Below, piece by piece: positions 1 through 64,000 of a DNA stretch of 64,000 nucleotides (positions are counted from its first letter, which is position 1; the number at the start of each line of letters is the position of its first letter). The notes beneath the pieces were generated by a model. It made no database searches and had not been told where the DNA came from. It saw only the letters and a list, made by a program, of their open reading frames with translations. Source of the stretch: a phage. The position numbers and the translations under genes were made by a program. Where the stretch lies: sequence record PZ445443.1. One strand, 5' to 3'.

Positions 1-1
1 A

Positions 2-355
2 TTGGAAGATGCTGAAAAAGAGCTTGCAGAAGTTCTGAACAGCGGGTATACTTTTCTATCATGCGCCTGCTCAGACACCTACGTTGTGTGGACACTTATC
101 CGGAAGGAAGATCCTGCAGGGATCTTGGTGCCAAATCCTAAGATTATTAGTGAGGTGGATGACTACTCTCAGGACGGCCTGCCAGAAGGTTGGGAAGTAT
201 GGGAAGGTGGTGAAAACCCTGCACCAGGTAAGTGGGTAAAATACAAACTACGTAGCGGTGCACAGTACGCTGACTACTCTGATGACCTAGACTGGAGTCA
301 TTCTTCACCAGGATCATCTGCAAGTTCATATGATATCGTAGCTTTTCAGGAATAA
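2..355 (+). CDS. hypothetical protein (5' end outside window)
   Basis: Open frame from window edge to stop at 353-355, co-oriented with downstream genes; no recognisable motif. Confidence 0.4.
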   Translation: MEDAEKELAEVLNSGYTFLSCACSDTYVVWTLIRKEDPAGILVPNPKIISEVDDYSQDGLPEGWEVWEGGENPAPGKWVKYKLRSGAQYADYSDDLDWSHSSPGSSASSYDIVAFQE

Positions 356-367
356 GGAGAAGAAGGT

Positions 368-850
368 ATGTCAGATTTTATGTGGAAAGTAGGTTACGCA
401 ACCCCTGAAATGTGTGAGGCTTGCTTTGTTAAAATAGGCCGCGAGGATATCGACAAAGTGATCCTTAAGTTTCGTGATGTGGCTGTGATCGGCAACCGAG
501 TGCTTAAGCACTTAAAGAATCTGAAGCTCACCAAAAAGAAGTTCTTCGGACTTTTCGAAGAGAAGGTTGATGCTTGGACTCATTGCATTCAGGAAGCCAA
601 ATCTCACTACAGTGCCATCGTTACTCCAGAACGGGTAGCAAAGATGGAAGGATTCATCAACAGCACAGAATTTGAGTGCCTAAAGGCTGCCCTTGATAGC
701 TATCCAAAGTGCCTCAAACACCTTGACAAGTATGCAGAAAAGGATGGTGAAATGTATCTCACCCTGGACGCATATTATGAGATGCAAGAAATTTTAAATT
801 TAGATTTGACATTGGTATCCACCGAGTATACAATAGGTATCCGGGTTTAA
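368..850 (+). CDS. hypothetical protein
   Basis: ATG 368 preceded by AAGGAG RBS (354-359); followed by intrinsic terminator. Confidence 0.55.
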   Translation: MSDFMWKVGYATPEMCEACFVKIGREDIDKVILKFRDVAVIGNRVLKHLKNLKLTKKKFFGLFEEKVDAWTHCIQEAKSHYSAIVTPERVAKMEGFINSTEFECLKAALDSYPKCLKHLDKYAEKDGEMYLTLDAYYEMQEILNLDLTLVSTEYTIGIRV

Positions 851-856
851 CACTAG

Positions 857-883
857 GCCCTGCCCGAAAGGGTGGGGCTTTTT
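857..883 (+). terminator. rho-independent terminator
   Basis: GCCCTGCCC-GAAA-GGGTGGGGC hairpin (GNRA loop, two G-U pairs) followed by TTTTT; identical copy at 11631. Confidence 0.7.
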
Positions 884-901
884 GCATTAGGAGACAGCAA
901 A

Positions 902-1666
902 TTGAAATTTATCTACAAAGAACACTACCACAAAGGTGTTGTGTGGAGTCTATTTGACGGGTCTGGTGGTGCAGTCATTGACTGGGCAAAAGCTGGGTAC
1001 CTGTGCCTGTGCTTTAATGCAGAAGGTGCTGATCACGGCAGTTATGCAGAGGTTATAACCGATCATCCCAACATTCACTATGTGGATTATTGGATTGACC
1101 CATGGTTCCCTCAGGAAACTTTTTGCATGTACCCAGCTCCAGACTTTATTCTTGCATTTCCTCCGTGCACGCATTTAGCGGTATCAGGTGCTGCACATTT
1201 TAAGAAAAAGCTGGCTAAGGACCCCATGATCCAAATTAATGCTGTAAAGGATGCTCGGGTTGCGGAAGAGCTGGGAGAGATTTACGATTGCCCGTGGCAT
1301 GTAGAGAATCCTGTGGGTGTTATGTCCACACTGTGGCGTAAACCTGATTACCGTTTTCATCCTTCTGACTATGGTGGGTATTTACCGGAGGATGATGTAA
1401 ACCCTTGGTTTCCTGAATTTATAGCTCCACGTGATGCCTATCCAAAAATAACTTGCGGCTGGATAGGTAATGGATTTATAATCCCGCCCACAAAACCTGT
1501 CCCGCAAATAGTTGACGCGGTTAGCGGGTATTCCATGCAACACGCCAAGCTGGGTGGAAAGAGTGCAAGAACGAAGATGATTCGAAGCCTCACACCACGT
1601 GGCTGGGCAAAAGCCGTATTCCTGGCAAACGAGCCTGTAGTAAGGAGCAGAATTAATGGGAAGTAA
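902..1666 (+). CDS. DNA (cytosine-5)-methyltransferase-like protein
   Basis: Motif I LFDGSGG, motif IV-like FPPCTHLAVSGA (Pro-Cys with Thr in place of Gln), ENV motif (HVENPVG); start set at TTG 902 after AGGAGA because the track start GTG 872 lies inside the terminator hairpin. Confidence 0.55.
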   Translation: MKFIYKEHYHKGVVWSLFDGSGGAVIDWAKAGYLCLCFNAEGADHGSYAEVITDHPNIHYVDYWIDPWFPQETFCMYPAPDFILAFPPCTHLAVSGAAHFKKKLAKDPMIQINAVKDARVAEELGEIYDCPWHVENPVGVMSTLWRKPDYRFHPSDYGGYLPEDDVNPWFPEFIAPRDAYPKITCGWIGNGFIIPPTKPVPQIVDAVSGYSMQHAKLGGKSARTKMIRSLTPRGWAKAVFLANEPVVRSRINGK

Positions 1667-3734
1667 ATTTATGGCATCTGCATACAACCGTTTCGGTGAG
1701 CCAAACCCGAAAGCAACTAAGTATAAAAGTGGGGGAAGTGTGAAACGAGACTATCGTGATGAAAAAGAAGTTGAAACTGTAGAGACTGTTTTAGAAAATA
1801 CTAAAATTGTCCCTGTCCCACAACAAAATATCGGTCTGATGGCTGCACAATATTTTGGTGTGCGATCAGCATTGTCACAAGAAGACGGTGTGACAGTCAC
1901 TGCAACATATTTCCCATATTACGACCGCTACGGAAATCTGTCCGGTTTCAAAAAGCGTGACTGGACGATTCCTAAAGAGCAAAGGGGCCATTTCTCAGTT
2001 GTTGGCATAGTAAAGGCTAACTCTCAGATGTTTGGGCAAAAGCTGTGTGCATCTTCCAACAACCGTAAGCAAATTAACGTTTGTGAGGGGGAAGGTGATG
2101 TTATTGCAGCATGGCAGGCTGCATATCAGATACAAGTAAAAGGGATTCTCACCAACGCTAAAGCCCCGGCAAAGGTGAAGCAGTGGGCTAAAGAGGTCCA
2201 GGACGGGATCGACGCAGTTATCAACGGTGGTGATCTGGCAGGAAAACCCTGCCTGCCTTTTGTTGGAATTAACTGTGGATGTGCAAACGCAGTAGATACT
2301 TTTGCAAACAATGAGAAGTTTATCCGTAGCTATGGAACAGTTGTGCTGGCAATGGATAACGATGCAGCTAACGAGGTAGAGAAGCAAAAACACGTCATTA
2401 AAGGTGTTGAGGCCACGCACAATATCGCAGCATTTTTGATGGCCGATAACGTTTACCACGTAGAATACCCTGGTGAAGTAAACGACCCTGACGGTGTAAA
2501 AGATATCCGAGACATGCTGAAGGCTAAAAAGCTGGAAGATATTGTCAACATGTTCCGGCACCCTGTTAAATATGTGCCTGATGCTGTGTCGGATTTAGAA
2601 GACTTCTCTATCGAGTCTTTGCGGAAAAAGACTTCCAACGGGGTAGATATCAGCGCAGAGTTCCCAAAACTGCAAAAAATGCTAAAAGGCTTGCACAAAG
2701 GGACACTCGTAATGCTTACAGGTCCGTCAGGTGGCGGTAAAACAACCGTAGCTAAAAAACTGGAACACTGTATTGCAAGATACCTAATGGACCCGACATG
2801 TCCGAAGGCCGATGACTACGAAGAGGATGATCGTCTATGCATGATCCATCTTGAGGAGGACCCAGAGGAAGCAATTAACTCCTTGTATGCAAACCAGTTA
2901 GGGTTTGATGTTAAAGAGTTTGTTGAAGATCCTAGCCAGTTTTTAACTGATCAAGAACACGCAGAGATTCACCAATCATGGGCAAAAGCTGGAAAAATCA
3001 AAGTGTTCAAACATTTCGGATCTATTCCGGTGGACGAGTTGATTACTAAGCTTAAGCAAATGGTTTGCCTGTACCATTGTCGTTATATTGTACTGGATCA
3101 CCTGTCCATGGTAATTTCAGGGCTTAATGTTAAGGATGAGCGAAAAGAACTGGACATGGCTATGACCCAACTGGCTGCGTTTTGTAAGCAGTTTAACGTG
3201 TTTATCTTGGTGATCGCTCACCTCAAACGTACAGAGATTGTGCCTCCTAAGGACAAGGATGGTAACCCGTTACCTTTCTGGTATCCTGTGCGAAAAGAGA
3301 ATTTGCGAGGATCGGCGGGGCTTGAACAGTTGAGTTGGGTAGTCATAGGTGTCGAGGCCGAAGAAATGGTGGATCGTTCTCGTGGACGTGTCCGTCTGGT
3401 AGGTCTTAAAAACCGTCCAGCAAAAGCTCTAGGTATTGCTGACACTTTGGTTATGGACCCGCACACAGGTAAGTTCCATGATGCCAGTAATTGGTACTGG
3501 GACAAAGAAATGCAAATGTTTACAGATGGAGAAGGTGGGGAGGTTGTTTGGAGACCTCAGGCTATGTTTGAGGATCAGGAGCATGCAGTTGTAGAAACAC
3601 CTATGGGCAAGGTTGTGGCTGATAAGGTTGTAACTCCTACTGTTAAGCCTGTTGACACGCAGGAAGAACTCCAGTACGATGATCCGTCCTCTGACCATGT
3701 TCCTGGTTTTGAGGATGATGAAACACCTTTTTAA
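1656..3734 (+). CDS. DNA primase/helicase (TOPRIM primase fused to DnaB-family helicase)
   Basis: TOPRIM motifs CEGEGD and LAMDNDAAN; Walker A GPSGGGKTT; Walker B-like IVLDHLSMV; AAGGAG RBS; 692 aa. Confidence 0.8.
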   Translation: MGSKFMASAYNRFGEPNPKATKYKSGGSVKRDYRDEKEVETVETVLENTKIVPVPQQNIGLMAAQYFGVRSALSQEDGVTVTATYFPYYDRYGNLSGFKKRDWTIPKEQRGHFSVVGIVKANSQMFGQKLCASSNNRKQINVCEGEGDVIAAWQAAYQIQVKGILTNAKAPAKVKQWAKEVQDGIDAVINGGDLAGKPCLPFVGINCGCANAVDTFANNEKFIRSYGTVVLAMDNDAANEVEKQKHVIKGVEATHNIAAFLMADNVYHVEYPGEVNDPDGVKDIRDMLKAKKLEDIVNMFRHPVKYVPDAVSDLEDFSIESLRKKTSNGVDISAEFPKLQKMLKGLHKGTLVMLTGPSGGGKTTVAKKLEHCIARYLMDPTCPKADDYEEDDRLCMIHLEEDPEEAINSLYANQLGFDVKEFVEDPSQFLTDQEHAEIHQSWAKAGKIKVFKHFGSIPVDELITKLKQMVCLYHCRYIVLDHLSMVISGLNVKDERKELDMAMTQLAAFCKQFNVFILVIAHLKRTEIVPPKDKDGNPLPFWYPVRKENLRGSAGLEQLSWVVIGVEAEEMVDRSRGRVRLVGLKNRPAKALGIADTLVMDPHTGKFHDASNWYWDKEMQMFTDGEGGEVVWRPQAMFEDQEHAVVETPMGKVVADKVVTPTVKPVDTQEELQYDDPSSDHVPGFEDDETPF

Positions 3735-3749
3735 TGTTTAACAAAGAGT

Positions 3750-3778
3750 GGGAGGGGTAGTACAACCGCCTCCCCTTT
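3750..3778 (+). terminator. putative intrinsic terminator
   Basis: GGGAGGGG...CCGCCTCCCC imperfect hairpin followed by TTT, directly after primase/helicase stop. Confidence 0.4.
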
Positions 3779-3792
3779 AAGGAGAACTGTAT

Positions 3793-6570
3793 ATGAGCAT
3801 GTGGTCTTTCGATTTTGAGTCATCCGGTTTGCTGGAAGACCCAGATCTTTATTATCACTGCGGCCTGTTTAAAGAGCTGAATAAGAACCGTTTTATGCTG
3901 TTCCTTCCTCTAAATGACCGCACACACTACTCCGAGGAGGATATAGAGAAGGCTAAGAACTTTATTCTGGCAAAGAAAACTCTTTATAAAGATTTTGAAG
4001 TTCGCATAGCAGATTTTTCGGAGTTAGAAGGTTGGCTTACAGGCAATTCCGACTGGTCACCAACAGCTTTGAACTGCCATAACTGCTACAGTTATGACTT
4101 TATGCTGATGGAAAGATTATCCGGTATTCATTTTGATATGTTCCGTGATCCTAAATGCATGGGGACTATCAACGACCACCAGGTCAACCTGTTTGATACG
4201 TTGGCGATGAGCCGAATCTTATGGCCTGATCGCCCTTTACCAAAAGGTTGTCCGGACTCTGTATTCAACCCGGTTACTAAGAAAATGCAGCCTGTCGGTC
4301 CTCACGGCCTTATGGCATGGGGCTACGCCCTTGGTAACCAGAAAGTTCAAATTGATGACTGGCGCGATCTTCCGTTGTGGAAGTATGTGGATCGTGTATT
4401 CGAGGACGTTATCATCCAGGAGCTGCTCTGGAAAGAGCTGGTAGCGGAATCAAAAGGTGTATTCTACGGCAAATCTGACATGCAGAACTTTATGTACGAT
4501 CCTGCCAAAGAGAAGCCGAAAGGGTTCAAGAAGATCACCTGGAAGAACGCATTACGCCGAGGCATGCTGCAGCACTTCCTGATGGAGCTGCAGGCCCGTC
4601 AGGGTGTGTATTTTGACATAGATGGGGCTATTGCTTTACGTGACCGTTGCGATGCGTGGATGAAAGAAATCGCTGATCGTGTTGAACCGCAACTACCTTT
4701 AAAAGAGCTGTCAATGTCTCAGCGGCCCAAGTTCCCTGAAAAGCCGTTTAACCAAGATGGGACAATCTCCAATAATGGTTGGAAATGGTTAAAAGATAAG
4801 CTTGGCTATCCTGTAGATATGAGCGCTTTAGAGTTCAAAGCCCCGCCTAAGCGAGCATTTACCTCTACAGGAGATGTCAGTAAGATGGGGATAAAATGGT
4901 GTGAAGAGATGGGCTGCAAAGACCCCGATAAGATGGCTGATTTCTTGAGAGGCTATATTAAGGGCACCTCCACACCACAACCTTTACCTAAAGAGCTAAT
5001 GGATCAGGCAATAAGTGATCTACAGCAGAAGCGAATGCCGGACTGCAAGATACCTATGAAAATCAGCAACCAGGACGACATTAAGCGATACCTGATCAGT
5101 GCTGGTTGGCTTCCGACAATGTGGAGAACTAAGGATGTAACTAAAGACAGCAAGAAGAAAGCTCTACCTGATGCAGATGTTGATGCACGAGTATATGCAT
5201 ATATGGACGAGCTTTTAGAGTCAGAGTATTGTGACCTGATTATCAACTTCTGGAACAAAACTGATGCTAAGTTCCAGACAACCGTGCACAAGTTCCGAAG
5301 CTTTCCTAACTCCGAAAGGATTAAAAAGGAAGTATTCGGGAAAATACGTAGAAAAGCTAGGGCACTTATTACTTCTCCGCAACTGAAAGATACGTTTGGA
5401 CACCTATGCCCTAATCTTGAAAAATTGAACGGAGAGATGGCTAAAGATATCGTCTTGTGGTTATCATTGCGAAACCGCAGATCGGTACTTGATCCAATCA
5501 AGGAGGATAAGGTTGATACTGGTCTTCTTAATCACCCACGTTTGAAGATTGACCATAAGCTTCCTGCTAAAAGTTCTGGGTTAACAAACACTTCCCGACA
5601 GAAACACAGTATTTGTGCAAACATGCCTAAACCATCTCCTAAAGTGGTTATGGGTAAAGAGATGCGTAGTCTGTGGGGTGTTCCTCCAGGATACTTTGAG
5701 ATCGGTATTGACGGGTCCAACTTAGAGCAGCTTATCGGGGCTTGGGGTGCCTTTGAGTTCGACAACGGCCTGTATTACGATGTTGTAAGTAACGGGGACG
5801 CACACCAAAACAATGCTGAGGCATATACAAAAGTAGCAGGTAGAGAGGTGTCTCGTAACGACGGTAAACCTATCACGTATGGGGTTATGTATGGGGCACA
5901 AAAAGATAAAGTTGCAGATATGCTGGACATCTCTCCAGAGTTGGGACAAAGGGTAATCGATGCACTCTGGGATGCCAACCCTGGTCTTAAGGGGCGTAAA
6001 GAAGATCTGGAGAAATTCTGGGAAGCAACGGGTAAGAAGTTTATCTACTCTTTTGATGGTCATGCTATCTGGACCCGATCTAAACACTCTTTACTTAATG
6101 CATACCAACAAAATGGCGGCGCATCGTTGTGTGACTTAGTTGGGATACTCATGCACCATCAAATGGTGAAGCGTGGGTGGTACGATGAAGGTGTTCGTCG
6201 TATTATCTATTACCATGACGAATATCAGCTTCAAGTCCCTGACACACCGAAGTATAAGACTGTGTACACCTTCGACACAATCGAAGAACTGGAAGCATTT
6301 AAGGCAGAGCAGGAGGCCAAACTTCATGTGTTCGACGGTCATAAGTACAAAAAGGCACGCAAGGATGAGGACGGAAACGAAGTGGTTGACAGAGACGGAA
6401 ACACGGTGTACGATCCTATCCTGAACGATGACGGAAAGCTTGAACTTATCTGGAGCCCTGTGGGTGAAATGGTGGTGCATTGCTTCTGGCAAGCTTCTAA
6501 AATGATGGGCGTCCCGTTCCAGATCACAGGTGAATACCTGTGTGGTCGTAATTGGGGTGATTGTCACTAA
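3793..6570 (+). CDS. DNA polymerase, family A (T7-like) with 3'-5' exonuclease domain
   Basis: Exo I FDFESSGL; motif B-like KPITYGVMYGAQKDKVADML; motif C YHDEYQLQV; AAGGAG RBS; 925 aa. Confidence 0.85.
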   Translation: MSMWSFDFESSGLLEDPDLYYHCGLFKELNKNRFMLFLPLNDRTHYSEEDIEKAKNFILAKKTLYKDFEVRIADFSELEGWLTGNSDWSPTALNCHNCYSYDFMLMERLSGIHFDMFRDPKCMGTINDHQVNLFDTLAMSRILWPDRPLPKGCPDSVFNPVTKKMQPVGPHGLMAWGYALGNQKVQIDDWRDLPLWKYVDRVFEDVIIQELLWKELVAESKGVFYGKSDMQNFMYDPAKEKPKGFKKITWKNALRRGMLQHFLMELQARQGVYFDIDGAIALRDRCDAWMKEIADRVEPQLPLKELSMSQRPKFPEKPFNQDGTISNNGWKWLKDKLGYPVDMSALEFKAPPKRAFTSTGDVSKMGIKWCEEMGCKDPDKMADFLRGYIKGTSTPQPLPKELMDQAISDLQQKRMPDCKIPMKISNQDDIKRYLISAGWLPTMWRTKDVTKDSKKKALPDADVDARVYAYMDELLESEYCDLIINFWNKTDAKFQTTVHKFRSFPNSERIKKEVFGKIRRKARALITSPQLKDTFGHLCPNLEKLNGEMAKDIVLWLSLRNRRSVLDPIKEDKVDTGLLNHPRLKIDHKLPAKSSGLTNTSRQKHSICANMPKPSPKVVMGKEMRSLWGVPPGYFEIGIDGSNLEQLIGAWGAFEFDNGLYYDVVSNGDAHQNNAEAYTKVAGREVSRNDGKPITYGVMYGAQKDKVADMLDISPELGQRVIDALWDANPGLKGRKEDLEKFWEATGKKFIYSFDGHAIWTRSKHSLLNAYQQNGGASLCDLVGILMHHQMVKRGWYDEGVRRIIYYHDEYQLQVPDTPKYKTVYTFDTIEELEAFKAEQEAKLHVFDGHKYKKARKDEDGNEVVDRDGNTVYDPILNDDGKLELIWSPVGEMVVHCFWQASKMMGVPFQITGEYLCGRNWGDCH

Positions 6571-6619
6571 TGTAAACTATCAACACATGGAAGTGTTGTT
6601 GAGCAAAGAGGAGACTTTT

Positions 6620-6904
6620 ATGGTAGTAGAACCAACAAAAACATTTACATCCATGACTATCCCTGTTATTATGCAGGTGGAGTGTGTTCAGGTATCTCAA
6701 GTGTGGCCAGGCACTAAAATCCCAACAGGGCCTGATTTCTTTCAGGTTGGGAAAGTGTACAATGTCTGGAAGGCACCAGATTGTCACCCTTTCATTAAAG
6801 ATGACCGTGGAATGCTGTGGTATCTTGGAAATGATTTGACACTGCACCTTGGGAATGCTATTATTGCAGTATTCAGACTTAACAAGAAGGAGACTGATCA
6901 ATGA
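6620..6904 (+). CDS. hypothetical protein
   Basis: In-frame ATG 6620 after AGAGGAG RBS; co-oriented. Confidence 0.45.
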   Translation: MVVEPTKTFTSMTIPVIMQVECVQVSQVWPGTKIPTGPDFFQVGKVYNVWKAPDCHPFIKDDRGMLWYLGNDLTLHLGNAIIAVFRLNKKETDQ

Positions 6905-7128
6905 CGACTTTGGTTAAAGCTACCTTTGTAGAAGAAAAGATGACAGACCTGTCATTCTTTAAAGAAGGAAAGACCTACGAGGTTTATTACGATAAAGCTC
7001 GTGCAAACAAGATGATTAAAGACGAGGAAGGGATTGCCTGGTTTATCTCCCATCTGGCAAACGGTGAGTATCATATCTACGGAACCACCCTGCTTGCCAA
7101 GTTTGTAGCTGTTGAAGAGGACCTATGA
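6901..7128 (+). CDS. hypothetical protein
   Basis: ORF with ATGA overlap to upstream gene. Confidence 0.5.
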   Translation: MTTLVKATFVEEKMTDLSFFKEGKTYEVYYDKARANKMIKDEEGIAWFISHLANGEYHIYGTTLLAKFVAVEEDL

Positions 7129-7319
7129 AAGTAAAGTATCTGGCTGAGGGCATGAGTAGGTATTTCACCCTTGGTGAAGAATATTGGCCCTTTACAAGCA
7201 ACGGCGATGTCTACGTGAAAGATAATTTCGGCACGCCGTGGTTTCTGCACTCTAATGGGCTGGGATACTCCATTTACTGCGGTGCAGTGAACAACACAAC
7301 TCTTGCAGAGTTCGTTTAG
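7125..7319 (+). CDS. hypothetical protein
   Basis: ORF with ATGA overlap to upstream gene. Confidence 0.5.
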   Translation: MKVKYLAEGMSRYFTLGEEYWPFTSNGDVYVKDNFGTPWFLHSNGLGYSIYCGAVNNTTLAEFV

Positions 7320-7329
7320 AGGAGGTAGG

Positions 7330-7701
7330 ATGTTAGTAAAAGGTACCCACACAGTCAAACAACGTATTGAAGTTGAGATTGATGATTGTGAGCTGAAGCA
7401 TATTTTACGGTCATGCTCCAACGTTTTGCTCCTTAGTATTCTTCAGGAGCGAGCGGAGAACGAGTTCTTAAATGCATTGGCAGGCCGTCCCGGTGACTTC
7501 TGTGTGCGTAAGCGTGGTGACAACAAGTCATGGTTGTGGGAAATCGATGCCGACTGGGATTACCACAAAAATGAGGGTATAGATGAGCCTATTCGTGAAC
7601 TGACTGACAAAGAGATTCAGATGTACAATGAAGTTTGTCATTGGGCAACACGCCAACAAATTTACCTAGACCCTGTGTGGCTGATTGAAAATAGCCATTG
7701 A
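7330..7701 (+). CDS. hypothetical protein
   Basis: ATG 7330 after GGAGG RBS (7321-7325). Confidence 0.5.
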   Translation: MLVKGTHTVKQRIEVEIDDCELKHILRSCSNVLLLSILQERAENEFLNALAGRPGDFCVRKRGDNKSWLWEIDADWDYHKNEGIDEPIRELTDKEIQMYNEVCHWATRQQIYLDPVWLIENSH

Positions 7702-7726
7702 CAAGAAGTAAGATTAGATATAAGAT
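7698..7726 (+). promoter_or_regulatory. sigma70-like promoter
   Basis: TTGACA (7698-7703), 17 bp spacer, TAAGAT. Confidence 0.5.
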
Positions 7727-7777
7727 GCTTCGCACAAACAGAGTGTTGATTTTTAAATAACTAAGGAGACTGCTAAG

Positions 7778-8032
7778 ATGAAAATTACTTTGAAGTCAGA
7801 ATGCGTTGCAAATGACCGAGCTTTTAAAGATTGCACAGTCGGTGCAATTTATGAAGCAGAGTTTTGTGAGAACCCTCTGGTAAAAGCCCTCCTGGAAGAA
7901 GGGGCCCCTTTATCACAAGAAGAGATCGATGAGCTGGAAAACTCAGCACAGTGCCTTACCTTTAAAGATGATGAAGGAGACTCTGTATGGTGCACTGTTA
8001 ATGAAGTAGTTTTTGTAAAACCTGAACATTAA
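7778..8032 (+). CDS. hypothetical protein (tandem paralog pair, member 1)
   Basis: AAGGAG RBS; shares AF(K/R)DCT and DD(E/N)GD...C(T/T) motifs with 8096-8356. Confidence 0.55.
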   Translation: MKITLKSECVANDRAFKDCTVGAIYEAEFCENPLVKALLEEGAPLSQEEIDELENSAQCLTFKDDEGDSVWCTVNEVVFVKPEH

Positions 8033-8035
8033 TAC

Positions 8036-8064
8036 TTGACAACAGTGATGGGGCCTAATATAAT
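8036..8064 (+). promoter_or_regulatory. sigma70-like promoter
   Basis: TTGACA (8036-8041), 17 bp spacer, TATAAT (8059-8064). Confidence 0.6.
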
Positions 8065-8095
8065 GGCCCTATCAAAACGAAAGGGGACCACAGCA

Positions 8096-8356
8096 ATGAC
8101 CAAACAATACCAACGAATTAAAGCCAAGGTTAAGCCAGACTATCTGGAGAAAGACTTTGCTTTTCGGGACTGCACAGCCGACAAAGTTTACACAGGGGCT
8201 GTCCTGTTGAACGATAAACTTGAAGTAGATGTGCTGGGTAAAGAGGCCGTTATCGAGGATGACAACGGTGACTGTGTTTTCTGCACCACACGGGAGCTAG
8301 AAGTCTTAGAATACTTCGGTGAAATCTTCAACTCTTTAGACGACGAGGAAGCGTGA
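8096..8356 (+). CDS. hypothetical protein (tandem paralog pair, member 2)
   Basis: ATG 8096 after AAAGGGGA RBS; paralogous to 7778-8032. Confidence 0.5.
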   Translation: MTKQYQRIKAKVKPDYLEKDFAFRDCTADKVYTGAVLLNDKLEVDVLGKEAVIEDDNGDCVFCTTRELEVLEYFGEIFNSLDDEEA

Positions 8357-8745
8357 TGAAAAATATTTGGGATATTGATATCTTTGAAGCCTCTAAGCTT
8401 GACGGTGCTGATGGAGTTATTATGGTGTCTGATGGCAAGGCAACACTAACTTCCGGAGATATCATCTATGCCTTGGACGAGCTGGCGCTTCTGAAATCTA
8501 CCGGTAACACTTTAGAGGAGCGTCTTCAAGGCTTCGCCTTCAAAGAAGGCACAAATACAGCCATGATGTGCACCACACGGACAGTTCAGGTGGGTAACGG
8601 TGTCTATATGATCATTGCTGTGTGTCCTAAATTCAGCAACGTCAACAAAGATGATGCTGACGCTGTCAACGATGTGGTTGTTCTCTTCGTGGGTGACGCT
8701 ATGGCAGACCTGATGAATGCAGGAGAAGCGGCAAATGAAGACTGA
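8353..8745 (+). CDS. hypothetical protein
   Basis: ORF with ATGA overlap to upstream gene. Confidence 0.5.
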   Translation: MMKNIWDIDIFEASKLDGADGVIMVSDGKATLTSGDIIYALDELALLKSTGNTLEERLQGFAFKEGTNTAMMCTTRTVQVGNGVYMIIAVCPKFSNVNKDDADAVNDVVVLFVGDAMADLMNAGEAANED

Positions 8746-9037
8746 AAACATTACCCCAGCAGGGTTCTTAAAAGTATACCGTGAACTGCTATATACTACA
8801 GAGGACAGTGTTCTAGAGTATCCAGAATATCTTTTGCTGTATAAGTATCTACAGGAAGCTGGTGAAAATCTGCCAGTTAGTGCAGAAGGCGGTCCGAACT
8901 GGGTATACAGCGCATGGAGAAAGGTTGACATTCTCCCAGATCCAGGTAAAGATATGGTAGTTTGGCAGCTTATCAACAACATCGGGATTCCAATCTTTGA
9001 TGAAGCTGTTAAAATCTATTTTGAACTTGACGATTAA
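8735..9037 (+). CDS. hypothetical protein
   Basis: ATG 8735 after GGAGAAG RBS. Confidence 0.45.
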   Translation: MKTENITPAGFLKVYRELLYTTEDSVLEYPEYLLLYKYLQEAGENLPVSAEGGPNWVYSAWRKVDILPDPGKDMVVWQLINNIGIPIFDEAVKIYFELDD

Positions 9038-9054
9038 TATCAGGAGACCTTAAG

Positions 9055-9300
9055 ATGACTGAAGTAGTTGCTCGCGCAGGACAGAAAGTACGTTGTGTTG
9101 AAGTAGGTTTTGGTGGCAAAGGGTGTCAAAACTTGACTCAAGGTAAGGAATACGCTGTTATTTCTGGTGGTGGCGACGAAAGTATTGTGTTCGAGGGCCA
9201 CATCCTGGATGCTGAAAACTTTGAAATCTTTGACGACGATGGGGATCCAATCACCTGCCTGCTGGACGGGAATTGGGGAACTTTCGAAGTGATTGGCTAA
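9055..9300 (+). CDS. hypothetical protein
   Basis: ATG after CAGGAGA RBS. Confidence 0.5.
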   Translation: MTEVVARAGQKVRCVEVGFGGKGCQNLTQGKEYAVISGGGDESIVFEGHILDAENFEIFDDDGDPITCLLDGNWGTFEVIG

Positions 9301-9383
9301 CAAATACCTATTGTAATTTGCAGAAGGGGATGCTAAAATAGTGTCTCCTTCTATGTTGTTCAAATAAAATCGGAGATTCCATA

Positions 9384-9749
9384 ATGGAACAAATGAACGA
9401 TCAAGCGTCGGTTGCGATGAACGAGCAAGAACAACCTCAAGAATTTTTCTTAGGGTTAAGTAAAGATCAAGTGTCTCTTCTACTAGTGCTTTCTTCTTTC
9501 ATGGGAAGACTTCAGGAGCTCACACAACAACCAGAGGCTGAACAATTATTTCAAGCTCTGCGTGAAGAAGAAAAATATCGTCGTTTGGACTATGCCTTAG
9601 GTTGGGTAGCTCAACAACGAGATATGCTGATGGCCCTCTCTGGGACCACAAGTTTTGCAATGGGGCTGTTGGCTCAAGTTCAGGACAAATTAATTCAAGC
9701 AGGGTTTGCACACACGGCAAACACTAACGAAGAACAAGGAGACAAATAA
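9384..9749 (+). CDS. hypothetical protein
   Basis: ATG after CGGAGA RBS; Gln/Glu-rich. Confidence 0.5.
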   Translation: MEQMNDQASVAMNEQEQPQEFFLGLSKDQVSLLLVLSSFMGRLQELTQQPEAEQLFQALREEEKYRRLDYALGWVAQQRDMLMALSGTTSFAMGLLAQVQDKLIQAGFAHTANTNEEQGDK

Positions 9750-11020
9750 TGAGCGTTATTCAACAATTCGCTAACCCGATGAATCCGCGTGAAACTGTTT
9801 TACTGGCTCACGGCATGATTAAACGTGTCAGCATCAAGCCTATCAAAGGTGCTGATCCTACAACAGGTATTAAAACCACTGTGTGGCAAGGTAAGAAAAT
9901 TGAATCCAGCCACACCATCTCTTTACTGATTTCTGAACTGGATTCCTCTGATAACCTGCTTCAAGGTGGTGAAGAAGTCTGGATCAGTATGGGTGATAAA
10001 CTGCTTAAACCGGGTCATCAAGACTCTGTCTCTGTTAAAATTGATGACAAGTGGGAAACCGTAACACCGGGATGGATCGTAAATATCCCTTTGAAGGCAA
10101 ACGAGCATAACGGTAAGACCTATTACAAAGGCTCACTGGCTAAGATGGTCAAGCTGGGTGCAGGAGAGGCTCCAGCAGCGACTCAGCAGCAAAAACAGCA
10201 ACAAGGTGCACAATCACAAGGCCAGAAGCAGAAACCTCAGCAGAATGCCAATCAGGACGTTTTACGCATCTATGGTGATGTGACTCAGATTGTTGGCAAC
10301 GTGGTTACTGTTAATGACCACAAGATTGGCGAAGGTGCTATGGTTGTCACTGATGAGCAGCTTAAAGACCTGGTGGTAGGTGGTCGTGTTGCAGCCATTG
10401 TTGACAAAGACACCGGAAACATTATCAGTGGTTTCAAAGCCTATCCACCTAAGGCAGAGAACGGCACCCAAGGCTCTGGTGGCAAGCGTAAATCCTCTTA
10501 CGACCCTATTGGTGTGGAGACGGGACATAGCATCAATGCGTTGCAAATCATCCTAGATCGCGGGTTTAAGGTGGACGACCCACTAAGCGTGGCTAAAACA
10601 CTGCACGTAGTCACCATTGAGCTTAAGAAAGAGTATGCTCAAGCCACCAACCGAACTGAAGATGAAGTAGGTGCCAGTGTCGGTAATGCGGTGTTGAACG
10701 CTTGTCGCCGTATTGACAAGAAAACGAAAGTTGATGATTTTGCAGCGGCAATTACTGCAGAAGCAAAAGATGTCTTGACTAATCTGGCTGAGCCGTTGTA
10801 CGATTGGATCAAGAACGGTGCTGGGTCCACTGACCATCAAGAACCTCAAGCTGCCAAACAGGAAGCTGCTTCACAGCAAAATACTGTAGACGCTCCTCCT
10901 GTAAATGACGAGGAAGATGACCCGATGGGTCAGAATCCGGCGCAGTATGACTTCTGTGATGACATACCTTTCGCTCCGGTAGGTTTGCAATATGGCAAAA
11001 GTAGAATCCACGCATTGTAA
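9749..11020 (+). CDS. putative ssDNA-binding protein
   Basis: Gln/Gly-rich low-complexity linker ([20 protein letters not shown]) and acidic tail with DFCDDIPF resembling the bacterial SSB DDDIPF tip; sits in the replication module; inference only. Confidence 0.35.
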
Positions 11021-11615
11021 GAGGTGCATCAAGTGCGGAGAGGTGAAAGACCTCTCCGAGTTCTACAAACACCAAAAGATGTCTGACGGTCATCTTAATA
11101 AGTGCAAAGAGTGTTGCAAGAAGGCCAGTAGGGAGGCTGACCAATTTTCCTACGACTCTTCAGAAAAAGGTGTAATACGCGTGCTGTACAAGGCTCAAAA
11201 GTGCAACAGCAAGCAAAGAGGTCACCCGCCTCCGACTTACACCAAAAAAGAGTTTAAGGAGTGGCTATACCTAAACGGTTACAAAGAGTTGTATGATCAA
11301 TGGGTAGCCAGCGGATACGACAAAAGGAAAAAGCCTTCTTGTGACAGGATAGATGATTTCAAAGGGTACTCTTTTGATAATATCCGTTTAACGACTTGGG
11401 GAGAAAATAAAGACAAGCAGACAGAGGATATTCTGTTGCATAGAAGCACCAGCGGTAGACGGTGTAAAAATGTAAGGAGGCTGGACATGAATGGCAACGT
11501 TCTTAAAGAATGGGTGTCCCACAACTCTTGTAGAAGAGAAACCGGAATATGTGTTGATTACTACATTCATGAAAAAATTCCAGCCCCAGATGGATACCTC
11601 TATGAATACTTTTAG
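10992..11615 (+). CDS. putative HNH-family endonuclease
   Basis: N-terminal Cys cluster (CKRCIKCG...CKECC) and C-terminal [23 protein letters not shown] resembling HNH_3-type motifs. Confidence 0.4.
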
Positions 11616-11630
11616 CACCTAACTAACATA

Positions 11631-11658
11631 GCCCTGCCCGAAAGGGTGGGGCATTTTT
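11631..11658 (+). terminator. rho-independent terminator
   Basis: Exact copy of the 857 hairpin GCCCTGCCC-GAAA-GGGTGGGGC followed by ATTTTT. Confidence 0.7.
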
Positions 11659-11677
11659 GTATAAGGAGATCTGAAAA

Positions 11678-12094
11678 ATGACATTAGAAGATATCATTGT
11701 TAAGCCTGAGAACTATGACCAATACAACCTGTCAACTCAATCTGTAGACCTTGGATGCGCCACGGTCAGTGCGTGGCTGGTTAACGGAAAAGAGCTGGAT
11801 AAATGCTTAGAAGCTCACATGTCTATTAACAAGTTTCTGGATGAAAATACTCACTGGCTTGATGGTGCAGGCGTATATGCTTCATGGTTGGAGAGTATGG
11901 GATTCGACTACCAATCTGAAGAGGGGTGGTGGAGCTATTTAGCTATCTGTCCAGAGACGCTACAATGCTTCATGAAATATTCTGAAGATTTGGAGTACCG
12001 GGCGGTGGTTGATAGTGCTATTGCCCGTTATAGCCGTAAACCTTTTTCCCACGACATTAAAACTGTGGAAGAATTTGTTGAAGTTTTCTGTTGA
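11678..12094 (+). CDS. hypothetical protein
   Basis: ATG after AAGGAGA RBS. Confidence 0.55.
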   Translation: MTLEDIIVKPENYDQYNLSTQSVDLGCATVSAWLVNGKELDKCLEAHMSINKFLDENTHWLDGAGVYASWLESMGFDYQSEEGWWSYLAICPETLQCFMKYSEDLEYRAVVDSAIARYSRKPFSHDIKTVEEFVEVFC

Positions 12095-12122
12095 CATAGA
12101 TTGAAAGGTGTGCAATTATAAC
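12091..12122 (+). promoter_or_regulatory. putative sigma70-like promoter
   Basis: TTGACA (12091-12096) with weak AATTAT/TATAAC -10 candidates. Confidence 0.35.
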
Positions 12123-12190
12123 TTCATAGAACGGGAGGACGTGATGAACGAAGAAAACTGGGATGTATAACTAACAGGAGGCCACTGCCC

Positions 12191-12388
12191 ATGATTTATC
12201 GAATCCGTGTAAGAGAAGATGCACCAGGCTGTTACTTTGACTGGCGTGGGTGGTGGTTTCTCCACCCAATGGATGGACTCACAGATAGAATGCTGGATGC
12301 TGCCCTTTACACAGATACCGACATAGAATATAATCTCTATCTGAAGGACGGTATAGATAACGGCCTGTTTGAAGCAATTCCTGCGTAA
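12191..12388 (+). CDS. hypothetical protein
   Basis: ATG after AGGAGG RBS. Confidence 0.5.
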   Translation: MIYRIRVREDAPGCYFDWRGWWFLHPMDGLTDRMLDAALYTDTDIEYNLYLKDGIDNGLFEAIPA

Positions 12389-12456
12389 GAGACTGTGATA
12401 GCTATGTTTTATGATCTTCCTGTAGCGCCACCACCTGTTGAACCCGGAGAACTAAG

Positions 12457-12882
12457 ATGATCTATGAAATGCCAAAACTGATTCGTGACGATGCCCAAAA
12501 CGCTCACACCATTATTATGGGCAAACGCATGGATATTATTTGTCATAAAGATTTCTGGGAAGGAAGTTACTTCACAGAGTATTTTGGTAAACTGGACAAT
12601 GGTCTGCTGATCCAGTTCTACACCGATGCGGAAAACAACATTACCTGGGAGTTCGAAACTGAAGATGTCCATAAACTTTTCACCTTCCTCGGTATTAAGG
12701 TTAAGGCCAAGTTTGAAGAAGGTGAGTGCGACGATTGTGGATTTTATGAGGTAACAGATTTCTACCTTCCTAGCGGTAAGAACCTTTACTATGAAAGCCA
12801 CTTCGGTAACTCCAATATGCCACAGTGCTGGACTGAGTTTTTTGAAATTGCGGAAGAGGAGCTGGCTTACCGTGATTATTGA
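12457..12882 (+). CDS. hypothetical protein
   Basis: ATG after CGGAGAA RBS; directly upstream of and overlapping the macrodomain gene. Confidence 0.5.
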   Translation: MIYEMPKLIRDDAQNAHTIIMGKRMDIICHKDFWEGSYFTEYFGKLDNGLLIQFYTDAENNITWEFETEDVHKLFTFLGIKVKAKFEEGECDDCGFYEVTDFYLPSGKNLYYESHFGNSNMPQCWTEFFEIAEEELAYRDY

Positions 12883-13330
12883 TACTGTGGAGGGAGATTT
12901 AATCTCCCTTTTTAAGATCGGTGCTGGTCACCTGATCCACGGTTGTAACTGCTTCCACACAATGGGCAAGGGTATAGCAAAACAGATTGCCCGTGAGTTT
13001 CCTCAAGCACTGTCAGCCGACAAAGAGACTAGATACGGTTGCCTAAGTAAACTGGGTGCGTTCTCCCGATGGGAGCACTTATCTCCGATAGGTATTGTCT
13101 ACGGAATCAATCTATATACCCAGTTCTACCCAGGACCTAATGCTGAGTATTTCTCAATCCTGAAAGGCTTTGAGCTAGTCAATGAAGTATTCAGCGGATC
13201 GACTTTACCATTCTACATCCCTAAGATCGGGTGCGGCATAGGCGGTTTGAAGTGGGAACACGTAGAGGACGTTATCAACCTTGCCACTTTCGACATAGAT
13301 ATTGTCGTGGTGGAGTACAAAAAGTGTTGA
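12872..13330 (+). CDS. macrodomain protein, DarG/TARG1-like ADP-ribosyl hydrolase
   Basis: GDLISLFKIGAGHLIHGCNCFHTMGKGIAKQIAREFP and PKIGCGIGGLKWEHVED match the DarG macrodomain segments [25 protein letters not shown] and PPLGVGNGGLDWEDVE; start set at GTG 12872 after GAGGAG. Confidence 0.8.
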   Translation: MIIDTVEGDLISLFKIGAGHLIHGCNCFHTMGKGIAKQIAREFPQALSADKETRYGCLSKLGAFSRWEHLSPIGIVYGINLYTQFYPGPNAEYFSILKGFELVNEVFSGSTLPFYIPKIGCGIGGLKWEHVEDVINLATFDIDIVVVEYKKC

Positions 13331-13355
13331 CGACCATCTTCTGAGGTGATATAGT
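13327..13355 (+). promoter_or_regulatory. sigma70-like promoter
   Basis: TTGACG, 17 bp spacer, TATAGT. Confidence 0.45.
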
Positions 13356-13384
13356 TTCCACGACAACTAAGAGAGGAGAGCACT

Positions 13385-13555
13385 GTGGAGACTAAAATCT
13401 TAATTCTTGCTGTGGTAGATACAACCGAAGGAGCTATATTCGAATCTGCAGGAGGGTATTTCTACCTACCATACGGAAAAAGAACTTCCGAGCCAAGTAA
13501 AGATTCAATCCTCAAAGTGTTCCCGTGTGCTTTCTGGCTGGAGATTTTGGTATAA
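13385..13555 (+). CDS. hypothetical small protein (56 aa)
   Basis: GTG start after AGAGGAGAG RBS, downstream of promoter 13327; below the 60 aa ORF-track cutoff. Confidence 0.35.
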   Translation: METKILILAVVDTTEGAIFESAGGYFYLPYGKRTSEPSKDSILKVFPCAFWLEILV

Positions 13556-13581
13556 GATTGCAGAGGATTTGGGAGAGAATT

Positions 13582-13776
13582 ATGAGAAACAAGAAAGAAC
13601 TTTACTCTGGTGAGTGGATCAACGATCAACAGGTGGGAGAGGTAACCTGCTTCCGATGTTTTACCAGGTACAATCTTAAAACTGCACCAAAAAGTGTTCC
13701 AAAGACTGACGGTTACTACATAAAAGAACCTCATTGCCCAAAATGTAAATGCCGATTGTACTGGAGCAATCTGTAA
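13582..13776 (+). CDS. zinc-ribbon protein
   Basis: CFRCF...CPKCKC Cys pairs; ATG after GGGAGAG RBS. Confidence 0.45.
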   Translation: MRNKKELYSGEWINDQQVGEVTCFRCFTRYNLKTAPKSVPKTDGYYIKEPHCPKCKCRLYWSNL

Positions 13777-13780
13777 GAGG

Positions 13781-13808
13781 TTGACATCTGAAAACTGCAG
13801 TGTATAAT
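13781..13808 (+). promoter_or_regulatory. sigma70-like promoter
   Basis: TTGACA, 16 bp spacer, TATAAT with TG extension. Confidence 0.6.
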
Positions 13809-13839
13809 ATACGCATAAACTAACAGAGGGCGATGTATT

Positions 13840-14031
13840 ATGGTAATTTTTAACCGGGATGGTATCATAGTTAGACAGCACCCGTTCCTTGAATACTATC
13901 AAATTGAGCAATGGTGCTACGGGGATTGCAGTCACTCCTATGGGCAAAGTTGGGGATATCGTACAGTTTTTGAATCCACAGACCTTGACAAAGTAAAACA
14001 GAAAGTTTTAGAACTTCTTAACAACAAGTGA
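13840..14031 (+). CDS. hypothetical protein
   Basis: ORF downstream of promoter 13781. Confidence 0.5.
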   Translation: MVIFNRDGIIVRQHPFLEYYQIEQWCYGDCSHSYGQSWGYRTVFESTDLDKVKQKVLELLNNK

Positions 14032-14041
14032 GTATCGTGCC

Positions 14042-14374
14042 ATGGTAACATTGGAAAGACGTAAAGCTATTGCCGCCACACTGGCAGACATCTTTTGGGA
14101 TTGTAATTTAAAATCTACCCGAAATTGTGGTGCATCTGTAGATGTATTATTCCCACGGCCTACTATTGTTGCAATGGGCAACCTGCTCGATGTGGTATAT
14201 GGAGCATGGGACAAGGAAGGTGGATTCTATATCTGGCAACCTGACTACGGGACTTGGAAAGAGGTTAGTGGTTCTTCGGACTTCACTCCTGCAGTGGCTA
14301 AAATGGATGGCTGGAAAATCTATGTCGGTAACGACATGGAACTGAAAGGCGAAATTGTTTACTGGTTACCTTAA
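14042..14374 (+). CDS. hypothetical protein
   Basis: Co-oriented ORF, compact spacing. Confidence 0.45.
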   Translation: MVTLERRKAIAATLADIFWDCNLKSTRNCGASVDVLFPRPTIVAMGNLLDVVYGAWDKEGGFYIWQPDYGTWKEVSGSSDFTPAVAKMDGWKIYVGNDMELKGEIVYWLP

Positions 14375-14395
14375 GAAAGTCCAGGAGATAAAGTT

Positions 14396-14641
14396 ATGAA
14401 CAAAGGGTGGACATTTGTAGACGGCGTTAAAAACATGCCTCTAGGAAAGTATATTGTAGCCATGGCAGATGAGAATGGCAAGGTGGATTTCGGAGTTTGC
14501 GAGGTTGTTCTTGCAGGATCTGGTGACTATGCTCACAAAACTGGGATAATTAACGGTCATTTCTACTTTGATTACAACCCTGTTGTGGCGTATATGGCTA
14601 TGCCAGAGTTAGAGCTCCCAAAGGAGGGTGCAGATGTTTAA
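14396..14641 (+). CDS. hypothetical protein
   Basis: ATG after CAGGAGA RBS. Confidence 0.5.
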   Translation: MNKGWTFVDGVKNMPLGKYIVAMADENGKVDFGVCEVVLAGSGDYAHKTGIINGHFYFDYNPVVAYMAMPELELPKEGADV

Positions 14642-14831
14642 GCTTAAATCTGCATGGAACATCGCTGTAGGGGACGAGATCCGCATCCCAGGTGGAAAGA
14701 CCATTATGAAGATATCACGTATCGAGTATGAAGGTGATCGTGTATTTCATATCTTTGCAGAAGATGGTCGAGAAATTTATATACAGGCAGGCTCTCACAT
14801 CTATATCCGTAAGAAAGGGGACGACAAATGA
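14628..14831 (+). CDS. hypothetical protein
   Basis: Co-oriented ORF overlapping neighbours by a few nt. Confidence 0.45.
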   Translation: MQMFKLKSAWNIAVGDEIRIPGGKTIMKISRIEYEGDRVFHIFAEDGREIYIQAGSHIYIRKKGDDK

Positions 14832-15160
14832 CAGAGATCATCGTTTCAACTGCAGGGTATGTATTCCTGACAATCATTGCGCTGGCTATTCTGGTGGCGG
14901 TGTATGGATTTGTTATCCTGCCTATTCTTGAGACATTTAGTTTGTGTCGGTGTTGGAGAAAAGCTTACGGACCACAACCGTGGAAAGACTGGTTCCATTT
15001 GGTGCGTATAGCGTTCTCTTATGCCTATGACCACTCCAGCAGTGCATGCGTAACCGGGTACCATGCCTACAACTGGAACTGGGAAGGTGTGGGAAGGTGG
15101 ACTGTTACAAAAACTATACCCTTGCGTTTATATAAAGGAAAGAACAAACTGGGCACCTGA
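14828..15160 (+). CDS. putative membrane protein
   Basis: Hydrophobic stretch IVSTAGYVFLTIIALAILVAVYGFVILPIL; ATGA overlap with upstream gene. Confidence 0.45.
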   Translation: MTEIIVSTAGYVFLTIIALAILVAVYGFVILPILETFSLCRCWRKAYGPQPWKDWFHLVRIAFSYAYDHSSSACVTGYHAYNWNWEGVGRWTVTKTIPLRLYKGKNKLGT

Positions 15161-15187
15161 TATTTTTAAATTGCCAAGTTGCCAGAA

Positions 15188-15228
15188 ATCAGGAGAATTT
15201 CTAAAATGGATTTTCTCCTGATATTTTG
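15188..15228 (+). terminator. putative intrinsic terminator
   Basis: 10 bp inverted repeat ATCAGGAGAA/TTCTCCTGAT followed by ATATTTTG, just after the last gene of the sub-block. Confidence 0.4.
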
Positions 15229-15469
15229 AACACATAGATATTTTAAAATTCTTAGAAAATCAGAAAATGGATCGAAAACTAAAATGGATTTTTTCAACAC
15301 AGGCGCGGAAAATTGTGCCAATCTATCTAGCCGTTTGCACCATATTCGAGATCACCGTTCCAGATTTCCTACACATACACACCTCTCCACCATACCTTTC
15401 TCCACTCACTCTTAGTGATTTATGACGGAAAACCCATCACTATCTTGAAGTTGCGGTGCAGTTTTCCAA

Positions 15470-15556
15470 GTACTCGATCTGTTTTTCGTTTCAAAGATTG
15501 AATTTTCTGAAAATTTTTCTCGATAAATTTCTCAGTACTCGATCTGTTTTTCGTTT
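15470..15556. repeat. direct repeats AGTACTCGATCTGTTTTTCGTTT (two copies, 65 bp apart)
   Basis: Identical 21-23 nt copies at about 15470 and 15535 inside a non-coding AT-rich region with further AAAATGGAT repeats. Confidence 0.6.
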
Positions 15557-15761
15557 TCTGAATCGGATTTTCTGGAAATCGTTCCGGCTCTCGACCTGAA
15601 ATTTTTGGGGACGAAATCGATTTTTCGTTTTCAGAAATGGATTTTTAAAATTTCTATATAGGAATATTTTAGTGGATACTATTTTATAGGAAATTGTTAC
15701 GGAGGGTAATTAGCGTGCTAATTAAATTTATTAAATGTGAGGAGTTCTCATTTAGAATTTT

Positions 15762-15778
15762 GAATGATAATCATTCTC
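15762..15778. promoter_or_regulatory. Fur-box-like palindrome
   Basis: GAATGATAATCATTCTC matches GATAATGATAATCATTATC at 15 of 16 aligned positions. Confidence 0.4.
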
Positions 15779-15892
15779 GTTTGCAGAATAACGGGCAGGC
15801 CCGGTGATTGTCTCCCGGCCCCTGTTGCCCCGGCTTGTTATTATAGTATCACACAGGACAAAGAAAGCAAGGATTTTTTGCATAAATTTTTA

Positions 15893-15917
15893 AATGATAA
15901 TGATAACCGTTCTCATT
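15893..15917. promoter_or_regulatory. Fur-box-like site
   Basis: AATGATAATGATAACCGTTCTCATT contains GATAATGATAA (about 16 of 19 to Fur consensus); second copy of a diverged tandem unit. Confidence 0.35.
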
Positions 15918-16302
15918 TTATGCAGCGCCCATCCCCGGTGGTTGTCTCCCCCGTCACCGGTGCCTGCCGTCCTTTCGATAGGTATATTGTGCTACCTGGC
16001 GGGGCCGCTGTCAACACCTTTCAAAAAAAAAATTATAACCAGGTGCGCCCACTGCCAGTACCTGGCGGGGCCAACCTGGCAGGTCCGCGCTATAAAGTGA
16101 ACAGATGAAGAAGAGGTACATAAATGAAAGGTAATATGATCCCCTGGAAAATGTAGCTATTAATGACGCTGAGGCTATCGCCCTGGTTGAAAAGGCTATG
16201 GCGGGAGCGTTGGAACATAAAGAAGAGTACGAAAAAATGATGGTTAACCTGGCAGGGGCGGCGGCTGGAGAATTCTGCCCAAAAAATAATTTTAACTAAT
16301 GG

Positions 16303-16331
16303 TTGACAGCTCGGACAGTTCTTGTTATTCT
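16303..16331 (+). promoter_or_regulatory. sigma70-like promoter
   Basis: TTGACA, 17 bp spacer, TATTCT. Confidence 0.5.
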
Positions 16332-16383
16332 TATCCTCGCAAGGTGAACAACACCACACTAATTAACAGAGAGGATAAAAATC

Positions 16384-16581
16384 ATGAACGCCTACGGAAT
16401 CAAAGTACGTCGCAGCACTCGCCAGGTGGTCACCGATCAAATGGTTTGCCGGGTGGATGTAACCATCAACAACGGGCAAGGCCTTTATAAATTTCGTCGC
16501 GGTCATAGCTATACCCTGCAACAGCTTAACCGTTGCTCCCTGACAAAAGGTCAGATCAACCACTGGTTTAATAAAAAATAA
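16384..16581 (+). CDS. hypothetical protein
   Basis: ATG after AGAGAGGA RBS, downstream of promoter. Confidence 0.55.
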   Translation: MNAYGIKVRRSTRQVVTDQMVCRVDVTINNGQGLYKFRRGHSYTLQQLNRCSLTKGQINHWFNKK

Positions 16582-16584
16582 ATA

Positions 16585-16613
16585 TTGACATGTGGTCTGA
16601 CACAAAATATACT
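16585..16613 (+). promoter_or_regulatory. sigma70-like promoter
   Basis: TTGACA, 17 bp spacer, TATACT. Confidence 0.55.
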
Positions 16614-16645
16614 GAAATCACAAAAGACACTAAGAGGATAAAATC

Positions 16646-17044
16646 ATGAAAACCACAACCTTTAATTTTGATAATGCCGACTTCTCTTTTTCTGATGTTA
16701 AAAGCTGCCGCCGTGATCGCGGATTCTACAAGGCCTATAATCTGGTGGGCCTGGACGATGACAATAATTTGCACGAAGTAGCTGAGATCCGGTATTATGC
16801 CGCCGCCAGCGGTAACACTCATTACTGTGTATTTTGGATTCACGACAACAAGAACAATAAGTACGGTTATACTGGCGGCAAGGCGAGCGGTCACGGTTAT
16901 GATAAAGCCAACGCTGCACTTGAAAGCGCATTAAGTGCCATGGGAATCACTGCCGACGGCTGGATCTATGAAGAAGAGTTTTTGGCGGCACTTGCTAACC
17001 ACTTGGGCTATAAAAAGCACATTGTAACATGCGCCCACGAATAA
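16646..17044 (+). CDS. hypothetical protein
   Basis: ATG after TAAGAGGA RBS. Confidence 0.55.
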   Translation: MKTTTFNFDNADFSFSDVKSCRRDRGFYKAYNLVGLDDDNNLHEVAEIRYYAAASGNTHYCVFWIHDNKNNKYGYTGGKASGHGYDKANAALESALSAMGITADGWIYEEEFLAALANHLGYKKHIVTCAHE

Positions 17045-17058
17045 AAAAAAAAAAATTA

Positions 17059-17086
17059 TTGACACGCTGCAAAATTCAAGTAAACT
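17059..17086 (+). promoter_or_regulatory. sigma70-like promoter with upstream A-tract
   Basis: A12 tract, TTGACA, 16 bp spacer, TAAACT; followed by hairpin GGCGGGAAACATCCCGCC. Confidence 0.55.
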
Positions 17087-17131
17087 AGGCACAAAAGGCG
17101 GGAAACATCCCGCCAACACAGAGGAAAAGCT

Positions 17132-17527
17132 ATGAATAAGAACGTACGCCGCATCATGAACGAACTGGCAAACGATGAAAAAATTATTGACATGCATTTG
17201 GTCAACATTTGCCGCCGTTGTGTAACATATAACAACCGCGCCGCAAAAGCGCGTGAGATGAACGCAAAAGGCACCTTAAAGCCCTTTCAGGTGGTTGTAA
17301 AATCTATAACTAATGCAGCAGGCCAGGCGCATGATCACAACAACGAGAGCACTAATATTGATCCGTCTTACGTAATGAAACGGATCCGGACTTGCAAGAA
17401 TAAAGAGCAGGTGTATAACGTCATAGATTGGCTTGATTCCATGGGCGACGTGGTTTATAATAGGTTTTCTGCAGCTATCGAGATCCAGCTTGACAGGTTG
17501 GACGGGAAAGTACTAAAAACTTATTAA
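17132..17527 (+). CDS. hypothetical protein
   Basis: ATG after AGAGGAAAAG RBS. Confidence 0.55.
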   Translation: MNKNVRRIMNELANDEKIIDMHLVNICRRCVTYNNRAAKAREMNAKGTLKPFQVVVKSITNAAGQAHDHNNESTNIDPSYVMKRIRTCKNKEQVYNVIDWLDSMGDVVYNRFSAAIEIQLDRLDGKVLKTY

Positions 17528-17528
17528 G

Positions 17529-17576
17529 CTTATTTTTAGATGGCCTTGACTCCAGGGCCATCAATAAAGTAAACTA
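17529..17576 (+). promoter_or_regulatory. repeated promoter/operator-like cassette, copy 1
   Basis: TTATTTTTAGATGGCCTTGACTCCAGGGCCATCAATAAAGTAAACT: T-rich tract, TTGACT, imperfect inverted repeat, TAAACT 18 bp downstream. Confidence 0.45.
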
Positions 17577-17608
17577 ACCACAGTTAAGCGGAAAAGGGGG
17601 GCTTGAAG

Positions 17609-17728
17609 ATGAGTACTACACGCCAACACACAAAGGTAACTATTATCGTTTGCATCATTGGTTACATCCTGGCGCAAATGTTGATGGGTAGCGCCAATGA
17701 TTTCGCAAAATTTTTCTTAAACTTTTAA
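17609..17728 (+). CDS. small hydrophobic peptide (39 aa)
   Basis: ATG after AAAAGGGGGG RBS; MSTTRQHTKVTIIVCIIGYILAQMLMGSANDFAKFFLNF; below ORF-track cutoff. Confidence 0.4.
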   Translation: MSTTRQHTKVTIIVCIIGYILAQMLMGSANDFAKFFLNF

Positions 17729-17756
17729 TTGACAAGCTAACTTAAATCAGTATAAT
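17729..17756 (+). promoter_or_regulatory. sigma70-like promoter
   Basis: TTGACA, 16 bp spacer, TATAAT. Confidence 0.6.
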
Positions 17757-17809
17757 ACTAAGCACATAAACGGGAAAACTTCCCAGAACACACAAAAGGA
17801 GAAAACATT

Positions 17810-18160
17810 ATGAATACTTCCATCACTATGACCACCGAAGAAAAAGCCCTGCAGATCGCCGCTCTGAAAAAACAGATTGCAGAACTGGAAGACAAGATCG
17901 ACAATTTTGAAATCGACGAAGACAAATACGATGATAAATATGATGAATGGTTGGACGAGATCCACGGCGAAATTATGATCGGTTGTATCTCTTTCCTCCC
18001 TTCACGTATCCTTAGGGAGCTGGATCCTATCGCTTACCGTTGCGGCTTTAGCGATTATATTGATAGCCTAGATATTGAAGATGACGAAGAATACCAGGAA
18101 TTGCAGACAGAGCTTGAAGAAGCAAAAGAAGAGCTTGCAGAACTGGAAGAAAACGAGTAA
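17810..18160 (+). CDS. hypothetical highly acidic protein (116 aa)
   Basis: ATG after AAAGGAGAA RBS; Asp/Glu-rich coiled-coil-like sequence. Confidence 0.55.
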   Translation: MNTSITMTTEEKALQIAALKKQIAELEDKIDNFEIDEDKYDDKYDEWLDEIHGEIMIGCISFLPSRILRELDPIAYRCGFSDYIDSLDIEDDEEYQELQTELEEAKEELAELEENE

Positions 18161-18210
18161 ATTTATTTTTAGATGGCCTTGACTCCAGGGCCATCAATAA
18201 AGTAAACTTT
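18161..18210 (+). promoter_or_regulatory. repeated promoter/operator-like cassette, copy 2
   Basis: Near-identical to 17529 copy. Confidence 0.45.
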
Positions 18211-18249
18211 ACACTGTTAACACTGAACTAATACAGAGGAGTTAAAACC

Positions 18250-18495
18250 ATGGCAGCACTAATCACCAAATATTATGCCCCTACCAACACCAAAAGCGCC
18301 CGTATCATGGTAAAAGGCTTCGGACGTAAAAAGGTTTACACCTGGGATTATTCCCTAGACATGGAAGACAACTACACCAACGCAATGACCGATTTTATTA
18401 ATGAACTAAATAAGCAGATCTTGACAAGTTATAAAGTGACAGATATTGCTTATATAGGTGAAGGCGGGATCTGTTTTGTGGGCATTGTGAAATAG
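18250..18495 (+). CDS. hypothetical protein
   Basis: ATG after AGAGGAG RBS. Confidence 0.55.
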   Translation: MAALITKYYAPTNTKSARIMVKGFGRKKVYTWDYSLDMEDNYTNAMTDFINELNKQILTSYKVTDIAYIGEGGICFVGIVK

Positions 18496-18545
18496 TTATT
18501 TTTTCGGTGGTCCTGGCTGCAGGGCCATCTATAAAGATAATTTAT
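18496..18545 (+). promoter_or_regulatory. repeated promoter/operator-like cassette, diverged copy
   Basis: TTATTTTTTCGGTGGTCCTGGCTGCAGGGCCATCTATAAAGATAAT shares the CAGGGCCATC(A/T)ATAAAG core. Confidence 0.4.
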
Positions 18546-18569
18546 TAACACCATGAAAGGAGAAAGTAC

Positions 18570-18923
18570 ATGATCAGCGGGGCTAGTTTTATTATTGGCG
18601 CTATTGCTACGGCTTTAATTGTAAACAAGATCCAGGATAAAAAGGAAAGAGGAAGTACCGCCCTTGCAGAATATCCATTTTGGACATTTAACGATAACGA
18701 AGATTATATTATAAAGTATAAAAATAAAGAGGGTGACCAAGTAACACCGCGACCGATCCCAGCTTACAAGATGCAGGAAACACTATACCGCCTGGAGGCG
18801 GGGGGCGCAAAAATTGTAGACTTTTGGGGATACGACCACACAGATCAGGAAGTTATAAAGCGCCGTATCCGGGCTATTCAGGCCAATATTGAAGTTAGCA
18901 AGGGGGGAATATATGAAAATTAA
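18570..18923 (+). CDS. hypothetical protein with N-terminal transmembrane segment
   Basis: ATG after AAAGGAGAAAG RBS; MISGASFIIGAIATALIV hydrophobic start. Confidence 0.5.
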   Translation: MISGASFIIGAIATALIVNKIQDKKERGSTALAEYPFWTFNDNEDYIIKYKNKEGDQVTPRPIPAYKMQETLYRLEAGGAKIVDFWGYDHTDQEVIKRRIRAIQANIEVSKGGIYEN

Positions 18924-19110
18924 TTTCGAGAAAATTGTAAAGCGCCCTCATGATTCCGAAGAGCTGCCAGAACGCCGCCAGCGTAACAATAAACTGAATA
19001 AGCCAAAAAGGTTTGGGAAGATCTGGCGTAATCATTATGATCGTAAATTGCCCGGCCTACTTTTGGAGCGTGAACGACAGGCAGAACGATACCGCCATAA
19101 AGACAAATAA
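18913..19110 (+). CDS. hypothetical basic protein
   Basis: ATG 18913 after AAGGGGGG RBS; Arg/Lys-rich. Confidence 0.45.
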   Translation: MKINFEKIVKRPHDSEELPERRQRNNKLNKPKRFGKIWRNHYDRKLPGLLLERERQAERYRHKDK

Positions 19111-19117
19111 CAACCAA

Positions 19118-19146
19118 CGCCCAGCCATTGTGCGGGGCTTTTTATT
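19118..19146 (+). terminator. rho-independent terminator
   Basis: GCCCAGC-CATTGT-GCGGGGC hairpin followed by TTTTTATTT. Confidence 0.6.
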
Positions 19147-19268
19147 TCTATCCTACGAATAGCGCCCCTGGTTGGCCCTGTAAGCGCCAAAAAGGCCCCC
19201 ACCTATGCAATCGCCCCCTTTAACCTGAAAACATCGCCCAGGGCCGTTTCATGGCGTTAAAAATATCA

Positions 19269-19296
19269 TTGACATCGTCAACAGGTTAGCTATACT
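19269..19296 (+). promoter_or_regulatory. sigma70-like promoter
   Basis: TTGACA, 16 bp spacer, TATACT. Confidence 0.55.
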
Positions 19297-19328
19297 AACC
19301 ACATCAAAGAGAGAAAGGAGTAAACGCC

Positions 19329-19601
19329 ATGCGTAAATTAAAAAATTTTGATAAAGTTGATGTTATCCTGAATAATTTTTACTACTGCAACAACAAGGCT
19401 ATTTGGTGGCGTGATAGTTCCACCGATAAAGTCAGGGCGCGCTTTCTTCAGGGGCACTGGCAAGGCCGCCCGGTGATTAAAATCATGGGGCAATTGGTAG
19501 CGTTTAAAAATTGCCGCCGTGTTGATGACGTTGAGGAGATTTTAAACATTTTGCGCCACAATAATTTAAAAAAAATAGTGTTGACAAGTAAGCCTCAATA
19601 A
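19329..19601 (+). CDS. hypothetical protein
   Basis: ATG after AAAGGAG RBS. Confidence 0.55.
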   Translation: MRKLKNFDKVDVILNNFYYCNNKAIWWRDSSTDKVRARFLQGHWQGRPVIKIMGQLVAFKNCRRVDDVEEILNILRHNNLKKIVLTSKPQ

Positions 19602-19608
19602 GTATACT
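19581..19608 (+). promoter_or_regulatory. sigma70-like promoter
   Basis: TTGACA, 16 bp spacer, TATACT; followed by hairpin GGCGGGAAAACTTCCCGCC. Confidence 0.55.
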
Positions 19609-19665
19609 TAAACACACAGGCGGGAAAACTTCCCGCCACTAACAAAGAAAATAGGAGAAAATATC

Positions 19666-20289
19666 ATGACCACCGTTAACATTACCGCAGGTTACAATTT
19701 ATCTTTCGACGTGCTGACCGACGAACAAAAAGAAAAAGCCGTTGAAATGGTCCGCGAAAGAGAAGAACACAGCGGGGATAACTTTTTTGCAGAAAGTGTA
19801 ATTGAATACTATAAAGAATATGTTTTTCCAGAGTATGGCCTTGAAGATACCGAAGTACATTGGTCAGGCTTTTGGTGCCAGGGTGACGGCGCGTCAATCA
19901 GTGCTGAAAACGTGGATTTAGAAAAATTTTTGCGTAAAGTAAAGGCCCTGACCAAGTTCCGATCAATTCGTCACTTGTTCGGCACAATGCACGATGGCGA
20001 GTTATCAGCCAGTGTTGAACGCGACAAGTACAGCCATTACAGCCATGAAAACACTGTAAGCGGGTACATTGATACCACTTGGCTAGATCTGACCGCCAAA
20101 CAAGAAAACAAAGTTGAAGAGCTGGAAGAGCTGATCACCGAGACGGTACGGGAGCTATCCCGCAAGGTTTACGTAGACCTGGAGGAGGCCTATCTTGAAC
20201 AGTTTACTACCGAAAACCTGATCGGCCTTATTGAAGCCAATGATTGGCGGTTTGATGTGGATGAATATGGGGAGATGAGTTTTTCATAA
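19666..20289 (+). CDS. hypothetical protein
   Basis: ATG after ATAGGAGAA RBS; 207 aa. Confidence 0.55.
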   Translation: MTTVNITAGYNLSFDVLTDEQKEKAVEMVREREEHSGDNFFAESVIEYYKEYVFPEYGLEDTEVHWSGFWCQGDGASISAENVDLEKFLRKVKALTKFRSIRHLFGTMHDGELSASVERDKYSHYSHENTVSGYIDTTWLDLTAKQENKVEELEELITETVRELSRKVYVDLEEAYLEQFTTENLIGLIEANDWRFDVDEYGEMSFS

Positions 20290-20297
20290 ATAAAGTG

Positions 20298-20325
20298 TTG
20301 CAATAATCTAAAAACCTGCTATATT
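20298..20325 (+). promoter_or_regulatory. sigma70-like promoter
   Basis: TTGCAA, 16 bp spacer, TATATT; followed by hairpin GGGGCGAGATGACTTGCCCC. Confidence 0.5.
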
Positions 20326-20378
20326 AAAACTCAAGGGGCGAGATGACTTGCCCCACACAAAACAAAGAGGATAACATC

Positions 20379-20759
20379 ATGAAAAACACCACCAAGGCCA
20401 TTGACACCGTTATGTTTAACCTGGTTACATTCCGTGAAGATATGAAAGATCTTCCACGTGAAACAGTGTGCGACCATATCGAAAACTATCGCAAACTTAT
20501 TAAAGAATTGCCATTGAAACGAGATCAGTACGCGGCTAACGCCATGCTTAACGCCATGATCAAAAAGATGATTCAGTGTGATTTAACTCTGGCCTATGAT
20601 TATGCAGGTGGTCGTTTTGCAGTATACAATCAGCCCGTGCCTGGTATGAGCACCACCGAAGAATTGCACGCGCTCAATCTAAAACAAGATGTGTGGGATA
20701 GTATGCCCCGCGTGGTGGTATGGGTAGAAAGCGGAAAGATTTACGGCGATAATTTTTAA
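20379..20759 (+). CDS. hypothetical protein
   Basis: ATG 20379 after AAGAGGA RBS. Confidence 0.5.
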   Translation: MKNTTKAIDTVMFNLVTFREDMKDLPRETVCDHIENYRKLIKELPLKRDQYAANAMLNAMIKKMIQCDLTLAYDYAGGRFAVYNQPVPGMSTTEELHALNLKQDVWDSMPRVVVWVESGKIYGDNF

Positions 20760-20826
20760 TCAGGTAACAGGCGGCGGCATATTTGCCGCCTTATTGTTAA
20801 TCAGAACTGTAAAAGAGGTACATAGA

Positions 20827-21198
20827 ATGGAATTTATCATTTTGGCTATATTAGTTGCCTTGTTTAACGCCTGGATCGCTGGCAAGATGGGTAGATCCGC
20901 CTTTTTATGGTTTATTATATCTATCTTCCTGGGAGTGGTTGCAACTATTGTATTGGTTATCCTTGCAATTGTTGACAAGGGGAATAATAGAAAGGGTAAA
21001 GTATTTTCAGACCTGTACGACGCTCAAACGTTTGTCAACGCCTATTATAGTGATCTTCCAGTCTCCCTACGTTGCAGCCTTGCACAACAGGTTTTCGATG
21101 AAGCTAAAACCAGAGATCACGCCCATGAGATTTGTTTAACTGAGGCGGATCGCCTATTTGAGAGGAATAGAAAATATGTGGACCAGCCGTTTAAATAA
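20827..21198 (+). CDS. putative membrane protein
   Basis: ATG 20827 after AAAGAGG RBS; two hydrophobic segments. Confidence 0.5.
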   Translation: MEFIILAILVALFNAWIAGKMGRSAFLWFIISIFLGVVATIVLVILAIVDKGNNRKGKVFSDLYDAQTFVNAYYSDLPVSLRCSLAQQVFDEAKTRDHAHEICLTEADRLFERNRKYVDQPFK

Positions 21199-21397
21199 TG
21201 CCACGTTAATTAACCCCTTTAGTGAAGATTTGAAGCCAGCCGCCTGGCGTGATGGATTCAATAACGAAAGCTTTATTTTCAGGCCTGATCTTAAGGAATT
21301 TTATAACAATGGATCGAACAACGACAGAGATAATTTTTCTTGTAATGTGCGTGGTGATAATACTCCTGGGGGCCATTGCAAACCACGTCACTGCTAA
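21176..21397 (+). CDS. hypothetical protein
   Basis: ATG 21176 after GAGGAA RBS. Confidence 0.4.
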   Translation: MWTSRLNNATLINPFSEDLKPAAWRDGFNNESFIFRPDLKEFYNNGSNNDRDNFSCNVRGDNTPGGHCKPRHC

Positions 21398-21417
21398 CAG
21401 GAGGGAAGGGGGAGACG

Positions 21418-21537
21418 ATGACACCCAAGGATAAGCCCCGCACCGATAAGGCGCGCCGTGTTATGGTATGGCTTGAGATCATCGCCCTTGAAATATTGTT
21501 AGGCGTAGGGATGTATTTTATCGCTGTAAGTAACTGA
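21418..21537 (+). CDS. small hydrophobic peptide (39 aa)
   Basis: ATG after AGGAGGGAAGGGGGAG RBS; followed by terminator. Confidence 0.4.
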   Translation: MTPKDKPRTDKARRVMVWLEIIALEILLGVGMYFIAVSN

Positions 21538-21541
21538 TAAC

Positions 21542-21578
21542 GGCCCCCGATCCCTGGGGGCCTAACTTTTTAATTTTT
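21542..21578 (+). terminator. rho-independent terminator
   Basis: GGCCCCC-GATCCCT-GGGGGCC hairpin followed by T-rich run. Confidence 0.65.
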
Positions 21579-21592
21579 TTTCTCCCTGGGTG

Positions 21593-21620
21593 TTGCAATC
21601 CGATCCAGAATATGGATAAT
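21593..21620 (+). promoter_or_regulatory. sigma70-like promoter
   Basis: TTGCAA, 16 bp spacer, GATAAT; spacer shares AATATGGATAATAA with promoter at 22759. Confidence 0.45.
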
Positions 21621-21679
21621 AACAATCAACGGGGAGACACTCCCCACCGCACAGACAAAGTTCCAAAAGGAGAAACAAA

Positions 21680-21880
21680 ATGAGCAATAATATCCGCGTT
21701 ATTAACTTCAAAAAAGAAGAAAAAATTGCTGTACTGGTTGATGGTCAAGAAATCTTCAAGGGCGATTATGAAGATCATCAAACGGCGATTAGTATCACTC
21801 GCGTGATTGGTTACCATAATTTCTACCCCCAAGGCGCTGAGGCAGCAGTTAAACGAATCAAAGAGATTGTAGGCCTGTAA
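21680..21880 (+). CDS. hypothetical protein
   Basis: ATG after AAAGGAGAAA RBS. Confidence 0.55.
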   Translation: MSNNIRVINFKKEEKIAVLVDGQEIFKGDYEDHQTAISITRVIGYHNFYPQGAEAAVKRIKEIVGL

Positions 21881-21930
21881 AATTTATTTTTAGATGGCCT
21901 TGACTCCAGGGCCATCAATAAAGTAAATTT
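21880..21930 (+). promoter_or_regulatory. repeated promoter/operator-like cassette, copy 3
   Basis: Near-identical to 17529 and 18161 copies; -10 candidate TAAATT. Confidence 0.45.
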
Positions 21931-21973
21931 AAACCCTGTTAAAATACCACGCAGTTAACAAGGAGTGATAGAC

Positions 21974-22273
21974 ATGTTTATCCAGGCTAATAATCTTTAT
22001 TTCTTTGATGGTCAGATCGTAGATGGTGTGGAAGTGGAGATCACCGGGTGCCCTGGCGGTCAGGCTATGACTTTCCGGAATAATGCCTTTGATGATTCTC
22101 ATATCGTTATGAAAATGGAAGTTACGAAGCTGGACGACAAGAAAGCACTCATTGACTATTCTGTGAAAGATCATCCAGACTACCACATGATCTATGGTGA
22201 TTTGTGCATTGTTGACCGTGACAAGGTAGGCGGCATTGTGATCGCTATTGTGAACGATGTTTTCTCAAACTAA
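21974..22273 (+). CDS. hypothetical protein
   Basis: ATG 21974 after AAGGAG RBS (track start GTG 21965). Confidence 0.5.
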   Translation: MFIQANNLYFFDGQIVDGVEVEITGCPGGQAMTFRNNAFDDSHIVMKMEVTKLDDKKALIDYSVKDHPDYHMIYGDLCIVDRDKVGGIVIAIVNDVFSN

Positions 22274-22290
22274 TTTCAGCAGGTGATTTT

Positions 22291-22641
22291 ATGAAAGTCA
22301 AACTATATTACCTTAATGAGCTTAACCCCCTTGCCCAGGTCCGCGCCCTGGCTAATACCTTGATTTGTGAGAAATCTGTATATTGTGTTGAGCTTAACGC
22401 CATGCGTGAACGTCTCAAAGGTGGTTACTTTGACATCCATGCTGCAATCAACGGCCTGAATATGGAATTTATACGCCTACGTAACAGCCGCCGGAATCTG
22501 GCAAGAATGGAACAAGATCCGGCCCACCTTCGTAAACTGGTTATTGAAAATCATCTGATGTTCAATGCCGAGGGTGATTATTACCATTTTAACCGCAAAC
22601 GTTGGTACCGTGGCGGCAATACAGACAAGGATGCAAAATAA
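22291..22641 (+). CDS. hypothetical protein
   Basis: ATG after AGGTGA RBS. Confidence 0.5.
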   Translation: MKVKLYYLNELNPLAQVRALANTLICEKSVYCVELNAMRERLKGGYFDIHAAINGLNMEFIRLRNSRRNLARMEQDPAHLRKLVIENHLMFNAEGDYYHFNRKRWYRGGNTDKDAK

Positions 22642-22677
22642 GGCCCCTAGCAGGGCCTGCAGCGATATAATCACATA

Positions 22678-22710
22678 AAGGCCATGCAACCGCATGGCCT
22701 TTATTATTTT
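22678..22710 (+). terminator. rho-independent terminator
   Basis: GGCCATGC-AACC-GCATGGCC hairpin followed by TTTATTATTTT. Confidence 0.7.
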
Positions 22711-22758
22711 GGCGTTACAACGGCATACGGAGCGCTTAAAAATTTTTTAAATAAGTAC

Positions 22759-22786
22759 TTGCATCATGTCCGACAATATGGATAAT
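22759..22786 (+). promoter_or_regulatory. sigma70-like promoter
   Basis: TTGCAT, 16 bp spacer, GATAAT. Confidence 0.45.
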
Positions 22787-22845
22787 AAGAGTTGTCGAAG
22801 GGGCTATGCCTCCAATCATTAACCGGATAGATAGGAGTTAAAATC

Positions 22846-23130
22846 ATGGCTATTGTTACCGCTGGTGATGTAGTAGAAATGGAAGCAAAATACTTAAAAA
22901 CTGGTATGCATATCCTACGCAACGATCTTGAACTGGTCCTGACAATGGTTGACTATAACCCAGGGCAAGATTATCCAAGTGTTGACTACTTTTTTGAGTA
23001 TGTCGATGAAGAGCTAAAAGAGGATGAGGCCTACTGCGGAGAATTCTGCAACTACTTTTGCCCTGACGAGGTTGTAAAAGTTATCTACCAACCTGGCGTA
23101 CCTTTCCCGCTACACGCTATCAATAAATAA
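22846..23130 (+). CDS. hypothetical protein
   Basis: ATG after ATAGGAG RBS. Confidence 0.55.
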   Translation: MAIVTAGDVVEMEAKYLKTGMHILRNDLELVLTMVDYNPGQDYPSVDYFFEYVDEELKEDEAYCGEFCNYFCPDEVVKVIYQPGVPFPLHAINK

Positions 23131-23185
23131 ACCTGGCGGGGCCGAAAAGGCCCCCAATTATGAAAATAAAGAGAGGCAAATCATC

Positions 23186-23419
23186 ATGATGGAACAAATT
23201 AAACGCGCCGAGGCTATTAATGGCAACGTGATCTATTTTGTCAGCAAAAACGAAAAAGGCGTACCCTATGCGGCGGTAATAGTACAGCCTGACGGCGATT
23301 ATTGGTGCACTGTGTACGGCGCTTATTCTTTTGGGCGTCCAGTGCATGATAAAATTTTGAAAGTAGCGAACCCTACCGGGAAAAATATCACAGCAGAAAA
23401 ATTTTTTGAAAATAGTTGA
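23186..23419 (+). CDS. hypothetical protein
   Basis: ATG after AAGAGAGG RBS; 5' UTR hairpin GGGGCCGAAAAGGCCCC. Confidence 0.55.
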   Translation: MMEQIKRAEAINGNVIYFVSKNEKGVPYAAVIVQPDGDYWCTVYGAYSFGRPVHDKILKVANPTGKNITAEKFFENS

Positions 23420-23443
23420 CACGACCATATAAGACTGTAGTAT
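23416..23443 (+). promoter_or_regulatory. sigma70-like promoter
   Basis: TTGACA, 16 bp spacer, TAGTAT. Confidence 0.45.
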
Positions 23444-23496
23444 ATAAATCAAAGGGGGGCAACAAGCCCCACCAACCACAAAGAGGATAAAAAATC

Positions 23497-23676
23497 ATGG
23501 CTATTATTGCAAAGACTGAGATCGTAGGCTTAGATTCTATTCTTCTCGCATATGAGGAAGCTATAGAAATGTATGTGGTTTCCTATGGTGAATATATCCG
23601 TGAATATAAATCTATTGATCTAGCTTTTGAATGTTATATTCGCCAGGTCAATAAAGCATATGATGATTATCGTTAA
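23497..23676 (+). CDS. hypothetical small protein (59 aa)
   Basis: ATG after AAGAGGATAA RBS with promoter and 5' hairpin; below ORF-track cutoff. Confidence 0.5.
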   Translation: MAIIAKTEIVGLDSILLAYEEAIEMYVVSYGEYIREYKSIDLAFECYIRQVNKAYDDYR

Positions 23677-23682
23677 AATAGT

Positions 23683-23710
23683 TTGACAACAGTCAACAAT
23701 CTGGTAAAGT
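23683..23710 (+). promoter_or_regulatory. sigma70-like promoter
   Basis: TTGACA, 16 bp spacer, TAAAGT; followed by hairpin GCGGGAATACTTCCCGC. Confidence 0.45.
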
Positions 23711-23758
23711 GTACTACATAGCGCGGGAATACTTCCCGCCATTAATGAGGATAATTTA

Positions 23759-23896
23759 ATGAAAACTTTCAACGCAACAGTCTCGACAATTGGTTATATT
23801 ATTACAGTACAAGCCGTGGATCTGGTAGCAGCAGCAAACAAGATTAAAAAGATGATTCCGCCAGGCAGTGAATTTTCCGTTTGGAAAGTAAAATAA
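23759..23896 (+). CDS. hypothetical small protein (45 aa)
   Basis: ATG after TGAGGA RBS; below ORF-track cutoff. Confidence 0.4.
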   Translation: MKTFNATVSTIGYIITVQAVDLVAAANKIKKMIPPGSEFSVWKVK

Positions 23897-23899
23897 ATC

Positions 23900-23927
23900 T
23901 TGACAATAGTTTATTACTTGATAGACT
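23900..23927 (+). promoter_or_regulatory. sigma70-like promoter
   Basis: TTGACA, 16 bp spacer, TAGACT. Confidence 0.4.
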
Positions 23928-24094
23928 GTATTTCGTAGGGCGGGGCAATAAGGCAACGCCCATTAATGATGGTAGAATCATGTTAGATAAAATTTTCACG
24001 GTTGTAGTAGTTGGCCTGGCATTATAGGTTGGAGTGGTTGCAACTATGGCTAACATGATCCTATCTTCCCATGGTATCGGTTAAGGTGAATCAA

Positions 24095-24310
24095 ATGATC
24101 ACGAATAAGACAGGTAAAACGGAATTCTTGCGCGGCTTGCAGATCGGCAAGCCAGAGATCTGGTATTGCACTAAAACACCACGTGACGAAATGAAAGACT
24201 TCACCGCCACGCTGCAACGGGTAAAGATATCCATCACGCAGAAAAAGGCCTTGATAGTGGTGGAAGGTGAGATCCCTCAAACCGTTGTTATAGTTGAGCG
24301 TACAGCATAG
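24095..24310 (+). CDS. hypothetical protein
   Basis: ATG 24095 after AAGGTGA RBS. Confidence 0.45.
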   Translation: MITNKTGKTEFLRGLQIGKPEIWYCTKTPRDEMKDFTATLQRVKISITQKKALIVVEGEIPQTVVIVERTA

Positions 24311-24401
24311 TTTAATTTATAGCGATACCTGAAAATTAACCAATAAATCATAAACAGGCGGTTACCGCCGCCTTAAACGTAGCAGAAAGAGGCTAGACAC
24401 A

Positions 24402-24686
24402 ATGAAAAAGATGATCGCAGTAGTTGCCCTGGTTGTTGGACTTAATGCACCTGTAATGGCTAAAGAGCTGGCAAAAGAGGTTAATCTAACGGATATCCAT
24501 GCCGTCAATCAAATCGGGGTTACTTATCGCTTATGCCTTGCCGCTAAAACTTTTAATGACGGTACAACAGAGTACTACGGATTCGAAGGTATCCGGTGCG
24601 GTGAGCTTGCTCGCGACCTTAAGGAAGATCCAGACCTGGAAGATCTGCCCATCACCGTAAACGGTAAAGCTTACGTAAACCGTTAA
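24402..24686 (+). CDS. putative secreted protein
   Basis: N-terminal signal-peptide-like MKKMIAVVALVVGLNAPVMA; ATG after AAAGAGG RBS. Confidence 0.55.
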   Translation: MKKMIAVVALVVGLNAPVMAKELAKEVNLTDIHAVNQIGVTYRLCLAAKTFNDGTTEYYGFEGIRCGELARDLKEDPDLEDLPITVNGKAYVNR

Positions 24687-24688
24687 CC

Positions 24689-24823
24689 ATGAGAAAGATA
24701 ATCATCACCTTGGGGATTGTGGCGGGATCGCTGGCGCTCTTTCCCCTTATGGTTAGGTATGTGCTGATCAGTATTGTCCTGGTAGTCAGTGATCTATTGG
24801 AAACGGTTGGCACCTTGTTTTAA
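24689..24823 (+). CDS. small hydrophobic peptide (44 aa)
   Basis: ATG 2 nt after upstream stop; MRKIIITLGIVAGSLALFPLMVRYVLISIVLVV...; no strong RBS. Confidence 0.3.
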   Translation: MRKIIITLGIVAGSLALFPLMVRYVLISIVLVVSDLLETVGTLF

Positions 24824-24835
24824 AGAGCGGTAAAA

Positions 24836-25027
24836 ATGAATATCGAACAAGTTAGAAAAGTATTAGCGGTACTGCGTTATCATAATCATAGAAAGGTCAT
24901 AGACGATCCTGATTATGTTGATTCAAGCCTGGAAGGGGATACACTACAAGCTATAAGTAACATGCAAGAATTGCTAAAGCGCATGACAGAGAAAAACCGA
25001 CCGGACTACATAGGCGAAAAAATATAA
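24836..25027 (+). CDS. hypothetical protein
   Basis: Co-oriented ORF followed by hairpin. Confidence 0.45.
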   Translation: MNIEQVRKVLAVLRYHNHRKVIDDPDYVDSSLEGDTLQAISNMQELLKRMTEKNRPDYIGEKI

Positions 25028-25043
25028 TATTTATAAACTACAA

Positions 25044-25071
25044 AACAGGGCTTGCAATGGTCCTGTTTTTT
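25044..25071 (+). terminator. putative intrinsic terminator
   Basis: AACAGGG...CCTGTT imperfect hairpin followed by TTTTTTG. Confidence 0.4.
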
Positions 25072-25155
25072 GTTATACTTGTTTCACGGCAGGCACCTGG
25101 CGACGGGTGGAGACAATCACCGGGCCTGCCTGTCATATAAGAACTATAAAAACCG

Positions 25156-25184
25156 TTGACATCTGCCATGGGGTGGGGTAACAT
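25156..25184 (+). promoter_or_regulatory. putative sigma70-like promoter
   Basis: TTGACA with weak TAACAT -10. Confidence 0.35.
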
Positions 25185-25238
25185 TTATCTTGAAGGGGCA
25201 AAAGTGCCCACACAACAACCAGGAGAGAGGAAAACACT

Positions 25239-25511
25239 ATGTCAAGCTGGATTAATCAAGAAGTCGAATCACGTTTTAATGCTATTTGGGATCTCATCGA
25301 AAAAGAGGACGGAACATCAAGCCCCTACCTCAACAATTTGGAATTCCATTTTGTGGAAGCGATGAACGCAGAACATGATCACGAAGGTGGCGCGGATGAG
25401 TTCGCTAAAGGTTATGGCTTTAACAATGCCAACGAAATGATCGAGGCGGTAGTACTCCAGGCTGAGGAAGATTATCAATTAAAAACGCTTGAATTCTGCC
25501 GCCATAAGTAA
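25239..25511 (+). CDS. hypothetical protein
   Basis: ATG after AGGAGAGAGG RBS. Confidence 0.55.
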   Translation: MSSWINQEVESRFNAIWDLIEKEDGTSSPYLNNLEFHFVEAMNAEHDHEGGADEFAKGYGFNNANEMIEAVVLQAEEDYQLKTLEFCRHK

Positions 25512-25571
25512 TAAGATAATGACACGGGCCAAAAGGCCCACTAATCAGAACCGCACAAAGAGGTAAACATC

Positions 25572-25835
25572 ATGAAACGTCTTGACCAGCTCAAACTAGT
25601 TCAATATATGGCTTATCGTGTTCTTGAAGTCCAGAAAGGTAGCAAAAAAGAGGTTTGCGAGAAAGCTTATAAGATCTTTACCCGCAAAAAAGATGACTGG
25701 ATGCTACGCCAGACCAAAAAAGCCGATATACTGGGGTACCTGGAAGAAGAGATCCGCCTTGAAGAACAAGAAGAGATCCGCCGTAGTGAGGCAGATTATC
25801 AGGCAGCTTGGGAAAACTGGATGAGCAACAAATAA
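25572..25835 (+). CDS. hypothetical protein
   Basis: ATG after AAGAGGTAAA RBS; 5' hairpin GGGCCAAAAGGCCC. Confidence 0.55.
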   Translation: MKRLDQLKLVQYMAYRVLEVQKGSKKEVCEKAYKIFTRKKDDWMLRQTKKADILGYLEEEIRLEEQEEIRRSEADYQAAWENWMSNK

Positions 25836-25903
25836 TACAACAAGTTACATGGTCAGGGGGGCAATAAAGCCCCTTGATCGCATGAAAATTATGCTATCTC
25901 TGG

Positions 25904-25932
25904 TTGACAGGGATCGGCAGTTTTGCTATATT
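25904..25932 (+). promoter_or_regulatory. sigma70-like promoter
   Basis: TTGACA, 17 bp spacer, TATATT. Confidence 0.55.
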
Positions 25933-25981
25933 CTTTTTTAAAGGGAAGTTGTAAGAAAATTAACTAAGAGGTAAAAACACC

Positions 25982-26401
25982 ATGAATATTAAATCTGATA
26001 ATCCGGCATATAGCTTTGATAACGCTTTTTGTCACGGTCCGGCGGCGAAAGGTTTTGAAATTGATGGTAAACTAGTTATTGTCAATGTTGACGGGGAAGA
26101 GGTTGCAGTGTATCCGGTGGCAGACGTTAAAAGCCGTTTACAATGCCGCATCGATGTTACCGCATATCAGCTTGATCCGGTCCGCGTAGTCTCCCTGGTC
26201 CTGGAGGAAGAAATCAAAGCAATGCACCACAGCAATAAGTTTATCGGTGACGCGCAAGATAATATGAAGGTATGCCGCTATAAAGTTAATGAAGTGCTTA
26301 AAGAATATGGATTTAAGGATCTGATGATCAAACGTGATGAAAAATTTCGTTATCGTAACGACCTGGCAAATCGAATCTATGAAATATACGAATCATTATA
26401 A
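25982..26401 (+). CDS. hypothetical protein
   Basis: ATG after TAAGAGGTAAA RBS; last gene of forward block. Confidence 0.55.
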   Translation: MNIKSDNPAYSFDNAFCHGPAAKGFEIDGKLVIVNVDGEEVAVYPVADVKSRLQCRIDVTAYQLDPVRVVSLVLEEEIKAMHHSNKFIGDAQDNMKVCRYKVNEVLKEYGFKDLMIKRDEKFRYRNDLANRIYEIYESL

Positions 26402-26420
26402 TTTTTTAACTGAATTATCA

Positions 26421-26444
26421 AGGGGCTTAGGCCCCTTTCTTTTT
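26421..26444 (+). terminator. rho-independent terminator
   Basis: AGGGGC-TTAG-GCCCCT hairpin followed by TTCTTTTT. Confidence 0.7.
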
Positions 26445-27052
26445 GTCTGCTCTTCCCCTACCATAAACGGCCATACATGGCAAGTGGAATAATTGACGAG
26501 CCATCAATCCCACACACTGTACAAATATACATGTAAAATAACTATTGCATAACTTTTCATTGTGTGGTAGCAGGGCCATTTTTACACGTTTTTCCTTCCA
26601 AAATTGCACGTAATGCAGCATTTGCACAAAATTTAACCTGATGCATATCTTCAATAGCTTGTCAACAACTAAAAATCTTTATAAGTCATACACTTACATA
26701 ACTACAAAAGCGTTTTCTACGTGAAAAATCGAGTATAACTATAGCCGCCAGACCTCAGAATTTACGTACGCTCGACATTCTATAGCCTGCTAAGCATTTA
26801 TTCCAACCATAGAATAACGGAATAGTCAATACCTGCATAAAATAATTATTCGTGTAAACTGCATAACATAAATCGGCCCAGGTGTCAACATTTTTCGTAA
26901 ACAGTCCGAAATTATCACTATGAGTTATCATAAACAGGGAAATCTTTAGTCGTCTAATGTTTACTGTACATTACTATACTGACTGGAATCATTAGATGAC
27001 TAAGAGAAAGATAAGAAATAATTAACAATACAATTATTTTATCTGTAACAAT

Positions 27053-27322
27053 AAGGCAACTATGCAAACGAATGGCATGGCGCGACGGAGTCGCGACATA
27101 ATATAAAAGCAGTAACCATCACCCCCGTGATAGTTTGTCTGCAAACTATTAATCAGATCATAGTTGCCTTGTATTTAGTTAATCATGACATAACAAGCAA
27201 GGCAACTATAGATCTGCTAATAGTTGCCCTGCTTTTATATTATGTCATAGAAACACCCGAAGGGGTGACCAAAGGTCACCTGGCATGGCCAGTGAAAGAT
27301 TATTAACTTGCTAATAGTTATC
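27053..27322. repeat. array of 11 bp motif AAGGCAACTAT in both orientations (about 5 copies)
   Basis: AAGGCAACTAT at 27053 and 27199; reverse complement ATAGTTGCCTT at 27160; close variants at 27220 and 27314; flanked by duplicated GCAAACGAATGGCATGGC (27064, 27325). Confidence 0.6.
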
Positions 27323-27354
27323 ATGCAAACGAATGGCATGGCTGATTATCGGTG

Positions 27355-27440
27355 TGTAAACAGTCAATCATGTAAATGGTTAGCATGTGAACAATCAGGA
27401 ATGTAAACAATCCAGTGTGTAAACTAATAGGTGTGTAAAA
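27355..27440. repeat. six phased TGTAAAC-like repeats at about 16 bp spacing
   Basis: TGTAAAC 27355, TGTAAAT 27371, TGTGAAC 27386, TGTAAAC 27402, TGTAAAC 27418, TGTAAAA 27434. Confidence 0.6.
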
Positions 27441-28029
27441 GTGTCATGTTGTGTCAGTTAGGTCACATTATGTCATATTGTGTCAGACAAGTTTTTCTCC
27501 TCTTTGTCAAGTGCTGCATGAAAAATTTACAATCTGGTATGGTAGCATTTTTGCGGCCCTGTTTACATTCAGGGGTGTATGTATAATCCTTGTTGTGTGG
27601 GCGTTTAGACGTCTGGACGGTCAGAAGTCTGCAGGTTAATATCTAATCTATTGGCTGCTAACTATATCCCACACAAATAGTAAGAAATATGATTGTTATA
27701 TGCGTAAACTGTAACTCATGTTATCAATCCCTGTATGTATCGCCAGTGGTGCGCATAATGGGTATTATGTTAAATTGCCCGTAATGATAAAGGTTCTCAC
27801 AATGATAGGTATTCTCATTCACCCCCACAAAATAGATTGCAAATGTTGTGCCACTGTGTGAACGGCCTAGCCTATTAATTTGCCTCACTGCCTCGATATT
27901 TGAGAATTGTTATAAGAATGAGAAGTATTCCCATTTCGTCCGCCTGGCAGCACTCCTGTAGGTCAGGTCAAAATCGTGGTAGAACTGGACCTGTTCAGAT
28001 ATTTCTGGCTGACTCTTCAGGTCTGTGTG

Positions 28030-28555
28030 GGAAAAGCCAACCTCTCCGGCGGGGCAGGGGATAGGTCAATTAAAAAATTTACGTGGTGTATGAAGCGCTC
28101 TTCAGGTAAGGCAGGTATTATGGGATGAAACCCTCTTCAGGCAATGATATTTGTGGGTGTGATATTTGCTGGAAAGCCAGATATGACGGGACTCCCGGCG
28201 GGGCAGGGGTGGTACAGACAGGGAAAATATGAAGGATGTGGTTGGGTAGATTGATCAGACAGGTAGAGTATGGAATATGTTACAAGTATGTTAAATATGG
28301 AGGTTGAATATCTGTAGGATTTGTGTGTAAAATCAAAGACTTAAGTGGTGTTGTGGTATTTTCTATAAATAATTCAAGTTTAATAGGTGATATTTGTCTC
28401 TATCCGCTTTGTGTGGTAAACAGATTCAGATGAGATTGGTTTACAAGTGTATACATAATATACAAATTAAAGATACAAGAAACCCCCCTCCCCCTTCGGC
28501 TACCATTCACCTTTTCCTCTGACTGGTACTTAAACACTTATTCAGACTCTTCAGG
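28030..28555. repeat. dispersed direct repeats CTCTTCAGG (x4) and CCGGCGGGGCAGGGG (x2)
   Basis: CTCTTCAGG at 28030, 28115, 28150, 28547; CCGGCGGGGCAGGGG at 28063 and 28212, each preceded by AAAGCCA. Confidence 0.55.
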
Positions 28556-28905
28556 TTATCACCTATATATCATATGGCAGTGACTGGTGTCCTCCGGCCC
28601 CTCTTTCGTCACCCGTCCGCTTCGCCATGCTAATGCCATAGCCAATGGTTCGGTTGTTCACCCTGTTCACTCAGGTGTATCTCCATACCCCTTCAAACCG
28701 AAGAGAACAGAAAACCCGAATTACTCGGTAAAAGAAAAGAGAAGAACTTAATTTTATCAGGATAGGCAAGAATGTCAAGGCATGACTGCTCACTAAACAA
28801 GCAAACAGTCATGTGTGGGAGGTAAGTGATTGTGGTGGTAGGAAATTTAGTTGAAAGATGTGTTATAGGTGCTTCCAGCACTTTAGCCGGGCAGCTAATT
28901 GTGTG

Positions 28906-29121
28906 TCAGTCCAGCGGTTCATCCTCTACTTCACTGAAATCAATGTTCATGGTCTCCTCCCAACCATCGATCTCAGCACAAGAGTGGAGTTCTTTAGGGT
29001 TTACTCCCAAAGCCTCAGCAACAGAGTCTATATTTAACACCTCTGGCAGGTATGATTCATCAAATTCAAGGTAAATCAGGCCACGAGTGTTGTCAGCCCC
29101 ACCAAATATTTCTATCTTCAT
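28906..29121 (-). CDS. hypothetical small acidic protein (MKIEI-type N-terminus)
   Basis: ATG after AGGAGA RBS; last gene of reverse block. Confidence 0.5.
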   Translation of the reverse strand: MKIEIFGGADNTRGLIYLEFDESYLPEVLNIDSVAEALGVNPKELHSCAEIDGWEETMNIDFSEVEDEPLD

Positions 29122-29242
29122 GAAATCTCCTCTGGAAATGAGAGTGTGAACAGGGTTTTATGCGTTCCAATACGCTGGAATTATACACGTTTGCCTCTTC
29201 AGGCCATGCTTTAGCATGAGGAACCTGTGTGGGCTCGGTGCT

Positions 29243-29656
29243 TCATAGTCTACCACCTCTGAACTCTTCGTGCTCAGGCATAATAGAGAACCAGATATCT
29301 ACGATGTCTCCCCACGTTAGGTCATCAGCCTCAGGATCTACCTGGAGCGAAGATGGAGAATCTTCAGAATCGAAGTTTTCCTCTTTCACTGGCTCAGCCA
29401 AGGGACATATAGCCACTCCTTTGGATGTCTCTTCAGATGCATGTGTGTTTATCATGTTCCACCCGTGAGTATTCCGGCAACAGCCACTATGGACGTAATG
29501 ATCATCAGAATCACCACCAAAACCTCTGACAATGTTTTCATTGTGTATCCCATATTCTCCAAACGATGTGTGGATACTATCACTGGAGCGACAATGTGTC
29601 AACAGAAACGCCGCGAGGGTTTGGTTAAAATCCGAGCGTATGGTGATTTGGGTCAA
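29243..29656 (-). CDS. hypothetical protein (start uncertain)
   Basis: Co-oriented ORF; acidic C-terminal half; alternative ATG at 29455 would give 70 aa. Confidence 0.35.
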   Translation of the reverse strand: MTQITIRSDFNQTLAAFLLTHCRSSDSIHTSFGEYGIHNENIVRGFGGDSDDHYVHSGCCRNTHGWNMINTHASEETSKGVAICPLAEPVKEENFDSEDSPSSLQVDPEADDLTWGDIVDIWFSIMPEHEEFRGGRL

Positions 29657-29815
29657 AACGGACGTGCGTTCTCGCTACGCTCGAAATATAGAGTTGTTTG
29701 CAGGAAGCTCTTAAACGCTCTGTAATGAGATTAACTACCCAAGGTATGCAATCGTGCACCAGATAAAGAAAAGGACGCCACAGAGCGTCCTAGGTGTCTT
29801 AAATTTGATATTTTG

Positions 29816-30115
29816 CTATACCCACGAGGGCTTATCAAGATTGGAGTAGCTGAAAGGTGTCAAAAGGTGACTGTCAAAATCTCTCAAACTATCCAAATCT
29901 TTTTCCTCGTCCTGACACCATCTGTGCCTACATTTATTGTTGTAGTGCATGGAATGCATAGCGTTCTGCAACTTAACAGGCACAAGTGATTCAGGAGTAG
30001 ATAGTATTGTAGGGTATGCCAGAACCACCTCAAACAGTGGAAACACATCGAAACTAAAGTCTACCTCTGCAGAGGTTGATGGCATATAGGAGTATTTAGC
30101 CGCCTTTGTAGACAT
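29816..30115 (-). CDS. hypothetical protein
   Basis: ATG 30115 after GAGGTGG (track start GTG 30127). Confidence 0.45.
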   Translation of the reverse strand: MSTKAAKYSYMPSTSAEVDFSFDVFPLFEVVLAYPTILSTPESLVPVKLQNAMHSMHYNNKCRHRWCQDEEKDLDSLRDFDSHLLTPFSYSNLDKPSWV

Positions 30116-30123
30116 AATCCACC

Positions 30124-30450
30124 TCACACAGGTTTGATAATACCTTCACCGAATAACTCTTCATATCTAATCTTATCCGGATCCCACTCCTGGATAATTT
30201 CGAAGACAATATCCAACCCAGGAATAATCACTTCTCCAGTGTCAAGTTTGGCAAGAACAAAACCAGAAGGCTGAATGGTTTCCCAGTTGCGACGATTGGA
30301 ATAGAAGACCTCGAAAATATCACCGACCTTGATCTGTTGATCAAGATGTTCAAGATTCTCTTTCATATAGACGCAGCGGATTTTTCGTGCAGGCCATAGA
30401 CCACCTGCATCACGTTCATTTAGCTCTTTCACAGTGATTGGCATTCTCAT
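30124..30450 (-). CDS. hypothetical protein
   Basis: ATG 30450 after AAAGGAA RBS, downstream of terminator hairpin. Confidence 0.5.
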   Translation of the reverse strand: MRMPITVKELNERDAGGLWPARKIRCVYMKENLEHLDQQIKVGDIFEVFYSNRRNWETIQPSGFVLAKLDTGEVIIPGLDIVFEIIQEWDPDKIRYEELFGEGIIKPV

Positions 30451-30465
30451 AGCTGGTTCCTTTTG

Positions 30466-30496
30466 CAAATAGTGAAAGAGGGGCCGTAGCCCCTCT
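30466..30496 (-). terminator. putative intrinsic terminator (reverse strand)
   Basis: AGAGGGGC-TACG-GCCCCTCT hairpin followed on the reverse strand by TTTCACTATTT. Confidence 0.45.
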
Positions 30497-30502
30497 GCCA
30501 TA

Positions 30503-30808
30503 TTATTCTACAGAGCGTTTGAACAGAATGTCTGCCTCAGACATGTGCTCAACCTCTTCTTCAATCTTAGCGCGACGTTTTTCAGCTTCGTAGCGGATAT
30601 CAAACTCTGTAGCCACCAAAGATTTGATGAATTTAGGAGAATACAGATGATCCTGCTTCTCAACAAGAATGATATCCTTGATGGCATCTTTCAAATCTTT
30701 AATCTGAAGCTGGAGTTCCACCAGTTCTTCAATTGTTTTGCGAAGGCGATCACGTTCTGCAGTGTCAGAAGGAAGAGAGGTGAACAGTTCAACTTTAGAT
30801 TTAGCCAT
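30503..30808 (-). CDS. hypothetical coiled-coil protein
   Basis: ATG after AAGGAG RBS. Confidence 0.5.
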   Translation of the reverse strand: MAKSKVELFTSLPSDTAERDRLRKTIEELVELQLQIKDLKDAIKDIILVEKQDHLYSPKFIKSLVATEFDIRYEAEKRRAKIEEEVEHMSEADILFKRSVE

Positions 30809-30836
30809 AGTAAGAGTCTCCTTATGTTGTTTTAAA

Positions 30837-31088
30837 TTAACGTTCTACAAAAATACCGTTCAGTTCAATAACCAGGAATTTCTGGTCTTCACTATCGTCT
30901 CGTGCCAACACCTCACAGACGTATCGGTCATCCCCATCATCATCGCAGTCAAATACAAGACTGAGGACTTTATCATGATAAACCTTCGCCACTATCGCCT
31001 CGTAAGTATTGCCGATTGTGAATCCAAGATAATCTCCAATGCATTTGACAACAACATGATCGCCAGCATTCAAGTCAATCTTCGTCAT
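30837..31088 (-). CDS. hypothetical protein
   Basis: ATG 31088 after AAGGGG RBS. Confidence 0.45.
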   Translation of the reverse strand: MTKIDLNAGDHVVVKCIGDYLGFTIGNTYEAIVAKVYHDKVLSLVFDCDDDGDDRYVCEVLARDDSEDQKFLVIELNGIFVER

Positions 31089-31243
31089 TACTGCGCCCCT
31101 TGGGTAATAATACTGTATGTAAAACTTTAACCAGAGATGTGAATAACGCCCCAAAACACACCGATAGCGCTAAAACAGACAAGGCCATCATTAAAGCTTC
31201 AGTAAAATCAGTCACCCCTCACCTCTTGTTAGTCACTATACTG

Positions 31244-31507
31244 TCATTTATCCTTGCCGTCAAGAACTTTTTTAAATCTTTCAGGGATATCGCCTGTTCT
31301 TAGATAGCTCATGACCTCACAAGGTTCCCACTTAAATTTCTTACAAAGCAGGGCGGCTGAGATTGTTTCATTGCGAAAAGAAAGGATATTAATATCCCAT
31401 TCTGAGAACCCCAACTTCCGAAGGGTAGCTACAGAAATCCTCACCGCAACCCAGCAGCAAAAACATGCAACAAACGCCACTGCTATAACCCACATCAGGA
31501 TGTTCAT
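31244..31507 (-). CDS. putative membrane protein
   Basis: ATG after GAGGTG RBS; N-terminal hydrophobic WVIAVAFVACFCCWVAV. Confidence 0.5.
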   Translation of the reverse strand: MNILMWVIAVAFVACFCCWVAVRISVATLRKLGFSEWDINILSFRNETISAALLCKKFKWEPCEVMSYLRTGDIPERFKKVLDGKDK

Positions 31508-31596
31508 ACAAGCACCTCACTGAAATACAAGACACAGTGTTAAGGTTACTGACCAGCAAATAATTAACAGTGCCGTTGCAACCTTGGCAAGATTTA

Positions 31597-31884
31597 TCAT
31601 AGTGCCTCTAAGATTTCATATCCTTCGGGTCGGAATACAAGCCACTCCGTGGCTCCGTTTGGTCGATACGCTTTATACAGAACAACCTGATCTCGGCACA
31701 TGCACATAGCTACATAGTTTTCATCCACACCTGCAGCCTGCATTGCAGCTTCTTCTCCGGCAACTGCTTTGCTTACAACCTCCTTGGTAGGCAGGTGTGC
31801 GATCAGCTCGTCACCATCATTAATTCCAAAATGACTGAGTTCTCCATTGGTATCTTTAATCTTAATCTTAACCAGATCTTTCAT
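31597..31884 (-). CDS. hypothetical small protein
   Basis: Co-oriented ORF, ATGA overlap with upstream gene. Confidence 0.5.
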   Translation of the reverse strand: MKDLVKIKIKDTNGELSHFGINDGDELIAHLPTKEVVSKAVAGEEAAMQAAGVDENYVAMCMCRDQVVLYKAYRPNGATEWLVFRPEGYEILEAL

Positions 31885-32213
31885 TAGTCTTCCTCCAGGT
31901 TCAAAGGCCCTAAGATTTCATATGCCAGATTAGAAGTTACCAGAGGGTCTTCTGCATCTTTAGTATTGTACCACCCGTGAATAACCAGAGTCCCACTTTG
32001 TTTCATGTCCAACTGGAACTCTTCTGCCGTTTCCTCATCCAGCTCCAAGATTTCCATGAGGTATTTGATGTTAGGAAGGTATGCAGCTGTTACAGTTCCC
32101 TCCACCAAACCTTCGGGCCAACCTACATCCGGATGACAAGTAGGAACCAAGTTGGTCAACTTAATGGTGTACGCTTTTTCTGCACGAGCCTTCAGTAACG
32201 GGTCAATCTTCAT
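31884..32213 (-). CDS. hypothetical small acidic protein
   Basis: Co-oriented ORF, start/stop overlap with neighbours. Confidence 0.5.
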   Translation of the reverse strand: MKIDPLLKARAEKAYTIKLTNLVPTCHPDVGWPEGLVEGTVTAAYLPNIKYLMEILELDEETAEEFQLDMKQSGTLVIHGWYNTKDAEDPLVTSNLAYEILGPLNLEED

Positions 32214-32563
32214 TATTCGTCCTCCTCTTCGGTGCCTGCTTCCAGTAATAAGTTAAGAATATCTTCTGCACAAGGCTCATAGAACTCTTGGCCTTCATTA
32301 TCGATGATTTTGTAGTCATCTCCGCGAATAATCAGAGGATCACTCTCAAAATTATCGAGACCTTTAACAACGACAACACGATCGATTGCCATCATTGTAA
32401 GAACTTTATCGACATCTTCCTCTGCTACACCATACTGCAGCAGAATGTCTTTGGTAGGAGGAACAGCATCCACCACAACACCGTTACCAAAACCTTCCGG
32501 TAAGTTAGCTAAAATATCTTCCGGAACCACACTAACATCAAAACCAGTAATTTCTACTTTCAT
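32213..32563 (-). CDS. hypothetical small acidic protein (paralog family B)
   Basis: MKVEITG start, GFGNG motif, acidic C-terminus; similar to 32564 and 33985. Confidence 0.5.
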   Translation of the reverse strand: MKVEITGFDVSVVPEDILANLPEGFGNGVVVDAVPPTKDILLQYGVAEEDVDKVLTMMAIDRVVVVKGLDNFESDPLIIRGDDYKIIDNEGQEFYEPCAEDILNLLLEAGTEEEDE

Positions 32564-32824
32564 TTACAGCACCTCTTCGTCAACTACTTCATAAAAATGG
32601 CCTGGGATTGCAATAGCGTTCTCACCTTCACCTACAAACACAGTTCCGTCAAGAATCAACATCATAAGAGTTTCTGGAATATCCTCTTCCTGAACGTTGC
32701 CAAAACCTTTAATCAGCTCGTAGGTTGGAAGATTTACCTCTAAGATGTCACCATCTTTAGAGCGGAAATCAACACCATCCTGAATCTCTGCCATTTCAAG
32801 GTTTTTCAGTTTAATCTTCATCAA
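32564..32824 (-). CDS. hypothetical small acidic protein (paralog family B)
   Basis: MMKIKL start, GFGN motif, C-terminal FYEVVDEEV. Confidence 0.5.
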   Translation of the reverse strand: MMKIKLKNLEMAEIQDGVDFRSKDGDILEVNLPTYELIKGFGNVQEEDIPETLMMLILDGTVFVGEGENAIAIPGHFYEVVDEEVL

Positions 32825-32900
32825 TCAGTCTCCCGTCTTGTTAAGATGAAGGTATTATTTCACACAGGGTTGGTGTTGTCAACACCTGTGTGCAAGAAAA

Positions 32901-33293
32901 TTACTGAAACAGTGCGGATAAATTACCTTCTGGTGGGAACTTATCTGCCAAAAACGGTGTTAGCACAGTAGCCTTCTGAAGATCTGGGGTCCACTCGTTG
33001 TTCAGAACATCCCAGTAGTACGCAATGTTGCTGTGTGGGTGCCGCATTACGAACTTTTTCCCTTCGTAGTCATCTGAAACCTCTACAGAAGAAATGACAA
33101 CAGAATCTTCAAGTTCTTCATAGAAAGATCCGCCTTCAAATTTCCAACGAGATGCAAGAGCCCCTGCCTTGAACGCTGCAGATAACGGACTGTCGGCAAG
33201 AACATACATTTCTTGCACTCTGTCGCTGCGATCTTTGCTTCTTACGTTGTATACAGTATCTGAGCTATACTCAACACGGTATAGGCTTACCAT
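32901..33293 (-). CDS. hypothetical protein (paralog family C)
   Basis: Shares HP...YWxxxxxxWTP segment (VMRHPHSNIAYYWDVLNNEWTP) with 35100-35498. Confidence 0.5.
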   Translation of the reverse strand: MVSLYRVEYSSDTVYNVRSKDRSDRVQEMYVLADSPLSAAFKAGALASRWKFEGGSFYEELEDSVVISSVEVSDDYEGKKFVMRHPHSNIAYYWDVLNNEWTPDLQKATVLTPFLADKFPPEGNLSALFQ

Positions 33294-33652
33294 TACCGCA
33301 CCTCCTCAATAACTTCCACATCTGAACCCACCACAAATGCAAAAGGACAGGTTTCATGAAAGACATCCGGATCGCCGCCAAGCTTGCTAACAATTTCTCC
33401 ACCACTAATAAACACAAGCTCACCGATATTCATCAGATTGCTGAAATAGTATCCATAATGATTAAAGAATGCAGCAGGGTCAGGTAGACTAGTAGCCTCA
33501 AGCACTACATCGGTTGAGGTTACTTTCTTATCATAGCCTCTCGCCTTCTGAGATGCAAGATCTGCAGAATCCTCAGGCGACCGGAGATGCACAGGAATTG
33601 TTTCACCAATAAAGCGTACTTTCATATTATCACCCAACAACCATAGCTTCAA
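33293..33652 (-). CDS. hypothetical protein (paralog family A)
   Basis: Contains MKVRFIG and C-terminal FAFVVGSDVEVIEEV like 35511, 35755, 39410. Confidence 0.5.
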   Translation of the reverse strand: MKLWLLGDNMKVRFIGETIPVHLRSPEDSADLASQKARGYDKKVTSTDVVLEATSLPDPAAFFNHYGYYFSNLMNIGELVFISGGEIVSKLGGDPDVFHETCPFAFVVGSDVEVIEEVR

Positions 33653-33893
33653 AAGGGGTCATGAACGAATAAACGGCATCATCATCTGCTTCAGGGAATG
33701 CTCCCAAAGACTTCATGTCAGATCCCTTGACAAATACAAGGTTTTGATCAAAGGCTTCTTGGGGATCAATCCGATACATATTTCGTAGAATATCTCCTAC
33801 CTCCTCATCAAGAGGTGAGTATGCTGTGCACGTTTTTCCGATCAAGCTTTGAGAATCAGGGTATCCACCTGAAGTTTTAAAATAAACAATCAT
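33630..33893 (-). CDS. hypothetical protein (paralog family A)
   Basis: ATG after GAGGTG; LIGKTCTAY and VFVKGSD...AVYSF segments resemble family A. Confidence 0.5.
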   Translation of the reverse strand: MIVYFKTSGGYPDSQSLIGKTCTAYSPLDEEVGDILRNMYRIDPQEAFDQNLVFVKGSDMKSLGAFPEADDDAVYSFMTPFEAMVVG

Positions 33894-33984
33894 ATAGTAT
33901 CACCTCTGGTAAGAGATTGGGATTCCTTTCCCACAAATAATTACAAACCTTCCTTGTCGAGGAAGTATGCTAATCCAAGCAGGA

Positions 33985-34254
33985 TTATTCCTCTACAATC
34001 TCATACACATCCGGAGTTACAATCAACTCTTCTCCGTTACCCGGTGCAACAAACACCACCAAACCTTCAGGTGTGTGCTTTTTAGCCATCTCGATAACAT
34101 CTTCTCGCAGAGCTGGCTCCATCAGATCAAAACCTTCACCCAGGGCATCACGAACCACCTTCATATAGTCAACTGGTTGTGCTTCGACAATCATGCCTTC
34201 AACCAGTCCACAGTTTTTGTCTGCCAGCTCAGTTTTGAATAATTTAATTTTCAT
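33985..34254 (-). CDS. hypothetical small acidic protein (paralog family B)
   Basis: MKIKLF start, C-terminal VYEIVEE. Confidence 0.5.
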   Translation of the reverse strand: MKIKLFKTELADKNCGLVEGMIVEAQPVDYMKVVRDALGEGFDLMEPALREDVIEMAKKHTPEGLVVFVAPGNGEELIVTPDVYEIVEE

Positions 34255-34280
34255 TTAGAGGTCTCCTCAATTATTTGATA

Positions 34281-34382
34281 TTAATAGCCGTAACCTAACA
34301 CATTAACTACAACTGCGATTGCAAACATAATTTCAAAGCATGCAATCTCTACATTTGGGACTAATTTCTTAATCACGCCCAT
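34281..34382 (-). CDS. small hydrophobic peptide (33 aa)
   Basis: ATG after GAGGTG; MGVIKKLVPNVEIACFEIMFAIAVVVNVLGYGY; RBS overlaps the hpf stop. Confidence 0.3.
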   Translation of the reverse strand: MGVIKKLVPNVEIACFEIMFAIAVVVNVLGYGY

Positions 34383-34391
34383 TGTAGCACC

Positions 34392-34709
34392 TCATTCTCC
34401 AAAGTCAATCTTTACTTTGCCTTTCCCCTTACCTTTCTTTCCACCGCATTTAGCCAGCTGACGTGCTGCAACATCTACCATACGGTCAGTTGCCTCGTAA
34501 GCATCACTACCTTTAGCCTTGGCAATAACTTCTTTTCCAGAAGTGTCAAAAATGAACGCCATAACTTCCTGGTGATCATTTTCAACTTTTACACTTACAC
34601 GTGCATGATTTACAGAAGGATGTAGACGCTCCAGTTTTGACATTTTGTGGGAAATGAAAGACACCATGCCTTCGGTGATTTCTACGTTGCCAGTGATCTC
34701 AATTTGCAT
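34392..34709 (-). CDS. hpf: ribosome hibernation promoting factor / RaiA (YfiA) homologue
   Basis: MQIEITGNVEITEGM...KLE...VKVE...G.E.IAKAKGSDAYEATD...ARQL aligns along its length with E. coli HPF (MQLNITGNNVEITEAL...KLEQ...LKVEK...EGQDMYAAIDGLIDKLARQL); own promoter and RBS. Confidence 0.8.
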   Translation of the reverse strand: MQIEITGNVEITEGMVSFISHKMSKLERLHPSVNHARVSVKVENDHQEVMAFIFDTSGKEVIAKAKGSDAYEATDRMVDVAARQLAKCGGKKGKGKGKVKIDFGE

Positions 34710-34756
34710 AACGTGTTCCTTTTAAAGAAGAGGGAATAACTCTCTCTTTGAAAACA

Positions 34757-34785
34757 ATAATACTATAGCTGAAGCGTTGTGTCAA
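34757..34785 (-). promoter_or_regulatory. sigma70-like promoter for hpf (reverse strand)
   Basis: Reverse strand reads TTGACA, 17 bp spacer, TATTAT. Confidence 0.55.
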
Positions 34786-34791
34786 CAGTTT

Positions 34792-35082
34792 TTACAGATT
34801 GTTGTCGATAGTATTTAAAATATCCACAGCAAGATTTGCCATTTTTCGAACATACTCTGCAAACTCAACAGGATCCTTGATCAAAGAATTTACAGGGTCG
34901 TACCCTAGAGCGTTCAAAATGGCTGCAGCATCTACAACCTTTTCATCATTTGCAAAGATCTCTCCGTCAAACTTATAGGTCCATTTTGAGTCAATCTTGG
35001 CAGGGCATGGCTGGTCCATGCTTGTTACACCATCGTCTTTAACCTCTCCTGCGTTATCAATATTCAGAACTAAATCCATCAT
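34792..35082 (-). CDS. hypothetical protein
   Basis: Co-oriented ORF upstream of hpf promoter. Confidence 0.5.
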   Translation of the reverse strand: MMDLVLNIDNAGEVKDDGVTSMDQPCPAKIDSKWTYKFDGEIFANDEKVVDAAAILNALGYDPVNSLIKDPVEFAEYVRKMANLAVDILNTIDNNL

Positions 35083-35099
35083 AGTGGCACCTCACTGTT

Positions 35100-35498
35100 T
35101 CAGTTTAGCTTTTCTTCAACAACCCCATAGCTCGGGGCAGAGTCAAGAGCTTTTTGGTTTAAAAGTGGTGTAGCAGAATCTGCAAACGGTGTCCAAGTTT
35201 TTGTTCTGGCATTCCAGTAATGCTTCACTCTGGAATCTGGATGCACTATAACAAAAACTTTTTCACTTGTCAACACATTAATTTCTTCTACACCCTTGCT
35301 GATAATTTCTCCGTCATAGCCCCCAGTCTGGTATCCTTCGTACCAGGTTCTTGCATAGGCATAGCCAGCCTGCCAGCATGCAGCCTCCTCCGAGGTGGAG
35401 ACTACGTAGAAGTCTTTCTCAAATTCTGGAATACGCCCTTGCTTTACGCTCCAAGCTCCGCGAATTTTCATTGTAACTTTAAACAGTTTATTTTTCAC
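35100..35498 (-). CDS. hypothetical protein (paralog family C)
   Basis: VIVHPDSRVKHYWNARTKTWTP matches the 32901 paralog. Confidence 0.5.
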   Translation of the reverse strand: MKNKLFKVTMKIRGAWSVKQGRIPEFEKDFYVVSTSEEAACWQAGYAYARTWYEGYQTGGYDGEIISKGVEEINVLTSEKVFVIVHPDSRVKHYWNARTKTWTPFADSATPLLNQKALDSAPSYGVVEEKLN

Positions 35499-35510
35499 AA
35501 CGGTTACCCA

Positions 35511-35765
35511 TCACAGCTCTACAATATCTGCATCTGACCCTACCCCAAAGGCATAATAGGACTCTTCCCCGAAATAATATTCAGGTGCACCAGCGGTGAT
35601 CAGGTCTGATCCCAAGATAAACACCACGTTGTGGCCTACATAACTGTGATGTTGCCGCACAGGATCATCCCACGGCAACCCTTCAAAGTATACCGCAGGA
35701 ACTACCTTTCCCTTCAGGAAGGATTGTCCCAAGTAGACGTTAGAATCAAGAATTTTAACCTTCAT
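35511..35765 (-). CDS. hypothetical small protein (paralog family A)
   Basis: MKVKILD, GKVV, DLITAGAPEYYFG motifs. Confidence 0.5.
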   Translation of the reverse strand: MKVKILDSNVYLGQSFLKGKVVPAVYFEGLPWDDPVRQHHSYVGHNVVFILGSDLITAGAPEYYFGEESYYAFGVGSDADIVEL

Positions 35766-35982
35766 GATCGTCCTCCACTACCTCTACATCCTCGCCTAGG
35801 GCAAAGTTGTAGGTCCACTGACTGTCAAAGCAGTCCTGAGGTGCACCAGCGGCAATAAGATCTGCTCCTTTTATTTTTAAAAGGTCAGGGTAATCTTCGT
35901 TAGGGACAGCAGTAAACACTTTTCCTACTAAAGGCTCCTGACCAATATAGAAGCTTGAATCTAAAACTTTAACTTTCATCAA
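35755..35982 (-). CDS. hypothetical small protein (paralog family A)
   Basis: MMKVKVLD, GKVF, DLIAAGAP, EVVED motifs. Confidence 0.5.
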   Translation of the reverse strand: MMKVKVLDSSFYIGQEPLVGKVFTAVPNEDYPDLLKIKGADLIAAGAPQDCFDSQWTYNFALGEDVEVVEDDHEG

Positions 35983-36266
35983 CGGTCTCCATCAGGTGGT
36001 TGTGGGACGTAAACACTGTTACGAATATCGTCCGCAGTATAGTAATAAGTGTCTCCAACCCTATCTCTGGCTGCAATGTACTCTGCTATACCAATAAGTG
36101 CCATTGATTTGGTGGCGTATCTTCCCAGCTCGTTAGCTCCCCAGTAGAATTTAGACCAATAGGGAATAAGACCGAACAAATATACCTTTTGACGAACTTC
36201 CCAGTAAGTGCCTTTCCCGACAAGTTTAAACTCAACTTCACCACTGTTAATCTTTTTCATTATCAA
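35979..36266 (-). CDS. hypothetical protein
   Basis: Co-oriented ORF, ATGA overlaps. Confidence 0.5.
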   Translation of the reverse strand: MIMKKINSGEVEFKLVGKGTYWEVRQKVYLFGLIPYWSKFYWGANELGRYATKSMALIGIAEYIAARDRVGDTYYYTADDIRNSVYVPQPPDGDR

Positions 36267-36559
36267 TCTCCCTCCACCGTGGTTGGATTGTCAGTAAGAA
36301 ATTGAGCATTAGCTGGAGGCACGCCTGACATTTTCCACACAACCATAAGTTTGTAACCAGGCACTCTATTAAGTGCAGATCGAGTAGAGTTTGTGCACGT
36401 ATATTTTCGCTTTCCAAACCCGTTCTCCATCATAATCCAGTACCCAGTATCTTTGTCACCAGGTATTGGTAGACCACCTTCATCAACCCACTGAATGGAC
36501 CACGGCACGATGGCTACAGCTTTATATTTAAACTTTTTAAACCACTCAAAAAGTTTCAT
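36263..36559 (-). CDS. hypothetical protein
   Basis: Co-oriented ORF. Confidence 0.5.
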   Translation of the reverse strand: MKLFEWFKKFKYKAVAIVPWSIQWVDEGGLPIPGDKDTGYWIMMENGFGKRKYTCTNSTRSALNRVPGYKLMVVWKMSGVPPANAQFLTDNPTTVEGD

Positions 36560-36562
36560 AAT

Positions 36563-36652
36563 TCAGCCTCGCATAGACATAATCACTATAAACAGGCAAA
36601 CAATGAATCCGAATGCCACGCCACCCATAAACGTTAATATTGATGCAATCAT
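36563..36652 (-). CDS. small hydrophobic peptide (29 aa)
   Basis: ATG 2 nt after upstream stop; MIASILTFMGGVAFGFIVCLFIVIMSMRG. Confidence 0.3.
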   Translation of the reverse strand: MIASILTFMGGVAFGFIVCLFIVIMSMRG

Positions 36653-36654
36653 AG

Positions 36655-36840
36655 TCAATCAGCCTCGCTTGGCAATTCTTCCACCTTAACATGCCGAAAA
36701 GTGTTACCGTAATGGTTGATCCATGACATCAGCTCACTTTCTTGCTCTTCCTCTGGGATGAACTCTCGAATACTGACAAGTTTTAAGAAAACCCAATCAC
36801 AATCTGCACCCATTCTACCAGACAGACAATAGTGCTTCAT
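36655..36840 (-). CDS. hypothetical protein
   Basis: Co-oriented ORF. Confidence 0.45.
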   Translation of the reverse strand: MKHYCLSGRMGADCDWVFLKLVSIREFIPEEEQESELMSWINHYGNTFRHVKVEELPSEAD

Positions 36841-36859
36841 AAAAACCCTCCACCCTGGT

Positions 36860-37060
36860 TTAGAATACTGCCTCTTTTAATGATCCAAGGAGCAGCAGGT
36901 GTGAAATCTGATCCACATTCATGGTAGATTCAATCTCCTCTCTTTTGAAAGGTTCTCGGCAAAACAGTACTACATTCGGGTTTTCGCTACGCACTATATA
37001 ATACAGATCGTTCAAATCATTCTCATAGTAGGTATTAAATTTAAGAATTTTGTCACTCAT
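36860..37060 (-). CDS. hypothetical protein
   Basis: Co-oriented ORF. Confidence 0.45.
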   Translation of the reverse strand: MSDKILKFNTYYENDLNDLYYIVRSENPNVVLFCREPFKREEIESTMNVDQISHLLLLGSLKEAVF

Positions 37061-37344
37061 TTTCTAATCCTCTTCTTAGATTTTTGGGGAGAAACGCTTT
37101 CTGCAATACGAGACAAACGTTCTTCTGAAGCCTTGCCTATTCCAGGTTTTTTGAGTGGATTATCTTTATGACCACAATCCAATTGGATATTGGATACCTC
37201 TCCAACCTTGTAAGTCAATTCTAGCAAAAGGTTGTCGTCCTTGTCAAATGTTCTTACGATAAATTTTTTATCGTTCTCCTGAACTTCGTATCTGGTACCT
37301 GCAGTATACAGCATGGTGCCATCAGCATAGGATATCCAGATCAT
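37057..37344 (-). CDS. hypothetical protein
   Basis: Co-oriented ORF, ATGA overlap. Confidence 0.5.
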   Translation of the reverse strand: MIWISYADGTMLYTAGTRYEVQENDKKFIVRTFDKDDNLLLELTYKVGEVSNIQLDCGHKDNPLKKPGIGKASEERLSRIAESVSPQKSKKRIRK

Positions 37345-37688
37345 TGAACCTCCTTCTGCTGCAACAGCATTAACTCTTTGTTAGAGATCTTTACTGCTGT
37401 TTTTATTGTTCCATCTTTACGGAACCACGACCAGAACTCTACAGTGTCCCCACTATCAAGCAAAGCATACCCGTGGTAGAAGTCTTTGTCCTTGGACAGT
37501 TTCTCATCTATGTCTGCATCGACACATTCGTGATCCATAGCATTTTGCCTGAATGCATCGGTTATGCCAATGCACGCCTTGCTCTCAAAACTGGCATATC
37601 CGATATCTTTTAATTCAGTTTCCCAAACCCAGAACCCTATAAAAGCCACAACAGCTACCCACATTAATATCGATTTAATCTTTGACAT
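37341..37688 (-). CDS. putative membrane-anchored protein
   Basis: N-terminal hydrophobic ILMWVAVVAFIGFWVW. Confidence 0.5.
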   Translation of the reverse strand: MSKIKSILMWVAVVAFIGFWVWETELKDIGYASFESKACIGITDAFRQNAMDHECVDADIDEKLSKDKDFYHGYALLDSGDTVEFWSWFRKDGTIKTAVKISNKELMLLQQKEVQ

Positions 37689-37748
37689 TCTCTCTACCTC
37701 TTTCTTAGTTTATTTAGTTATGGCACATCCTTTGTGCCTTATTGCACG

Positions 37749-38210
37749 CTACTTAAACAACAGTTCAAGATAGTGCAAAATTAACAGAAGTTGAATTACG
37801 CCTAGCACCACGGCAAGTATGTTAATCTTAGAATCAAAAAACTTCTTAACTTTTACCCTAAAAGGCTCCTTGATGTCCTTTACGATCCTATTTATAGATG
37901 ATTTCATATCCCTGATTACCATCCTAAACATTAGAGACGGATCTTCCTTCTCTGTAATAGAATCGAAAACATACTCTCTTCGGTCATAAGGACCTCCAGA
38001 TCTGCGTATTAACCTCTCCACAGAGACCTCGTACGACACACCTGTAACGTAATCATCTATGACAAGTAGTGACGGGTCTTTATCATCTAAGGGTATCAAA
38101 GTTATCTTTCCAGATTTTGTTAAAATTTCTCCTTTTTCAAGCAAGGTGTACCAATGCTCTCTACCAAGATTGTTGAGGCACGTTTTTACATATTTAACAA
38201 ACATCGTCAC
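37749..38210 (-). CDS. hypothetical protein with C-terminal transmembrane helix
   Basis: C-terminal ILAVVLGVIQLLLILHYL. Confidence 0.5.
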   Translation of the reverse strand: MTMFVKYVKTCLNNLGREHWYTLLEKGEILTKSGKITLIPLDDKDPSLLVIDDYVTGVSYEVSVERLIRRSGGPYDRREYVFDSITEKEDPSLMFRMVIRDMKSSINRIVKDIKEPFRVKVKKFFDSKINILAVVLGVIQLLLILHYLELLFK

Positions 38211-38392
38211 CCCTCATCGCACGTCTGATATAACCATTCTATGAAATCTTGATACCATTCGCCCTCTGAGCGCTCCGTAGGCCAATAATCTTCACCCTCT
38301 CGTGCATTAAAATCTGAGTATTCAACTTTCCACTCCTTTACCAGTTCGTGTAGAAGGTTTTCAGCCTGTTCTAAGGATTTATTTTTTGTCAT
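38207..38392 (-). CDS. hypothetical protein
   Basis: ATG 38392 after AAAAAGGGGA (track start TTG 38410). Confidence 0.45.
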   Translation of the reverse strand: MTKNKSLEQAENLLHELVKEWKVEYSDFNAREGEDYWPTERSEGEWYQDFIEWLYQTCDEG

Positions 38393-38498
38393 TACTGTCC
38401 CCTTTTTCAAGATAATTATACATTAGCGCCGCACCACCCAAAATGGCTACCAGCAGTAATACTCCTGAGAGCATTTCAATAAACATGGCTTGAAACAT
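38379..38498 (-). CDS. small hydrophobic peptide (39 aa)
   Basis: ATG after AGAGGGGA; start overlaps stop of 38498-38629 ORF (TAATG). Confidence 0.3.
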   Translation of the reverse strand: MFQAMFIEMLSGVLLLVAILGGAALMYNYLEKGDSNDKK

Positions 38499-38629
38499 TA
38501 GAAGGTCCCCTCTAATTTCACGCACCATTTTAAATACACACTCTTTTCCCATGAAGATACTGAACTAAGGTCTGTATAGAATGCAATCTCCCTAAGAACA
38601 GTATAAACAGTTTCAGTCACTGTTACCAT
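38498..38629 (-). CDS. hypothetical small protein (43 aa)
   Basis: ATG after AGGAGG RBS lying within the 3' end of 38613-38849. Confidence 0.3.
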   Translation of the reverse strand: MVTVTETVYTVLREIAFYTDLSSVSSWEKSVYLKWCVKLEGTF

Positions 38630-38849
38630 TCTTATCTGCCTCCTTCATTTTTCTGACGGTTTTACAGTGATCTACCAAGCACATAACAACAATGAAGAGA
38701 ACGACAGGCCAAAAAGGTGCGGCAGTGATTATAATTATAAAGTCGTCAAACTTCACCCTTCGTGTGAACACGATGCATACACCTGTCAAGAATACAGCCG
38801 TTATAACGGCTATTACCAGGTAACCTATTAGCACAACATTTATACTCAT
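38613..38849 (-). CDS. putative membrane protein
   Basis: Two hydrophobic segments (VLIGYLVIAVITAVFLTGVCIVF; PFWPVVLFIVVMCLV). Confidence 0.5.
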   Translation of the reverse strand: MSINVVLIGYLVIAVITAVFLTGVCIVFTRRVKFDDFIIIITAAPFWPVVLFIVVMCLVDHCKTVRKMKEADKNGNSD

Positions 38850-38879
38850 TAGTCCTCCCTTTGTAGGTTAAATTATATA

Positions 38880-39413
38880 CTACAGATGGTTGCTGATGGT
38901 GTCAAGAAAATTATCTCGTTCTTTCTCGGAGTTTTCACGGGTGTAGCTGAAAAACATATCTAGAATAACCTTATTGATATATTCCAGCTCCTCTGTGTTC
39001 AGGTACTTAGCAGGATCTACAATGACATCCCAAATATCATACAGACCACACTCATGATATCCATAACGCCACTCAATTGTCAAGCTGAGCGGCAAATCTT
39101 TACCGTCACAAACAACCTTCCATCTACATATGTTGGTATCTGGGCGTATCTGTGCACGGTATACCTGTACAAAATCCAATTTGAATTTGAGGTATTCGTC
39201 ATGCAATTTAAGCACAAAGCTCTCGATTTGTGGAGACACTTTTGCAGCAAACTGTGCGTATTTGTATTTGCACTGGATGATCTTTCTGCGTTTTGCAGTT
39301 AAATTTTTTGCCGCCAGTTGTTCTTCAGTGTATCTCCACCTACGATCAATAAACGCAACAGGGTCTTTGTCCCCATAGAGGTCTTCCCAGTTAATCAGAA
39401 GCATACCTGTCAC
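38880..39413 (-). CDS. hypothetical protein
   Basis: Co-oriented ORF, 177 aa. Confidence 0.5.
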   Translation of the reverse strand: MTGMLLINWEDLYGDKDPVAFIDRRWRYTEEQLAAKNLTAKRRKIIQCKYKYAQFAAKVSPQIESFVLKLHDEYLKFKLDFVQVYRAQIRPDTNICRWKVVCDGKDLPLSLTIEWRYGYHECGLYDIWDVIVDPAKYLNTEELEYINKVILDMFFSYTRENSEKERDNFLDTISNHL

Positions 39414-39643
39414 TCCTCCACAACTTCAAGGCCTTTGCCGCCTCGCTCTGGCAGATTACTTAAAGACAGGTAATACGTATAGTCAGGAGAGATCCTGCCA
39501 GACTCTGCACCTGCAGCTAGTAAATCTTTTCCCTTAACCATGACAGCATTATCGTTTGCAGATAGTCGTTTTGCTTCCACAATTTTACCAACGCAGTCAA
39601 CCAAGGAAGGGTACCCTAAATCTGTAAGAAATTTAACTTTCAT
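39410..39643 (-). CDS. hypothetical small protein (paralog family A)
   Basis: MKVKFL, GKIV, DLLAAGAE, EVVEE motifs. Confidence 0.5.
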   Translation of the reverse strand: MKVKFLTDLGYPSLVDCVGKIVEAKRLSANDNAVMVKGKDLLAAGAESGRISPDYTYYLSLSNLPERGGKGLEVVEE

Positions 39644-39682
39644 GCTACCTCCTACTTCTACCGTCCCTGGTAAGATAAATTA

Positions 39683-40081
39683 TTACTGAACAGAGCGCGG
39701 AGCTGGGAAGGATAACTCTTCTAAAGAGAAGATTTCATTTCCCACAATCCATGTTGCAGGATCATCTGGGTTGACTGGATAGATAATCATCACCTCGTCA
39801 GTGTTACATACCCGCTTTTTACCTGTGGAGTCATCAGCAACCAGCATGCGCGGTTCTTCAGAAATGCACAGGTAGCCTCCTCGGCCCACTGTTCCTTCCA
39901 CAGGGTCTTGTCCTTTGATCACGATGATTATCTTCTCTCCTGAGGCGATATTACCTTGCACACTCACCGTTTGACCAACCTTGGATGTGCCAATCTTAGT
40001 GACTTCGAACATTACATCCCGAATTACTGTTGCATAATCGCCAGACACTTTCTTACCTTCTTTAGTGATCTCAATCTTCAT
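39683..40081 (-). CDS. hypothetical protein
   Basis: MKIEIT start; co-oriented. Confidence 0.5.
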   Translation of the reverse strand: MKIEITKEGKKVSGDYATVIRDVMFEVTKIGTSKVGQTVSVQGNIASGEKIIIVIKGQDPVEGTVGRGGYLCISEEPRMLVADDSTGKKRVCNTDEVMIIYPVNPDDPATWIVGNEIFSLEELSFPAPRSVQ

Positions 40082-40344
40082 ACACTAGGCTCCTTAAATG
40101 AATCTATGTAATCAATTAAATCCCAAGCATCCCTATGACCTGTCAGAGGGTATACTTCTCCAAGAGGGATCATAGCAATAAGCCTATCAAAAACCCAATC
40201 TGGACGCAACATTTTATGATGATATTCCCACTCACCTTCTACAGATTTTTTCTGAGTGATCAGAATCTCTGTGTAGTGTTTTGCCTGTCTTGAGTAAATT
40301 GAAAATGACTTATACATAGATGACCCCCCTCTTGTTGAAAACAA
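40078..40344 (-). CDS. hypothetical protein
   Basis: Co-oriented ORF. Confidence 0.45.
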   Translation of the reverse strand: MFSTRGGSSMYKSFSIYSRQAKHYTEILITQKKSVEGEWEYHHKMLRPDWVFDRLIAMIPLGEVYPLTGHRDAWDLIDYIDSFKEPSV

Positions 40345-40353
40345 AATACACTA

Positions 40354-40638
40354 CTACCAAGTCACTGTCAAGTAGGCAACCGTGTTATTTTTCTCCGGAG
40401 AGATGCCAACAACATCCACCTGCAGACCTCCTGCCCTCAAATCCCCAACAATGTGTGGGAAGTAGTCTGAGAGGTGTGATGGGAGATTTATCGAAAATCC
40501 GCATCCCAGAAAGCCTGCTACCGCTTTATTTTGTATCTCCCCTACAATCGCATCATAAATAGAGTTAAGCTCGTCAGGAAGCGTTACAGGGCGTTTTAGC
40601 GCTAACTGGTGCAACTTGTCCTTAGCACTCATTTTCAT
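40354..40638 (-). CDS. hypothetical protein
   Basis: ATG 40638 overlaps the methyltransferase stop (ATGA). Confidence 0.45.
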   Translation of the reverse strand: MKMSAKDKLHQLALKRPVTLPDELNSIYDAIVGEIQNKAVAGFLGCGFSINLPSHLSDYFPHIVGDLRAGGLQVDVVGISPEKNNTVAYLTVTW

Positions 40639-41168
40639 TTCAAGTCTGCCTCTGGAGGTGCCAACCACATAAATGGCGGCAGGTCTAAACGGTTCTTCTT
40701 GTCCCACACAAAATATGCATATGCTTGCCCGTCAGTTCTGCCATTCGATTGGAATGATGGACGCTTAGATATTGTGATCACAGTGGTAGGTGCATTATCA
40801 AGCCACCATTCAAATCTGGCTTTGCTTTCCAGAAAATTAAGACGCAAAAGCATAATAACTACGTCAGCATCTTTCAACGCCTTGTCTACAAACTCACGAG
40901 CCAAGCTGTACGGTGGGTTGGTGATAATACAGTCAACATGGTTGTATTCTGTATTCAGATAGTCAACACCTTCTTGGATTTCTCCCCATGCAGATCCTAA
41001 CGGCATACGGGAGTAGAACACGCCTGAGGCGCTATTTCTGCAAGGCTCCAAATAGGTCCAATCTTCTGGGAACGGAATGAGGTCATACAGCCCTTCTGCA
41101 CACCACTCCGGTGTCACATACTCATCGTAGGCGTTACGTTGTTCATCAGGTTTTCTAGCACAAGTCAT
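40635..41168 (-). CDS. DNA N6-adenine methyltransferase (small phage Dam-like)
   Basis: Catalytic NPPY motif (DCIITNPPYSLAREFV); 177 aa; GGAGA RBS. Confidence 0.6.
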   Translation of the reverse strand: MTCARKPDEQRNAYDEYVTPEWCAEGLYDLIPFPEDWTYLEPCRNSASGVFYSRMPLGSAWGEIQEGVDYLNTEYNHVDCIITNPPYSLAREFVDKALKDADVVIMLLRLNFLESKARFEWWLDNAPTTVITISKRPSFQSNGRTDGQAYAYFVWDKKNRLDLPPFMWLAPPEADLK

Positions 41169-41182
41169 GCAAATCTCCAGAT

Positions 41183-41208
41183 CATAAAAGCCCTCCGAAG
41201 AGGGCTTT
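41183..41208 (-). terminator. rho-independent terminator (reverse strand)
   Basis: Reverse strand AGCCCTC-TTCG-GAGGGCT followed by TTTTAT, after the ClpP-like gene. Confidence 0.6.
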
Positions 41209-41219
41209 AGAATTAATGT

Positions 41220-42269
41220 TTAAGCTTCTTCGACAATTCCTGCGCCCAGGATTTTTTCATTAAGCTCTTTTGCTGTTTTAATAATATTGTCCACCAGACG
41301 CTTGCGAGTCTTATCTTTCACCTGAACTTCTTCACCTCCGTTCAGGGTAGTTTTCAATTGGGACAAAATGTCCTGAAGCTCTACCACAGAGAATCGCTGC
41401 AGATCTTCCGAGGTAATCTCACCTAGTGCAATCTTAACGGTCTCACCACTCTCCATCTGCAGATTCAGGAACACAGTGTGAACATCACCTTTCATACCAT
41501 TTTCTTTTGCAGACTCAACAGCATGAACCAGCTCGTCCAAAGATGTGCATTGGTGAATCTCTGGAAGGCCTGCTTCACCTAACACACCTTCTTCATCGCT
41601 TTTTTCCAAAAGCTTTTTCGGTTTCTGTCCATTCTGAATGCGCTGAATGTTTTCATCGTCCAAGATGATAGCACCAGTTCTAGATGCCAGCTCTTCTCCA
41701 TCCAACCACACTTCGCCACCAGCTGTGATTGATGCAATCTCATCTTCTGTTAGCACTCCACCATAGTATTTTTCAATCAGGCGTTCAAAACGTTTCTTCC
41801 AGTAGTTGACCTGGGTATTCATGTTCACACCATTGCCATAAGTACCGCCTTGATAGTAGTGGAACATAAATTCTGTGTCCGGAGCCACAGTCCGTTCTTT
41901 GCAACCCAGCCATAAGATTGTTCCTGCTGAGCAGCACATCCCTTCAGCGTGTACGACAACGCTTGCCTGAGACTCTCGGAATGCCTGCAAATACGCCATA
42001 GCAATGTGAACGCAACCACCAGGACTGTTAATGATTACACGAATGCTTTCTTCCGGCTGAGCCATACGGATCGTCTGCAGACGAGACATATGATCTTGTA
42101 AGTCTTCCAAATCGTCGATATAAAGAACGTGGTCAACAACAGGCGTTGGGTAGCTGTATGTTTCCATAATACCACCCGGCATACCAAACATTTTATTACT
42201 CATAGGTTCGAAACCGTTCTGTTTTTCTTTCATGCCGTGTACCATGGTTCTGCGAGGTGTTAAATTCAT
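41220..42269 (-). CDS. ClpP-family serine peptidase with N- and C-terminal extensions
   Basis: INSPGG, Ser-site GMCCSAG and His-site MFHYYQGG match ClpP INSPGG / GQAASMG / MIHQPLGG; about 140 aa C-terminal extension; AAGGA RBS. Confidence 0.65.
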   Translation of the reverse strand: MNLTPRRTMVHGMKEKQNGFEPMSNKMFGMPGGIMETYSYPTPVVDHVLYIDDLEDLQDHMSRLQTIRMAQPEESIRVIINSPGGCVHIAMAYLQAFRESQASVVVHAEGMCCSAGTILWLGCKERTVAPDTEFMFHYYQGGTYGNGVNMNTQVNYWKKRFERLIEKYYGGVLTEDEIASITAGGEVWLDGEELASRTGAIILDDENIQRIQNGQKPKKLLEKSDEEGVLGEAGLPEIHQCTSLDELVHAVESAKENGMKGDVHTVFLNLQMESGETVKIALGEITSEDLQRFSVVELQDILSQLKTTLNGGEEVQVKDKTRKRLVDNIIKTAKELNEKILGAGIVEEA

Positions 42270-42329
42270 GAGAAATCCTTAATATTGGAAGTTGAAAGCT
42301 ATTTATTTAAACCTGATTAACATTTACCT

Positions 42330-42641
42330 TTATTTAGCAATCACTATAGAATACTTACGATTGTCAGAAGCATCCCAGCTCAATGATTGCCAGTCTACCA
42401 CATACCACGTATCATTGTCAACAATTACTTTATCGCCTGTTCTGTAGCAGGTGCTGCTTTCAATAATCCGAGACTCGATAAAGAATCTGTGTCTGCGCTC
42501 ACGTAGCAACGCTAAGTTGATTATATTACCACCACTGTCCTTGATCCACACATTCTTGGATCCTTTATTTGCCAAAATTGTCTCGCCGTTATAGACAAAC
42601 AGGCAGTATATTTTATTCAGTCTCTCTTGTATTGTAGCCAT
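42330..42641 (-). CDS. hypothetical protein
   Basis: Co-oriented ORF. Confidence 0.45.
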   Translation of the reverse strand: MATIQERLNKIYCLFVYNGETILANKGSKNVWIKDSGGNIINLALLRERRHRFFIESRIIESSTCYRTGDKVIVDNDTWYVVDWQSLSWDASDNRKYSIVIAK

Positions 42642-42744
42642 ACTATTTCCTTCTCCTTGTCTTGTCCGATAATAATATCTAAAGCTTACCTGTTTGTCAA
42701 CAACTGTTTTAGATATTTAAGGGTGGAATAACCACCCTTCTGTA

Positions 42745-43533
42745 TTACTCAGAAACAGGGGTCCAAATATGATTTGCACGATCCTCAATAAGATTGAGTG
42801 CAATCTGACGACCCAACCCGGAACGAACGACATCGTCTGGACTATCAAAGCTGATCATTCCAACCTCAGGATCTGGATGACGAGTAAAGAAATCCGTCAC
42901 CCATGCAAGGCCAGATTTACCAGGGATGTCACGTTGGCTATTATCGCCCATAATTACAAGGGTGGCCTGATCAGAGATCCTTGTGATAATTGACAACATT
43001 TCTTCAGGGTTAGTTTGCTGTGCCTCGTCAATCAGGACAAAGCATCGCTCATCGAAACTACGACCACGAATGCTTTCAACTTCACAAATCTCGATACGGC
43101 TGTTCTGACCGTCTCCCAGCATTGCGGCAAAAGCACCTTTGCCAACACGACGACAAATCGTGTCCATCATACTACGAAGGTAAGGCCAAAGCTTCTGCAT
43201 TGACGTTCCCGGTTTGTATCCGCTTGATTTTCCGGTCTGTACATAAGGACGTGCAACAATGATCTTATCAATCTCATTCTTACGCAGAAGATCACCTGCA
43301 TATGCAGATGCCATGAATGTCTTACCGGATCCAAACACACCGTTTACAATAATAATCTTACGTGACCCTAGATAATCAAGATACTTTTGCTGCTTTTTAT
43401 TCATTGGTCGGAGAGCTGGAGCGGTGTGCTCTCGTTCGTCAGCAAATTTCTCAGCAGCCTTACGCAGGCGATCAGATTTGCGAGCCTCTCTAGCTTCATC
43501 ACGCATGCGTTTTGTTTCTTTAGCTCGACCCAT
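42745..43533 (-). CDS. phoH: PhoH-like ATPase
   Basis: Walker A GVFGSGKTF; Walker B CFVLIDEAQ; AAGGAG RBS. Confidence 0.75.
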   Translation of the reverse strand: MGRAKETKRMRDEAREARKSDRLRKAAEKFADEREHTAPALRPMNKKQQKYLDYLGSRKIIIVNGVFGSGKTFMASAYAGDLLRKNEIDKIIVARPYVQTGKSSGYKPGTSMQKLWPYLRSMMDTICRRVGKGAFAAMLGDGQNSRIEICEVESIRGRSFDERCFVLIDEAQQTNPEEMLSIITRISDQATLVIMGDNSQRDIPGKSGLAWVTDFFTRHPDPEVGMISFDSPDDVVRSGLGRQIALNLIEDRANHIWTPVSE

Positions 43534-43571
43534 GTTGGGACTCCTTTCAGATTGAGATGTGCCAAGTACTT

Positions 43572-43922
43572 TTACTGCAACAGTTTTTCAATAGCCGCTT
43601 CCATGCTGCTTGCAACAGCCTGAACTCGGATATTCATCTCTTCTTGGTGGATCAGCTCCTTAAGCTCTTTAATGGTAAATTCTTTAGAGAAACCTTCCAC
43701 CATAATCTTGTGCAAGGCTTCTTGCGTATCTACTTGCAAGAACTTTTCCAGTTTGTTGGCAGAGGCTTCTAAATCAGCCCGAATACGAGGGTCATCTGTG
43801 CGATTCAGCATTAGACGTAAGCCATCAAGATTAGTAGAAATAGCGTCTGCATGTTGAGTAACTAACCGTGGCAAAATGAGATCTACAAACTTATTAGCCA
43901 AATCGATACGTTCTTGTGTCAC
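43572..43922 (-). CDS. hypothetical protein
   Basis: GTG start overlapping upstream stop. Confidence 0.45.
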   Translation of the reverse strand: MTQERIDLANKFVDLILPRLVTQHADAISTNLDGLRLMLNRTDDPRIRADLEASANKLEKFLQVDTQEALHKIMVEGFSKEFTIKELKELIHQEEMNIRVQAVASSMEAAIEKLLQ

Positions 43923-44032
43923 TGTTGCACCCCCTCTTCATCCTCATGATATTTCTTTTCACGCTTGTGTTTTTTCTTAAGCTCAAGCGCAATCTCTTTT
44001 TTGTACGCCTTCTTCAAGGCTTTTTTAGCCAT
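43919..44032 (-). CDS. small basic protein (37 aa)
   Basis: ATG after GAGGAGG; MAKKALKKAYKKEIALELKKKHKREKKYHEDEEGVQQ. Confidence 0.35.
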   Translation of the reverse strand: MAKKALKKAYKKEIALELKKKHKREKKYHEDEEGVQQ

Positions 44033-44094
44033 TTGGCACCTCCTCTGCTCTTATTACGCTAATTATAACCAACTTAACAAAGCTTTGTCAACGA

Positions 44095-44568
44095 TTAGTC
44101 AACCTGAACCCAACCATCCGCTACCTTTTTAAACATTCTTTGGTTATCACTACCTCTGAATGGTTTTTTGGTGGGGTTATCTTTTTCGTACTTACCATCC
44201 ATAATGTAATCGACACTATCTTTAATGTAATCTGGGACTTCTTCAAACAAATACCCTGTGTACACCCAGATAGTTTTTGTGTTGCCGAAGCGTTCACGGA
44301 TAGCGAGAATGATCGAGTACATACCATCGATATTGTAAGGCGCTAAAGGTTCGCCACCACACAATGTAACTCCGGTAATATGTTTCGGCTCTATAGAGTG
44401 AAGTATACTCTCAATTGTGTCATTTGTTAACGGTTCCCCTTTAGCGGGTGACCAAACACTTTTGTTTTGGCAACCAACGCAGTGATGTGGACAACCAGAA
44501 CAGAACACCGTTGTCCTAATGCCTGGGCCGTCAACCATGCTACACTCTATAATATTAACAACATTCAT
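44095..44568 (-). CDS. nrdG: anaerobic ribonucleotide reductase activating protein
   Basis: DGPGIR and Cys cluster CSGCPHHCVGC; adjacent to nrdD. Confidence 0.75.
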   Translation of the reverse strand: MNVVNIIECSMVDGPGIRTTVFCSGCPHHCVGCQNKSVWSPAKGEPLTNDTIESILHSIEPKHITGVTLCGGEPLAPYNIDGMYSIILAIRERFGNTKTIWVYTGYLFEEVPDYIKDSVDYIMDGKYEKDNPTKKPFRGSDNQRMFKKVADGWVQVD

Positions 44569-44801
44569 TCCTTATCCTCTTTGAGGTAGGGATATTCAGG
44601 CCCACAATAAGCTCTATCTAAGAAAACAGCTTCTTCCCCTCTGGAATCAGTAGATCTATAATACCCATCCCCATGGTAACTAACGAACCAGTAGCACCCA
44701 TCATCGCTTTCTACTGTTGTGGCTCTGTCCGAATGAAAGATAATTTCGTAATCCTTACCGAATGTAAACCATCTGTTAGCTTTTACACAGACACCTATCA
44801 T
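44565..44801 (-). CDS. hypothetical protein
   Basis: Co-oriented ORF, ATGA overlap with nrdG. Confidence 0.45.
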   Translation of the reverse strand: MIGVCVKANRWFTFGKDYEIIFHSDRATTVESDDGCYWFVSYHGDGYYRSTDSRGEEAVFLDRAYCGPEYPYLKEDKE

Positions 44802-44952
44802 AAGGAACCTCTCTTCTGTGGTGTGCTTCTATTCAAGATAAACCTATAAAAGTCCATTTGATGAAGCCGTATAACTTTTTATACTTACGCTTCAGTGCTA
44901 ACAATTTTATCTTGATTTTCTTGATAGATTTCCGCATTTCGCCCCCTTATGC

Positions 44953-45069
44953 TTATAAGTACTCCGCATCGCATTCAGGGCAATGCCAAATAAAATCGTC
45001 CAGTGCCTTGCACCAACGAAGATTGCAACGACAACCACACTTGCAAATTTTATAAATACCTTTAGACAT
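44953..45069 (-). CDS. small Cys-rich protein (38 aa)
   Basis: ATG after AGGAGG RBS; CKCGCRC...C...HCPEC. Confidence 0.4.
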   Translation of the reverse strand: MSKGIYKICKCGCRCNLRWCKALDDFIWHCPECDAEYL

Positions 45070-45130
45070 ACTGTACCTCCTAGTTCACTGTGCCAACAAT
45101 ATGCCACATCCTTGTGGCTTTTGTCAAGTA

Positions 45131-47254
45131 TCAGCAACCACAACTTCCGTAGTGCTTAACCCGTTCTATAACTTCCGCTTGCTTACCTTTATTGTAAGGA
45201 CGGGAGTTAGGACTGGAAAGGTATCCAGACACACGTCGAATTACGCTGATCGTTCCCTCTTCATGGTTTCCACACTCTGGGCATACAAAGCCTTTAGCTG
45301 TTGCACTGAACTCACCAGAGAAACCACACTTGAGACATTTATCCACAGGCTGGTTGATACCAAAATACATAATGTGTTTATATCCGAAATCAACAAGAGC
45401 TTCCAAAGCATCTAAGTTGTTTTTCAGATTTGGTGTCTCTACGTATCCGATGTTGCCACCAGAGGAGATCATAGCAAAACCTTCCTCATACTCCCACTTA
45501 TCAAAAGGAGAGCTATTGATCCATACTGGCTGATGGAAACTGTTGGTGAGATATTCATGCTCGTGCTTCAACACTTCCGGATATTCACGATCCAGACAGG
45601 TTGCAGCTTTATAGCATAGACTCTCAGAAGGAGTGCCGTACAAGCTAAATGCTAGTCTACTTTCCTTCTTGTATCGCTCACAAGCATCTCTCATGTGCTG
45701 AAGTATTCCAAGAGCTAAAGCCTTGTCACCCTCCCTGCCCAAAATCTGACAGGTTTCATACACACCAATATACCCAATACTGATGGAAGCGTACCCGTCA
45801 TAGAAGAGTTTATCAATACTCTCTTCAGGATCCAGGCGAGCAAGAGCGCCTTCACACCACATGATGGGGTTCTGCCCTGCCTTTGTTCCTTTTAGACGGT
45901 TAACCCTTACAAGGTGAGCCTCGTATGCAAGATTCAGGTATTCGTCAAGAACTGCAAAGAAATCAACACCTTCCGTTTTAGCTTTTGCCGCAATCATTGG
46001 CAGGTTAAGGCTAACAACGCCTAAGTTAAATCTGCCAAGGTATTTCTCCTCGCCTGTTTCCAAGTCATTGTATTTGCTAAGAAAACTCCGGCAACCCATG
46101 CTCGTTACTTTGCCATCTGTCGAGCCTGTCACTTTACTATTTAGTGGAACAGAAACAAAGTCAGGATAAATCCGCTCTGCAGAGCATTCCAGAGCTAATC
46201 GTTTCAAATCATAGTTGGGATCTCCAGGGCTCATGTTGACACCCTCTTCTAGGAAGAACAGCACTTTAGGGAACACAGGTGTGATACGTTCTTCACCAAG
46301 ACCCATTTTGTGGACTTTCAAGTAGTTTTTGGTAATCATTCTACCAAAGACCGAGGTATCCAGTCCTAAACTTAATGTGATGAATGGAGTTTGCCCGTTG
46401 ACAGAGGTTAACGTATTGATTTGATATAGCAAAGTCTGCATGCTGTCAAATACGTCTTTATCTGTCATTTGCATTGCAACAGTCTCAGCATCTGGCAACC
46501 AGTGTTCCTGGCAAAATTTAAGGTTCTTCTCATAGGTCGCCTCAGCATACTGTGCCAGATAATGATCAATATGGCTCATAGTCTGACCCCCATATTGAGC
46601 ACTAGCTACTGCACTAGAGATTTGGCTAAGGATTGTTGTTGCAACCCCTATTGACTTCGGCTTACTGACATGGGCGTTACCAATGTTGAATCCGTTTTCC
46701 AACATATCTGGATAATTTACCAAACAACAGTTTGTTAACGGACTGATCAAGTAGTCAAGATCATGCACATGGATGAAGCCTTTATTGTGCTCTTCTGAGA
46801 CACGGTCTGGCAGGATCTGTGTTGATGCAAGGTGTTTGCTAAGGATGCCTGCAAGCAGGTCACGATGAGTGTGTACATGATTGGTAGGCTTATTTGCGTT
46901 TTCTTTTGTAAATTCATCACAAGTTCGATCCAAGAAGCCACTAATATCTGCAAGCAGTTTTCCACCTGCCTCTCTGTTATTATCTCTTGTCTGTCTATAC
47001 TGGATGTATTCTCTGGCTGCACATTTTAAACCCATATCCATAAGAGCATCTTCAACAAGGATATGGATATTTTTTACAGAGATCGTGCACTGATCGGTTG
47101 GTAGATTGTTAGCAACAACTTCATTAACCGCACAAGCGATCCGGTAAGCTTCTTCTTCAGTATGTCCAGACTCAAGTAAGGCGGACTCTGCCGCCTTGAT
47201 CACCTTAATTCCGTTATAGACCTCTTCTCTACCGTCCCGTTTTACAACTTTCAC
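45131..47254 (-). CDS. nrdD: anaerobic ribonucleoside-triphosphate reductase, class III
   Basis: C-terminal CLKCG...CPECG zinc ribbon followed by glycyl-radical motif RRVSGY; 707 aa. Confidence 0.85.
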   Translation of the reverse strand: MKVVKRDGREEVYNGIKVIKAAESALLESGHTEEEAYRIACAVNEVVANNLPTDQCTISVKNIHILVEDALMDMGLKCAAREYIQYRQTRDNNREAGGKLLADISGFLDRTCDEFTKENANKPTNHVHTHRDLLAGILSKHLASTQILPDRVSEEHNKGFIHVHDLDYLISPLTNCCLVNYPDMLENGFNIGNAHVSKPKSIGVATTILSQISSAVASAQYGGQTMSHIDHYLAQYAEATYEKNLKFCQEHWLPDAETVAMQMTDKDVFDSMQTLLYQINTLTSVNGQTPFITLSLGLDTSVFGRMITKNYLKVHKMGLGEERITPVFPKVLFFLEEGVNMSPGDPNYDLKRLALECSAERIYPDFVSVPLNSKVTGSTDGKVTSMGCRSFLSKYNDLETGEEKYLGRFNLGVVSLNLPMIAAKAKTEGVDFFAVLDEYLNLAYEAHLVRVNRLKGTKAGQNPIMWCEGALARLDPEESIDKLFYDGYASISIGYIGVYETCQILGREGDKALALGILQHMRDACERYKKESRLAFSLYGTPSESLCYKAATCLDREYPEVLKHEHEYLTNSFHQPVWINSSPFDKWEYEEGFAMISSGGNIGYVETPNLKNNLDALEALVDFGYKHIMYFGINQPVDKCLKCGFSGEFSATAKGFVCPECGNHEEGTISVIRRVSGYLSSPNSRPYNKGKQAEVIERVKHYGSCGC

Positions 47255-47529
47255 TTTTTCTCTCCAAAACCATTCTTAACAAAAGAGATGAAATCGTCGG
47301 CACCGCCTATATGGACACTTTCAAGATTGCTTTCTAAGAAGATCTGCGGCAACGTTCTGGGTACGATTGGACTGCACTTCTCAATAAGCTCTTCTTTTGT
47401 GTAACCCTCGCCAAGTGTCTTATATACAAAAGGCAGACCTTTACTGACTGCAAATTCTTTTGCTCTTACACAATGTGGGCAGTTATCTTTACCGTAAATA
47501 ATAAAGAAAAAAGATTTTTCACAGCTCAT
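47251..47529 (-). CDS. glutaredoxin/NrdH-like redoxin
   Basis: CPHC active-site motif in a 92 aa protein between nrdD and nrdB. Confidence 0.65.
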   Translation of the reverse strand: MSCEKSFFFIIYGKDNCPHCVRAKEFAVSKGLPFVYKTLGEGYTKEELIEKCSPIVPRTLPQIFLESNLESVHIGGADDFISFVKNGFGEKK

Positions 47530-47532
47530 GTA

Positions 47533-48621
47533 TTAAAACTCCCAAATTTCTTCTTCAGCGTCATTAACAGTTGTGTTGACGCGGTAGTCAGTGTTCGACA
47601 TTTCTTGGTTCGCCGTCTGTTGCAATGAAGGTTTCATCCACACCTGCATAAACGGTAGAGGGTCCTTTGTTGGCGGCACAAAGTCTTTGTCGATGCCGTA
47701 GTAATCATAAATCGGTGAGCAGTTATAGTCAACCCATTCTTTAAGCAACGGTGAGTTAAGACCTATAATCGCTCTTCCTTCGCTGAAAATATAGTCACTC
47801 CAACCGTACTCTTTGGTTCGTACTTCATCAAGAATCTCTTTTAACTCCCCTTTTATCTCAAGGAAGCTTTTCTCCCATGCTGGATCATTAAGCAGGATAT
47901 CAATGATGGCAAAATCACCTTTCGAGTGTAGCATTTCGTCAAGCATGATTTTTTGAACAAGCTGCGCCACCTGAACAAAAATACCCTGTTCAGCTACTGC
48001 GAAAGTGCATGCAAAACTTGCAATAAACTCAATACTCTCCAGAGCTAAAAGTGCAAAAAGCGCTCTAAGAATGCATTTCCGCACAACATCTTCTTCAACA
48101 CTAGAAGGATCCAGTCGGTATTTTGCACCAATAACCTCAAGCTCTTGCATATATTTGACAATAACGCCGGATCTGCTCAGAACGTTTTGGTTTTCCTGAA
48201 TCTCTTCTATAATCTCACGGGCATTGGGGAGGCATTGTCTAACAATCTCTGAGTAAGTTAGTGCGTGAAGAACTTCAATCTCTGACTGTTTCATCAATAG
48301 AGTGAAAAGCTCACTATTGGTGATAAATGGTGAAAACAGACAAATGATAGATCTTGCCGCAACGCTATCAGCCTCCCATTGCCACATCAAGGTCTGCACC
48401 ATCACGTCATAAGTTGACTTTGAGCATGTTACAAAATCTGAAATAGATTGCGACAAATCCACTTCATCCTCTGCCCAGTCTTGTTCTTTTTGTTTTTTGT
48501 ATAGTTCAAACAGTTGTGGATATTTTTTGTTGATAGAGTCGTACATACCCATTTGCTGTCCCAGAAACAGCGGATAGTCACCAGTTTTATGAGCGGTGTT
48601 CTCAGCATTAAATACAGCCAT
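47533..48621 (-). CDS. nrdB: ribonucleotide reductase small (beta) subunit
   Basis: Di-iron ligand segments (LESIEFIASF, LDEMLH); AGAGG RBS. Confidence 0.8.
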   Translation of the reverse strand: MAVFNAENTAHKTGDYPLFLGQQMGMYDSINKKYPQLFELYKKQKEQDWAEDEVDLSQSISDFVTCSKSTYDVMVQTLMWQWEADSVAARSIICLFSPFITNSELFTLLMKQSEIEVLHALTYSEIVRQCLPNAREIIEEIQENQNVLSRSGVIVKYMQELEVIGAKYRLDPSSVEEDVVRKCILRALFALLALESIEFIASFACTFAVAEQGIFVQVAQLVQKIMLDEMLHSKGDFAIIDILLNDPAWEKSFLEIKGELKEILDEVRTKEYGWSDYIFSEGRAIIGLNSPLLKEWVDYNCSPIYDYYGIDKDFVPPTKDPLPFMQVWMKPSLQQTANQEMSNTDYRVNTTVNDAEEEIWEF

Positions 48622-48633
48622 TATTCTAACCTC

Positions 48634-48656
48634 TAAAATGGGGCCGAAGCCCCTTT
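48634..48656 (-). terminator. terminator-like hairpin between nrdA and nrdB
   Basis: Reverse strand GGGGC-TTCG-GCCCC followed by ATTTTA; weak T-tract. Confidence 0.35.
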
Positions 48657-48660
48657 AAAA

Positions 48661-50976
48661 TTATAGTGCACAGCTTTCGCAATACGGATCTTCAACTGAA
48701 CTATCTGCAATCAAAGGATAGTTCTTTCTGGTTTCATCTTCAGCCTGTTTCTTGGCATGAAGTTCCTCTGCCAAGGAGTCACCAGCACCAACCCTAGAGT
48801 TTAAATAATACCATGTCTTCATCCCGAATTTAGTGGCACGGATAAGGTACCCTAGCTGCTCCTTCATTGAAATTTTACCATCTTTCAACTTGGTGTAGTC
48901 TATGTATAAATCCGCGCTGATTGCCTGACCTGTGAATTTTTGAATCACAGCATACATATCGATCATGTCGTTAGTATCAACGTCCCAAGCCGAAGTGTAA
49001 TACTCTTTCAACTCATCATAGTCAGGAACGATAAACAGCACCTGCCCTTGTGGCGACTTTTTAAAGATAATGTGCTCACGGACAGGATAAACCCCGTTAG
49101 TGGTGTTTGTTGCCAGCGAAGAGCTTTCATTAGGCATATATGCTTCAAGAACGCTATTACGTAGCCCACCATTTTCAATGATCTCTTTACGTAACCCTTC
49201 CCAATCCTGTTTAAGAGAAGGATCTTTCACCACGCTATCGACCTCTTTGTTATAGGTGTCGATTGGTAACCAACCTTCTGGATATTTTGTCTTATGCATC
49301 CACTCGCAGACACCACGCTCTTTTGCCAACCGTAAACTTGCCTTATGCAAGCTGTAGCTGTGAAGTTCTGCAAGATCGTGAACAAGCTGTTTACTTTCAG
49401 GAGATCCGTAAGCAACCTTGTGGCTGGCAATAAAATGTGCAACATTGGTAAGGCCAACCCCGATGGATCTGCGTTTTTTAACAGTGCTCTCCATATTTTC
49501 ATACGGATATGTCATGATTTCCATAACATTGTCAATCATAAGCACCGTGTAGTATGCAACATCCTCATACTCCTCTGGGGTAACCCTTCCAGCTACAAGG
49601 GATGACAGGAAGCACAATGCAACCTCACCATCATCAACATCGTACTTGAAGATATTACGCATATCTGAATAGCCTTTTGTCGGGAGGGCTATTTCTGCAC
49701 ACAGGTTACTTGAATAGATCACATCTTTAAAAGGTGTATGTCTATTCATCTCATCTGTCCAGTATACGAACAGCCTTCCAACCTCAGTACGCTGCGTGAG
49801 CAGTTCAACAGCAAGATCTCTAGCTCGGATCCATGTTTTAGGAATACTGTCATCTTTAGCGATACGATCAACCTCTGCATCAAACTCCTCCATAGACATG
49901 GTGAAGATACCCTCATGCAGTTGAGGCGCGTGCTTATAAGAAACAAGCATCCAATCCAAATTCTTAGCCACACGGTTGATAAACGACCTATTAATACCGA
50001 TGGAGTAGTCCATGGTGTTGATTCTTTTTGAAGCAACAGTCATAGGGTTTCTCAAACGGATTAGCTCATCAATCTGCGGGTCCAGTGCAAGGAATGATAC
50101 TGTTGCAGAACCGCCACGTGATTGTTGTCTGTTCTCCTTAACACCAGCATCAATACCTCGATAATATGGAATCTTACCCATATGTTTAATAGTGTTACCA
50201 CGAACACCATCGCCTGCAGATCTTGAGGATAAGTAGTAGCCGATACCTGCTTGGTTAACCGTCATTGTGTACGCAACTTCACGTGCCACACCAATAGATT
50301 TTGCTGTATCATCAGCTTTTATTACACAACAAGATGCATACCCTGTCTTACCTGTACGCAGCCCGTTTAAGTACGGTGTCGGAGCATTGATCTTTAGGTC
50401 GGACAGATAAGTGTATAATTTTACAACATCGTTGATACGACGTTCTTTCGGCATATTCTTCATGACAGCCATTGCTATCCCCATAAACATCATCTGGGGA
50501 GATTCAAACAGGGTGTCTTTAAGAGTATCCTTGATCCCGTATTTGTCGCGAAACTGTTTAAGGACTGCATAGCCATAACCGAGATCTTTACTGTGATCAA
50601 TAACAGTGCCTAAAGTGTTTAACTCGGTAAAGCTATAACCCATATCCTCCCAATACCCTTTCTCAACCATGTCGTTGTAAAATGATGGTAAGGAAGGGAT
50701 CTTTGTAAACCCTCCAAAAGCCTCTTTATAAATCTGACCAATAAGAACACGACCAGCCATACGGGAATGTGCTTCGTCTTTACGGCTAACACAGGAGTCT
50801 ATGATAGCTTGGTTAACTTCTTTGGTCGTACATCCATCATACAGTCGTTTGTATGCATCCAGTGCAATGTGTGACCAATTGCCGTTACCGTCGTCACCGA
50901 AAATAGCTGCCTTATTTAAACGTTCTGGATCGAATGCCACTTCACATCCGTTGCTTTTAATTACCTTGGTGATCAA
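48661..50976 (-). CDS. nrdA: ribonucleotide reductase large (alpha) subunit, class I
   Basis: N-terminal ATP-cone (VIKSNGCEVAFD); active-site SSNLCAEIALP; 771 aa. Confidence 0.85.
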   Translation of the reverse strand: MITKVIKSNGCEVAFDPERLNKAAIFGDDGNGNWSHIALDAYKRLYDGCTTKEVNQAIIDSCVSRKDEAHSRMAGRVLIGQIYKEAFGGFTKIPSLPSFYNDMVEKGYWEDMGYSFTELNTLGTVIDHSKDLGYGYAVLKQFRDKYGIKDTLKDTLFESPQMMFMGIAMAVMKNMPKERRINDVVKLYTYLSDLKINAPTPYLNGLRTGKTGYASCCVIKADDTAKSIGVAREVAYTMTVNQAGIGYYLSSRSAGDGVRGNTIKHMGKIPYYRGIDAGVKENRQQSRGGSATVSFLALDPQIDELIRLRNPMTVASKRINTMDYSIGINRSFINRVAKNLDWMLVSYKHAPQLHEGIFTMSMEEFDAEVDRIAKDDSIPKTWIRARDLAVELLTQRTEVGRLFVYWTDEMNRHTPFKDVIYSSNLCAEIALPTKGYSDMRNIFKYDVDDGEVALCFLSSLVAGRVTPEEYEDVAYYTVLMIDNVMEIMTYPYENMESTVKKRRSIGVGLTNVAHFIASHKVAYGSPESKQLVHDLAELHSYSLHKASLRLAKERGVCEWMHKTKYPEGWLPIDTYNKEVDSVVKDPSLKQDWEGLRKEIIENGGLRNSVLEAYMPNESSSLATNTTNGVYPVREHIIFKKSPQGQVLFIVPDYDELKEYYTSAWDVDTNDMIDMYAVIQKFTGQAISADLYIDYTKLKDGKISMKEQLGYLIRATKFGMKTWYYLNSRVGAGDSLAEELHAKKQAEDETRKNYPLIADSSVEDPYCESCAL

Positions 50977-51224
50977 TTTGCTTCCTCCACTTCATTAACG
51001 TATTTATCAAGGCAGGTATCAGTATCTTGCTGGATAAAGGTATCCTCTTCTACAGAGATATTTATAATTTTACCTGTATACTCGTCATAATAAACATCAT
51101 CATACATTTTAATATCGTTTGTCAGGCCGTTGAACCAAAGCCAACCAACATATTCTGCCCGACTTGCAAAACCAAGATCCTTCCACTTGGAGTTATGACT
51201 CATCTTCACCACCTTAGCTTTCAA
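50973..51224 (-). CDS. hypothetical protein
   Basis: Co-oriented ORF, ATGA overlap with nrdA. Confidence 0.45.
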   Translation of the reverse strand: MKAKVVKMSHNSKWKDLGFASRAEYVGWLWFNGLTNDIKMYDDVYYDEYTGKIINISVEEDTFIQQDTDTCLDKYVNEVEEAN

Positions 51225-51714
51225 TACCGAATAATTTTTCTAGGCGATGCAGATCTTCAAAATTGAAAGGTTCATCAACAATATGAATATCTTCAGCCTT
51301 TTCAGATTGTTTTGTATACTTTCTTACATTAACACGATCCTCTACAGGGATATCATACGGAAGATCTTGAACAAGCATTGCCTCACCGGGTGCTTTATCT
51401 ACATCCAAAATATCTACACCGTTATACATTTGCGGGTATCTAAAGTCTGCACGCATGACACCAGCAAATACATCTGCCTTTCGATAATGTGTTGGCTTAT
51501 TTTTGCATCGAACGTTTTTTCCACGAAGAACATCAATACTTTTTAAATCAAACCCTACGGCAAAGAGTGCAGCTCGGAGACCGTTTCGTGTGCGAACGTT
51601 AAACCCTGGAACGGTAGATAGGAAATCCAAAGTAACTGAAATAAATGTCTTTTTAGGAATCATAACATTACTCATATCTGTCTCCATTTCTGGCTCACCA
51701 ACAAAGTGAGCCAT
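51214..51714 (-). CDS. hypothetical protein
   Basis: Co-oriented ORF, 166 aa. Confidence 0.45.
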   Translation of the reverse strand: MAHFVGEPEMETDMSNVMIPKKTFISVTLDFLSTVPGFNVRTRNGLRAALFAVGFDLKSIDVLRGKNVRCKNKPTHYRKADVFAGVMRADFRYPQMYNGVDILDVDKAPGEAMLVQDLPYDIPVEDRVNVRKYTKQSEKAEDIHIVDEPFNFEDLHRLEKLFGIES

Positions 51715-51773
51715 TATTATAGATTATCTGATACTATTAGTCAACACAAAAGTTACCTATCGCTGTGATAGGA

Positions 51774-52757
51774 TTAACCTTTCACGAAGTGGTTATTAAG
51801 CAGTTGTCTGTGCTGAACCCACCCACAAAAGTTGGCAGACCAGAATTTACCATCACGGTCTTGATGGGTTACACCTTCCTGCCAAGTACTAATGTCTTGT
51901 GTGATTTCACATGAAGACAGGTAGTAGTTTAAACGTTCCATTGCGTTATCATGATCCATAGGTGTTGCCTGGTGTTCGTAAGGGCTTGCATGAATACGAT
52001 CCCCACCAATCAATTTTTTAGCCACACTGTCTGCCTTTTCAAACGTACTGTCAATATTTCGATAAGATACTTGTGCACAGCAACTAGCACTAATAGACAG
52101 AGCTTCTTTAGTATCAAGAATGCAGAGCTTTCCTTCTGTGTCACGTACAGCGTAGTTAAACTCTCCGTCCAAATAAACGTGCTCTACATATGGAGTGTGC
52201 CATTGACCTGGTTTAAGGATTTCAGGAGTGCTATTCACAAGAGCTTCCCACATACAATTAGCCAACATCTGAATCGTAGGATCCGCATCGTGCCAGCAAC
52301 GGAGATGGAAAAAATTATTCCACTCTGTGCTTGTTACAACTGTTTTCATGCGCTGAAACGGCTCCACTAAGCGGTTACATACTTGTTTATGGTAACCAGC
52401 AAGGGCGAACTTCTCTGCATGCCAAGCGGCGTTTTTTGCAGCTTCTTTCCAAAACTCTTCAGGGGTTAGCTCCATGTCAGTGTACTCTACACGGATCTTT
52501 TGATCATGTTCCCCACCATCTTCCATCCCTCGCTTATTTACACCGAAGCGAACTGGCATTGCCGGATTCTCCACAATCTGCTGCAGCATCTTGCCGACAG
52601 GCACTGCACGGGAAGACATGGCGTTTCGGCTGAATACTCGATGCGTCATAAGCTCTGAGTGAATAATTCGAGGATACTCTAGCTCAAAAGTGGTGATGCG
52701 CTTACCTTTCTCGGAAATGCTGTCAGCAATGATCTTTGCAGTGCACAGTTTTAGCAT
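51774..52757 (-). CDS. thyX: flavin-dependent thymidylate synthase
   Basis: ThyX signature region ELMTHRVFSRNAMSSRA (HR-x7-S). Confidence 0.75.
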   Translation of the reverse strand: MLKLCTAKIIADSISEKGKRITTFELEYPRIIHSELMTHRVFSRNAMSSRAVPVGKMLQQIVENPAMPVRFGVNKRGMEDGGEHDQKIRVEYTDMELTPEEFWKEAAKNAAWHAEKFALAGYHKQVCNRLVEPFQRMKTVVTSTEWNNFFHLRCWHDADPTIQMLANCMWEALVNSTPEILKPGQWHTPYVEHVYLDGEFNYAVRDTEGKLCILDTKEALSISASCCAQVSYRNIDSTFEKADSVAKKLIGGDRIHASPYEHQATPMDHDNAMERLNYYLSSCEITQDISTWQEGVTHQDRDGKFWSANFCGWVQHRQLLNNHFVKG

Positions 52758-52957
52758 TATTTAGCTCTCCTTGTTTTAATTTTGGAAATTTCGTCTGGGT
52801 TTATATTGGCCTTAAATGCAAGGTATCTGTTAAACATATCAGAGCACATGTCTTGGGTGATCCTGGAGGCATACACTAGCTTACCCCCCAGATCATATAC
52901 CTCCAGCCAGTCACCGTATCTGACTACAGGATCTCCACCTTTAGAACATCTGCCCAT
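52757..52957 (-). CDS. hypothetical protein
   Basis: Co-oriented ORF. Confidence 0.45.
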   Translation of the reverse strand: MGRCSKGGDPVVRYGDWLEVYDLGGKLVYASRITQDMCSDMFNRYLAFKANINPDEISKIKTRRAK

Positions 52958-52958
52958 T

Positions 52959-53552
52959 TCAAATACCTTCTAAAAACTTTCCTATTTTATACCAACTATT
53001 AGCGATATAGTCAACACTGACCTTTAACTCCTCGAATTGCTCATAAGGCGTATCTTTTAGGATTTTAATAACTTCAGGTCGTGAAGCGAATTGGTTAAGG
53101 TATTCATGCCTGTCGTCAATTATAACATCTACAGCCACATTTCCTTTGAAATGTGTGGCGTAGAAGCCGTGACCCTGGGTGTGATCGTCCAGATCCATAA
53201 AATCACTGGTCCAACGCTTTAAGAACCTTGATTTAGATGCAAGGTGACCTTTCTTGCATACCGAGATAAATGCAAGCTTGTGACCACGAGCCACCAAATC
53301 TTTCATAACCTCAATAGCCCCCTCTTCAGGCTTAAGAAAGTCGTAGAGGAATGGGTCACTCCAGAAATCAAAAGGCCCTATGATGTTTTCTTTGGGGCGA
53401 TCAGGCCAATACTTTGACAGATCGTAATACATCAGCCCATTAGAAGGTTTAGCGACTGCCTTACTGGCTGGACCATACAAACGCTCCAACCACTCCCACC
53501 ATGCTGTTCCTGAATCTACCAGTGTCAAATCTACATCAATTCCGATTAACAT
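52959..53552 (-). CDS. HAD-family 5'-(deoxy)nucleotidase
   Basis: N-terminal HAD motif I MLIGIDVDLTLVD (DxDxT). Confidence 0.55.
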   Translation of the reverse strand: MLIGIDVDLTLVDSGTAWWEWLERLYGPASKAVAKPSNGLMYYDLSKYWPDRPKENIIGPFDFWSDPFLYDFLKPEEGAIEVMKDLVARGHKLAFISVCKKGHLASKSRFLKRWTSDFMDLDDHTQGHGFYATHFKGNVAVDVIIDDRHEYLNQFASRPEVIKILKDTPYEQFEELKVSVDYIANSWYKIGKFLEGI

Positions 53553-54163
53553 TCTTCTTGGGCCTCTTTAGCATCAATATACTTGCACACAATCTCCGAT
53601 GCACACTCCCAAGGTGCACCTTCAGGGTTTACAACATCGAACTCAATCCCTTTTATTCCGTTCTTTTCCAGACTTAGATAGGTTCTGGAATCATTTCCCC
53701 AGTCATATCCGACACGGTGAATACGGAACAACAACAGATCTCCACCTGTGCTGTATGCGTACTCGCTAAGGCATGCCAGCTCCTCTCTGAAGCCACCATC
53801 GGAGTAAACAACAACCCCTTTACCTTTAGGGAAATCTTTCTTCAAAGATTCGACTGCGGCTTTACCGAAAGCATCCTCACCAAAAATAGGTTTAATCAGA
53901 TTTTCACTACAATGGATCATCCATTCTCGCGGAGAAACATGCTTGCCGTCTATCATTAAGAAAGGGCAAGGCTCTTCTTTGTAGTGGCGGTCATAAAGTG
54001 CATTCCAGAGCTGAGGAGTTACACCAGCTGCCTTAATTGCCACACTGAATAGCATCTCCTTAACCTCACGGTGGTGTGAGTTAGGAATAGCTTCCAACAA
54101 GAGATCTGCAATGTGATCCTTACCACTGCTAGGTGGGGCATTAAGAACAATAATATCCATCAA
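53546..54163 (-). CDS. putative deoxynucleoside monophosphate kinase
   Basis: P-loop-like NAPPSSGKD near N-terminus, resembling T4 gp1 (..RSGKD). Confidence 0.5.
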   Translation of the reverse strand: MMDIIVLNAPPSSGKDHIADLLLEAIPNSHHREVKEMLFSVAIKAAGVTPQLWNALYDRHYKEEPCPFLMIDGKHVSPREWMIHCSENLIKPIFGEDAFGKAAVESLKKDFPKGKGVVVYSDGGFREELACLSEYAYSTGGDLLLFRIHRVGYDWGNDSRTYLSLEKNGIKGIEFDVVNPEGAPWECASEIVCKYIDAKEAQEEC

Positions 54164-54363
54164 AAACCTCCGTGGTATTCTTCAACTGCATCAATAATAC
54201 TTTTACACTTATCTACCAGCTCGTTAGCCACTACAGCATCGTCTTCCCAAACAGCTTCCTCAATCTGATCAAGCAATGATCGCATCTTGCCCATCATTTC
54301 TGGGATAAAGTTTTCTGAAAAGCTGTCTGGAATTGTTAACTTTAGTGTCATTGCGGTCTCCAA
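54160..54363 (-). CDS. hypothetical protein
   Basis: Co-oriented ORF, ATGA overlap. Confidence 0.45.
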   Translation of the reverse strand: METAMTLKLTIPDSFSENFIPEMMGKMRSLLDQIEEAVWEDDAVVANELVDKCKSIIDAVEEYHGGF

Positions 54364-54378
54364 CCATACTATGCGTTA

Positions 54379-54837
54379 TTAGAAGTTTGTTTTTACACGT
54401 CCCTTTTCATCGACTTCGTTATTAGCTAAAAGCGTTACAAAGTCTGTGAAACGGACATGAAGAACTCTTTTCTTATCAAGGTATCCTAAAGCCACCCCTG
54501 AGAAATTTAGCATCAAAGGGGCTAAAGAAGCTCTGGCACTGAAATGCTGTTGTTCTACCCTTCCAACACCCTTAGTGTAGGAAGGGTTAAGATTGTAAGT
54601 TCTGAATCCTAGTTTTGTTGGAGCTTTAGAATTAAAAACAACTTTATAGCGTTTCTTACTCAACTTATGCTCCAGGATAAGCATTCCCTTATCACCCTTG
54701 ATAAGTTGAAAATCTGTAAAGTGCTCTTTTAAGACGAAAGGTAGTGCCAGCCCCATCGCCTGCCCCCTTTGTACCGCTGTCTCACCAAAAGCTTTTGCAT
54801 CAGTAAGTTCTTTGGTCAAGTCTATGCTTTTGATCAT
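54379..54837 (-). CDS. hypothetical protein
   Basis: ATG after GGAGA RBS. Confidence 0.5.
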   Translation of the reverse strand: MIKSIDLTKELTDAKAFGETAVQRGQAMGLALPFVLKEHFTDFQLIKGDKGMLILEHKLSKKRYKVVFNSKAPTKLGFRTYNLNPSYTKGVGRVEQQHFSARASLAPLMLNFSGVALGYLDKKRVLHVRFTDFVTLLANNEVDEKGRVKTNF

Positions 54838-55618
54838 ACCTAGTCTCCAAAATGTATTGTAGTTCTTTCTTACCTATACTCTTCATTCCGGCAGTCTTAC
54901 CTGCTTCTTCTTGAAAAGAAGAATAGCATTCAGCAAACACTCTGTCAACACCGTCAACTAAAGATTTTATGAAATATGTTGATTCTTCAGATTTTGGGTC
55001 ATCATCCCCCAATACTTTTCCAGCATTATACCCAACACGTCTTACACAGAAGTCGTAGTCATCTGGTGTGCTAAAAGAAAATAACTTATTCTCTCCAATC
55101 TTTACAGGATCCCTATTGCACTCCTTTTTCTCCCAAATTTGGAAAACACATGGCACGTCATAAGGTTTGCCATTAAGTAAAAACGAGTTCTTAGGGCACC
55201 TTTCGCTGTAGACAAGGTGCATCGACATGTCCAATTTGTTTGCAAAAAATATTTTTTCAAATGTCCGTGGCAAGATGAAGGCTATAGCCCCTCCAAGCTC
55301 TAGCAATGATGCACAATGGTTAAAGAATTTGCAAGCTAAGGATGAATTCTTGCCAAATGGTGGGTTACCTATGAAGACATCTGCCTTGGGATGCACCTCC
55401 AAGAAGTTTGCCTGAATGCACGGTGTTGGTCCTTCAAATTCAGGGTCTGGTACTAAATCGTACGACAGTATCTCTGAAAATAGTTTTGAAAAAGAACCCC
55501 TTCCAGCAGAAGGCTCAACGTATGCACAATTCCCATATTTGTCTTTTACTTTACCAACAAGATATTCTGCATACCCTGGGTTTGTGTAATATTTGTCGTT
55601 AGACTCTTTCTTGCTCAA
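54800..55618 (-). CDS. DNA methyltransferase (N6-adenine or N4-cytosine)
   Basis: Catalytic NPPF motif (FIGNPPFGKNS); 272 aa. Confidence 0.6.
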   Translation of the reverse strand: MSKKESNDKYYTNPGYAEYLVGKVKDKYGNCAYVEPSAGRGSFSKLFSEILSYDLVPDPEFEGPTPCIQANFLEVHPKADVFIGNPPFGKNSSLACKFFNHCASLLELGGAIAFILPRTFEKIFFANKLDMSMHLVYSERCPKNSFLLNGKPYDVPCVFQIWEKKECNRDPVKIGENKLFSFSTPDDYDFCVRRVGYNAGKVLGDDDPKSEESTYFIKSLVDGVDRVFAECYSSFQEEAGKTAGMKSIGKKELQYILETRYDQKHRLDQRTY

Positions 55619-55664
55619 AGTGCCTCCAAAAGGAAAAGGGAGGCTTGCGCCTCCCCTCTACTTG

Positions 55665-56654
55665 TTAGATTATCTGAATCAGGGTGTTTTTCATCTCTTC
55701 TCTGGTACGGATGTTGTTACGATCACGAACAACAGATCCACAACCTTCGCAGCGGTATGTTTTAAATGCACTCAGCTGAGTATACGCCAAAGCTTCTTCC
55801 TCGTGAAGGTGTTCTCCACCACAGCGTGGGCAACGAACCTTTAGCTCCTCGTCCTGGTAGTACAATGACATGTTTGGGTGCTGCTTAGCAAACGGGCGAG
55901 CCAGCAAATACAGGCCTTCCAGAGACAGGATATCACCAACATTATACTCCCGCATCTGTTTAAATGCCTCAAGATCACCGTGAACACACTTGATCCACAT
56001 TTCAAATGTGTGGTCAATCAGTTTCTGCCGGGCTAGTTGGAAGTATTTGCATGCATACTCTAAAGTGTTTGCATTCAAACGGAATGCCTTCTTGATCATT
56101 TTAAGGGTGTCAACCTCTTTGTAGGGGCTTGTTGGAGGCAACCCGTGAAATGCAAATCGTTGGTTGGCCCACCCGCAGTCAAAACCTGAATTGTGGGCTA
56201 CTGCGACATCGCATTTATCCAGATAATACCACAAATCCTGAATCAATTCGAGATCATTGTGAATATCCTCATCCCACATTTTGTAATCGGGAAGAGCGCA
56301 GTCAACCACACTAGGGCTGTCTAACCACTTACCTGCGAAAGTTAGCATATAAGGCATAACTTCAATACCACAGGTTTGAATGTTGGTCTTATAGTGCCCA
56401 AAGAACCAGCCGTTTGTTGGGGATGTCTCTGTATCATACACCCAAACTTTAGCGCCTTTGTGCTCTTCAAGGAAGCGCTCCGTTGCTTCTCCTACAATCT
56501 CTGACATATTCTCTTGTGCACGTTTAAGCTGTAGTCGGATCCAGCTCTCACGTGACTCACGGCCTAAAAATTCACGAGCAATTTGTCTATTAGTGTATCC
56601 CTGTTGCTTTAGTGTTAAAATTTGCTCAAGAGTTAACTTTGTCATCATCGTCAA
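55665..56654 (-). CDS. DEDD-family 3'-5' exonuclease with C-terminal zinc ribbon
   Basis: Exo motifs VWVYDTETS, VAHNSGFDCGW, H...D (HGDLEAF); C-terminal CPRCGG...CEGCG. Confidence 0.55.
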   Translation of the reverse strand: MTMMTKLTLEQILTLKQQGYTNRQIAREFLGRESRESWIRLQLKRAQENMSEIVGEATERFLEEHKGAKVWVYDTETSPTNGWFFGHYKTNIQTCGIEVMPYMLTFAGKWLDSPSVVDCALPDYKMWDEDIHNDLELIQDLWYYLDKCDVAVAHNSGFDCGWANQRFAFHGLPPTSPYKEVDTLKMIKKAFRLNANTLEYACKYFQLARQKLIDHTFEMWIKCVHGDLEAFKQMREYNVGDILSLEGLYLLARPFAKQHPNMSLYYQDEELKVRCPRCGGEHLHEEEALAYTQLSAFKTYRCEGCGSVVRDRNNIRTREEMKNTLIQII

Positions 56655-56660
56655 GATTCC

Positions 56661-56882
56661 TTAGTAAAACTGAAGAATGTCTTTTAAAGCGAAGTCACGA
56701 TATTCGCCCTTGTCTACATCGAAGGCACGCATCAACCACTGCTCTTCTTTATGATACTCTGTAGAGCCAAACCATAAATTAGGCTCAGTAACGCAGCGAT
56801 CTGCAACAACACCTTTCCAGTTACGGTATTTCATCCTGATCAGGACTGAGTCGCAAGGATTGAATACCTTTTTCATCCCCAT
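56661..56882 (-). CDS. hypothetical protein
   Basis: ATG after GAGGAGAGAG RBS. Confidence 0.5.
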   Translation of the reverse strand: MGMKKVFNPCDSVLIRMKYRNWKGVVADRCVTEPNLWFGSTEYHKEEQWLMRAFDVDKGEYRDFALKDILQFY

Positions 56883-57426
56883 AGAAGTCTCTCTCCTCAG
56901 TTTTCTTTATAAACTCCTGCATGTAGGACTCAATAGCCTCATGCTTGGTGCACTCTGGATTAATGACAAGATTGAGATCTGATTCTGCTCGTGCAATAAC
57001 CGTAGCTTTAGAGCATCTCCTCAAGAACTTTGTCATATCATCTCTGTAGTTTTTGTGGAGCGGGAAGTCGCTGTAGTCTTTCTCCAGATAGTCAGCCATC
57101 CGGCGCAACGCCTCTGATAAGCTGCAATCTGTATACTCGTTACAGTATTTCATCCAGTATTTAAGCACATACCCCTCAAAGGTATTAGTGCACTGAGACA
57201 AAACACCCCTGCAACGACCAGTCAGATGATCATGATCTAAACAAGGCTTACGAAGTGGCTCGCACAAGATCGGATCAAGACCATCCTGCTCCTCTGACAA
57301 TTCTTTTCGAAAGTTGGCTATGTCCTTAGAATCTTTTAGCCACCCGCTATGAACGGGGGCTTTGACAGCTTTCTTTCTTATTTTACGCTTTGCGATAACC
57401 CCTCCAGATGCGCCCTGCCTATCCAA
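56821..57426 (-). CDS. endonuclease VII-like (His-Me finger) protein
   Basis: CLDHDHLTGRCRGVLSQCTN matches the EndoVII core HxDHxTGxxRGxLCxxCN. Confidence 0.55.
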   Translation of the reverse strand: MDRQGASGGVIAKRKIRKKAVKAPVHSGWLKDSKDIANFRKELSEEQDGLDPILCEPLRKPCLDHDHLTGRCRGVLSQCTNTFEGYVLKYWMKYCNEYTDCSLSEALRRMADYLEKDYSDFPLHKNYRDDMTKFLRRCSKATVIARAESDLNLVINPECTKHEAIESYMQEFIKKTEERDFYGDEKGIQSLRLSPDQDEIP

Positions 57427-58007
57427 TAAGCATCTGCGAGATCGGCCTTACCTTGTACCAAATTGATCCCATCTAGGAACCCTGGTTCAGATACTTCGCA
57501 GGCCTTAACCATCAACTTTTTATCCATCGTAACAGGTTTCTTCACAGTATGCTCTTTACCTGTCTTTTTGTCAAGCTTTTTCTTCTCCTCAAAAGCAAGT
57601 TCTTCAGGAAGATGACTACGAGCAAACTTTTTGGCAGTTGTTGGTGTCACTGTGTGAACCTTAAACAGGCCGTCATTTTCACAATCAGCTAAAGCATCCC
57701 AAAGCATAACTTCGAGACCGTAAAACAACCCAGCCAGTTCACGTGTGGCATCCCCGCGAGATCCGAAGGAAAGTCCTTCCATAACCACGGTGTCAACGCC
57801 GTGCGTGTGGATATAATATCTGACCTGTTTGCAGATCCAGTCAATACGCTCAGCAGCTGTTGCAAAAGAAACCGTCCCTGGTTTCTTCTCTTTTGCAGAT
57901 GAGCTTTGAGTTCGTAACACAACCTTATGAACAGGCTTTCCATCGTCCCATACAACGCAAGCTGTGTGTGTCAACGACTGGTCTATGGATAATAGACGCT
58001 CTCTCAT
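57378..58007 (-). CDS. putative RuvC-like Holliday junction resolvase
   Basis: RNase H-fold-like acidic residues (SIDQSLTHTACVV; VVMEGLSFG; ADAYWIGRA); inference from motif spacing. Confidence 0.45.
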   Translation of the reverse strand: MRERLLSIDQSLTHTACVVWDDGKPVHKVVLRTQSSSAKEKKPGTVSFATAAERIDWICKQVRYYIHTHGVDTVVMEGLSFGSRGDATRELAGLFYGLEVMLWDALADCENDGLFKVHTVTPTTAKKFARSHLPEELAFEEKKKLDKKTGKEHTVKKPVTMDKKLMVKACEVSEPGFLDGINLVQGKADLADAYWIGRAHLEGLSQSVK

Positions 58008-58339
58008 ACTTCCTCATCCTCCTCTCCTTCATCAGGAGCATAAGCCTTATCTTTGAACAAGACGAGAGAGCAAAGCTTAACATCTGTTTCCACACTGGTG
58101 AACATGCATAACCGCTCGCCCTCAATCAGTTCACAATCCTCTTTTAAAACAGCAGACCATACACGGTCATCTGCGTAATCATCAGTGTACAGGATGTATG
58201 AAATGGTGTCATCTTCATACAACCGCCACATACCTGTGGCAACAACGAATGTATTTTTTGTTTTAAGTGTCCCTGTTGTATGATCATCCTCAAAAACAGC
58301 TTCCATAATTGCACTATCTACAGAATTTTTAGTCATCAA
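58004..58339 (-). CDS. hypothetical protein
   Basis: Co-oriented ORF, ATGA overlaps. Confidence 0.45.
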   Translation of the reverse strand: MMTKNSVDSAIMEAVFEDDHTTGTLKTKNTFVVATGMWRLYEDDTISYILYTDDYADDRVWSAVLKEDCELIEGERLCMFTSVETDVKLCSLVLFKDKAYAPDEGEEDEEV

Positions 58340-59475
58340 ATTGCTCCAACATTTCTAAGAACGTTAACAAGTTTTGTTTGATCATTGAATGTTCGCTTCA
58401 TATACAAACAGTCAAAAATTATACTCATCCATTGACCTACGGAAATTCTACGATCAACACCATTGAAGTCAGTATACTTAACAACACCTTTCGGGAACCA
58501 CTTCTTGTACTGATCAATAATAGCCACCCACATCTCCTTTGGAGTGCTGCACTGAGACAGTAGGTAGAATGCTGAGGCATCCCCGAACTTACCCTTACCG
58601 ATAAGTCCTTGATACGGCTTGATATTGTCAGCAGAGTCACCACACAGCATTTGGTATCCGAAGAACAGCATTCCGTAACCACCAACCTCTCCATTAGGCT
58701 TCATGAAGATGTTTCCCATACCGTTATCGATCAGCATAGGGGTTTCCCTTACAAAATCTCCCTTATCGTTTCGCATGGGATCGAACACAAGCCCCGGTAG
58801 TGTTCTTTGGTCCTTATCAATAGAGATAATAAACTTGTTGAACTTACCTGTTTTTTGGTAGTGGTTCCAACCTTCAAATTGCTGGATAGCTAACCAGTCG
58901 TCAGCCTCGATACCGTTGATCACTTGAGCATTATACTGCTTTTGGAGATACTGTCTTGCATCTCCAAGCAGCAGTGGTCGAAGAGTATTGTTACGGTTGG
59001 CTTTGTATCTTTCCGGCATGGGAAGATCTAGTCTGAAATTACCTGTGCCTCCAAGTACCCCCACGCACCGATCTTCCGGAATACCGAGATAATTAAGGAC
59101 TGCATTAGCTTTACACTTAATTGTGTGCAAGCAGTTCTCTACAGGATCAGGGGTTTGGATATCCAAGACATCGAAATCTTCTCGTGTCCACGGAATAAAC
59201 TCCTTGCCAGCCTTTTTACATGCAGCTTCACGGTTGGTATTCTCAGCTTTTAACCAACCACCAACGGTGTTCTTCTGCCGCCCCCAGAACTCTGTTCGTG
59301 TTTTAAACATCTTCTTACGTCCGGAGGCTTTGTGTGTTACCTCAATTGTCCTTTTTTCACAACTTGCTGCAGCTTGATATGCAACCTGATCGAAGTCATA
59401 ATAAACTATAGCGTCAGGTTCAAGAAGATCAGCCAGACAATCTATGGACTCAATAAGTGGATATTCTCTACTCAA
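58336..59475 (-). CDS. 5'-3' exonuclease / flap endonuclease
   Basis: H3TH motif LCGDSADNIKPYQGLIGKG (T5 D15: GDLGDNIRGVEGIGAKRG) and GIEADDWLA (GVEADDMAA). Confidence 0.65.
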   Translation of the reverse strand: MSREYPLIESIDCLADLLEPDAIVYYDFDQVAYQAAASCEKRTIEVTHKASGRKKMFKTRTEFWGRQKNTVGGWLKAENTNREAACKKAGKEFIPWTREDFDVLDIQTPDPVENCLHTIKCKANAVLNYLGIPEDRCVGVLGGTGNFRLDLPMPERYKANRNNTLRPLLLGDARQYLQKQYNAQVINGIEADDWLAIQQFEGWNHYQKTGKFNKFIISIDKDQRTLPGLVFDPMRNDKGDFVRETPMLIDNGMGNIFMKPNGEVGGYGMLFFGYQMLCGDSADNIKPYQGLIGKGKFGDASAFYLLSQCSTPKEMWVAIIDQYKKWFPKGVVKYTDFNGVDRRISVGQWMSIIFDCLYMKRTFNDQTKLVNVLRNVGAI

Positions 59476-59776
59476 AGACCCTCCTGTTAGTTATTCTGCA
59501 AGATGGTTGGATGCTGTAATGGAATGCATCATCACTTTCTGCAATAAGTGACTCAACATCCCAATACTTTTCAAAAAGGAACGGATTAGAACCCCAGTGA
59601 TGAGTTATTTTCATCAAGGAGTCTGGTATCAGATAACCAGAGATCTTAACTACATCACCAGGTTGAATTGTGTTTTCATGAAGGTTGCTTGCCTTCTTCA
59701 GGATCATACCTTTATGATTCTCGTTTGCATACAACTGGACAATATCTTTATCTTCAACAATAAAAATTTTAAGCAT
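59468..59776 (-). CDS. hypothetical protein
   Basis: Co-oriented ORF. Confidence 0.45.
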   Translation of the reverse strand: MLKIFIVEDKDIVQLYANENHKGMILKKASNLHENTIQPGDVVKISGYLIPDSLMKITHHWGSNPFLFEKYWDVESLIAESDDAFHYSIQPSCRITNRRVFE

Positions 59777-59835
59777 ATCTAGTTCTCCTGGTTTATAAAT
59801 ATCTGAACGATAATATCAGATTAATAACACTTTTG

Positions 59836-60129
59836 TCAAGACTTTTTAGTCTTTCTTGGAGAGCTTTTTGTTGATCTTTTCCTTTTGTGGTAGATTCCAA
59901 GTGCAGCGTTTTCTTGGGCGCACGTTTTAACAGTTCTCAGACAAGAACTTTCAGCTTTAGGCAGGTTTAACTCCCACCAACCAAGCCAGTAAAGTTCTGA
60001 TTCAGACAACTGCTCAGATTCAGCCTTCCGATACAAGGCTTGCATACCTCTAATGATATCGTCCAGAGGTGTATCGAATACAAAAGCTGTCTTATCGAAT
60101 TTCTCTTTTACAGGTCTCTTAGCCATCAA
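59836..60129 (-). CDS. hypothetical protein
   Basis: Co-oriented ORF, basic C-terminus. Confidence 0.45.
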   Translation of the reverse strand: MMAKRPVKEKFDKTAFVFDTPLDDIIRGMQALYRKAESEQLSESELYWLGWWELNLPKAESSCLRTVKTCAQENAALGIYHKRKRSTKSSPRKTKKS

Positions 60130-60583
60130 GGTAACCCTCTATCCACGAAAAGTCAGTCTTCCATTCTGGAACTTTACTAAGCTCACGCCACTCTGCAAAG
60201 CAGTCTCGGTAATACGCCTCTGCCATACCTTTGGTGATCTTATTCACCTTAGCCAACTGATTAACTGCCTGAGCATACTTTCCACGGATATTTGCTAACC
60301 CAGGATGCACCGATGTGTGACAATCTGGGCACAACGCTATCAGTCCGACAAGCCGGATCACTCCCTCTTCGAAAGTGTAAAGTTCATGACACTCCACTGG
60401 GTGTTTGCTGCCTTTACCTCCGCACACCTCACAAGTGTAGTTGGCTTCTCTGTAGCACTTCTTACGGATCTTATCCCACTCACTCTTCTTCACAGCGTTT
60501 CGGAGGTTATTATACCAAGCTGTTTCTGGGATCAGTTGCACAATAAGCCTGCGTTCAGACTTCATTAAACGTCCGTCTTCCAC
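60119..60583 (-). CDS. putative HNH-family nuclease
   Basis: CEVCGG...HPVECHELY...CPDCH zinc/HNH-like arrangement. Confidence 0.45.
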   Translation of the reverse strand: MEDGRLMKSERRLIVQLIPETAWYNNLRNAVKKSEWDKIRKKCYREANYTCEVCGGKGSKHPVECHELYTFEEGVIRLVGLIALCPDCHTSVHPGLANIRGKYAQAVNQLAKVNKITKGMAEAYYRDCFAEWRELSKVPEWKTDFSWIEGYLDG

Positions 60584-60592
60584 GTATCCTCC

Positions 60593-60799
60593 TCATTCAA
60601 AGAAATGGGTGCGAGGGCAGGAACCTGCCTCACCTTGTTTCACAAGTTCGTAGAGCTCACCTTGGCTTGTCTCATAAAGGCAAATACGTTTACCATTGTC
60701 CCGATATACATCGACAAGATACGCTGTTTCACCTGCAAACACGACACCACAGGCCAGACATGCTGCCATGAACAAAATTGCCAACAGAAAATCTTTCAT
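60593..60799 (-). CDS. putative small lipoprotein/secreted protein
   Basis: Hydrophobic N-terminus LLAILFMAACLACGVV with Cys residues; near the lysozyme gene. Confidence 0.4.
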   Translation of the reverse strand: MKDFLLAILFMAACLACGVVFAGETAYLVDVYRDNGKRICLYETSQGELYELVKQGEAGSCPRTHFFE

Positions 60800-60862
60800 G
60801 GTTAAACCCTCCTAAACATTTTATGAGGTAAAAATACCACGTCCGTGTGGTTATGTCAATGA

Positions 60863-61624
60863 TTAATCCTCAACACAAGGTCTTGGATAGCCTCTGGATA
60901 ACTTCCACTCAGTTAGTGACATCCCTCCGTAGAGACAGTTTACTTCCCAAGATTTTCTTGCACAAACTGCCTCCCACCACGGATTTAGCCACTTCCTGTC
61001 GTTGAAGCACCTTAAGTTTCTTCCTTTGTTATCTCGTGCCCTCCAACAGGTATCTTTCTTAGACCAATCAATACCAGGCAGGATATTATTCTTGTGCGGG
61101 TTTGGAACTATCTTTAAAGCCTCTTCAGGGTTAGCTATTGACCATTCAATCCTAGACTTAGCCTCTTCGAAAGTGTCAAAATCTCCCAACCTAACATTTA
61201 CCCTATTTATCCTTCTACTTGCCCTCCACTTACCCTCTCTTTTCAGCCATACCACCCCAGTCACTGTAGAGGTATTATTGCTTTGTACATTTTCCAAGGC
61301 TCTCTTACAGTAGTTATCCCAAGGCTTCAACATTTGAAGGTTTTCTATCTTGTCTACAGGCACCCCGTTAGTAGAATTTTTCTTAGAGACAATATGATCG
61401 ATATGCCAAGTATCTGTGACACATCCGTAAAACATGTCAAAAATTTCCCTATGTCTGCCACGTTTAACATTTGTCAGCTTATTATACACTTGGAAATATC
61501 CAGTCTTTTTGTTGTAGTGTCCAGCCCTATTTCCATTTCTACTGCAGCCAGGTTTCCAAAAGATTAGATCACCATCCTTGTACCAATAAGGATAGTGATC
61601 ATTAAAAAAGAAATGTATCGTCAT
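60863..61624 (-). CDS. HNH homing endonuclease with AP2-like DNA-binding domain
   Basis: GYFQVYNK and WHIDHIVSKKNS...ENLQML HNH core; downstream VVWLKREGKWRASRRINRVNVRLGDFDTFEEA AP2-like segment. Confidence 0.65.
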   Translation of the reverse strand: MTIHFFFNDHYPYWYKDGDLIFWKPGCSRNGNRAGHYNKKTGYFQVYNKLTNVKRGRHREIFDMFYGCVTDTWHIDHIVSKKNSTNGVPVDKIENLQMLKPWDNYCKRALENVQSNNTSTVTGVVWLKREGKWRASRRINRVNVRLGDFDTFEEAKSRIEWSIANPEEALKIVPNPHKNNILPGIDWSKKDTCWRARDNKGRNLRCFNDRKWLNPWWEAVCARKSWEVNCLYGGMSLTEWKLSRGYPRPCVED

Positions 61625-61678
61625 ATCTCAACACACCTCTGGTGTAGCAAGGTAGGCGAGTGGCCTACCTTTTGATCA

Positions 61679-62176
61679 TTAATCCAGAACAACACCTCCA
61701 AACTCTACAAATTTCTTAAGCAACTTGTCAATGGTTTTTGGATTTTGGTCGTACTGGTTGTATGGGAACGAAGCCCAAATATTTGAGGTCTTACGTATAG
61801 CAGATTTAATATGACCGTTATCTATATCTTCAAGTGCTTTACGTTCTCTGATCAACTGGATCGCCCACTTATCCTGACTGTCTGGTCCAAAATCAGGCAA
61901 CTTAAGCTGTTTTTTGTAGTGTTCCCAGTATTTGACAAGAAATTGATATTTACCGCAGGCTGTAGTTCTTTGCCCTTTTGAGTTAAACACTTTACCAGGG
62001 CGACCGTTTGCAAAAGGGTGCGTAGAAAAATCTGTAAAGATTTCAGGTTTTCCGTCCATCCCGTATGCTACAACATCGTATCCTCCACATTTGGTGGCAG
62101 GGTGGGTTGTTGTTCCCTCTGCCCAGCCAATAAGATCCAAGAAAGCTTTTCGTTGAACATTTTTATCAAGTTTCAT
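61679..62176 (-). CDS. lytic transglycosylase (lambda R-type endolysin)
   Basis: About 50% identity by eye to lambda R: QRKAFLD, EGT, GYDV, G.YQ.L, KQL.L.DF.P.SQD, SNIWAS, F.E.GG.V. Confidence 0.9.
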   Translation of the reverse strand: MKLDKNVQRKAFLDLIGWAEGTTTHPATKCGGYDVVAYGMDGKPEIFTDFSTHPFANGRPGKVFNSKGQRTTACGKYQFLVKYWEHYKKQLKLPDFGPDSQDKWAIQLIRERKALEDIDNGHIKSAIRKTSNIWASFPYNQYDQNPKTIDKLLKKFVEFGGVVLD

Positions 62177-62299
62177 TTTTCATACTCTCCAGTTTACTCA
62201 TAACTAACCCGATCAACAACACTGCATAGTGTGGTTATGTAGGTGCCAATTGAAAACCATCATTCAATTGGTTACCGTTACCTACTAGACCTTCCTACA

Positions 62300-63565
62300 T
62301 TATTCCAGCACCTCCCAAGTTTCTGGATTAAGATTGCGGAATGCGATACCCACAGGGAATTGAGGCACACCGTCCACCGTACGCTGTTGGAATTTTATCG
62401 TGATAAATTTGCCAACATATGAGCAGCATTTTTCGTAGTTCCTTACGGCAAAAGTGCCTTTCATTTTGCATTTGCATTGTGTCCCATCTTTCTCTTCGCA
62501 GATAAGAACACCTTCTCCGTTTTTATCTTTTTCAACACCGATCACTTTTGCTTCAACATCGGTGAACAGTTTCCACTTGAGCAGATCAGTAGAGCGTTGA
62601 CCGTATTCGTAGGTGCCACGGAAGTTACGAATAATAGATCCTTCATAACCTTCCTGCATGTACTGTCCGATGGAGTTGCGAACCTCTTCCTCGTTGTAGG
62701 CGATCTTGAAAGGAACACCCTCGACGTTGGTGAGATGGTTAACTTCACAATAATCAATAACTTCCTGAAGATTTGTGGCCCGATCTTCCCAGCGATGGAT
62801 GCAATCAGGAACATCGAACACCATCAGTTTCAGGTCATAAGAGCAGTAACCTCCATACCGATCAGAATCACGGACAGGTTCTTCATAAACCGGATGATCA
62901 ACCTTGTTGAAGTCTTTCCAGGTCTCCTCTCCGGCCTTGATCGCTTTCTCACGGCGTTTTATGTCTGCCATGAAGTCCTTATCAATTTCTTTCTCAATGT
63001 CTTCCAGACTACGCCATTTCTTAACGAGGGAGGTTATTTTCTGCAACGGTAGACCGTGAATGTAGAACTCTCCATCAAATTCATCAAAGCCTGTTTCTTC
63101 ATGCAGGTCTTGTAGCTCACGGAGGATGTTACCTTTCGGCTCATACACTTTGTTACCGCGAGAGATGAATTTAGGTACACCGTCTACGAATTTGACAAAG
63201 CAACGGTTCCCGTCAAGTTTGTGTTGCAGGTGGCATGGATACACAATAGCGTGTGGTTTTTTCGAAGCATCTTGCGCCAGCATAGGTGAAATGTCAATGG
63301 CCTCAAGGTCTTCGACATTTTCTTTGTAACCCAGCCGGACTTGCTTTTCCCATTTAGACTGCGCCTCTAAAACAGCTTGTTCTTCTGCTGTAGTTTCGTT
63401 GGATCGCCCGATGTTTTTGGCTTCACATTTTGTGGTTTTTGATTGTACAGCGCCACCAACCCTGCCGAACACAACAATAACCTCGTTGCCGCTTGTATCG
63501 ACTTTCCACATCTGGATGGACCCGTCTTTATTGCGAGCATAAAGTGTTGTTTTGAATTGATGCAT
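62300..63565 (-). CDS. ATP-dependent DNA ligase
   Basis: Adenylation motif I KxDGxR (HKLDGNRCFV); 421 aa. Confidence 0.75.
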   Translation of the reverse strand: MHQFKTTLYARNKDGSIQMWKVDTSGNEVIVVFGRVGGAVQSKTTKCEAKNIGRSNETTAEEQAVLEAQSKWEKQVRLGYKENVEDLEAIDISPMLAQDASKKPHAIVYPCHLQHKLDGNRCFVKFVDGVPKFISRGNKVYEPKGNILRELQDLHEETGFDEFDGEFYIHGLPLQKITSLVKKWRSLEDIEKEIDKDFMADIKRREKAIKAGEETWKDFNKVDHPVYEEPVRDSDRYGGYCSYDLKLMVFDVPDCIHRWEDRATNLQEVIDYCEVNHLTNVEGVPFKIAYNEEEVRNSIGQYMQEGYEGSIIRNFRGTYEYGQRSTDLLKWKLFTDVEAKVIGVEKDKNGEGVLICEEKDGTQCKCKMKGTFAVRNYEKCCSYVGKFITIKFQQRTVDGVPQFPVGIAFRNLNPETWEVLE

Positions 63566-63834
63566 TACTCTACCTCTTCCTTAAAAATTTTAAACATCTC
63601 TTCTTTACTCATTACCAACCAGTCACCCATAAAATCAACAAGCCAATCACCCTGGTACAAGACTAGGTTACCAAACGGCTCTACAAGCTCACACATACGA
63701 CGAAGATCTCTGGTCCGAACAGGTGACGATGTAAACACACCTGTATCAATCCACCGTTGCAGATCAGATACTGATGAAGAGCTTCCGTCAAACTGGTGTG
63801 CTTCTACAGGTTTAGCAAGATTAAATAACGGCAT
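63565..63834 (-). CDS. hypothetical protein
   Basis: ATG after AAGGAGG RBS; ATGA overlap with ligase gene. Confidence 0.5.
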   Translation of the reverse strand: MPLFNLAKPVEAHQFDGSSSSVSDLQRWIDTGVFTSSPVRTRDLRRMCELVEPFGNLVLYQGDWLVDFMGDWLVMSKEEMFKIFKEEVE

Positions 63835-64000
63835 TGCAGTCCTCCTTATCTAATAGGTCTTTTATCGGGTAAACAAGCAGGTGTGGATCGTAATAATTTA
63901 TAGTTTTATTCTGCCACACTATGAACTTAATTACAACTAAATTTACCACATCTTTATCTCCATGCAGTCCAACACACAGATTTGTCCATATTTTGTGGTT

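Follow-up and report, generated by a model that had tools for sequence, protein, structure and literature searches.

The window, by which we mean the whole 64-kb stretch of DNA analyzed here, belongs to an rV5-like Vequintavirus, a virulent coliphage, and carries at 15.4–16.2 kb a non-coding module in which two near-consensus Fur boxes stand in tandem at the starts of ~135-bp units. The preliminary description had reported this arrangement correctly in both sequence and position (GAATGATAATCATTCTC at 15762–15778 and GATAATGATAACCGTTCTC at 15896–15914). As 19-bp sites the two are box 1 (AATGATAATCATTCTCGTT, 15763–15781) and box 2 (AATGATAACCGTTCTCATT, 15899–15917), and a repeat search returned the units as families D4 and D6, with spacings of 136 and 134 nt. 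The GC-rich element said to follow each box was likewise found in both units, as CCCGGTG(A/G)TTGTCTCCC at 15800–15816 and 15934–15950. It lies within two longer minus-strand segments of family D6: segment 1 (15793–15830), containing CCCGGTGATTGTCTCCC, and segment 2 (15922–15967), containing CCCGGTGGTTGTCTCCC. The units align with 73% identity, and the GC-rich core CGGTGTTTGTCTC is kept across genera, far outside the rV5-like phages. Segment 1 folds with z = –2.5 as minus-strand RNA versus +0.4 as plus-strand RNA, and segment 2 contains a hairpin, CCGGTG/CACCGG, with a fold z of –1.4. Further sites accompany the main boxes: one of 15.4 bits overlaps box 2 at a 6-nt offset (15893–15911), and a degenerate box of 10.7 bits, AATGTGAGGAGTTCTCATT, lies 29 nt to the left of box 1 (15734–15752). 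On the left side of the module, downstream of the leftward promoter P3– described below, are three 47-nt iteron-like repeats with ATTTTCnGAAAAT dyads, set in an AT-rich tract (15460–15645; family D1, spacings of 65 and 74 nt). The GC content of this flank is 35% in the window and 24–47% over 13 loci; other genera carry related repeats together with GCGAAAAAATTTTTTAGGGG, and an A6T6 tract occurs downstream of the leftward promoters.

Scoring with a Fur matrix, which had been proposed in the preliminary description, was performed with a palindromic 19-bp matrix obtained de novo by Gibbs sampling of 11 promoter regions under Fur control in E. coli, a set from which mntH was withheld. The training sites score 17.3–23.7 bits, and the validated mntH operator, although excluded from training, scores 19.8 bits. 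Box 1 reaches 23.0 bits and box 2 reaches 22.6 bits, whereas 200 Markov simulations of 64 kb gave a mean best score of 13.3 bits and a highest score of 19.1 bits; both boxes exceed this simulated peak, and chance is therefore excluded. Allowing up to three mismatches, the classic Fur 19-mer has one occurrence in the window where 0.01 would be expected, and box 2 matches the classic consensus at 16 of its 19 positions. In addition, positions 15765–15783 (TGATAATCATTCTCGTTTG) are identical over 19/19 bases to the Fur site of the mntH promoter, which 3,923 E. coli records carry 45–63 nt ahead of the mntH start codon. Among the strongest E. coli sites listed by Chen et al. (2007, PMC2189734) is this mntH site, at 19.9 bits, with Patzer & Hantke 2001 cited for it. 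The box of E. coli ryhB (AATAATAATCATTCTCATT) is a single base away from the phage family box, the correlation between the E. coli Fur matrix and one derived from 20 phage boxes is r = 0.92 (column-permuted controls ≤0.59), and the phage boxes equal or outscore nearly all of the host training sites. Neither the window nor the rV5-like records yielded a phage-encoded Fur: a tblastn search with E. coli Fur gave a best E of 0.11 in the window, and no Vequintavirinae were among the matching phage records. Judged by these sequence comparisons, boxes 1 and 2 are Fur boxes of top quality and predicted operators of host Fur. We consider it very improbable that they are instead operators of a phage-encoded dimeric DNA-binding protein that resemble Fur boxes by coincidence. 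Although the region does hold other repeated dyads (ATTTTCnGAAAAT) with no obvious host regulator, and many small phage proteins are of unknown function, the coincidence would have to extend to the position-by-position fit to the E. coli matrix and to complete identity with a host operator. It would also have to cover the retention of the boxes where the flanking small genes are not retained, and their constancy across host genera that share the common gamma-proteobacterial Fur consensus.

The weaker elements noted earlier at 27.7–27.9 kb were recovered as a second Fur-like cluster (27783–27935), with three boxes at 27783, 27801, and 27917 scoring 14.0, 17.2, and 15.2 bits. All six of the best matrix matches in the window fall in these two non-coding regions. 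The same is true of the five best matches in the whole 134,946-bp genome of the rV5-like phage C7, which occur only at the corresponding two loci and in which the boxes of the second cluster score 16.0, 17.3, and 20.0 bits. This second cluster is kept within Vequintavirus only, and it is enclosed by a 458-bp direct terminal repeat (27486–27944), as judged from the phage YN3 record, which opens and closes with an identical stretch of 458 nt that maps to the window from 27944 to 27486. The record of bov11CS3 likewise begins at 27944. The third box of the cluster ends 9 nt from the boundary of the terminal repeat.

Box 1 is invariant in six rV5-like genomes, and its homologue, scoring 21–25.7 bits, was found in the same position at 16 loci of relatives from several genera. 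Phages of Escherichia, Klebsiella, Salmonella, Pectobacterium, Erwinia, Cronobacter, Serratia, and Aeromonas share this box position. Relatives carry 0–4 extra boxes phased at 29 nt (1–5 boxes in total, with a single box in several of them), arrayed at offsets of –36, –65, and –93, and the degenerate box of the window lies in an equal 29-nt phase. The proximal box holds an exact position relative to neighboring promoter elements in every genus, while box 2 is found in rV5-like phages only. Conservation of the non-coding module far exceeds that of the adjoining genes, and no conserved gene was found under the control of the boxes: the flanking proteins differ across genera, with the exception of one 207-aa protein at variable distance. 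We regard the module as an ancient non-coding control module of rV5-like and related large myophages.

The number and strength of the sites bear on a possible role as a decoy, with regulation of phage transcription not their primary task, in which replicating phage DNA, with at least five top-affinity sites per genome, would titrate Fur off host operators as in a natural Fur titration assay, derepressing host iron uptake and RyhB and so providing, for example, iron for the phage ribonucleotide reductase. Multicopy plasmids with a single Fur box are said, in work by Stojiljkovic et al. from 1994, to derepress fhuF::lacZ. Such a decoy might well take the form of sites that score at or above nearly all host training sites, occur as one to five discrete, non-overlapping palindromes at 29-nt spacing, lie without exception among the strong ones in non-coding DNA, and, through the cluster in the terminal repeat, are present in two copies per chromosome. 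However, a pure sponge needs no particular placement, whereas the position of the proximal box is exact with respect to promoter elements in every genus; moreover, several relatives have one box only, and a literature search found no report of Fur-regulon derepression during infection. Overall, we consider the decoy explanation improbable.

The module contains no coding gene, tRNA, or known RNA family. ORF 198 of rV5 (15764–16108, plus strand), whose ATG lies inside box 1, is spurious: it meets a stop after seven codons in the L024 locus and shows 2-nt gaps in relatives, and most of its substitutions hit codon position 2, the third position showing no excess. Minus-strand ORFs at 15752–15883 and 16090–16605 are junk-like and lack homologues. 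The record of Klebsiella phage K45PH128C2 places a tRNA-Met on the homologous box, but neither the window nor any of six loci, that record among them, yields a tRNA with ARAGORN, and we take the annotation as spurious. A search of Rfam 15 at a permissive E-value returned only a chance match to the Lst thermometer in the window (22 bits versus a gathering score of 126) and none in four relatives. Neither did RNA folding yield a conserved element, as RNAalifold on 12 diverse sequences found three pairs at –0.6 kcal/mol, and fold z-scores ranged from +0.5 to –2.5 with no consistent strand. Conserved structure in segment 1 or in the downstream element (e) was rejected, given no consensus fold and z near 0; the lone covarying helix may represent a single event. 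There is no terminator between 15790 and 16300 in the window; on the plus strand of non-rV5 relatives, a terminator-like hairpin followed by a T-rich tail occurs ~190 nt downstream, and it is absent in rV5-like phages.

On the plus strand, box 1 lies on top of a weak promoter-like site, TTGAAT-18-CAGAAT (15760–15789, 8/12 consensus bases), covering its –35 hexamer and spacer in the classical geometry of Fur repression. Box 2 has no rightward promoter and overlaps no promoter-like site. The –11 A of the rightward site is kept in 8/12 close relatives and lost in 4/12 and in most of the distant ones, and among rV5-like phages the "AG" of CAGAAT are the sole variable bases beside the invariant box 1. 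These features bear directly on the idea that Fur, bound at box 1, represses a rightward promoter, whose product, by analogy to RyhB, might be a trans-acting small RNA or leader with the conserved 5′ region GGCAGGCCCGGUGAUUGUCUC as its seed. The overlap of box and promoter elements is what this idea would predict, as is the near-identity to the ryhB box; the segment just past the predicted start (near 15796) is also the most conserved non-box stretch across genera, and the downstream hairpin of the non-rV5 relatives could serve as a terminator. Moreover, one helix covaries (CCCC/GGGG versus CCAA/TTGG), with G-U pairs that would be A-C mismatches on the opposite strand. Nevertheless, we judge a rightward small RNA to be unlikely. 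Its promoter is weak and loses the –11 A in a third of the close relatives and in most distant ones; the window lacks a terminator, and box 2 lacks a rightward promoter; unit 1 folds unremarkably on the plus strand (z = +0.4), with neither a consensus structure nor an Rfam match; two or three stronger promoters run head-on into the transcript; and the strand composition favors the minus strand. RyhB itself, a Fur-repressed Hfq-dependent sRNA, has a near-identical Fur box at its promoter, but the phage locus shows no homology to RyhB, no Rfam match, no terminator, and no conserved stem-loops.

Three sigma-70 promoter-like sites on the minus strand are conserved in position, and better conserved than the rightward site. 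P1– (TTGACA-17-CACAAT, preceded by a T10 tract; 15986–16014) was found in a promoter scan with 10/12 matches, and its positional homologue has 9–12 of 12 matches in every genus examined. P2– (15840–15870) reads TTGCTT-19-TATAAT with a 19-nt spacer; its homologues, at 10/12 loci, combine TTGCAA, TTGATC, or TTGACC with a 16–17-nt spacer and TATATT, TATTAT, or GATAAT. P3– (TTAGCA-17-AACAAT; 15693–15721) is weak in the window phage (8/12 consensus bases), while in relatives it appears as TTGACA-18-GAAAAT or TTGACT-17-GATACT, always adjoining the distal-most Fur box. At the L004 locus, the scan gives three leftward promoters versus 0.9 expected. Both boxes sit between conserved leftward promoters, at +52 to +80 from one and –75 to –86 from another, which is not the classical placement of a Fur repressor. 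On its plus strand the module is rich in C and T, with a GC skew of –0.01 to –0.32 that is negative in 13/13 loci, whereas the plus-strand genes flanking the module have positive GC skew; the strand composition of the region matches minus-strand transcription. The two ~135-bp units likewise make better sense when read on the minus strand, where the order is promoter, GC-rich leader, Fur box. In other genera, the slot of box 2 is occupied by a perfect CpxR-type GTAAA-N5-GTAAA, 6 nt upstream of the –35 hexamer of P2–, and the slot therefore appears to be a docking site for host regulators of a leftward promoter.

The preliminary description had proposed that the boxes render a phage promoter or small RNA iron-responsive through host Fur. 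The proposal is partly supported: site quality and conservation uphold the boxes as Fur boxes, but the rightward promoter is weak, box 2 is without one, no terminator, Rfam match, or fold was found, and the conserved promoters point leftward. The reading we favor, with roughly even confidence, is that the boxes are genuine high-affinity operators of host Fur within a leftward promoter chain, where Fe2+-Fur would gate non-coding transcription. On the minus strand, P1–, P2–, and P3– would form this chain, each followed by a GC-rich leader and then by a Fur box or array, such that each box would lie ~50–80 nt downstream of one leftward start and ~75–86 nt upstream of the next. In iron-replete hosts, Fe2+-Fur would sit on the boxes and most likely have two effects. 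The rightward promoter would be silenced in the manner of classical Fur promoters, and leftward transcription would be impeded, with Fur serving as a roadblock or masking the AT-rich upstream element of the promoter that comes next. When the host is starved of iron, non-coding transcription through the module toward the AT-rich iterons would go up, and the phages would probably, on this evidence, read the iron status of the host. We infer that Fur binds in vivo, that the transcripts are important to the phage, and that the sign is repression, by far the commonest action of Fur in E. coli. Several points count against this reading: the boxes are not in the classical place relative to the well-conserved leftward promoters, the one promoter in the classical place is weak and its –10 hexamer is not strictly kept, P2– has a long 19-nt spacer, and P3– is a poor match in this phage. 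In addition, for none of the transcripts did the analysis turn up a conserved RNA structure, a terminator, or a target.

The variable number of boxes (1–5) and the cluster at the chromosome end would fit a role outside transcription just as well. One such role would be architectural: the module could be a transcription-activated replication origin, in which a leftward purine-rich RNA enters the AT-rich iterons, and the second cluster could mark a packaging or terminal site, with Fur as an accessory host factor comparable to IHF, which acts at lambda cosB and some origins. The iteron-like repeats and the A6T6 tract downstream of the leftward promoters, the G/A-rich leftward transcripts, the conservation of the non-coding module relative to neighboring genes, and the Fur-like boxes ending 9 nt from the terminal-repeat boundary would each fit such an arrangement. 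To our knowledge, though, Fur has no precedent as a replication or packaging factor. We take nohA and nohB to be terminase small-subunit genes of cryptic lambdoid prophages. The strong Fur sites upstream of both (Chen et al. 2007, PMC2189734) were counted in favor of the architectural role. An origin here is nevertheless at odds with the absence of DnaA and IHF consensus sites, the lack of GATC enrichment, the failure to identify an initiator, and a cumulative GC skew without inflection at 15–16 kb; the authors of the rV5 genome paper could not define an origin from skew. We hold the architectural role to be quite improbable.

We suggest, tentatively and with less than even confidence, that virulent myophages of enterobacteria (Vequintavirinae, Stephanstirmvirinae, and relatives, Aeromonas phages among them) have, as a whole lineage, wired host stress sensors into one non-coding hub: Fur for iron, a CpxR-type site for envelope stress in some genera, and Fur sites also at the chromosome end of rV5-like phages. 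In such a hub, Fur might act as a genuine host factor that, depending on iron status, gates non-coding transcription setting off replication or a developmental decision, or might be titrated to derepress host iron uptake. The rV5-like and related phages are widely used in phage therapy and biocontrol of E. coli, Salmonella, and Klebsiella, and they work in settings where iron is scarce, among them gut, blood, and urine. If Fur controls the module or is titrated by it, iron availability would shift infection dynamics in a manner that could be predicted and engineered.

Phage-borne sites for host regulators have been recognized in other settings. NtcA sites occur in T4-like cyanophages, and the toxin genes tox of corynephage beta and stx1, carried by temperate phages, are iron-repressed under DtxR and Fur, respectively. 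These toxin genes likewise place a host iron-dependent repressor on a phage-borne operator, but in each case a lone operator serves the promoter of a lysogenic-conversion gene and the phage is temperate, whereas the sites described here form conserved arrays in core non-coding DNA of a virulent phage. Control of the lytic cyanophage S-PM2d by PhoB through pho boxes (Rihtman et al. 2024, PMC10976474) is similar in that a host nutrient-stress regulator tunes lytic phage transcription; the pho boxes, however, are upstream of protein-coding metabolic genes, and the targets here appear non-coding. Clusters of CtrA sites in lytic phages of Alphaproteobacteria ("lytic deferment"; Mascolo et al. 2022, PMC9437464) lie in a large intergenic region and also comprise high-scoring sites for a host global regulator, associated with promoters and recurring across lineages. 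The predicted Fur sites of the present phages carry the CtrA-type signature, the best sites being intergenic and, at 16 loci, next to conserved sigma-70 promoters. They differ in the regulator and its signal (Fur and iron rather than CtrA and the cell cycle), in the hosts, in representing one inherited module rather than independent evolution, and in having no phage protein genes directly downstream. Full-text searches and the rV5 genome paper yielded no literature linking Fur or iron to these phages, and no description of Fur sites in them was found; the CtrA and PhoB sites of lytic phages are the closest precedents. If our reading is correct, the ability of lytic phages to read host global regulators, so far CtrA and PhoB, would extend to iron and to enterobacterial phages.

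The phage sites share several features with Fur operators of E. coli (mntH, ryhB, gpmA, and the divergent fepA-fes, fepD-entS, and fepB-entC), including the 19-bp palindrome AATGATAATCATTATCATT, the position of boxes between oppositely oriented promoter-like sites, and, at box 2, overlapping sites at a 6-nt offset. Unlike those operators, the phage boxes are in a virulent phage and appear to control no protein-coding gene. Host sites overlap at offsets of 3 or 6 nt (Chen et al. 2007, PMC2189734), whereas the boxes of the phage relatives form discrete arrays with a spacing of 29 nt.

Both Fur boxes and both GC-rich segments of the tandem pair recorded in the preliminary description were found at its positions, 134–136 nt apart. 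The boxes were scored with a Fur matrix derived by a palindromic Gibbs sampler from 11 E. coli K-12 promoter regions given as Fur sites by Chen et al. 2007 (PMC2189734): the intergenic regions fepA-fes, fepD-entS and fepB-entC, together with gpmA, ryhB, sodA, fecI, fhuF, cirA, fhuA and exbB, with mntH held out. The same best solution (consensus AATGATAATCATTATCATT) was reached in 5 of 12 restarts. Box 1 (15763–15781) and Box 2 (15899–15917) score 23.0 and 22.6 bits, alongside 17.3–23.7 bits for the training sites and 19.8 bits for the held-out mntH operator. Both exceed the highest score among 200 simulated 64-kb sequences (19.1 bits; mean of maxima 13.3 bits), which bears out the Fur-like character first ascribed to them. 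Moreover, 15765–15783 in Box 1 matches, at 19 of 19 positions, an E. coli chromosomal site 45–63 nt upstream of mntH, scored at 19.9 bits by Chen et al. (PMC2189734), who cite Patzer and Hantke on Fur/MntR. Box 1 has a degenerate neighbour (10.7 bits) on its left at a distance of exactly 29 nt. As sequence elements, the two window boxes are predicted Fur operators by computational definition.

Over 1 kb around the boxes, the window is 93–96% identical to over 100 rV5-like coliphages (genus Vequintavirus). Using sensitive blastn, Box 1 and ~60 nt rightward of it were also found at 72–88% identity in phages of several genera and subfamilies (Phapecoctavirus; Mydovirus of Klebsiella; Seunavirus, PVP-SE1; phages of Pectobacterium, Cronobacter, Erwinia, Serratia, Enterobacter and Aeromonas; and phage Av-05), among which the protein genes flanking the boxes are not shared. 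Further box loci were added by exact-pattern scans of IMG/VR. A site of 21–25.7 bits occurs in all 16 of 16 diverse loci at a constant offset from a downstream conserved block, TTTGCAGAATgAC(A/G)GGCA, with zero to four additional Fur sites per locus on its left, strictly spaced at ~29 nt. Twenty distinct phage boxes give a matrix whose correlation with that from E. coli is r = 0.92 (column-permuted controls ≤0.59). The comparison is partly circular because the boxes, though located by phasing, were kept on score. A phage protein with coincidentally Fur-like specificity would read the same boxes, an explanation we consider highly improbable. No Fur homologue is encoded in the window or in any rV5-like record, leaving host Fur as the obvious ligand, and host Fur very probably binds these predicted sites.

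Boxes of 24–25 bits also occur in unrelated IMG/VR phage contigs (L022 at 8028, L026 at 2594, L012 at 1546–1651, L031 at 3760 and 3804, and L007 at 8981). In L022 and L026 the box lies in a divergent intergenic region next to a terminase operon; L012 carries four boxes at 34–37-nt spacing, and L031 two identical boxes within a 44-nt tandem repeat. Fur boxes may occur in more phages than has been described. Temperate-phage toxin genes under host iron regulators, tox (DtxR) and stx1 (Fur), are related cases. The nearest conceptual precedents come from lytic phages: CtrA sites clustered in an intergenic region in phages of Alphaproteobacteria (PMC9437464), and control by PhoB in a cyanophage (PMC10976474). 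Full-text literature searches found no link of Fur to the present phages; Fur and iron are both absent from the rV5 genome paper.

The locus itself is a gene-poor gap of ~0.7–0.9 kb (about 15430–16190) situated within rV5 ORFs 192–205, a series of small genes on the plus strand. The rV5 annotation spans it with 'ORF 198', which we rejected as a gene: its initiating ATG lies within Box 1, one rV5-like contig has a stop in this frame after 7 codons, 2-nt gaps occur in relatives, and substitutions peak at codon position 2. Likewise, ARAGORN found no tRNA at the locus, despite the tRNA annotation in one Klebsiella phage record. That record (K45PH128C2) places tRNA-Met, tRNA-Ile and tRNA-Lys over the non-coding module, at its positions 1511–1664 and 2131–2206; since ARAGORN detects none there, these annotations are probably misplaced. 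Rightward, clear gene conservation starts with a 65-aa ORF (16384–16581). To its left, 16125–16157 carries a well-placed ribosome-binding site, GAAGAGG, followed by ATGAAAGGTAAT, with a stop after 10 codons both in the window and in Mangalyan phage; the small ORFs given for this stretch in rV5 and others differ (ORF 197, 196). Four copies of (T/A)ACCTGGC(G/A)GG(G/T)(C/G)C (15993–16086 and 16246–16259) lie just upstream of small plus-strand ORFs, interleaved with complementary CCAGGT and CTGCCAG; alternative hairpins may form.

The preliminary description had proposed an iron-responsive promoter or small RNA. In favour of a rightward promoter, a plus-strand TTGAAT-18-CAGAAT has its –35 hexamer and spacer overlapped by Box 1, whose centre is at about –25 from the predicted start, the classical geometry of Fur repression. 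However, this site matches the consensus at only 8 of 12 bases, the window holds no downstream terminator, and the locus belongs to no known RNA family. Of 12 close relatives, 8 retain the site's –11 A, and most distant ones have lost it; beside an invariant Box 1, the 'AG' of CAGAAT are the only variable bases in six rV5-likes. No rightward promoter was found at Box 2. A RyhB-like identity was rejected, as the locus has none of the defining features of that family. RNA evidence is weak on both strands: unit 1, the first of the two ~135-bp repeats, folds with z = –2.5 against shuffles on the minus strand and +0.4 on the plus strand, and 12 diverse sequences yielded no consensus structure. In non-rV5 relatives, the downstream element gives z ~0 on both strands. 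It ends with a plus-strand terminator-like hairpin and includes a single helix with a switch from CCCC/GGGG to CCAA/TTGG, two features that leave room for a rightward RNA in those phages. Overall, a narrowly rightward, Fur-repressed sRNA seems unlikely.

Three predicted minus-strand σ70 promoters are conserved in position across genera, with divergent spacers. P1- (16014–15986) is TTGACA-17-CACAAT, with 9–12 of 12 matches in relatives. P2- (15870–15840) is TTGCTT-19-TATAAT, replaced in relatives by TTGCAA, TTGATC or TTGACC with 16/17-nt spacers and TATATT, TATTAT or GATAAT. P3- (15721–15693) is weak in the window (TTAGCA-17-AACAAT); relatives have TTGACA-18-GAAAAT or TTGACT-17-GATACT abutting the distal-most box. 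A promoter scan of PVP-SE1 returned exactly these three, versus 0.9 expected. Composition too favours minus-strand transcription, because coding strands are G-rich in this phage and the module plus strand is C/T-rich (GC skew –0.01 to –0.32, negative in 13 of 13 loci). Aligned on the minus strand, both 135-bp units read promoter, GC-rich leader (GGGAGACAAyCACCGGG), Fur box. Box 1 is centred at about +61 from the P2- start and –86 from that of P3-, and Box 2 at about +71 from P1- and –75 from P2-. Leftward transcription from P3- would next reach an A/T tract and, at 15460–15645, three iteron-like repeats of 47 nt. The repeats are spaced 65 and 74 nt apart and contain two GATC sites as well as dyads of the ATTTTCnGAAAAT type; a plus-strand terminator-like hairpin occupies 15601–15638. 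Other genera carry GCGAAAAAATTTTTTAGGGG and related repeats left of the Fur boxes.

Ten non-rV5 loci (PVP-SE1 at about 1618–1632, K45PH128C2, L003, L017, L019, L020, L027, L030, L078 and L097) carry a perfect minus-strand GTAAA-N5-GTAAA direct repeat, placed 6 nt before the P2- –35 hexamer and at an offset of about +107 to the proximal Fur box. About 0.25 copies are expected by chance per 64 kb, and none occurs in the whole window, 15870–15900 included. The repeat fits the published CpxR consensus GTAAA(N)4-8GTAAA (PMC9603713), and in rV5-likes Box 2 takes its slot. This similarity suggests envelope-stress input into the same module, and would make the slot upstream of a leftward promoter a docking site for host regulators in different lineages. 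Such a shared slot supports a cis-regulatory role of the boxes toward the leftward promoters. A decoy role, titrating Fur, appears rather improbable. In the best-supported reading, to which we give about an even chance, Fe2+-Fur gates σ70 transcription through the non-coding module. Fur at Box 1 would be a classical repressor of the weak rightward promoter. Leftward transcripts would be impeded too, either by Fur acting as a roadblock or by its occlusion of the next promoter's upstream element, and iron starvation would increase transcription into the AT-rich iteron region. We infer both the sign of the regulation and what the transcripts do.

Weaker elements had also been noted at 27.7–27.9 kb, correctly: of the five best matrix matches (16–23.8 bits) in the complete rV5-like genome of phage C7 (134,946 bp), two are the boxes of this locus and the other three are boxes homologous to 27783–27935. 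This second cluster is kept within Vequintavirus only. It sits in a 458-bp direct terminal repeat (27486–27944), its third box ending 9 nt from the repeat boundary. The surrounding 2.4-kb non-coding region (26400–28830), the 'non-coding' box of the rV5 paper, lies where plus- and minus-strand gene blocks converge and is dense in short repeats (tgtgtaaac, gtgtcag, caaacgaatggcatgg). In the phage YN3 record the first 458 nt equal the last 458 nt, both mapping to 27944→27486, and another record begins at the same base, 27944, which together place a physical chromosome end within the region. An architectural role of Fur at an origin or at the termini would suit boxes so placed, yet we think it quite improbable. 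In E. coli K-12, nohA and nohB are genes for the small terminase subunit in cryptic lambdoid prophages. Fur sites upstream of them would therefore lie near prophage cos regions, a parallel to the Fur-like boxes at the chromosome end of rV5-type phages. Strong predicted sites at –133 of nohB (25.3 bits) and –233 of nohA (22.3 bits) are tabulated by Chen et al. 2007 (PMC2189734), the nohA site being confirmed by gel shift.

Follow-up and report, generated by a model that had tools for sequence, protein, structure and literature searches.

GC-rich hairpin cassettes with host-type promoters at the small early orphan genes of an rV5-like Escherichia coli phage

The window, that is, the whole stretch of 64,000 nucleotides under analysis (PZ445443.1), shares 92–95% identity with rV5-like coliphages (Vequintavirus), and most of the small early orphan genes of this E. 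coli phage are headed by a cassette consisting of a strong host-type promoter and a short GC-rich hairpin situated where the RNA is predicted to begin. The common layout, in the order near-consensus σ70 promoter, GC hairpin of 5–8 bp, A/C-rich open leader, strong Shine–Dalgarno (SD) sequence and ATG, is shared by eight small genes on the forward strand in the region from 17.0 to 25.3 kb, and two further genes are weak cases (Table 1). The original prediction had claimed at least ten such genes; the layout proved real and conserved. The promoter spacer mostly measures 16 nt, and the first stem base falls 10–13 nt past the end of the −10 hexamer, at predicted +4 to +7, the hairpin at 17772 (16 nt) being the exception. 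Stems are built G-first and C-second, and the leader is poor in T and G (A 59%, C 15%, T 15%, G 11% in 42 related cassettes). At least six different stems occupy the same position in the window, with loops of 3–5 nt and one of 14.

Table 1. Cassettes, promoter-less hairpins and composite repeat of the small-gene array (window positions; promoters given as −35, spacer length, −10)
Feature	Coordinates	Strand	Promoter	Hairpin	Stability	Downstream
Cassette 1	17059–17114	+	TTGACA (17059–17064), TAAACT (17081–17086)	17097–17114, GGCGGGA-AACA-TCCCGCC, 7 bp, loop AACA	−12.8 kcal/mol	gene 17132–17527
Cassette 2, weak	17729–17784	+	TTGACA-16-TATAAT (consensus)	17772–17784, GGGAA-AAC-TTCCC, 5 bp	z −2.2	gene 17810–18160
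Cassette 3	19581–19637	+	TTGACA-16-TATACT	19619–19637, GGCGGGAA-AAC-TTCCCGCC, 8 bp, loop AAC	−13.1	gene 19666–20289
Cassette 4	20298–20354	+	TTGCAA-16-TATATT	20335–20354, 8 bp	−13.6	gene 20379–20759
Cassette 5	21593–21645	+	TTGCAA-16-GATAAT	21631–21645, 6 bp, loop ACA		gene 21680–21880
Cassette 6, degenerate in window	22759–22812	+	TTGCAT-16-GATAAT	22800–22812, weak, GGGGC-TAT-GCCTC		gene 22846–23130
Cassette 7	23416–23470	+	TTGACA-16-TAGTAT	23456–23470, GGGGC-AACAA-GCCCC		gene 23497–23676
Cassette 8	23683–23739	+	TTGACA-16-TAAAGT; initial transcribed sequence gtactacatagc	23723–23739, GCGGGAA-TAC-TTCCCGC		gene 23759–23896
Cassette 9	23900–23961	+	TTGACA-16-TAGACT	23938–23961, interrupted, GGGCG..CGCCC	z −4.4	small ORF from 23980
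Cassette 10	25156–25209	+	TTGACA-17-TAACAT	25196–25209, GGGCA-AAAG-TGCCC		gene 25239–25511
Promoter-less intergenic hairpin	20769–20791	+		AGGCGGCGG-CATAT-TTGCCGCCT then TTATTGTT		gene 20827–21198
Promoter-less intergenic hairpin	23138–23154	+		GGGGCC-GAAAA-GGCCCC		ATG 23186, at 31 nt
Promoter-less intergenic hairpin	24356–24373	+		AGGCGGT-TACC-GCCGCCT		ATG 24402, at 28 nt
Promoter-less intergenic hairpin	25526–25539	+		GGGCC-AAAA-GGCCC		ATG 25572, at 32 nt
Composite 63-nt repeat, four copies	17525–17587, 18158–18220, 18492–18554, 21879–21941	+ (first copy)	TTGACT, TAAACT	GATGGCCTTG-ACTC-CAGGGCCATC, 10 bp

Hairpins are present at, or a few bases from, each of the positions named earlier, those at 24356–24373 and 25526–25539 without a recognisable σ70 promoter; further hairpins beyond that list occur with a promoter at 21631–21645 and 25196–25209, and without one at 20769–20791 and 23138–23154. 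Since no promoter is found upstream of these four, a 5'-terminal position cannot be assumed for them. A T-rich tail follows only the hairpin at 20769–20791, itself promoter-less, which looks like a weak terminator. The leader at 25540–25575, behind the hairpin at 25526–25539, is duplicated in five relatives, where it flanks an extra gene. Of the three near-verbatim copies of GCGGGAA-N3-TTCCCGC put forward in the original prediction, two are exact (19620 and 23723, versus 0.07 expected by chance in the window), and that at 17097 is a variant with a 1-nt indel. In the composite repeat a T-run lies ahead of a 10-bp hairpin that contains the −35, and the −10 comes after it; here the hairpin covers the −35, which makes this a second geometry of cassette. 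A deletion in relative L002 fuses its copies 1 and 2.

In a strict scan of the plus strand of the window (promoter at least 10/12, perfect stem, ΔG at most −6), five promoters were followed by a hairpin starting 9–14 nt past the −10, versus 0.4 expected (Poisson 6e-5). When five genomes of two subfamilies were pooled, 41 hairpin starts fell into the 10–19-nt bin, the other 10-nt bins holding 0–12, mostly 2–8. The hairpin is fixed relative to the promoter (10–13 nt), and its distance to the start codon is loose, 17–34 nt. With the usual start 7 nt past the −10, about 3–6 unpaired 5' bases would precede the stem, and in 10 of the 42 related cassettes the outer pairs extend as far as the predicted +1; this promoter-anchored spacing and the short predicted overhang fit a 5'-terminal stem-loop. 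When the predicted 5' UTRs are folded, the hairpin is the minimum-energy structure and the SD stays open, with Z-scores between −4.8 and −1.3; the degenerate 22794 site of cassette 6 is the exception, being unstructured (z +0.25). No hairpin at the 10–13-nt offset accompanies any of the 27 minus-strand promoters that rank as strong (at least 10/12) or the strong plus-strand promoters at 0.8–16.6 kb, and the element is thus not a general need of the early mRNAs of this phage.

Comparison with 11 relatives revealed no difference in the −35 hexamer (0/402), and the −10 diverged by 0.04 versus 0.10 for the promoter spacer; such conserved hexamers argue that the cassette promoters are real. The stems diverge at a near-neutral rate (0.09), and the loops change three times faster than neutral sites. 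Hairpin stability is nevertheless retained among orthologues despite sequence change, 28 orthologous variants having lost a mean of 1.8 kcal/mol versus 5.1 for an equal number of random edits (Wilcoxon p = 1.4e-4). Cassette 1 appears in relatives as GGCGGGAA-TGT-TTCCCGCC, with the loop inverted; in cassette 3 the loop is flipped to GTT (L017) or a G.U substitution has occurred (L003); cassette 4 comes in several different stem and loop versions, every one of which folds; and the stems of cassette 10 are identical across the 11 relatives. At cassette 6 the relatives have a good G-run/C-run hairpin, GGGGGG..CCCCCC or GGAGG..CCTCC, the site of the one compensatory change (GGGGG/CCCCC to GGAGG/CCTCC). 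Some hairpins decay: that at 23456 is lost in three of the 11 relatives (L010, L013, L014), and that at 22800 is degenerate in the window. Internal stem mismatches comprised three G.T and five A.C, and without an excess of G.T the mismatch test gives no proof of selection at the RNA level. Loop orientation is strand-biased (26 GT-rich versus 4 AC-rich loops on GCGG-type stems, 0 versus 9 on the GGGGC type) and thus points to selection on one strand, although loops flip between close relatives.

The 42 cassettes of like geometry come from the window and from Phapecoctavirus and Justusliebigvirus; a stricter scan returned 5–7 more in each of a CR3-like Vequintavirinae phage and WPEC2. The same geometry thereby occurs in two subfamilies, with lineage-specific stem sequences and stem types proper to each genus; the hairpin type of cassette 9 is present in Phapecoctavirus and Justusliebigvirus as well. 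Many cassettes of SSBI34, a related phage, have a hairpin that lies around the −10 or within the promoter spacer, outside the cassette's own RNA, and 5'-end protection therefore cannot be the sole role. Breakpoints of indels, gene gain or loss, and replacements among relatives coincide with cassettes, as at cassette 8 (23720–23753), whose site holds four unrelated hairpins in other phages, each with its own downstream gene, and at cassette 9 (23922–23961).

The window hairpins can be regarded as the stem-loop halves of cassettes (promoter, stem-loop, ribosome-binding site) resembling the promoter-early stem-loop (PeSL) cassettes of T4-type phages, within an early hyperplastic orphan-gene array, and their likeliest role, we infer, is that of a 5'-end protector or transcript-boundary insulator; to this assignment and role taken jointly we would give an even chance. 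Host RNA polymerase would start at the near-consensus σ70 promoter and transcribe the hairpin within about 3–6 nt of the start. The hairpin is proposed to serve, at the RNA level, as a transcript-boundary element. In the mRNA of its own cassette, the paired 5' end would hinder RppH and 5'-end-dependent entry of RNase E, and the short leader beside it would be covered by the initiating ribosome. On read-through RNA from an upstream cassette, and at the promoter-less sites, the hairpin would shield the ribosome-binding site from upstream sequence and would also impede 3' exonucleases. In the DNA itself, the conserved cassettes supply the homology for gain, loss and swapping of orphan genes. E. 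coli mRNAs are stabilised by 5' stem-loops because RppH and RNase E require single-stranded 5' ends (PMC3997798, a review). For RppH of B. subtilis 2–3 unpaired 5' bases suffice, and the 3–6 predicted here may still let RppH in. As no mapped transcription start was found in the literature for the rV5-like group, the starts at the cassettes remain a prediction. The observation behind the original prediction is confirmed, and its interpretation, a stabilising or regulatory 5' element, is partly supported.

That the hairpins are instead terminators or attenuators of the PeSL type, which stop or damp upstream transcription, perhaps also that of their own very strong promoter, and make the orphan genes transcriptionally insulated units, appears unlikely. 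One PeSL stem-loop of RB49, inserted ahead of lacZ and behind a strong promoter, lowered expression to the same degree as rrnB T1 (PMC2839356), and several of the present hairpins are annotated as terminators in the GenBank records of Alma and HdK5, with terminators also listed beneath the aligned region in the match to EdH4; the SSBI34 hairpins inside promoters would be carried only by upstream read-through RNA, and the tail at 20769–20791 suits this account. The post-promoter hairpins, however, have at most one T in the next 10 nt in 27 of 42 cases (mean 1.3), whereas canonical T-tract terminators lie elsewhere in the window at 21542, 22675, 25042 and 26420; with no U-tract they are not canonical terminators, and the leaky termination raised in the original prediction finds no support in the sequence. 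Stems of 5–8 bp are also short, a terminator located at +5 to +25 would cut short the transcripts of its own cassette as well, and termination does not require tight spacing from the −10.

Distinctly improbable is a recognition site for a phage-encoded factor, either for an RNA-binding regulator or nuclease guide at 5' ends, or as a DNA operator, centred near +13, by which the early array is shut down, with site and factor co-evolving in each genus. Paralogous cassettes in one genome do agree in their initial transcribed sequence (gtatCACATAGg) and in their stem (GGCGGGAA../GGCGGCA..), a similarity not due to recent duplication since their promoter spacers are unrelated, and the genus-specific stem types, the conserved loop orientation and the repeated GCGGGAA-N3-TTCCCGC would agree with such a site. 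Against it stand the variety of stems and loops at one position, loops that invert between close relatives with nothing else changed, the loss of the hairpin at some sites, and the fact that no candidate binding protein was identified; PeSLs, moreover, likewise show a lineage-specific stem consensus, ascribed there to recombination. Equally improbable is a purely DNA-level element, in which GC palindromes beside promoters serve as linkers for recombination or arise as by-products when cassettes are shuffled, devoid of RNA function: breakpoints at hairpins and cassettes, fast and inverting, palindrome-like loops, restriction to the hyperplastic array and the PeSL mini-circles produced by recombination between PeSL cassettes accord with this idea, but recombination requires homology rather than a hairpin, and a by-product would not predict precise start-site spacing, preserved pairing and strand-biased loops.

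Among known systems, intrinsic (Rho-independent) terminators are likewise GC-rich intergenic hairpins, and annotation software scores several of the window hairpins as such; the latter differ in lacking a U-tract and in lying downstream, not upstream, of the next gene's promoter. REP-type intercistronic hairpins are barriers to 3' exonucleases in polycistronic mRNAs, formed by host repeats with a consensus of their own; as stable hairpins without U-tracts between cistrons they suit read-through RNA and the four hairpins that lack a promoter, whereas the window hairpins are parts of promoter cassettes and variable in sequence. The leader of T7 gene 10 begins with a stem-loop of the 5'-terminal stabilising kind. 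The stabilising 5'-terminal stem-loops of the E. coli ompA and papA mRNAs (Emory, Bouvet and Belasco 1992; Arnold et al. 1998; Bricker and Belasco 1999, as cited in PMC3997798) share with the predicted transcripts a stable hairpin at or a few bases from the 5' end, with an open leader and then a strong ribosome-binding site behind it, and the importance of structure over sequence. They belong to individual genes whose 5' ends have been mapped and half-lives measured, in contrast to an element repeated in stereotyped form on many promoters, with predicted starts and 3–6 unpaired 5' bases expected.

The closest known kind are the PeSLs of the T4-type phages RB49/phi1, PST/T4 and nt-1/KVP40 (Arbiol et al. 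2010, PMC2839356; Comeau et al. 2014, PMC4122927); no report of them in the rV5-like lineage was found in the literature searched. The window cassettes differ in lineage, Vequintavirinae (and Stephanstirmvirinae) rather than T4-type, and in their main geometry, which places the hairpin inside the transcript, whereas the positions most often seen in RB49 are over the −10 or in the interval separating it from the −35; one RB49 stem-loop has been demonstrated to act as a terminator, and the window hairpins have no U-tract. Both kinds combine a near-consensus σ70 early promoter with an AT-rich upstream region and a G-run-first, C-run-second stem-loop, followed by a small orphan gene with its SD and ATG; both form dense arrays within hyperplastic regions, have a lineage-specific stem consensus and occur in several geometries, depending on where the stem-loop sits with respect to the promoter. 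Breakpoints of gene indels and replacements at PeSLs have been described in T4-type phages (PMC2839356), and those between close relatives of the window phage break at cassettes in the same way, a wider context of gene swapping at PeSL-like cassettes that the original prediction did not include.

The array of small forward genes at 17.0–25.3 kb (39–207 aa, nearly all annotated as 'hypothetical protein') carries a recurrent cassette, for which promoters, hairpins and start codons were marked across every intergenic region and the coordinates verified by script. In eight genes, a −35 hexamer (TTGACA or TTGCAA), a spacer of 16 nt (once 17 nt) and a −10 hexamer of the form TAnnnT precede a GC hairpin with perfect or nearly perfect pairing, whose stem begins 10–13 nt past the −10; next come a leader rich in A and C, a ribosome-binding site (AGGAG or AAGAGG) and an ATG 17–34 nt downstream of the hairpin. 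Every stem is G-first and C-second, with −6.8 to −13.6 kcal/mol; in the folded predicted 5′ UTRs the hairpin is the minimum-energy structure (z-scores −4.8 to −1.3) and the SD is unpaired. The layout of the original prediction was borne out at eight genes, together with one weak hairpin and one degenerate site. Its sequence GCGGGAA-N3-TTCCCGC, said to recur almost verbatim at three sites, is exact at 19620 and 23723 (0.07 expected), and the 17097 copy is off by a 1-nt indel; a promoter precedes eight to ten of the hairpins, and none is recognisable ahead of four others. A 13-A run (17044–17057) abutting the −35 of cassette 1, the first of the array, differs by 3–8 nt in length among relatives and may be a slippage-prone, UP-element-like A-tract.

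Hairpins and repeats of the small-gene array
Feature	Position	Strand	−10 hexamer	Remarks
Post-promoter hairpin	17097	+	17081	Loop (17104–17107) inverted in relatives, ACA to TGT; stem unchanged
Post-promoter hairpin	19619	+	19603	Loop (19627–19629) inverted in relatives, AAC to GTT, stem unchanged; C-to-T change to a G.U pair in relatives
Post-promoter hairpin	20335	+	20320	Several differing versions in relatives, each folds
Post-promoter hairpin	21631	+	21615	
Post-promoter hairpin	23456	+	23438	Absent from three relatives
Post-promoter hairpin	23723	+	23705	Four unrelated hairpins in relatives, each with a different downstream gene
Post-promoter hairpin	23938	+	23922	
Post-promoter hairpin	25196	+	25179	
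Weak hairpin, 5 bp	17772	+		16 nt after the −10
Degenerate hairpin site	22800	+		Clear hairpin in relatives; compensatory change GGGGG/CCCCC to GGAGG/CCTCC in relatives
Hairpin, no recognisable promoter	20769	+		28–35 nt before a start codon
Hairpin, no recognisable promoter	23138	+		28–35 nt before a start codon
Hairpin, no recognisable promoter	24356	+		28–35 nt before a start codon
Hairpin, no recognisable promoter	25526	+		28–35 nt before a start codon
63-nt repeat, copy 1	17525–17587			Copies 62–100% identical
63-nt repeat, copy 2	18158–18220			Copies 62–100% identical
63-nt repeat, copy 3	18492–18554			Copies 62–100% identical
63-nt repeat, copy 4	21879–21941			Copies 62–100% identical

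Under strict criteria, a hairpin starts 9–14 nt beyond the −10 at five promoters on the + strand of the window, where chance would give 0.4 (Poisson 6e-5). A hairpin at this offset is found at 0 of 27 strong − strand promoters and at none of the + strand promoters at 0.8–16.6 kb; the hairpin-free strong promoters elsewhere in the window therefore provide an internal control, and the feature is specific to the 17.0–25.3 kb array. With five genomes pooled, the 10–19 nt bin contains 41 hairpin starts, compared with 0–12, mostly 2–8, in the other 10-nt bins. A scan of the whole window against the Rfam covariance models returned no match at gathering score. MAFFT with RNAalifold gave no consensus structure for 44 paralogous hairpins, because stems and loops of unequal length fall out of register; in place of a covariance model, reliance was placed on the positional enrichment and on the stability test with orthologues.

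The region 17000–25600 is 92–95% identical, over its full length, to the rV5-like E. coli myophages EdH4, Alma, slur16, FFH2 and rV5, the genus matched by the window being Vequintavirus. GC skew and ORF calls delimit a + strand unit to ~27 kb, a gene-poor stretch at 26.5–29.8 kb and, beyond 29.8 kb, a unit on the − strand; no tRNA genes were found in the whole window. The gene-poor stretch (26500–29800) between the converging units is dense in short repeats, with TGTAAAC-type iterons (27355–27440), ATAGTTGCC inverted repeats (27046–27237) and exact direct repeats of 20 nt and 15 nt; it is a possible replication origin and perhaps corresponds to the 'non-coding' box of the rV5 genome map. Twenty-two GenBank records titled 'Campylobacter phage' (host C. 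jejuni) match 17000–25600, the four listed with 88–95% identity, which suggests mislabelling or contamination by an E. coli phage.

Close relatives were compared at eleven loci of ~85–95% identity. The −35 hexamers proved invariant (0/402 differences in orthologue comparisons), and divergence amounts to 0.04 for the −10 and 0.05 for the start region; stems diverge by 0.09, close to the values for promoter spacers and third codon positions, and loops by 0.30, three times faster than neutral sites. Across 28 distinct orthologous variants of the hairpins, the mean loss is 1.8 kcal/mol versus 5.1 for random edits in equal number (Wilcoxon p = 1.4e-4, indicative since the variants are not phylogenetically independent). 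These values are indicative of a conservation of pairing, rather than of sequence, in the hairpins. The two loop inversions, seen against the related loci L001 and L010–L017, look like palindrome-mediated strand switching. Despite such inversions between close relatives, loop orientation is strongly strand-biased, 26 versus 4 in GCGG-type stems and 0 versus 9 in GGGGC-type stems, which suggests selection on one strand. The count of internal mismatches meant to separate RNA- from DNA-level selection (three G.T, five A.C) was uninformative. In phage V18 (L013), a 16-G run replaces the hairpin 5′ arm at the site orthologous to 22800, through either an unstable homopolymer or an error of sequencing.

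The same cassette design, highly stereotyped, recurs among the small genes of two Stephanstirmvirinae, Phapecoctavirus tuntematon and Justusliebigvirus EmilieFrey, in the form TTGACA-N16-TAAGAT-gtatcacatagg followed by GGCGGGAA(A/G)-TGG-TTTCCCGCC or GGGCGGCA-ATGG-TGCCGCTC, with stems beginning 9–15 nt after the −10 (mode 11–12). In SSBI34, a CR3-like Salmonella phage (Vequintavirinae), GGGCGAC-ACAAC-GTCGCCC is located at the same offset; within 11544–18810 of this phage, the loop of a 10–14 bp hairpin contains the −10 at seven promoters (e.g. TTTATGCCTGGTA-CATAAT-ACTAGGCATAGG), and at five a GC hairpin exactly fills the −35/−10 spacer. A 93-nt cassette query matched 139 phage records; an exact-pattern scan of IMG/VR gave six contigs only, five of them 137–153 kb, and the IMG/VR scans returned just a few rV5-like and phAPEC8-like contigs. 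Paralogous cassettes in one genome have unrelated promoter spacers but similar start regions and stems; the similarity is therefore maintained and not merely the result of recent copying, and recent duplication is ruled out as the source of the repeated stem.

If transcription starts 7 nt after the −10, the stems begin at +4 to +7, with 3–6 bases ahead of the stem, and in 10 of 42 related cassettes (window, Phapecoctavirus and Justusliebigvirus) outer pairs (GUAGG...CCUAC) extend as far as the predicted first base. The position of the hairpin is set by the promoter, not by the start codon. This promoter anchoring and the outer pairs point, for the window geometry and with predicted starts, to a role tied to the RNA 5′ end; neither mapped starts nor transcriptomes of these phages turned up in the literature searches. 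It is established that 5′ stem-loops protect against RppH and the 5′-end-dependent RNase E path (PMC3997798). Several points argue against this role at the 5′ end: the 3–6 unpaired bases may be enough for RppH; hairpins are missing from other strong promoters of the phage, and certain hairpins have decayed; internal mismatches show no excess of G.T over A.C; and the promoter-embedded hairpins of SSBI34 cannot act on the 5′ end of their own transcript. Because of these points, the hairpin is better worded as a transcript-boundary element: it would shield the 5′ end of its own mRNA and serve as insulator and 3′ barrier both in read-through RNA and at the promoter-less sites, and the whole cassette would double as a recombination linker. 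We give this combined reading about an even chance.

The suggestion that some hairpins act as leaky terminators finds no support in the sequence, as the post-promoter hairpins lack a U-tract. The 10 nt after the hairpin contain on average 1.3 T, with at most one T in 27 of 42 cassettes and none in 12; the exception is the promoter-less 20769–20791, which is followed by TTATTGTT. T-tracts are present at the bona fide terminators of the window (21542, 22675, 25042, 26420), and the cassette hairpins are situated past the −10 of the following gene, not between stop codon and next promoter. Judged by these sequence features, the post-promoter hairpins are not terminators in the canonical sense. The original interpretation is partly supported, in the promoter-anchored hairpin and the retained pairing, but not in the terminator role. 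Several of these hairpins are annotated as terminators in Alma and HdK5, and terminators are listed under the EdH4 match; the rV5 genome paper, with its lists of promoters and terminators, does not describe the hairpin arrangement.

Among the rival readings, an attenuator of the type of the promoter-early stem-loop (PeSL) cassettes of T4-type phages appears unlikely, the tails being T-poor. Factor binding, which we hold improbable, would draw on the maintained start region and stems. No more probable is its specific form, in which the start region CACATAGG and a genus-specific stem (GGCGGGAA..TTCCCGCC or GGGCGAC..GTCGCCC) would be a putative phage-factor recognition site, either for an RNA-binding or DNA operator protein switching the whole orphan-gene array on or off in concert, or for an integron-like recombination function moving cassettes across rV5-like and phi92/phAPEC8-like phages. 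A purely DNA-level element has an equally small chance. A lambda-type nut (boxA + boxB) was rejected, with variable loops (AAC, ACA, TAC, ATGA, AAAG), no shared boxA-like sequence seen and GAAAA only at 23138–23154, as were − strand terminators, flagged by a consensus scan via the A-rich upstream flank and having poor, inconsistent tails (TGTGTGTTTA, ATTGTTATTA), and N4 virion-polymerase hairpin promoters, a candidate owing to the 3-nt loops and ruled out by clear sigma-70 promoters upstream. The element at 23138–23154 (GGGGCC-GAAAA-GGCCCC), with its lambda boxB-like pentaloop, is kept in most relatives, and a decayed copy of it lies at 19177–19210, in the non-coding stretch before gene 19329.

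With regard to the recombination-linker role proposed for the cassettes, alignment of the window with relatives located cassette-linked breakpoints at 23720–23753 and 23922–23961; at 25540–25575, with a duplicated leader on both sides of an extra gene; at 25875/26421, where two GGGGC..GCCCCTT hairpins flank gene 25982–26401; and at 17575/18162, in two copies of the 63-nt composite repeat with a hairpin containing the −35. The same promoter is followed by different genes among relatives. The hairpins 25856–25875 (GGGGGGC..GCCCCTT) and 26420–26437 (AAGGGGC..GCCCCTT) enclose gene 25982–26401 and its promoter, and exactly this segment is absent in five relatives. In the 63-nt repeat, a T-run is followed by a 10-bp hairpin, GATGGCCTTG-ACTC-CAGGGCCATC (−16.3 kcal/mol), which holds a TTGACT −35, with TAAACT 18 nt on; having its hairpin over the −35, the repeat represents a second geometry of the cassette. 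Copies 1 and 2 are fused by a deletion in the IMG/VR contig L002.

Several GenBank records file the hairpins as Rho-independent terminators and others ignore them; the label is probably wrong where a hairpin lies downstream of a promoter and lacks a U-tract. The post-start geometry constitutes a natural experiment on how 5′ structure affects mRNA fate in infection, with a single genome providing dozens of strong promoters, some headed by a 5′ hairpin and others not. The cassettes are also compact candidate parts for strong, context-insulated expression units. The rV5 genome paper proposed gp11 as a homologue of T4 Srd, which stimulates RNase E (PMC4980113); a link of gp11/Srd–RNase E to the hairpins is speculative.

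The closest known kind are the PeSLs of RB49 and phi1 described by Arbiol et al. (PMC2839356), which precede orphan genes of hyperplastic regions and combine a strong sigma-70-like promoter with a polyG...polyC stem-loop, an SD and an ATG; five classes are defined by stem-loop position, and PeSLs are recombination points for gene deletion, insertion and swapping. Mini-circles are excised by recombination between PeSLs, and a terminator role was demonstrated for one RB49 stem-loop. In other T4-type phages, the stem consensus is lineage-specific (Comeau et al., PMC4122927). A PeSL-like arrangement for rV5-like or phi92-like phages is not reported in the papers searched, and no RB49 homologue of gene 25239–25511, which would have been a direct tie, is among the 40 matches listed. 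Like PeSLs, the window cassettes have a strong sigma-70-like early promoter and an adjoining stable G-run-then-C-run stem-loop, occupy intergenic spaces of a hyperplastic region directly ahead of small orphan genes, end in an SD and ATG, and hold the indel and gene-replacement breakpoints between close relatives. In contrast to the commonest RB49 classes, with the stem-loop within or over the promoter, 8–10 window cassettes place it 10–16 nt after the −10; the four copies of the 63-nt repeat have it over the −35, and the spacer and −10-in-loop classes are present in the related SSBI34. Unlike PeSL carriers, the phage is not a T4-type myovirus, the window being 92–95% identical to Vequintavirus genomes. 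The window cassettes are PeSL-like, of a new lineage and with a post-start geometry; the PeSL idea would reach from T4-type phages to two more subfamilies of large coliphages, and the packaging and shuffling of orphan genes by promoter and stem-loop would be a general design of hyperplastic regions.

Follow-up and report, generated by a model that had tools for sequence, protein, structure and literature searches.

The window, a 64 kb stretch of DNA from a Vequintavirus (rV5-like) phage whose host is Escherichia coli, represents the phage's early ORFan region and contains four copies of a short intergenic cassette. The 45-mer TTATTTTTAGATGGCCTTGACTCCAGGGCCATCAATAAAGTAAAC is found exactly at 17530–17574 and 18163–18207, a third near-identical copy with one mismatch lies at 21884–21928, and a diverged copy occupies approximately 18497–18541; the number of copies expected by chance was 0.00 (100 shuffles). 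A repeat search stretched the family to 63 nt and included the diverged copy at 18492–18554 (62% identity). The preceding ORFs end at 17527, 18160, 18495 and 21880, so that 1–3 nt separate stop codon and cassette, and the next start codon follows 34–45 nt from the 3′ end of the cassette hairpin. Position and shuffle control bear out an earlier note, which had described a 45 bp cassette in four copies after gene stops, one of them diverged. A covariance model trained on these four found no others in the 64 kb window, and a scan of positions 15000–25000 against Rfam gave no match over the cassettes at E values up to 1. The genes and features of the locus, with the copies numbered in order, are as follows.

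17059–17086: predicted promoter of the 131-aa ORFan (TTGACA-16-TAAACT; rV5 P194)
17132–17527, + strand: 131-aa early ORFan, stop codon directly before copy 1
17527–17575, + strand: cassette copy 1, full bipartite hairpin (ΔG −20.7, z −4.6; covariance model 82.9 bits)
17527–17536 and 17566–17575, + strand: 5′ and 3′ arms of the copy 1 lower stem
17537–17538 (5′) and 17563–17565 (3′, AAT), + strand: copy 1 internal loop
17539–17548 and 17553–17562, + strand: copy 1 upper stem, with tetraloop ACTC at 17549–17552
17546–17551 (TTGACT) and 17570–17575 (TAAACT), + strand: copy 1 σ70-like hexamers
17576–18208, + strand: 633 bp module between copies 1 and 2, ending with copy 2
17609–17728, + strand: 39-aa ORF in the module
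17729–17756: predicted strong promoter with a 5′-UTR hairpin, in the module
17810–18160, + strand: 116-aa ORF in the module
18160–18208, + strand: cassette copy 2, hairpin as copy 1 (ΔG −24.3, z −5.8; 83.1 bits)
18179–18184 (TTGACT) and 18203–18208 (TAAACT), + strand: copy 2 hexamers
18250–18495, + strand: 81-aa ORFan with copies 2 and 3 on either side
18494–18542, + strand: cassette copy 3, diverged (ΔG −24.0, z −5.3, minus strand z −0.75; 75.1 bits)
18570–18923 and 18913–19110 (span 18570–19110), + strand: two ORFs 3′ of copy 3
~19115–19135: terminator after these two ORFs, position transferred from the EdH4 record annotation
21593–21620 to 22675–22704: transcription unit of copy 4, promoter to terminator
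21680–21880, + strand: 66-aa ORF before copy 4, first gene of its unit
21881–21929, + strand: cassette copy 4, hairpin as copy 1 with an 11 bp lower stem (ΔG −23.6, z −5.8; 84.4 bits)
21900–21905 (TTGACT) and 21924–21929 (TAAATT), + strand: copy 4 hexamers
21974–22273 and 22291–22641 (span 21974–22641), + strand: two ORFs 3′ of copy 4

All genes flanking the cassettes are annotated as hypothetical proteins. The cassettes lie inside predicted operons, 3′ of a unit's first gene, with a consensus promoter predicted upstream and a terminator downstream. As a terminator follows only after 19110, a single predicted transcription unit that begins at 17729 contains both copies 2 and 3 in its interior.

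On the sense-strand RNA, every copy is predicted to fold into a bipartite hairpin of 20–23 bp, comprising an A/U-rich lower stem of 8–13 bp, a 2 × 3 internal loop, a 10 bp upper stem and a tetraloop. The upper stem is formed by GAUGGCCUUG/CAGGGCCAUC and has one U·G pair; in the lower stem the opposing arms are the upstream T-tract and, downstream, AAAGUAAA, which is the “−10” region. An imperfect inverted repeat, TGGCC..GGCCA, had been described previously, and it is present, but drawn too small, being only the top of this hairpin. The lower stem of copy 2 can be extended to 18157–18212 with one bulge, taking in the upstream stop codon. The four copies share one + strand fold (ΔG −20.7 to −24.3, z −4.6 to −5.8), whereas minus-strand folds are poor (z −0.75 to −2.2). 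In copy 3 the upper stem is GGUGGUCCUG/CAGGGCCAUC, with two G·U pairs and a GCUG loop, and the lower stem has A-U/U-A swaps; its −35-like hexamer is degraded to CTGGCT and its −10-like hexamer is GATAAT.

Conservation was assessed over 51 cassette copies (38 distinct) from 13 sources, namely the window and 12 related phage loci. Across the 51 copies, 98.4% of pair cells are paired, against 33–57% when the partners are slid, and pairing in the upper helix is 100%. Compensatory changes on both sides occur at four pairs, all in the lower stem. There are 98 G·U cells, spread over seven pair columns, against 9 A·C cells in the two outermost columns, a bias that points to sense-strand RNA. The loop varies at all four positions, and the 3′ arm, CAGGGCCAUC.AU.AAAG, is essentially invariant, its upper-stem part changing in one singleton. 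Copy 3 retains every hairpin pair with the −35-like hexamer gone (CTGGCT, CTGGTA), and its three upper-stem differences from the other copies are all in the 5′ arm, two of them inside GATGGCC, which becomes GGTGGTC. The most conserved segment of the cassette is the would-be promoter spacer, which promoter function alone does not explain.

The promoter-like motifs are as earlier described in copies 1, 2 and 4: TTGACT, an 18 bp spacer and TAAACT or TAAATT, at 17546–17575, 18179–18208 and 21900–21929, with 9/12 consensus matches. TTGAC is invariant in these three copies, and 8 of the 38 distinct sequences have TTGACA; the predicted rV5 promoter P194 likewise has TAAACT as its −10. The distal consensus of UP elements is AAAWWTWTTTT, and the T-tract AAATTTATTTT fits it approximately 2 nt out of register. 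A score of 9/12 is no better than that of many chance matches (28 found in the region, 14.7 expected), and the cassette is in neither the promoter nor the terminator list of the rV5 authors. Judged from sequence, the σ70-like motifs are real but marginal, given the 9/12 score and the 18 bp spacer, and the cassette overlaps a possible weak promoter.

In shape, the hairpin matches RNase III sites of phage T7. Sites R0.3, R1, R1.1 and R4.7, placed by cleavage coordinates that we take to be correct, fold with a 9–10 bp upper stem, a tetraloop, a 2 × 3 internal loop and a lower stem. Like the T7 early sites (R0.3, R0.5, R1, R1.1 and R1.3; also R4.7), the cassettes are hairpins between the cistrons of a polycistronic early mRNA transcribed by host RNA polymerase, with several per early region. 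R1.1 and the cassette both have U-A then U·G adjoining the loop-closing pair. Some T7 sites overlap promoters, as the cassettes may do: the 3′ arm of R4.7 reaches into the φ4.7 promoter (NC_001604 positions). The two differ in that there is no sequence homology, the cassettes belong to a different phage family (a myovirus without its own RNA polymerase), and the cassette copies are near-identical among themselves while the T7 sites are not.

E. coli RNase III substrates of the T7 R1.1 type comprise about two turns of continuous or quasi-continuous helix, with 11 bp required from cut site to tetraloop, and an internal loop restricts cutting to one strand (PMC1540722). The same work defines a distal box, U-A then U·G adjoining the loop, and a proximal box whose positions 1–4 are G-C, A-U/U-A, A-U and A-U/U-A, with no G/C at position 2. 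Outward from the loop, the cassette pairs run G-C, U-A, U·G, C-G, C-G, G-C, G-C, U-A, A-U, G-C and A·A. Predicted fold, covariation and the T7 shape match all agree with the helix and internal loop of such a substrate, and copies 1, 2 and 4 have both the distal box and at least 11 bp, made up of 10 Watson-Crick or wobble pairs plus the A·A. In the proximal box, position 2 is an allowed A-U, and position 4 is the non-Watson-Crick A·A, comparable to a U·C in native R1.1; positions 1 (U-A) and 3 (G-C) depart from the preferred pairs of the T7-type rule, and cleavage is a prediction. In copy 3, position 2 of the distal box is C-G, against the rule, and position 2 of the proximal box is G·U, so it should be a poor RNase III substrate; its hairpin is conserved nonetheless. 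When the rV5-like phage LL12 was screened on the Keio collection, only LPS genes were required and no rnc dependence was reported, which makes RNase III dispensable at most, as in T7. A literature search found no transcriptome paper on rV5-like phages and no transcript-end data for any Vequintavirus.

We favour, with roughly even confidence, the reading that the cassette is an intercistronic RNA processing or stabilising hairpin, probably cut by host RNase III, which overlaps a possible weak promoter. The cassette also bounds an indel. The 633 bp module is missing from phage ime, which has a single cassette at the junction, with copy-1 sequence on the left and copy-2 sequence on the right, placing the crossover within the 45-mer; ECP26 has the same gene order as ime. 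By the sequence of this junction, genes have been lost through crossover at the cassette. Because they are near-identical, the copies would act as sites of homologous recombination, at which the ORFans between them could be deleted or moved. The T7-like shape and this cassette-bounded indel in ime and ECP26 favour what the earlier note had offered as its alternative, a processing or recombination hotspot.

A possible but clearly less probable explanation is that the cassette is mainly a composite of the PeSL type, in which a σ70 early promoter is combined with a stem-loop that attenuates or terminates upstream transcription and insulates ORFans, with no involvement of RNase III. PeSL, the promoter-early stem-loop cassettes of T4-like phages (Arbiol et al. 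2010, PMC2839356; Comeau et al. 2014, PMC4122927), have an AT-rich tract 5′ of the −35, a σ70-like promoter and a stem-loop between or over the hexamers; they extend from a stop codon to the following SD/ATG in ORFan-rich regions and mediate indels (PMC2839356). The cassette fits this description. It too is a composite intergenic element running from stop codon to next SD/ATG, with an AT-rich tract, σ70-like hexamers and an overlapping stem-loop that covers the whole promoter-like region, and it is clustered among small hypothetical-protein ORFans in an early, hyperplastic region. The cassette-bounded deletion in ime and ECP26 also has a PeSL parallel, as recombination between copies removes or swaps flanked ORFans in RB49 and phi1. 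Membership of the PeSL class would further involve demonstrable promoter and terminator activity and the formation of mini-circles. However, PeSL have been described in T4-like phages only, and their promoters are of consensus strength, where the promoter match of the cassette is weak (9/12, 18 bp spacer). PeSL stems are described as polyG/polyC and effective terminators, whereas the cassette stem is long and bipartite, A/U plus G/C with an internal loop. Unlike in PeSL, everything promoter-like in the cassette, from the UP-like tract through the −10, lies inside the hairpin with the −35 in the loop, and one copy keeps the hairpin without a −35. There is no run of U after the upper hairpin or after the full one, a terminator scan is silent at the cassettes, and attenuation alone leaves the invariant 3′ arm and the distal-box U·G unexplained.

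Analogous hairpins in other large coliphages also speak for a promoter component. In TH18 and Av-05 (Vequintavirinae), hairpins that follow stop codons enclose TTGACT-16-TAGAAT and TTGACG-16-TATAAT, and one in alia (a phi92-like Justusliebigvirus) encloses TTGACA-17-CATAAT. Like the cassette, these bipartite hairpins of 20–23 bp begin directly downstream of a stop codon among early ORFans, fold more stably in the sense orientation and enclose σ70 hexamers, with 2–3 repeats per genome. Their sequences are unrelated to the cassette, their loops are 6–8 nt and their internal loops 1 × 1 or 2 × 2, and in TH18 and Av-05 the −10 lies in the loop, where the cassette has its −35. Being undescribed as well, these elements extend the class and do not explain it. 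Since they carry near-consensus promoters in other genera, a promoter function is a real possibility for the cassette.

It is unlikely that the hairpin is instead read by a factor other than RNase III, such as a nuclease or RNA-binding protein of the phage or a regulator of translation, or acts simply as a barrier to 3′-exonucleases, with the hexamers arising fortuitously from the A/T-rich arms. The strongly conserved structure with its sequence-invariant 3′ arm, the conservation of copy 3 despite its departure from the RNase III box rules, and the frequency of chance 9/12 promoter matches would all suit such a factor. Set against this, T7 R1.1 has exactly the shape and the distal box of the cassette, and promoter hexamers recur in unrelated hairpins of three lineages, which is hard to ascribe to chance.

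The earlier note's main proposal, a co-regulated promoter set sharing an operator, stands for its motifs (T-tract, TTGAC(T/A), spacer and TAAA(C/T)T) and falls for the operator. Identical sequence before four genes and a dyad overlapping the −35 and spacer would fit a DNA operator for a dimeric phage or host regulator, but we consider this improbable. The dyad is imperfect as DNA (T·G on the + strand, C·A on the − strand), and half-site conservation is lacking, since copy 3 changes the 5′ arm only, keeping wobble pairing in + strand RNA and breaking DNA symmetry. The −35 lost in copy 3, the 98:9 asymmetry of G·U to A·C, and covariation in the lower stem (T-tract and −10 region), which an operator does not predict, argue the same way. 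An intrinsic (rho-independent) terminator is the least probable reading: the GC-rich 10 bp stem is stable and the GenBank record of phage Murica has 45-nt “terminator” features at copies 3 and 4, but the hairpin is followed by AAUAAAGUAAAC (+) or UAAAAAUAA (−), with no U-tract on either strand, the cassettes are absent from the 15 terminator-like sites found on scanning 16500–23000, the rV5 authors and EdH4 annotators list true terminators nearby and not these, and downstream genes would be left without a strong promoter.

Under the favoured reading of a processing or stabilising hairpin, host RNA polymerase would transcribe the cassette from a strong upstream promoter within a polycistronic early mRNA, and the read-through RNA would fold into the 20–23 bp hairpin with the architecture of a T7 early RNase III site. 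The most likely step is then that host RNase III cuts the internal loop on its 3′ side, at about the AAU/AAAG junction. This would part the upstream from the downstream cistron, leaving the former a protective 10 bp 3′-terminal hairpin that may stabilise its 3′ end. The σ70-like motifs are placed such that their own transcripts would miss the hairpin, and transcription of the downstream gene may start afresh at the cassette, as it does at PeSL in T4-like phages. The cassette thus adds a new case to the known kinds of regulatory cassette in phages and does not amount to a new mechanism.

The 45-nt repeat reported in the earlier note is exact at 17530-17574 and 18163-18207 (copies 1 and 2) and carries one mismatch at 21884-21928 (copy 4), against an expectation of zero in shuffled sequences. 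A repeat search also recovered the diverged copy (copy 3; 18492-18554, 62% identical) within a four-member, 63-nt repeat family. As had been described, these cassettes are placed after stop codons, starting 1-3 nt past the ORF ends at 17527, 18160, 18495 and 21880, and the promoter-like hexamers TTGACT and TAAACT/TAAATT were found with their 18 bp spacer. The cassette is a non-coding element whose 3′ end lies 34-45 nt upstream of the next start codon. A covariance model trained on the four copies, run with filters off, found no further copy in the whole window; on the minus strand it matched these sites again, scoring less than half as high. An Rfam search of 15000-25000 gave no match at the cassettes, and scanning for hairpins in general with a sliding window gave output too noisy to use.

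The cassettes lie in the early, ORFan-rich arm of the genome, the counterpart of rV5 ORFs ~179-194, where every gene is on the + strand. This region is 93-95% identical to ~120 Vequintavirus (rV5-like) phages, including EdH4, Murica, LL12 and rV5; matches to a 60-mer cassette query were confined to Vequintavirus by blastn, and an 81-aa cassette-flanking protein was found at only two loci in IMG/VR. Promoter and terminator scans of the region gave the following features.

17059-17086: strong consensus promoter (promoter scan), corresponding to the predicted rV5 promoter P194, with −10 TAAACT
17729, 19269, 19581 and 21593: strong consensus promoters (promoter scan)
20769, 21542 and 22675: canonical terminators (terminator scan)

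Each cassette comes after the first gene of such a promoter-terminator unit and is thus internal to a predicted polycistronic transcript. Table S4 of the rV5 paper lists neither a promoter nor a terminator at the cassette sites.

When the + strand was folded as RNA, all four copies adopted an identical bipartite hairpin. Its lower stem has 7-13 pairs (8 in the consensus), formed between the upstream U-tract and AAAGUAAA(U/C), and contains one conserved U.G; a 2x3 internal loop separates it from an upper stem of 10 bp with one U.G (GAUGGCCUUG/CAGGGCCAUC), capped by a tetraloop. Free energies range from -20.7 to -24.3 kcal/mol (z -4.6 to -5.8 against shuffles), and the complementary strand folds much more poorly (z -2.2 and -0.75). 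The substitutions in copy 3 are compatible with pairing in the sense-strand RNA only: three upper-stem changes (A-U to G.U, C-G to U.G and U.G to C-G) retain all pairs, and A-U/U-A swaps retain pairing in the lower stem, while the “−35” becomes CTGGCT. We extended the comparison to an alignment of 51 copies (38 distinct sequences), which the covariance model recovered in the window and 12 related phage loci. Standard pairs occupy 98.4% of pair cells, compared with 33-57% when the partners are slid, with full (100%) pairing in the upper helix. Both partners have changed at four pairs of the lower stem (GC/AU/GU, UA/CG, UA/GU/AU and AU/UA); G.U accounts for 98 cells in seven pair columns, and A.C for nine cells in the two outermost pairs. 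The loop varies at all four positions; there is essentially no variation in the 3′ arm and the beginning of the lower stem (CAGGGCCAUC.AU.AAAG). This segment would be the spacer of the promoter, which promoter function alone should leave free to vary, so its conservation, together with the pairing, points to a sense-strand RNA hairpin as the selected feature. We therefore regard the structure of the cassette and its nature as sense-strand RNA as well supported, with little room for doubt.

For comparison, early RNase III sites of phage T7 were folded at their cleavage coordinates. R0.3, R1, R1.1 and R4.7 share the architecture of the cassette: an upper stem of 9-10 bp ends in a tetraloop and is joined through a 2x3 internal loop to a lower stem. 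The positions of T7 promoters were verified in NC_001604. Escherichia coli RNase III targets have an 11 bp helix from cut site to tetraloop, a distal box consisting of U-A followed by U.G, of which the U.G is a stringent requirement, and a proximal box in which G-C, A-U/U-A, A-U and A-U/U-A are preferred at positions 1-4 and G/C is excluded from position 2; internal loops restrict cutting to one strand, leaving a protective 3′ hairpin (Pertzev and Nicholson, PMC1540722). Counted from the loop, the pairs are G-C, U-A, U.G, C-G, C-G, G-C, G-C, U-A, A-U, G-C, A.A in the cassette and C-G, U-A, U.G, A-U, C-G, U.G, G-C, G-C, A-U, A-U, U.C in T7 R1.1. The cassette conforms to the distal box, the helix length and proximal-box position 2, and has non-preferred pairs at proximal-box positions 1 and 3. 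Copy 3, with C-G at distal-box position 2 and G.U at proximal-box position 2, is predicted by the same rules to be a weaker substrate (PMC1540722). The likeness to RNase III sites is a structural, rule-based resemblance. The host-factor screen of LL12 did not show an RNase III requirement and is uninformative on this enzyme, and we found no end-mapping data in the Vequintavirinae transcriptome literature. Most likely the cassettes serve to process early mRNAs between cistrons and to stabilise their 3′ ends, with host RNase III as the probable enzyme; the composite explanation as a whole could, in our judgement, equally prove right or wrong.

Recombination, raised in the earlier note as an alternative, is documented between cassette copies. 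In phage ime, window 15000-17575 aligns to 467-3047 and window 18162-24000 to 3001-8811 of the related locus; a three-way alignment shows the copy-1 flank to the left of the junction, the copy-2 flank to its right, and the changeover inside the identical 45-mer. Missing from the ime locus is a 633 bp module with a promoter and two ORFs, of 39 and 116 aa; ECP26 has the same gene order as ime. This indel, whether deletion or insertion, is bounded by cassettes, in the manner of the promoter-early stem-loop (PeSL) cassettes of T4-like phages. Phage rV5_ev146, which is missing the 131-aa gene and cassette 1 relative to window 17120-17621 and diverges past 19058, provides no support for cassette recombination, since its breakpoints are not at cassettes.

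The earlier note proposed a co-regulated promoter set. The motifs are present, and copies 1, 2 and 4 show no variation in TTGAC, with the consensus TTGACA in 8 of the 38 distinct sequences; the −10, TAAACT, is that of the predicted promoter at 17059-17086 (rV5 P194), and the T-tract AAATTTATTTT matches the distal UP-element consensus, AAAWWTWTTTT, about 2 nt out of register. These three points count towards a real promoter. As for strength, the hexamers match at 9/12 positions and their 18 bp spacer is suboptimal, and the match is weak taken alone because there are 28 such matches in the region against 14.7 expected. An overlapping promoter in the cassette is plausible but weak.

The shared operator proposed with these promoters is not supported: invariance is limited to a single half of the dyad, contrary to what a symmetric DNA operator would show, and the copy 3 pairs are kept only as sense-strand RNA. 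The operator and minus-strand readings were both rejected on sequence grounds. An intrinsic terminator was likewise rejected, as the hairpin lacks a following U-tract on both strands and none of the cassettes was called in the terminator scan; for the same reasons the “terminator” label in the Murica record is unsupported.

Several other features of the region were observed. Most strong early promoters are followed by a short 5′-UTR hairpin: a second repeat family of short GC hairpins (GCGGGAAAACTTCCCGC; 17097-17129, 17770-17802, 19620-19652 and 23723-23755) lies ~10 nt beyond strong consensus sigma70 promoters, so that most early transcripts carry a stem-loop in the 5′-UTR, and phage alia has similar GCGGGAAATGGTTTCCCGC hairpins after promoters. 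Three direct repeats of ~65 nt (AGTACTCGATCTGTTTTTCGTTT...) occupy a non-coding stretch at 15460-15645, and a long non-coding gap in Av-05 (17156-18466) holds similar TTCTCGATCG...TTTTCGATTT repeats; both sets are iteron-like and could mark a replication origin. The 207-aa early protein encoded at 19666-20289 has homologues in ~350 kb jumbo coliphages and in Klebsiella and Salmonella jumbo phages (43-61% identical) and in Av-05 (59%), one record being labelled “YeeU-like antitoxin”. Fragmentary assemblies such as OR844913, and the records of typing phage 5 and phage C15, start or stop exactly at a cassette (17526-17530 and ~21942), which suggests that assemblers break at the repeat. Between 17 and 22 MG0656xx GenBank records of “Campylobacter phage” (host C. 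jejuni) are 93-95% identical to window 17000-22500 of this E. coli Vequintavirus, and their host labels look doubtful.

Analogous bipartite sense-strand hairpins, unrelated in sequence to the cassette, follow stop codons and enclose near-consensus sigma70 promoters in phages of other genera (Av-05/TH18 and alia), at these loci.

L003 (Av-05): 19806-19873, 22858-22956 and 24029-24096
L016: 10319-10386, 13384-13446 and 14553-14620
L017: 10705-10775

The Av-05 and TH18 hairpins, of 20+ bp, directly follow the stop codon; the promoters inside them are TTGACT-16-TAGAAT and TTGACG-16-TATAAT, whose −10 falls in the loop, and their family shows one compensatory G-C to A-U change. In alia (phi92-like) the hairpin encloses TTGACA-17-CATAAT and, in the register of the window cassette, it is the −35 that occupies the loop. 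In all three phages the sense strand is more stable by 5-11 kcal/mol. As evidence for a real promoter in the cassette, this shared design weighs more than the motif matches. In every case a transcript from the embedded promoter would carry the 3′ arm only, so the hairpin would be confined to read-through RNA. PeSLs of T4-like phages join an AT-rich tract to a sigma70 promoter whose hexamers have a stem-loop lying between or over them; they extend from stop codon to next ATG and flank ORFans (PMC2839356, PMC4122927); the cassette and the Av-05, TH18 and alia hairpins fit this concept. The Certrevirus CB7 paper describes ordinary sigma70 promoters only.

It is conceivable, though we consider it unlikely, that such “promoter-inside-hairpin” cassettes serve generally to mark gene boundaries in large lytic coliphages that depend on the RNA polymerase of the host, and that they arose independently in rV5-like, Av-05-like, phi92-like and T4-like phages. 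RNase III may cut or stabilise read-through RNA at the hairpin while the same DNA re-initiates transcription hairpin-free; each ORFan may then form an expression unit that is insulated and portable, with boundaries that also act as recombination sites. T7 RNase III sites and T4 PeSLs are known kinds of element, neither described so far in rV5-like phages, a group whose early-gene regulation is uncharted although it supplies many candidates for therapy and biocontrol; the published rV5 promoter and terminator tables omit the cassette, and one GenBank record mislabels it. The repeat also flags deletion-prone gene modules and appears to cause assembly breaks. If the hairpins prove to be RNase III sites that overlap promoters, they would represent a second, independent case of T7-style mRNA processing, in a myovirus, and would tie such processing to PeSL-type modular shuffling of ORFans.
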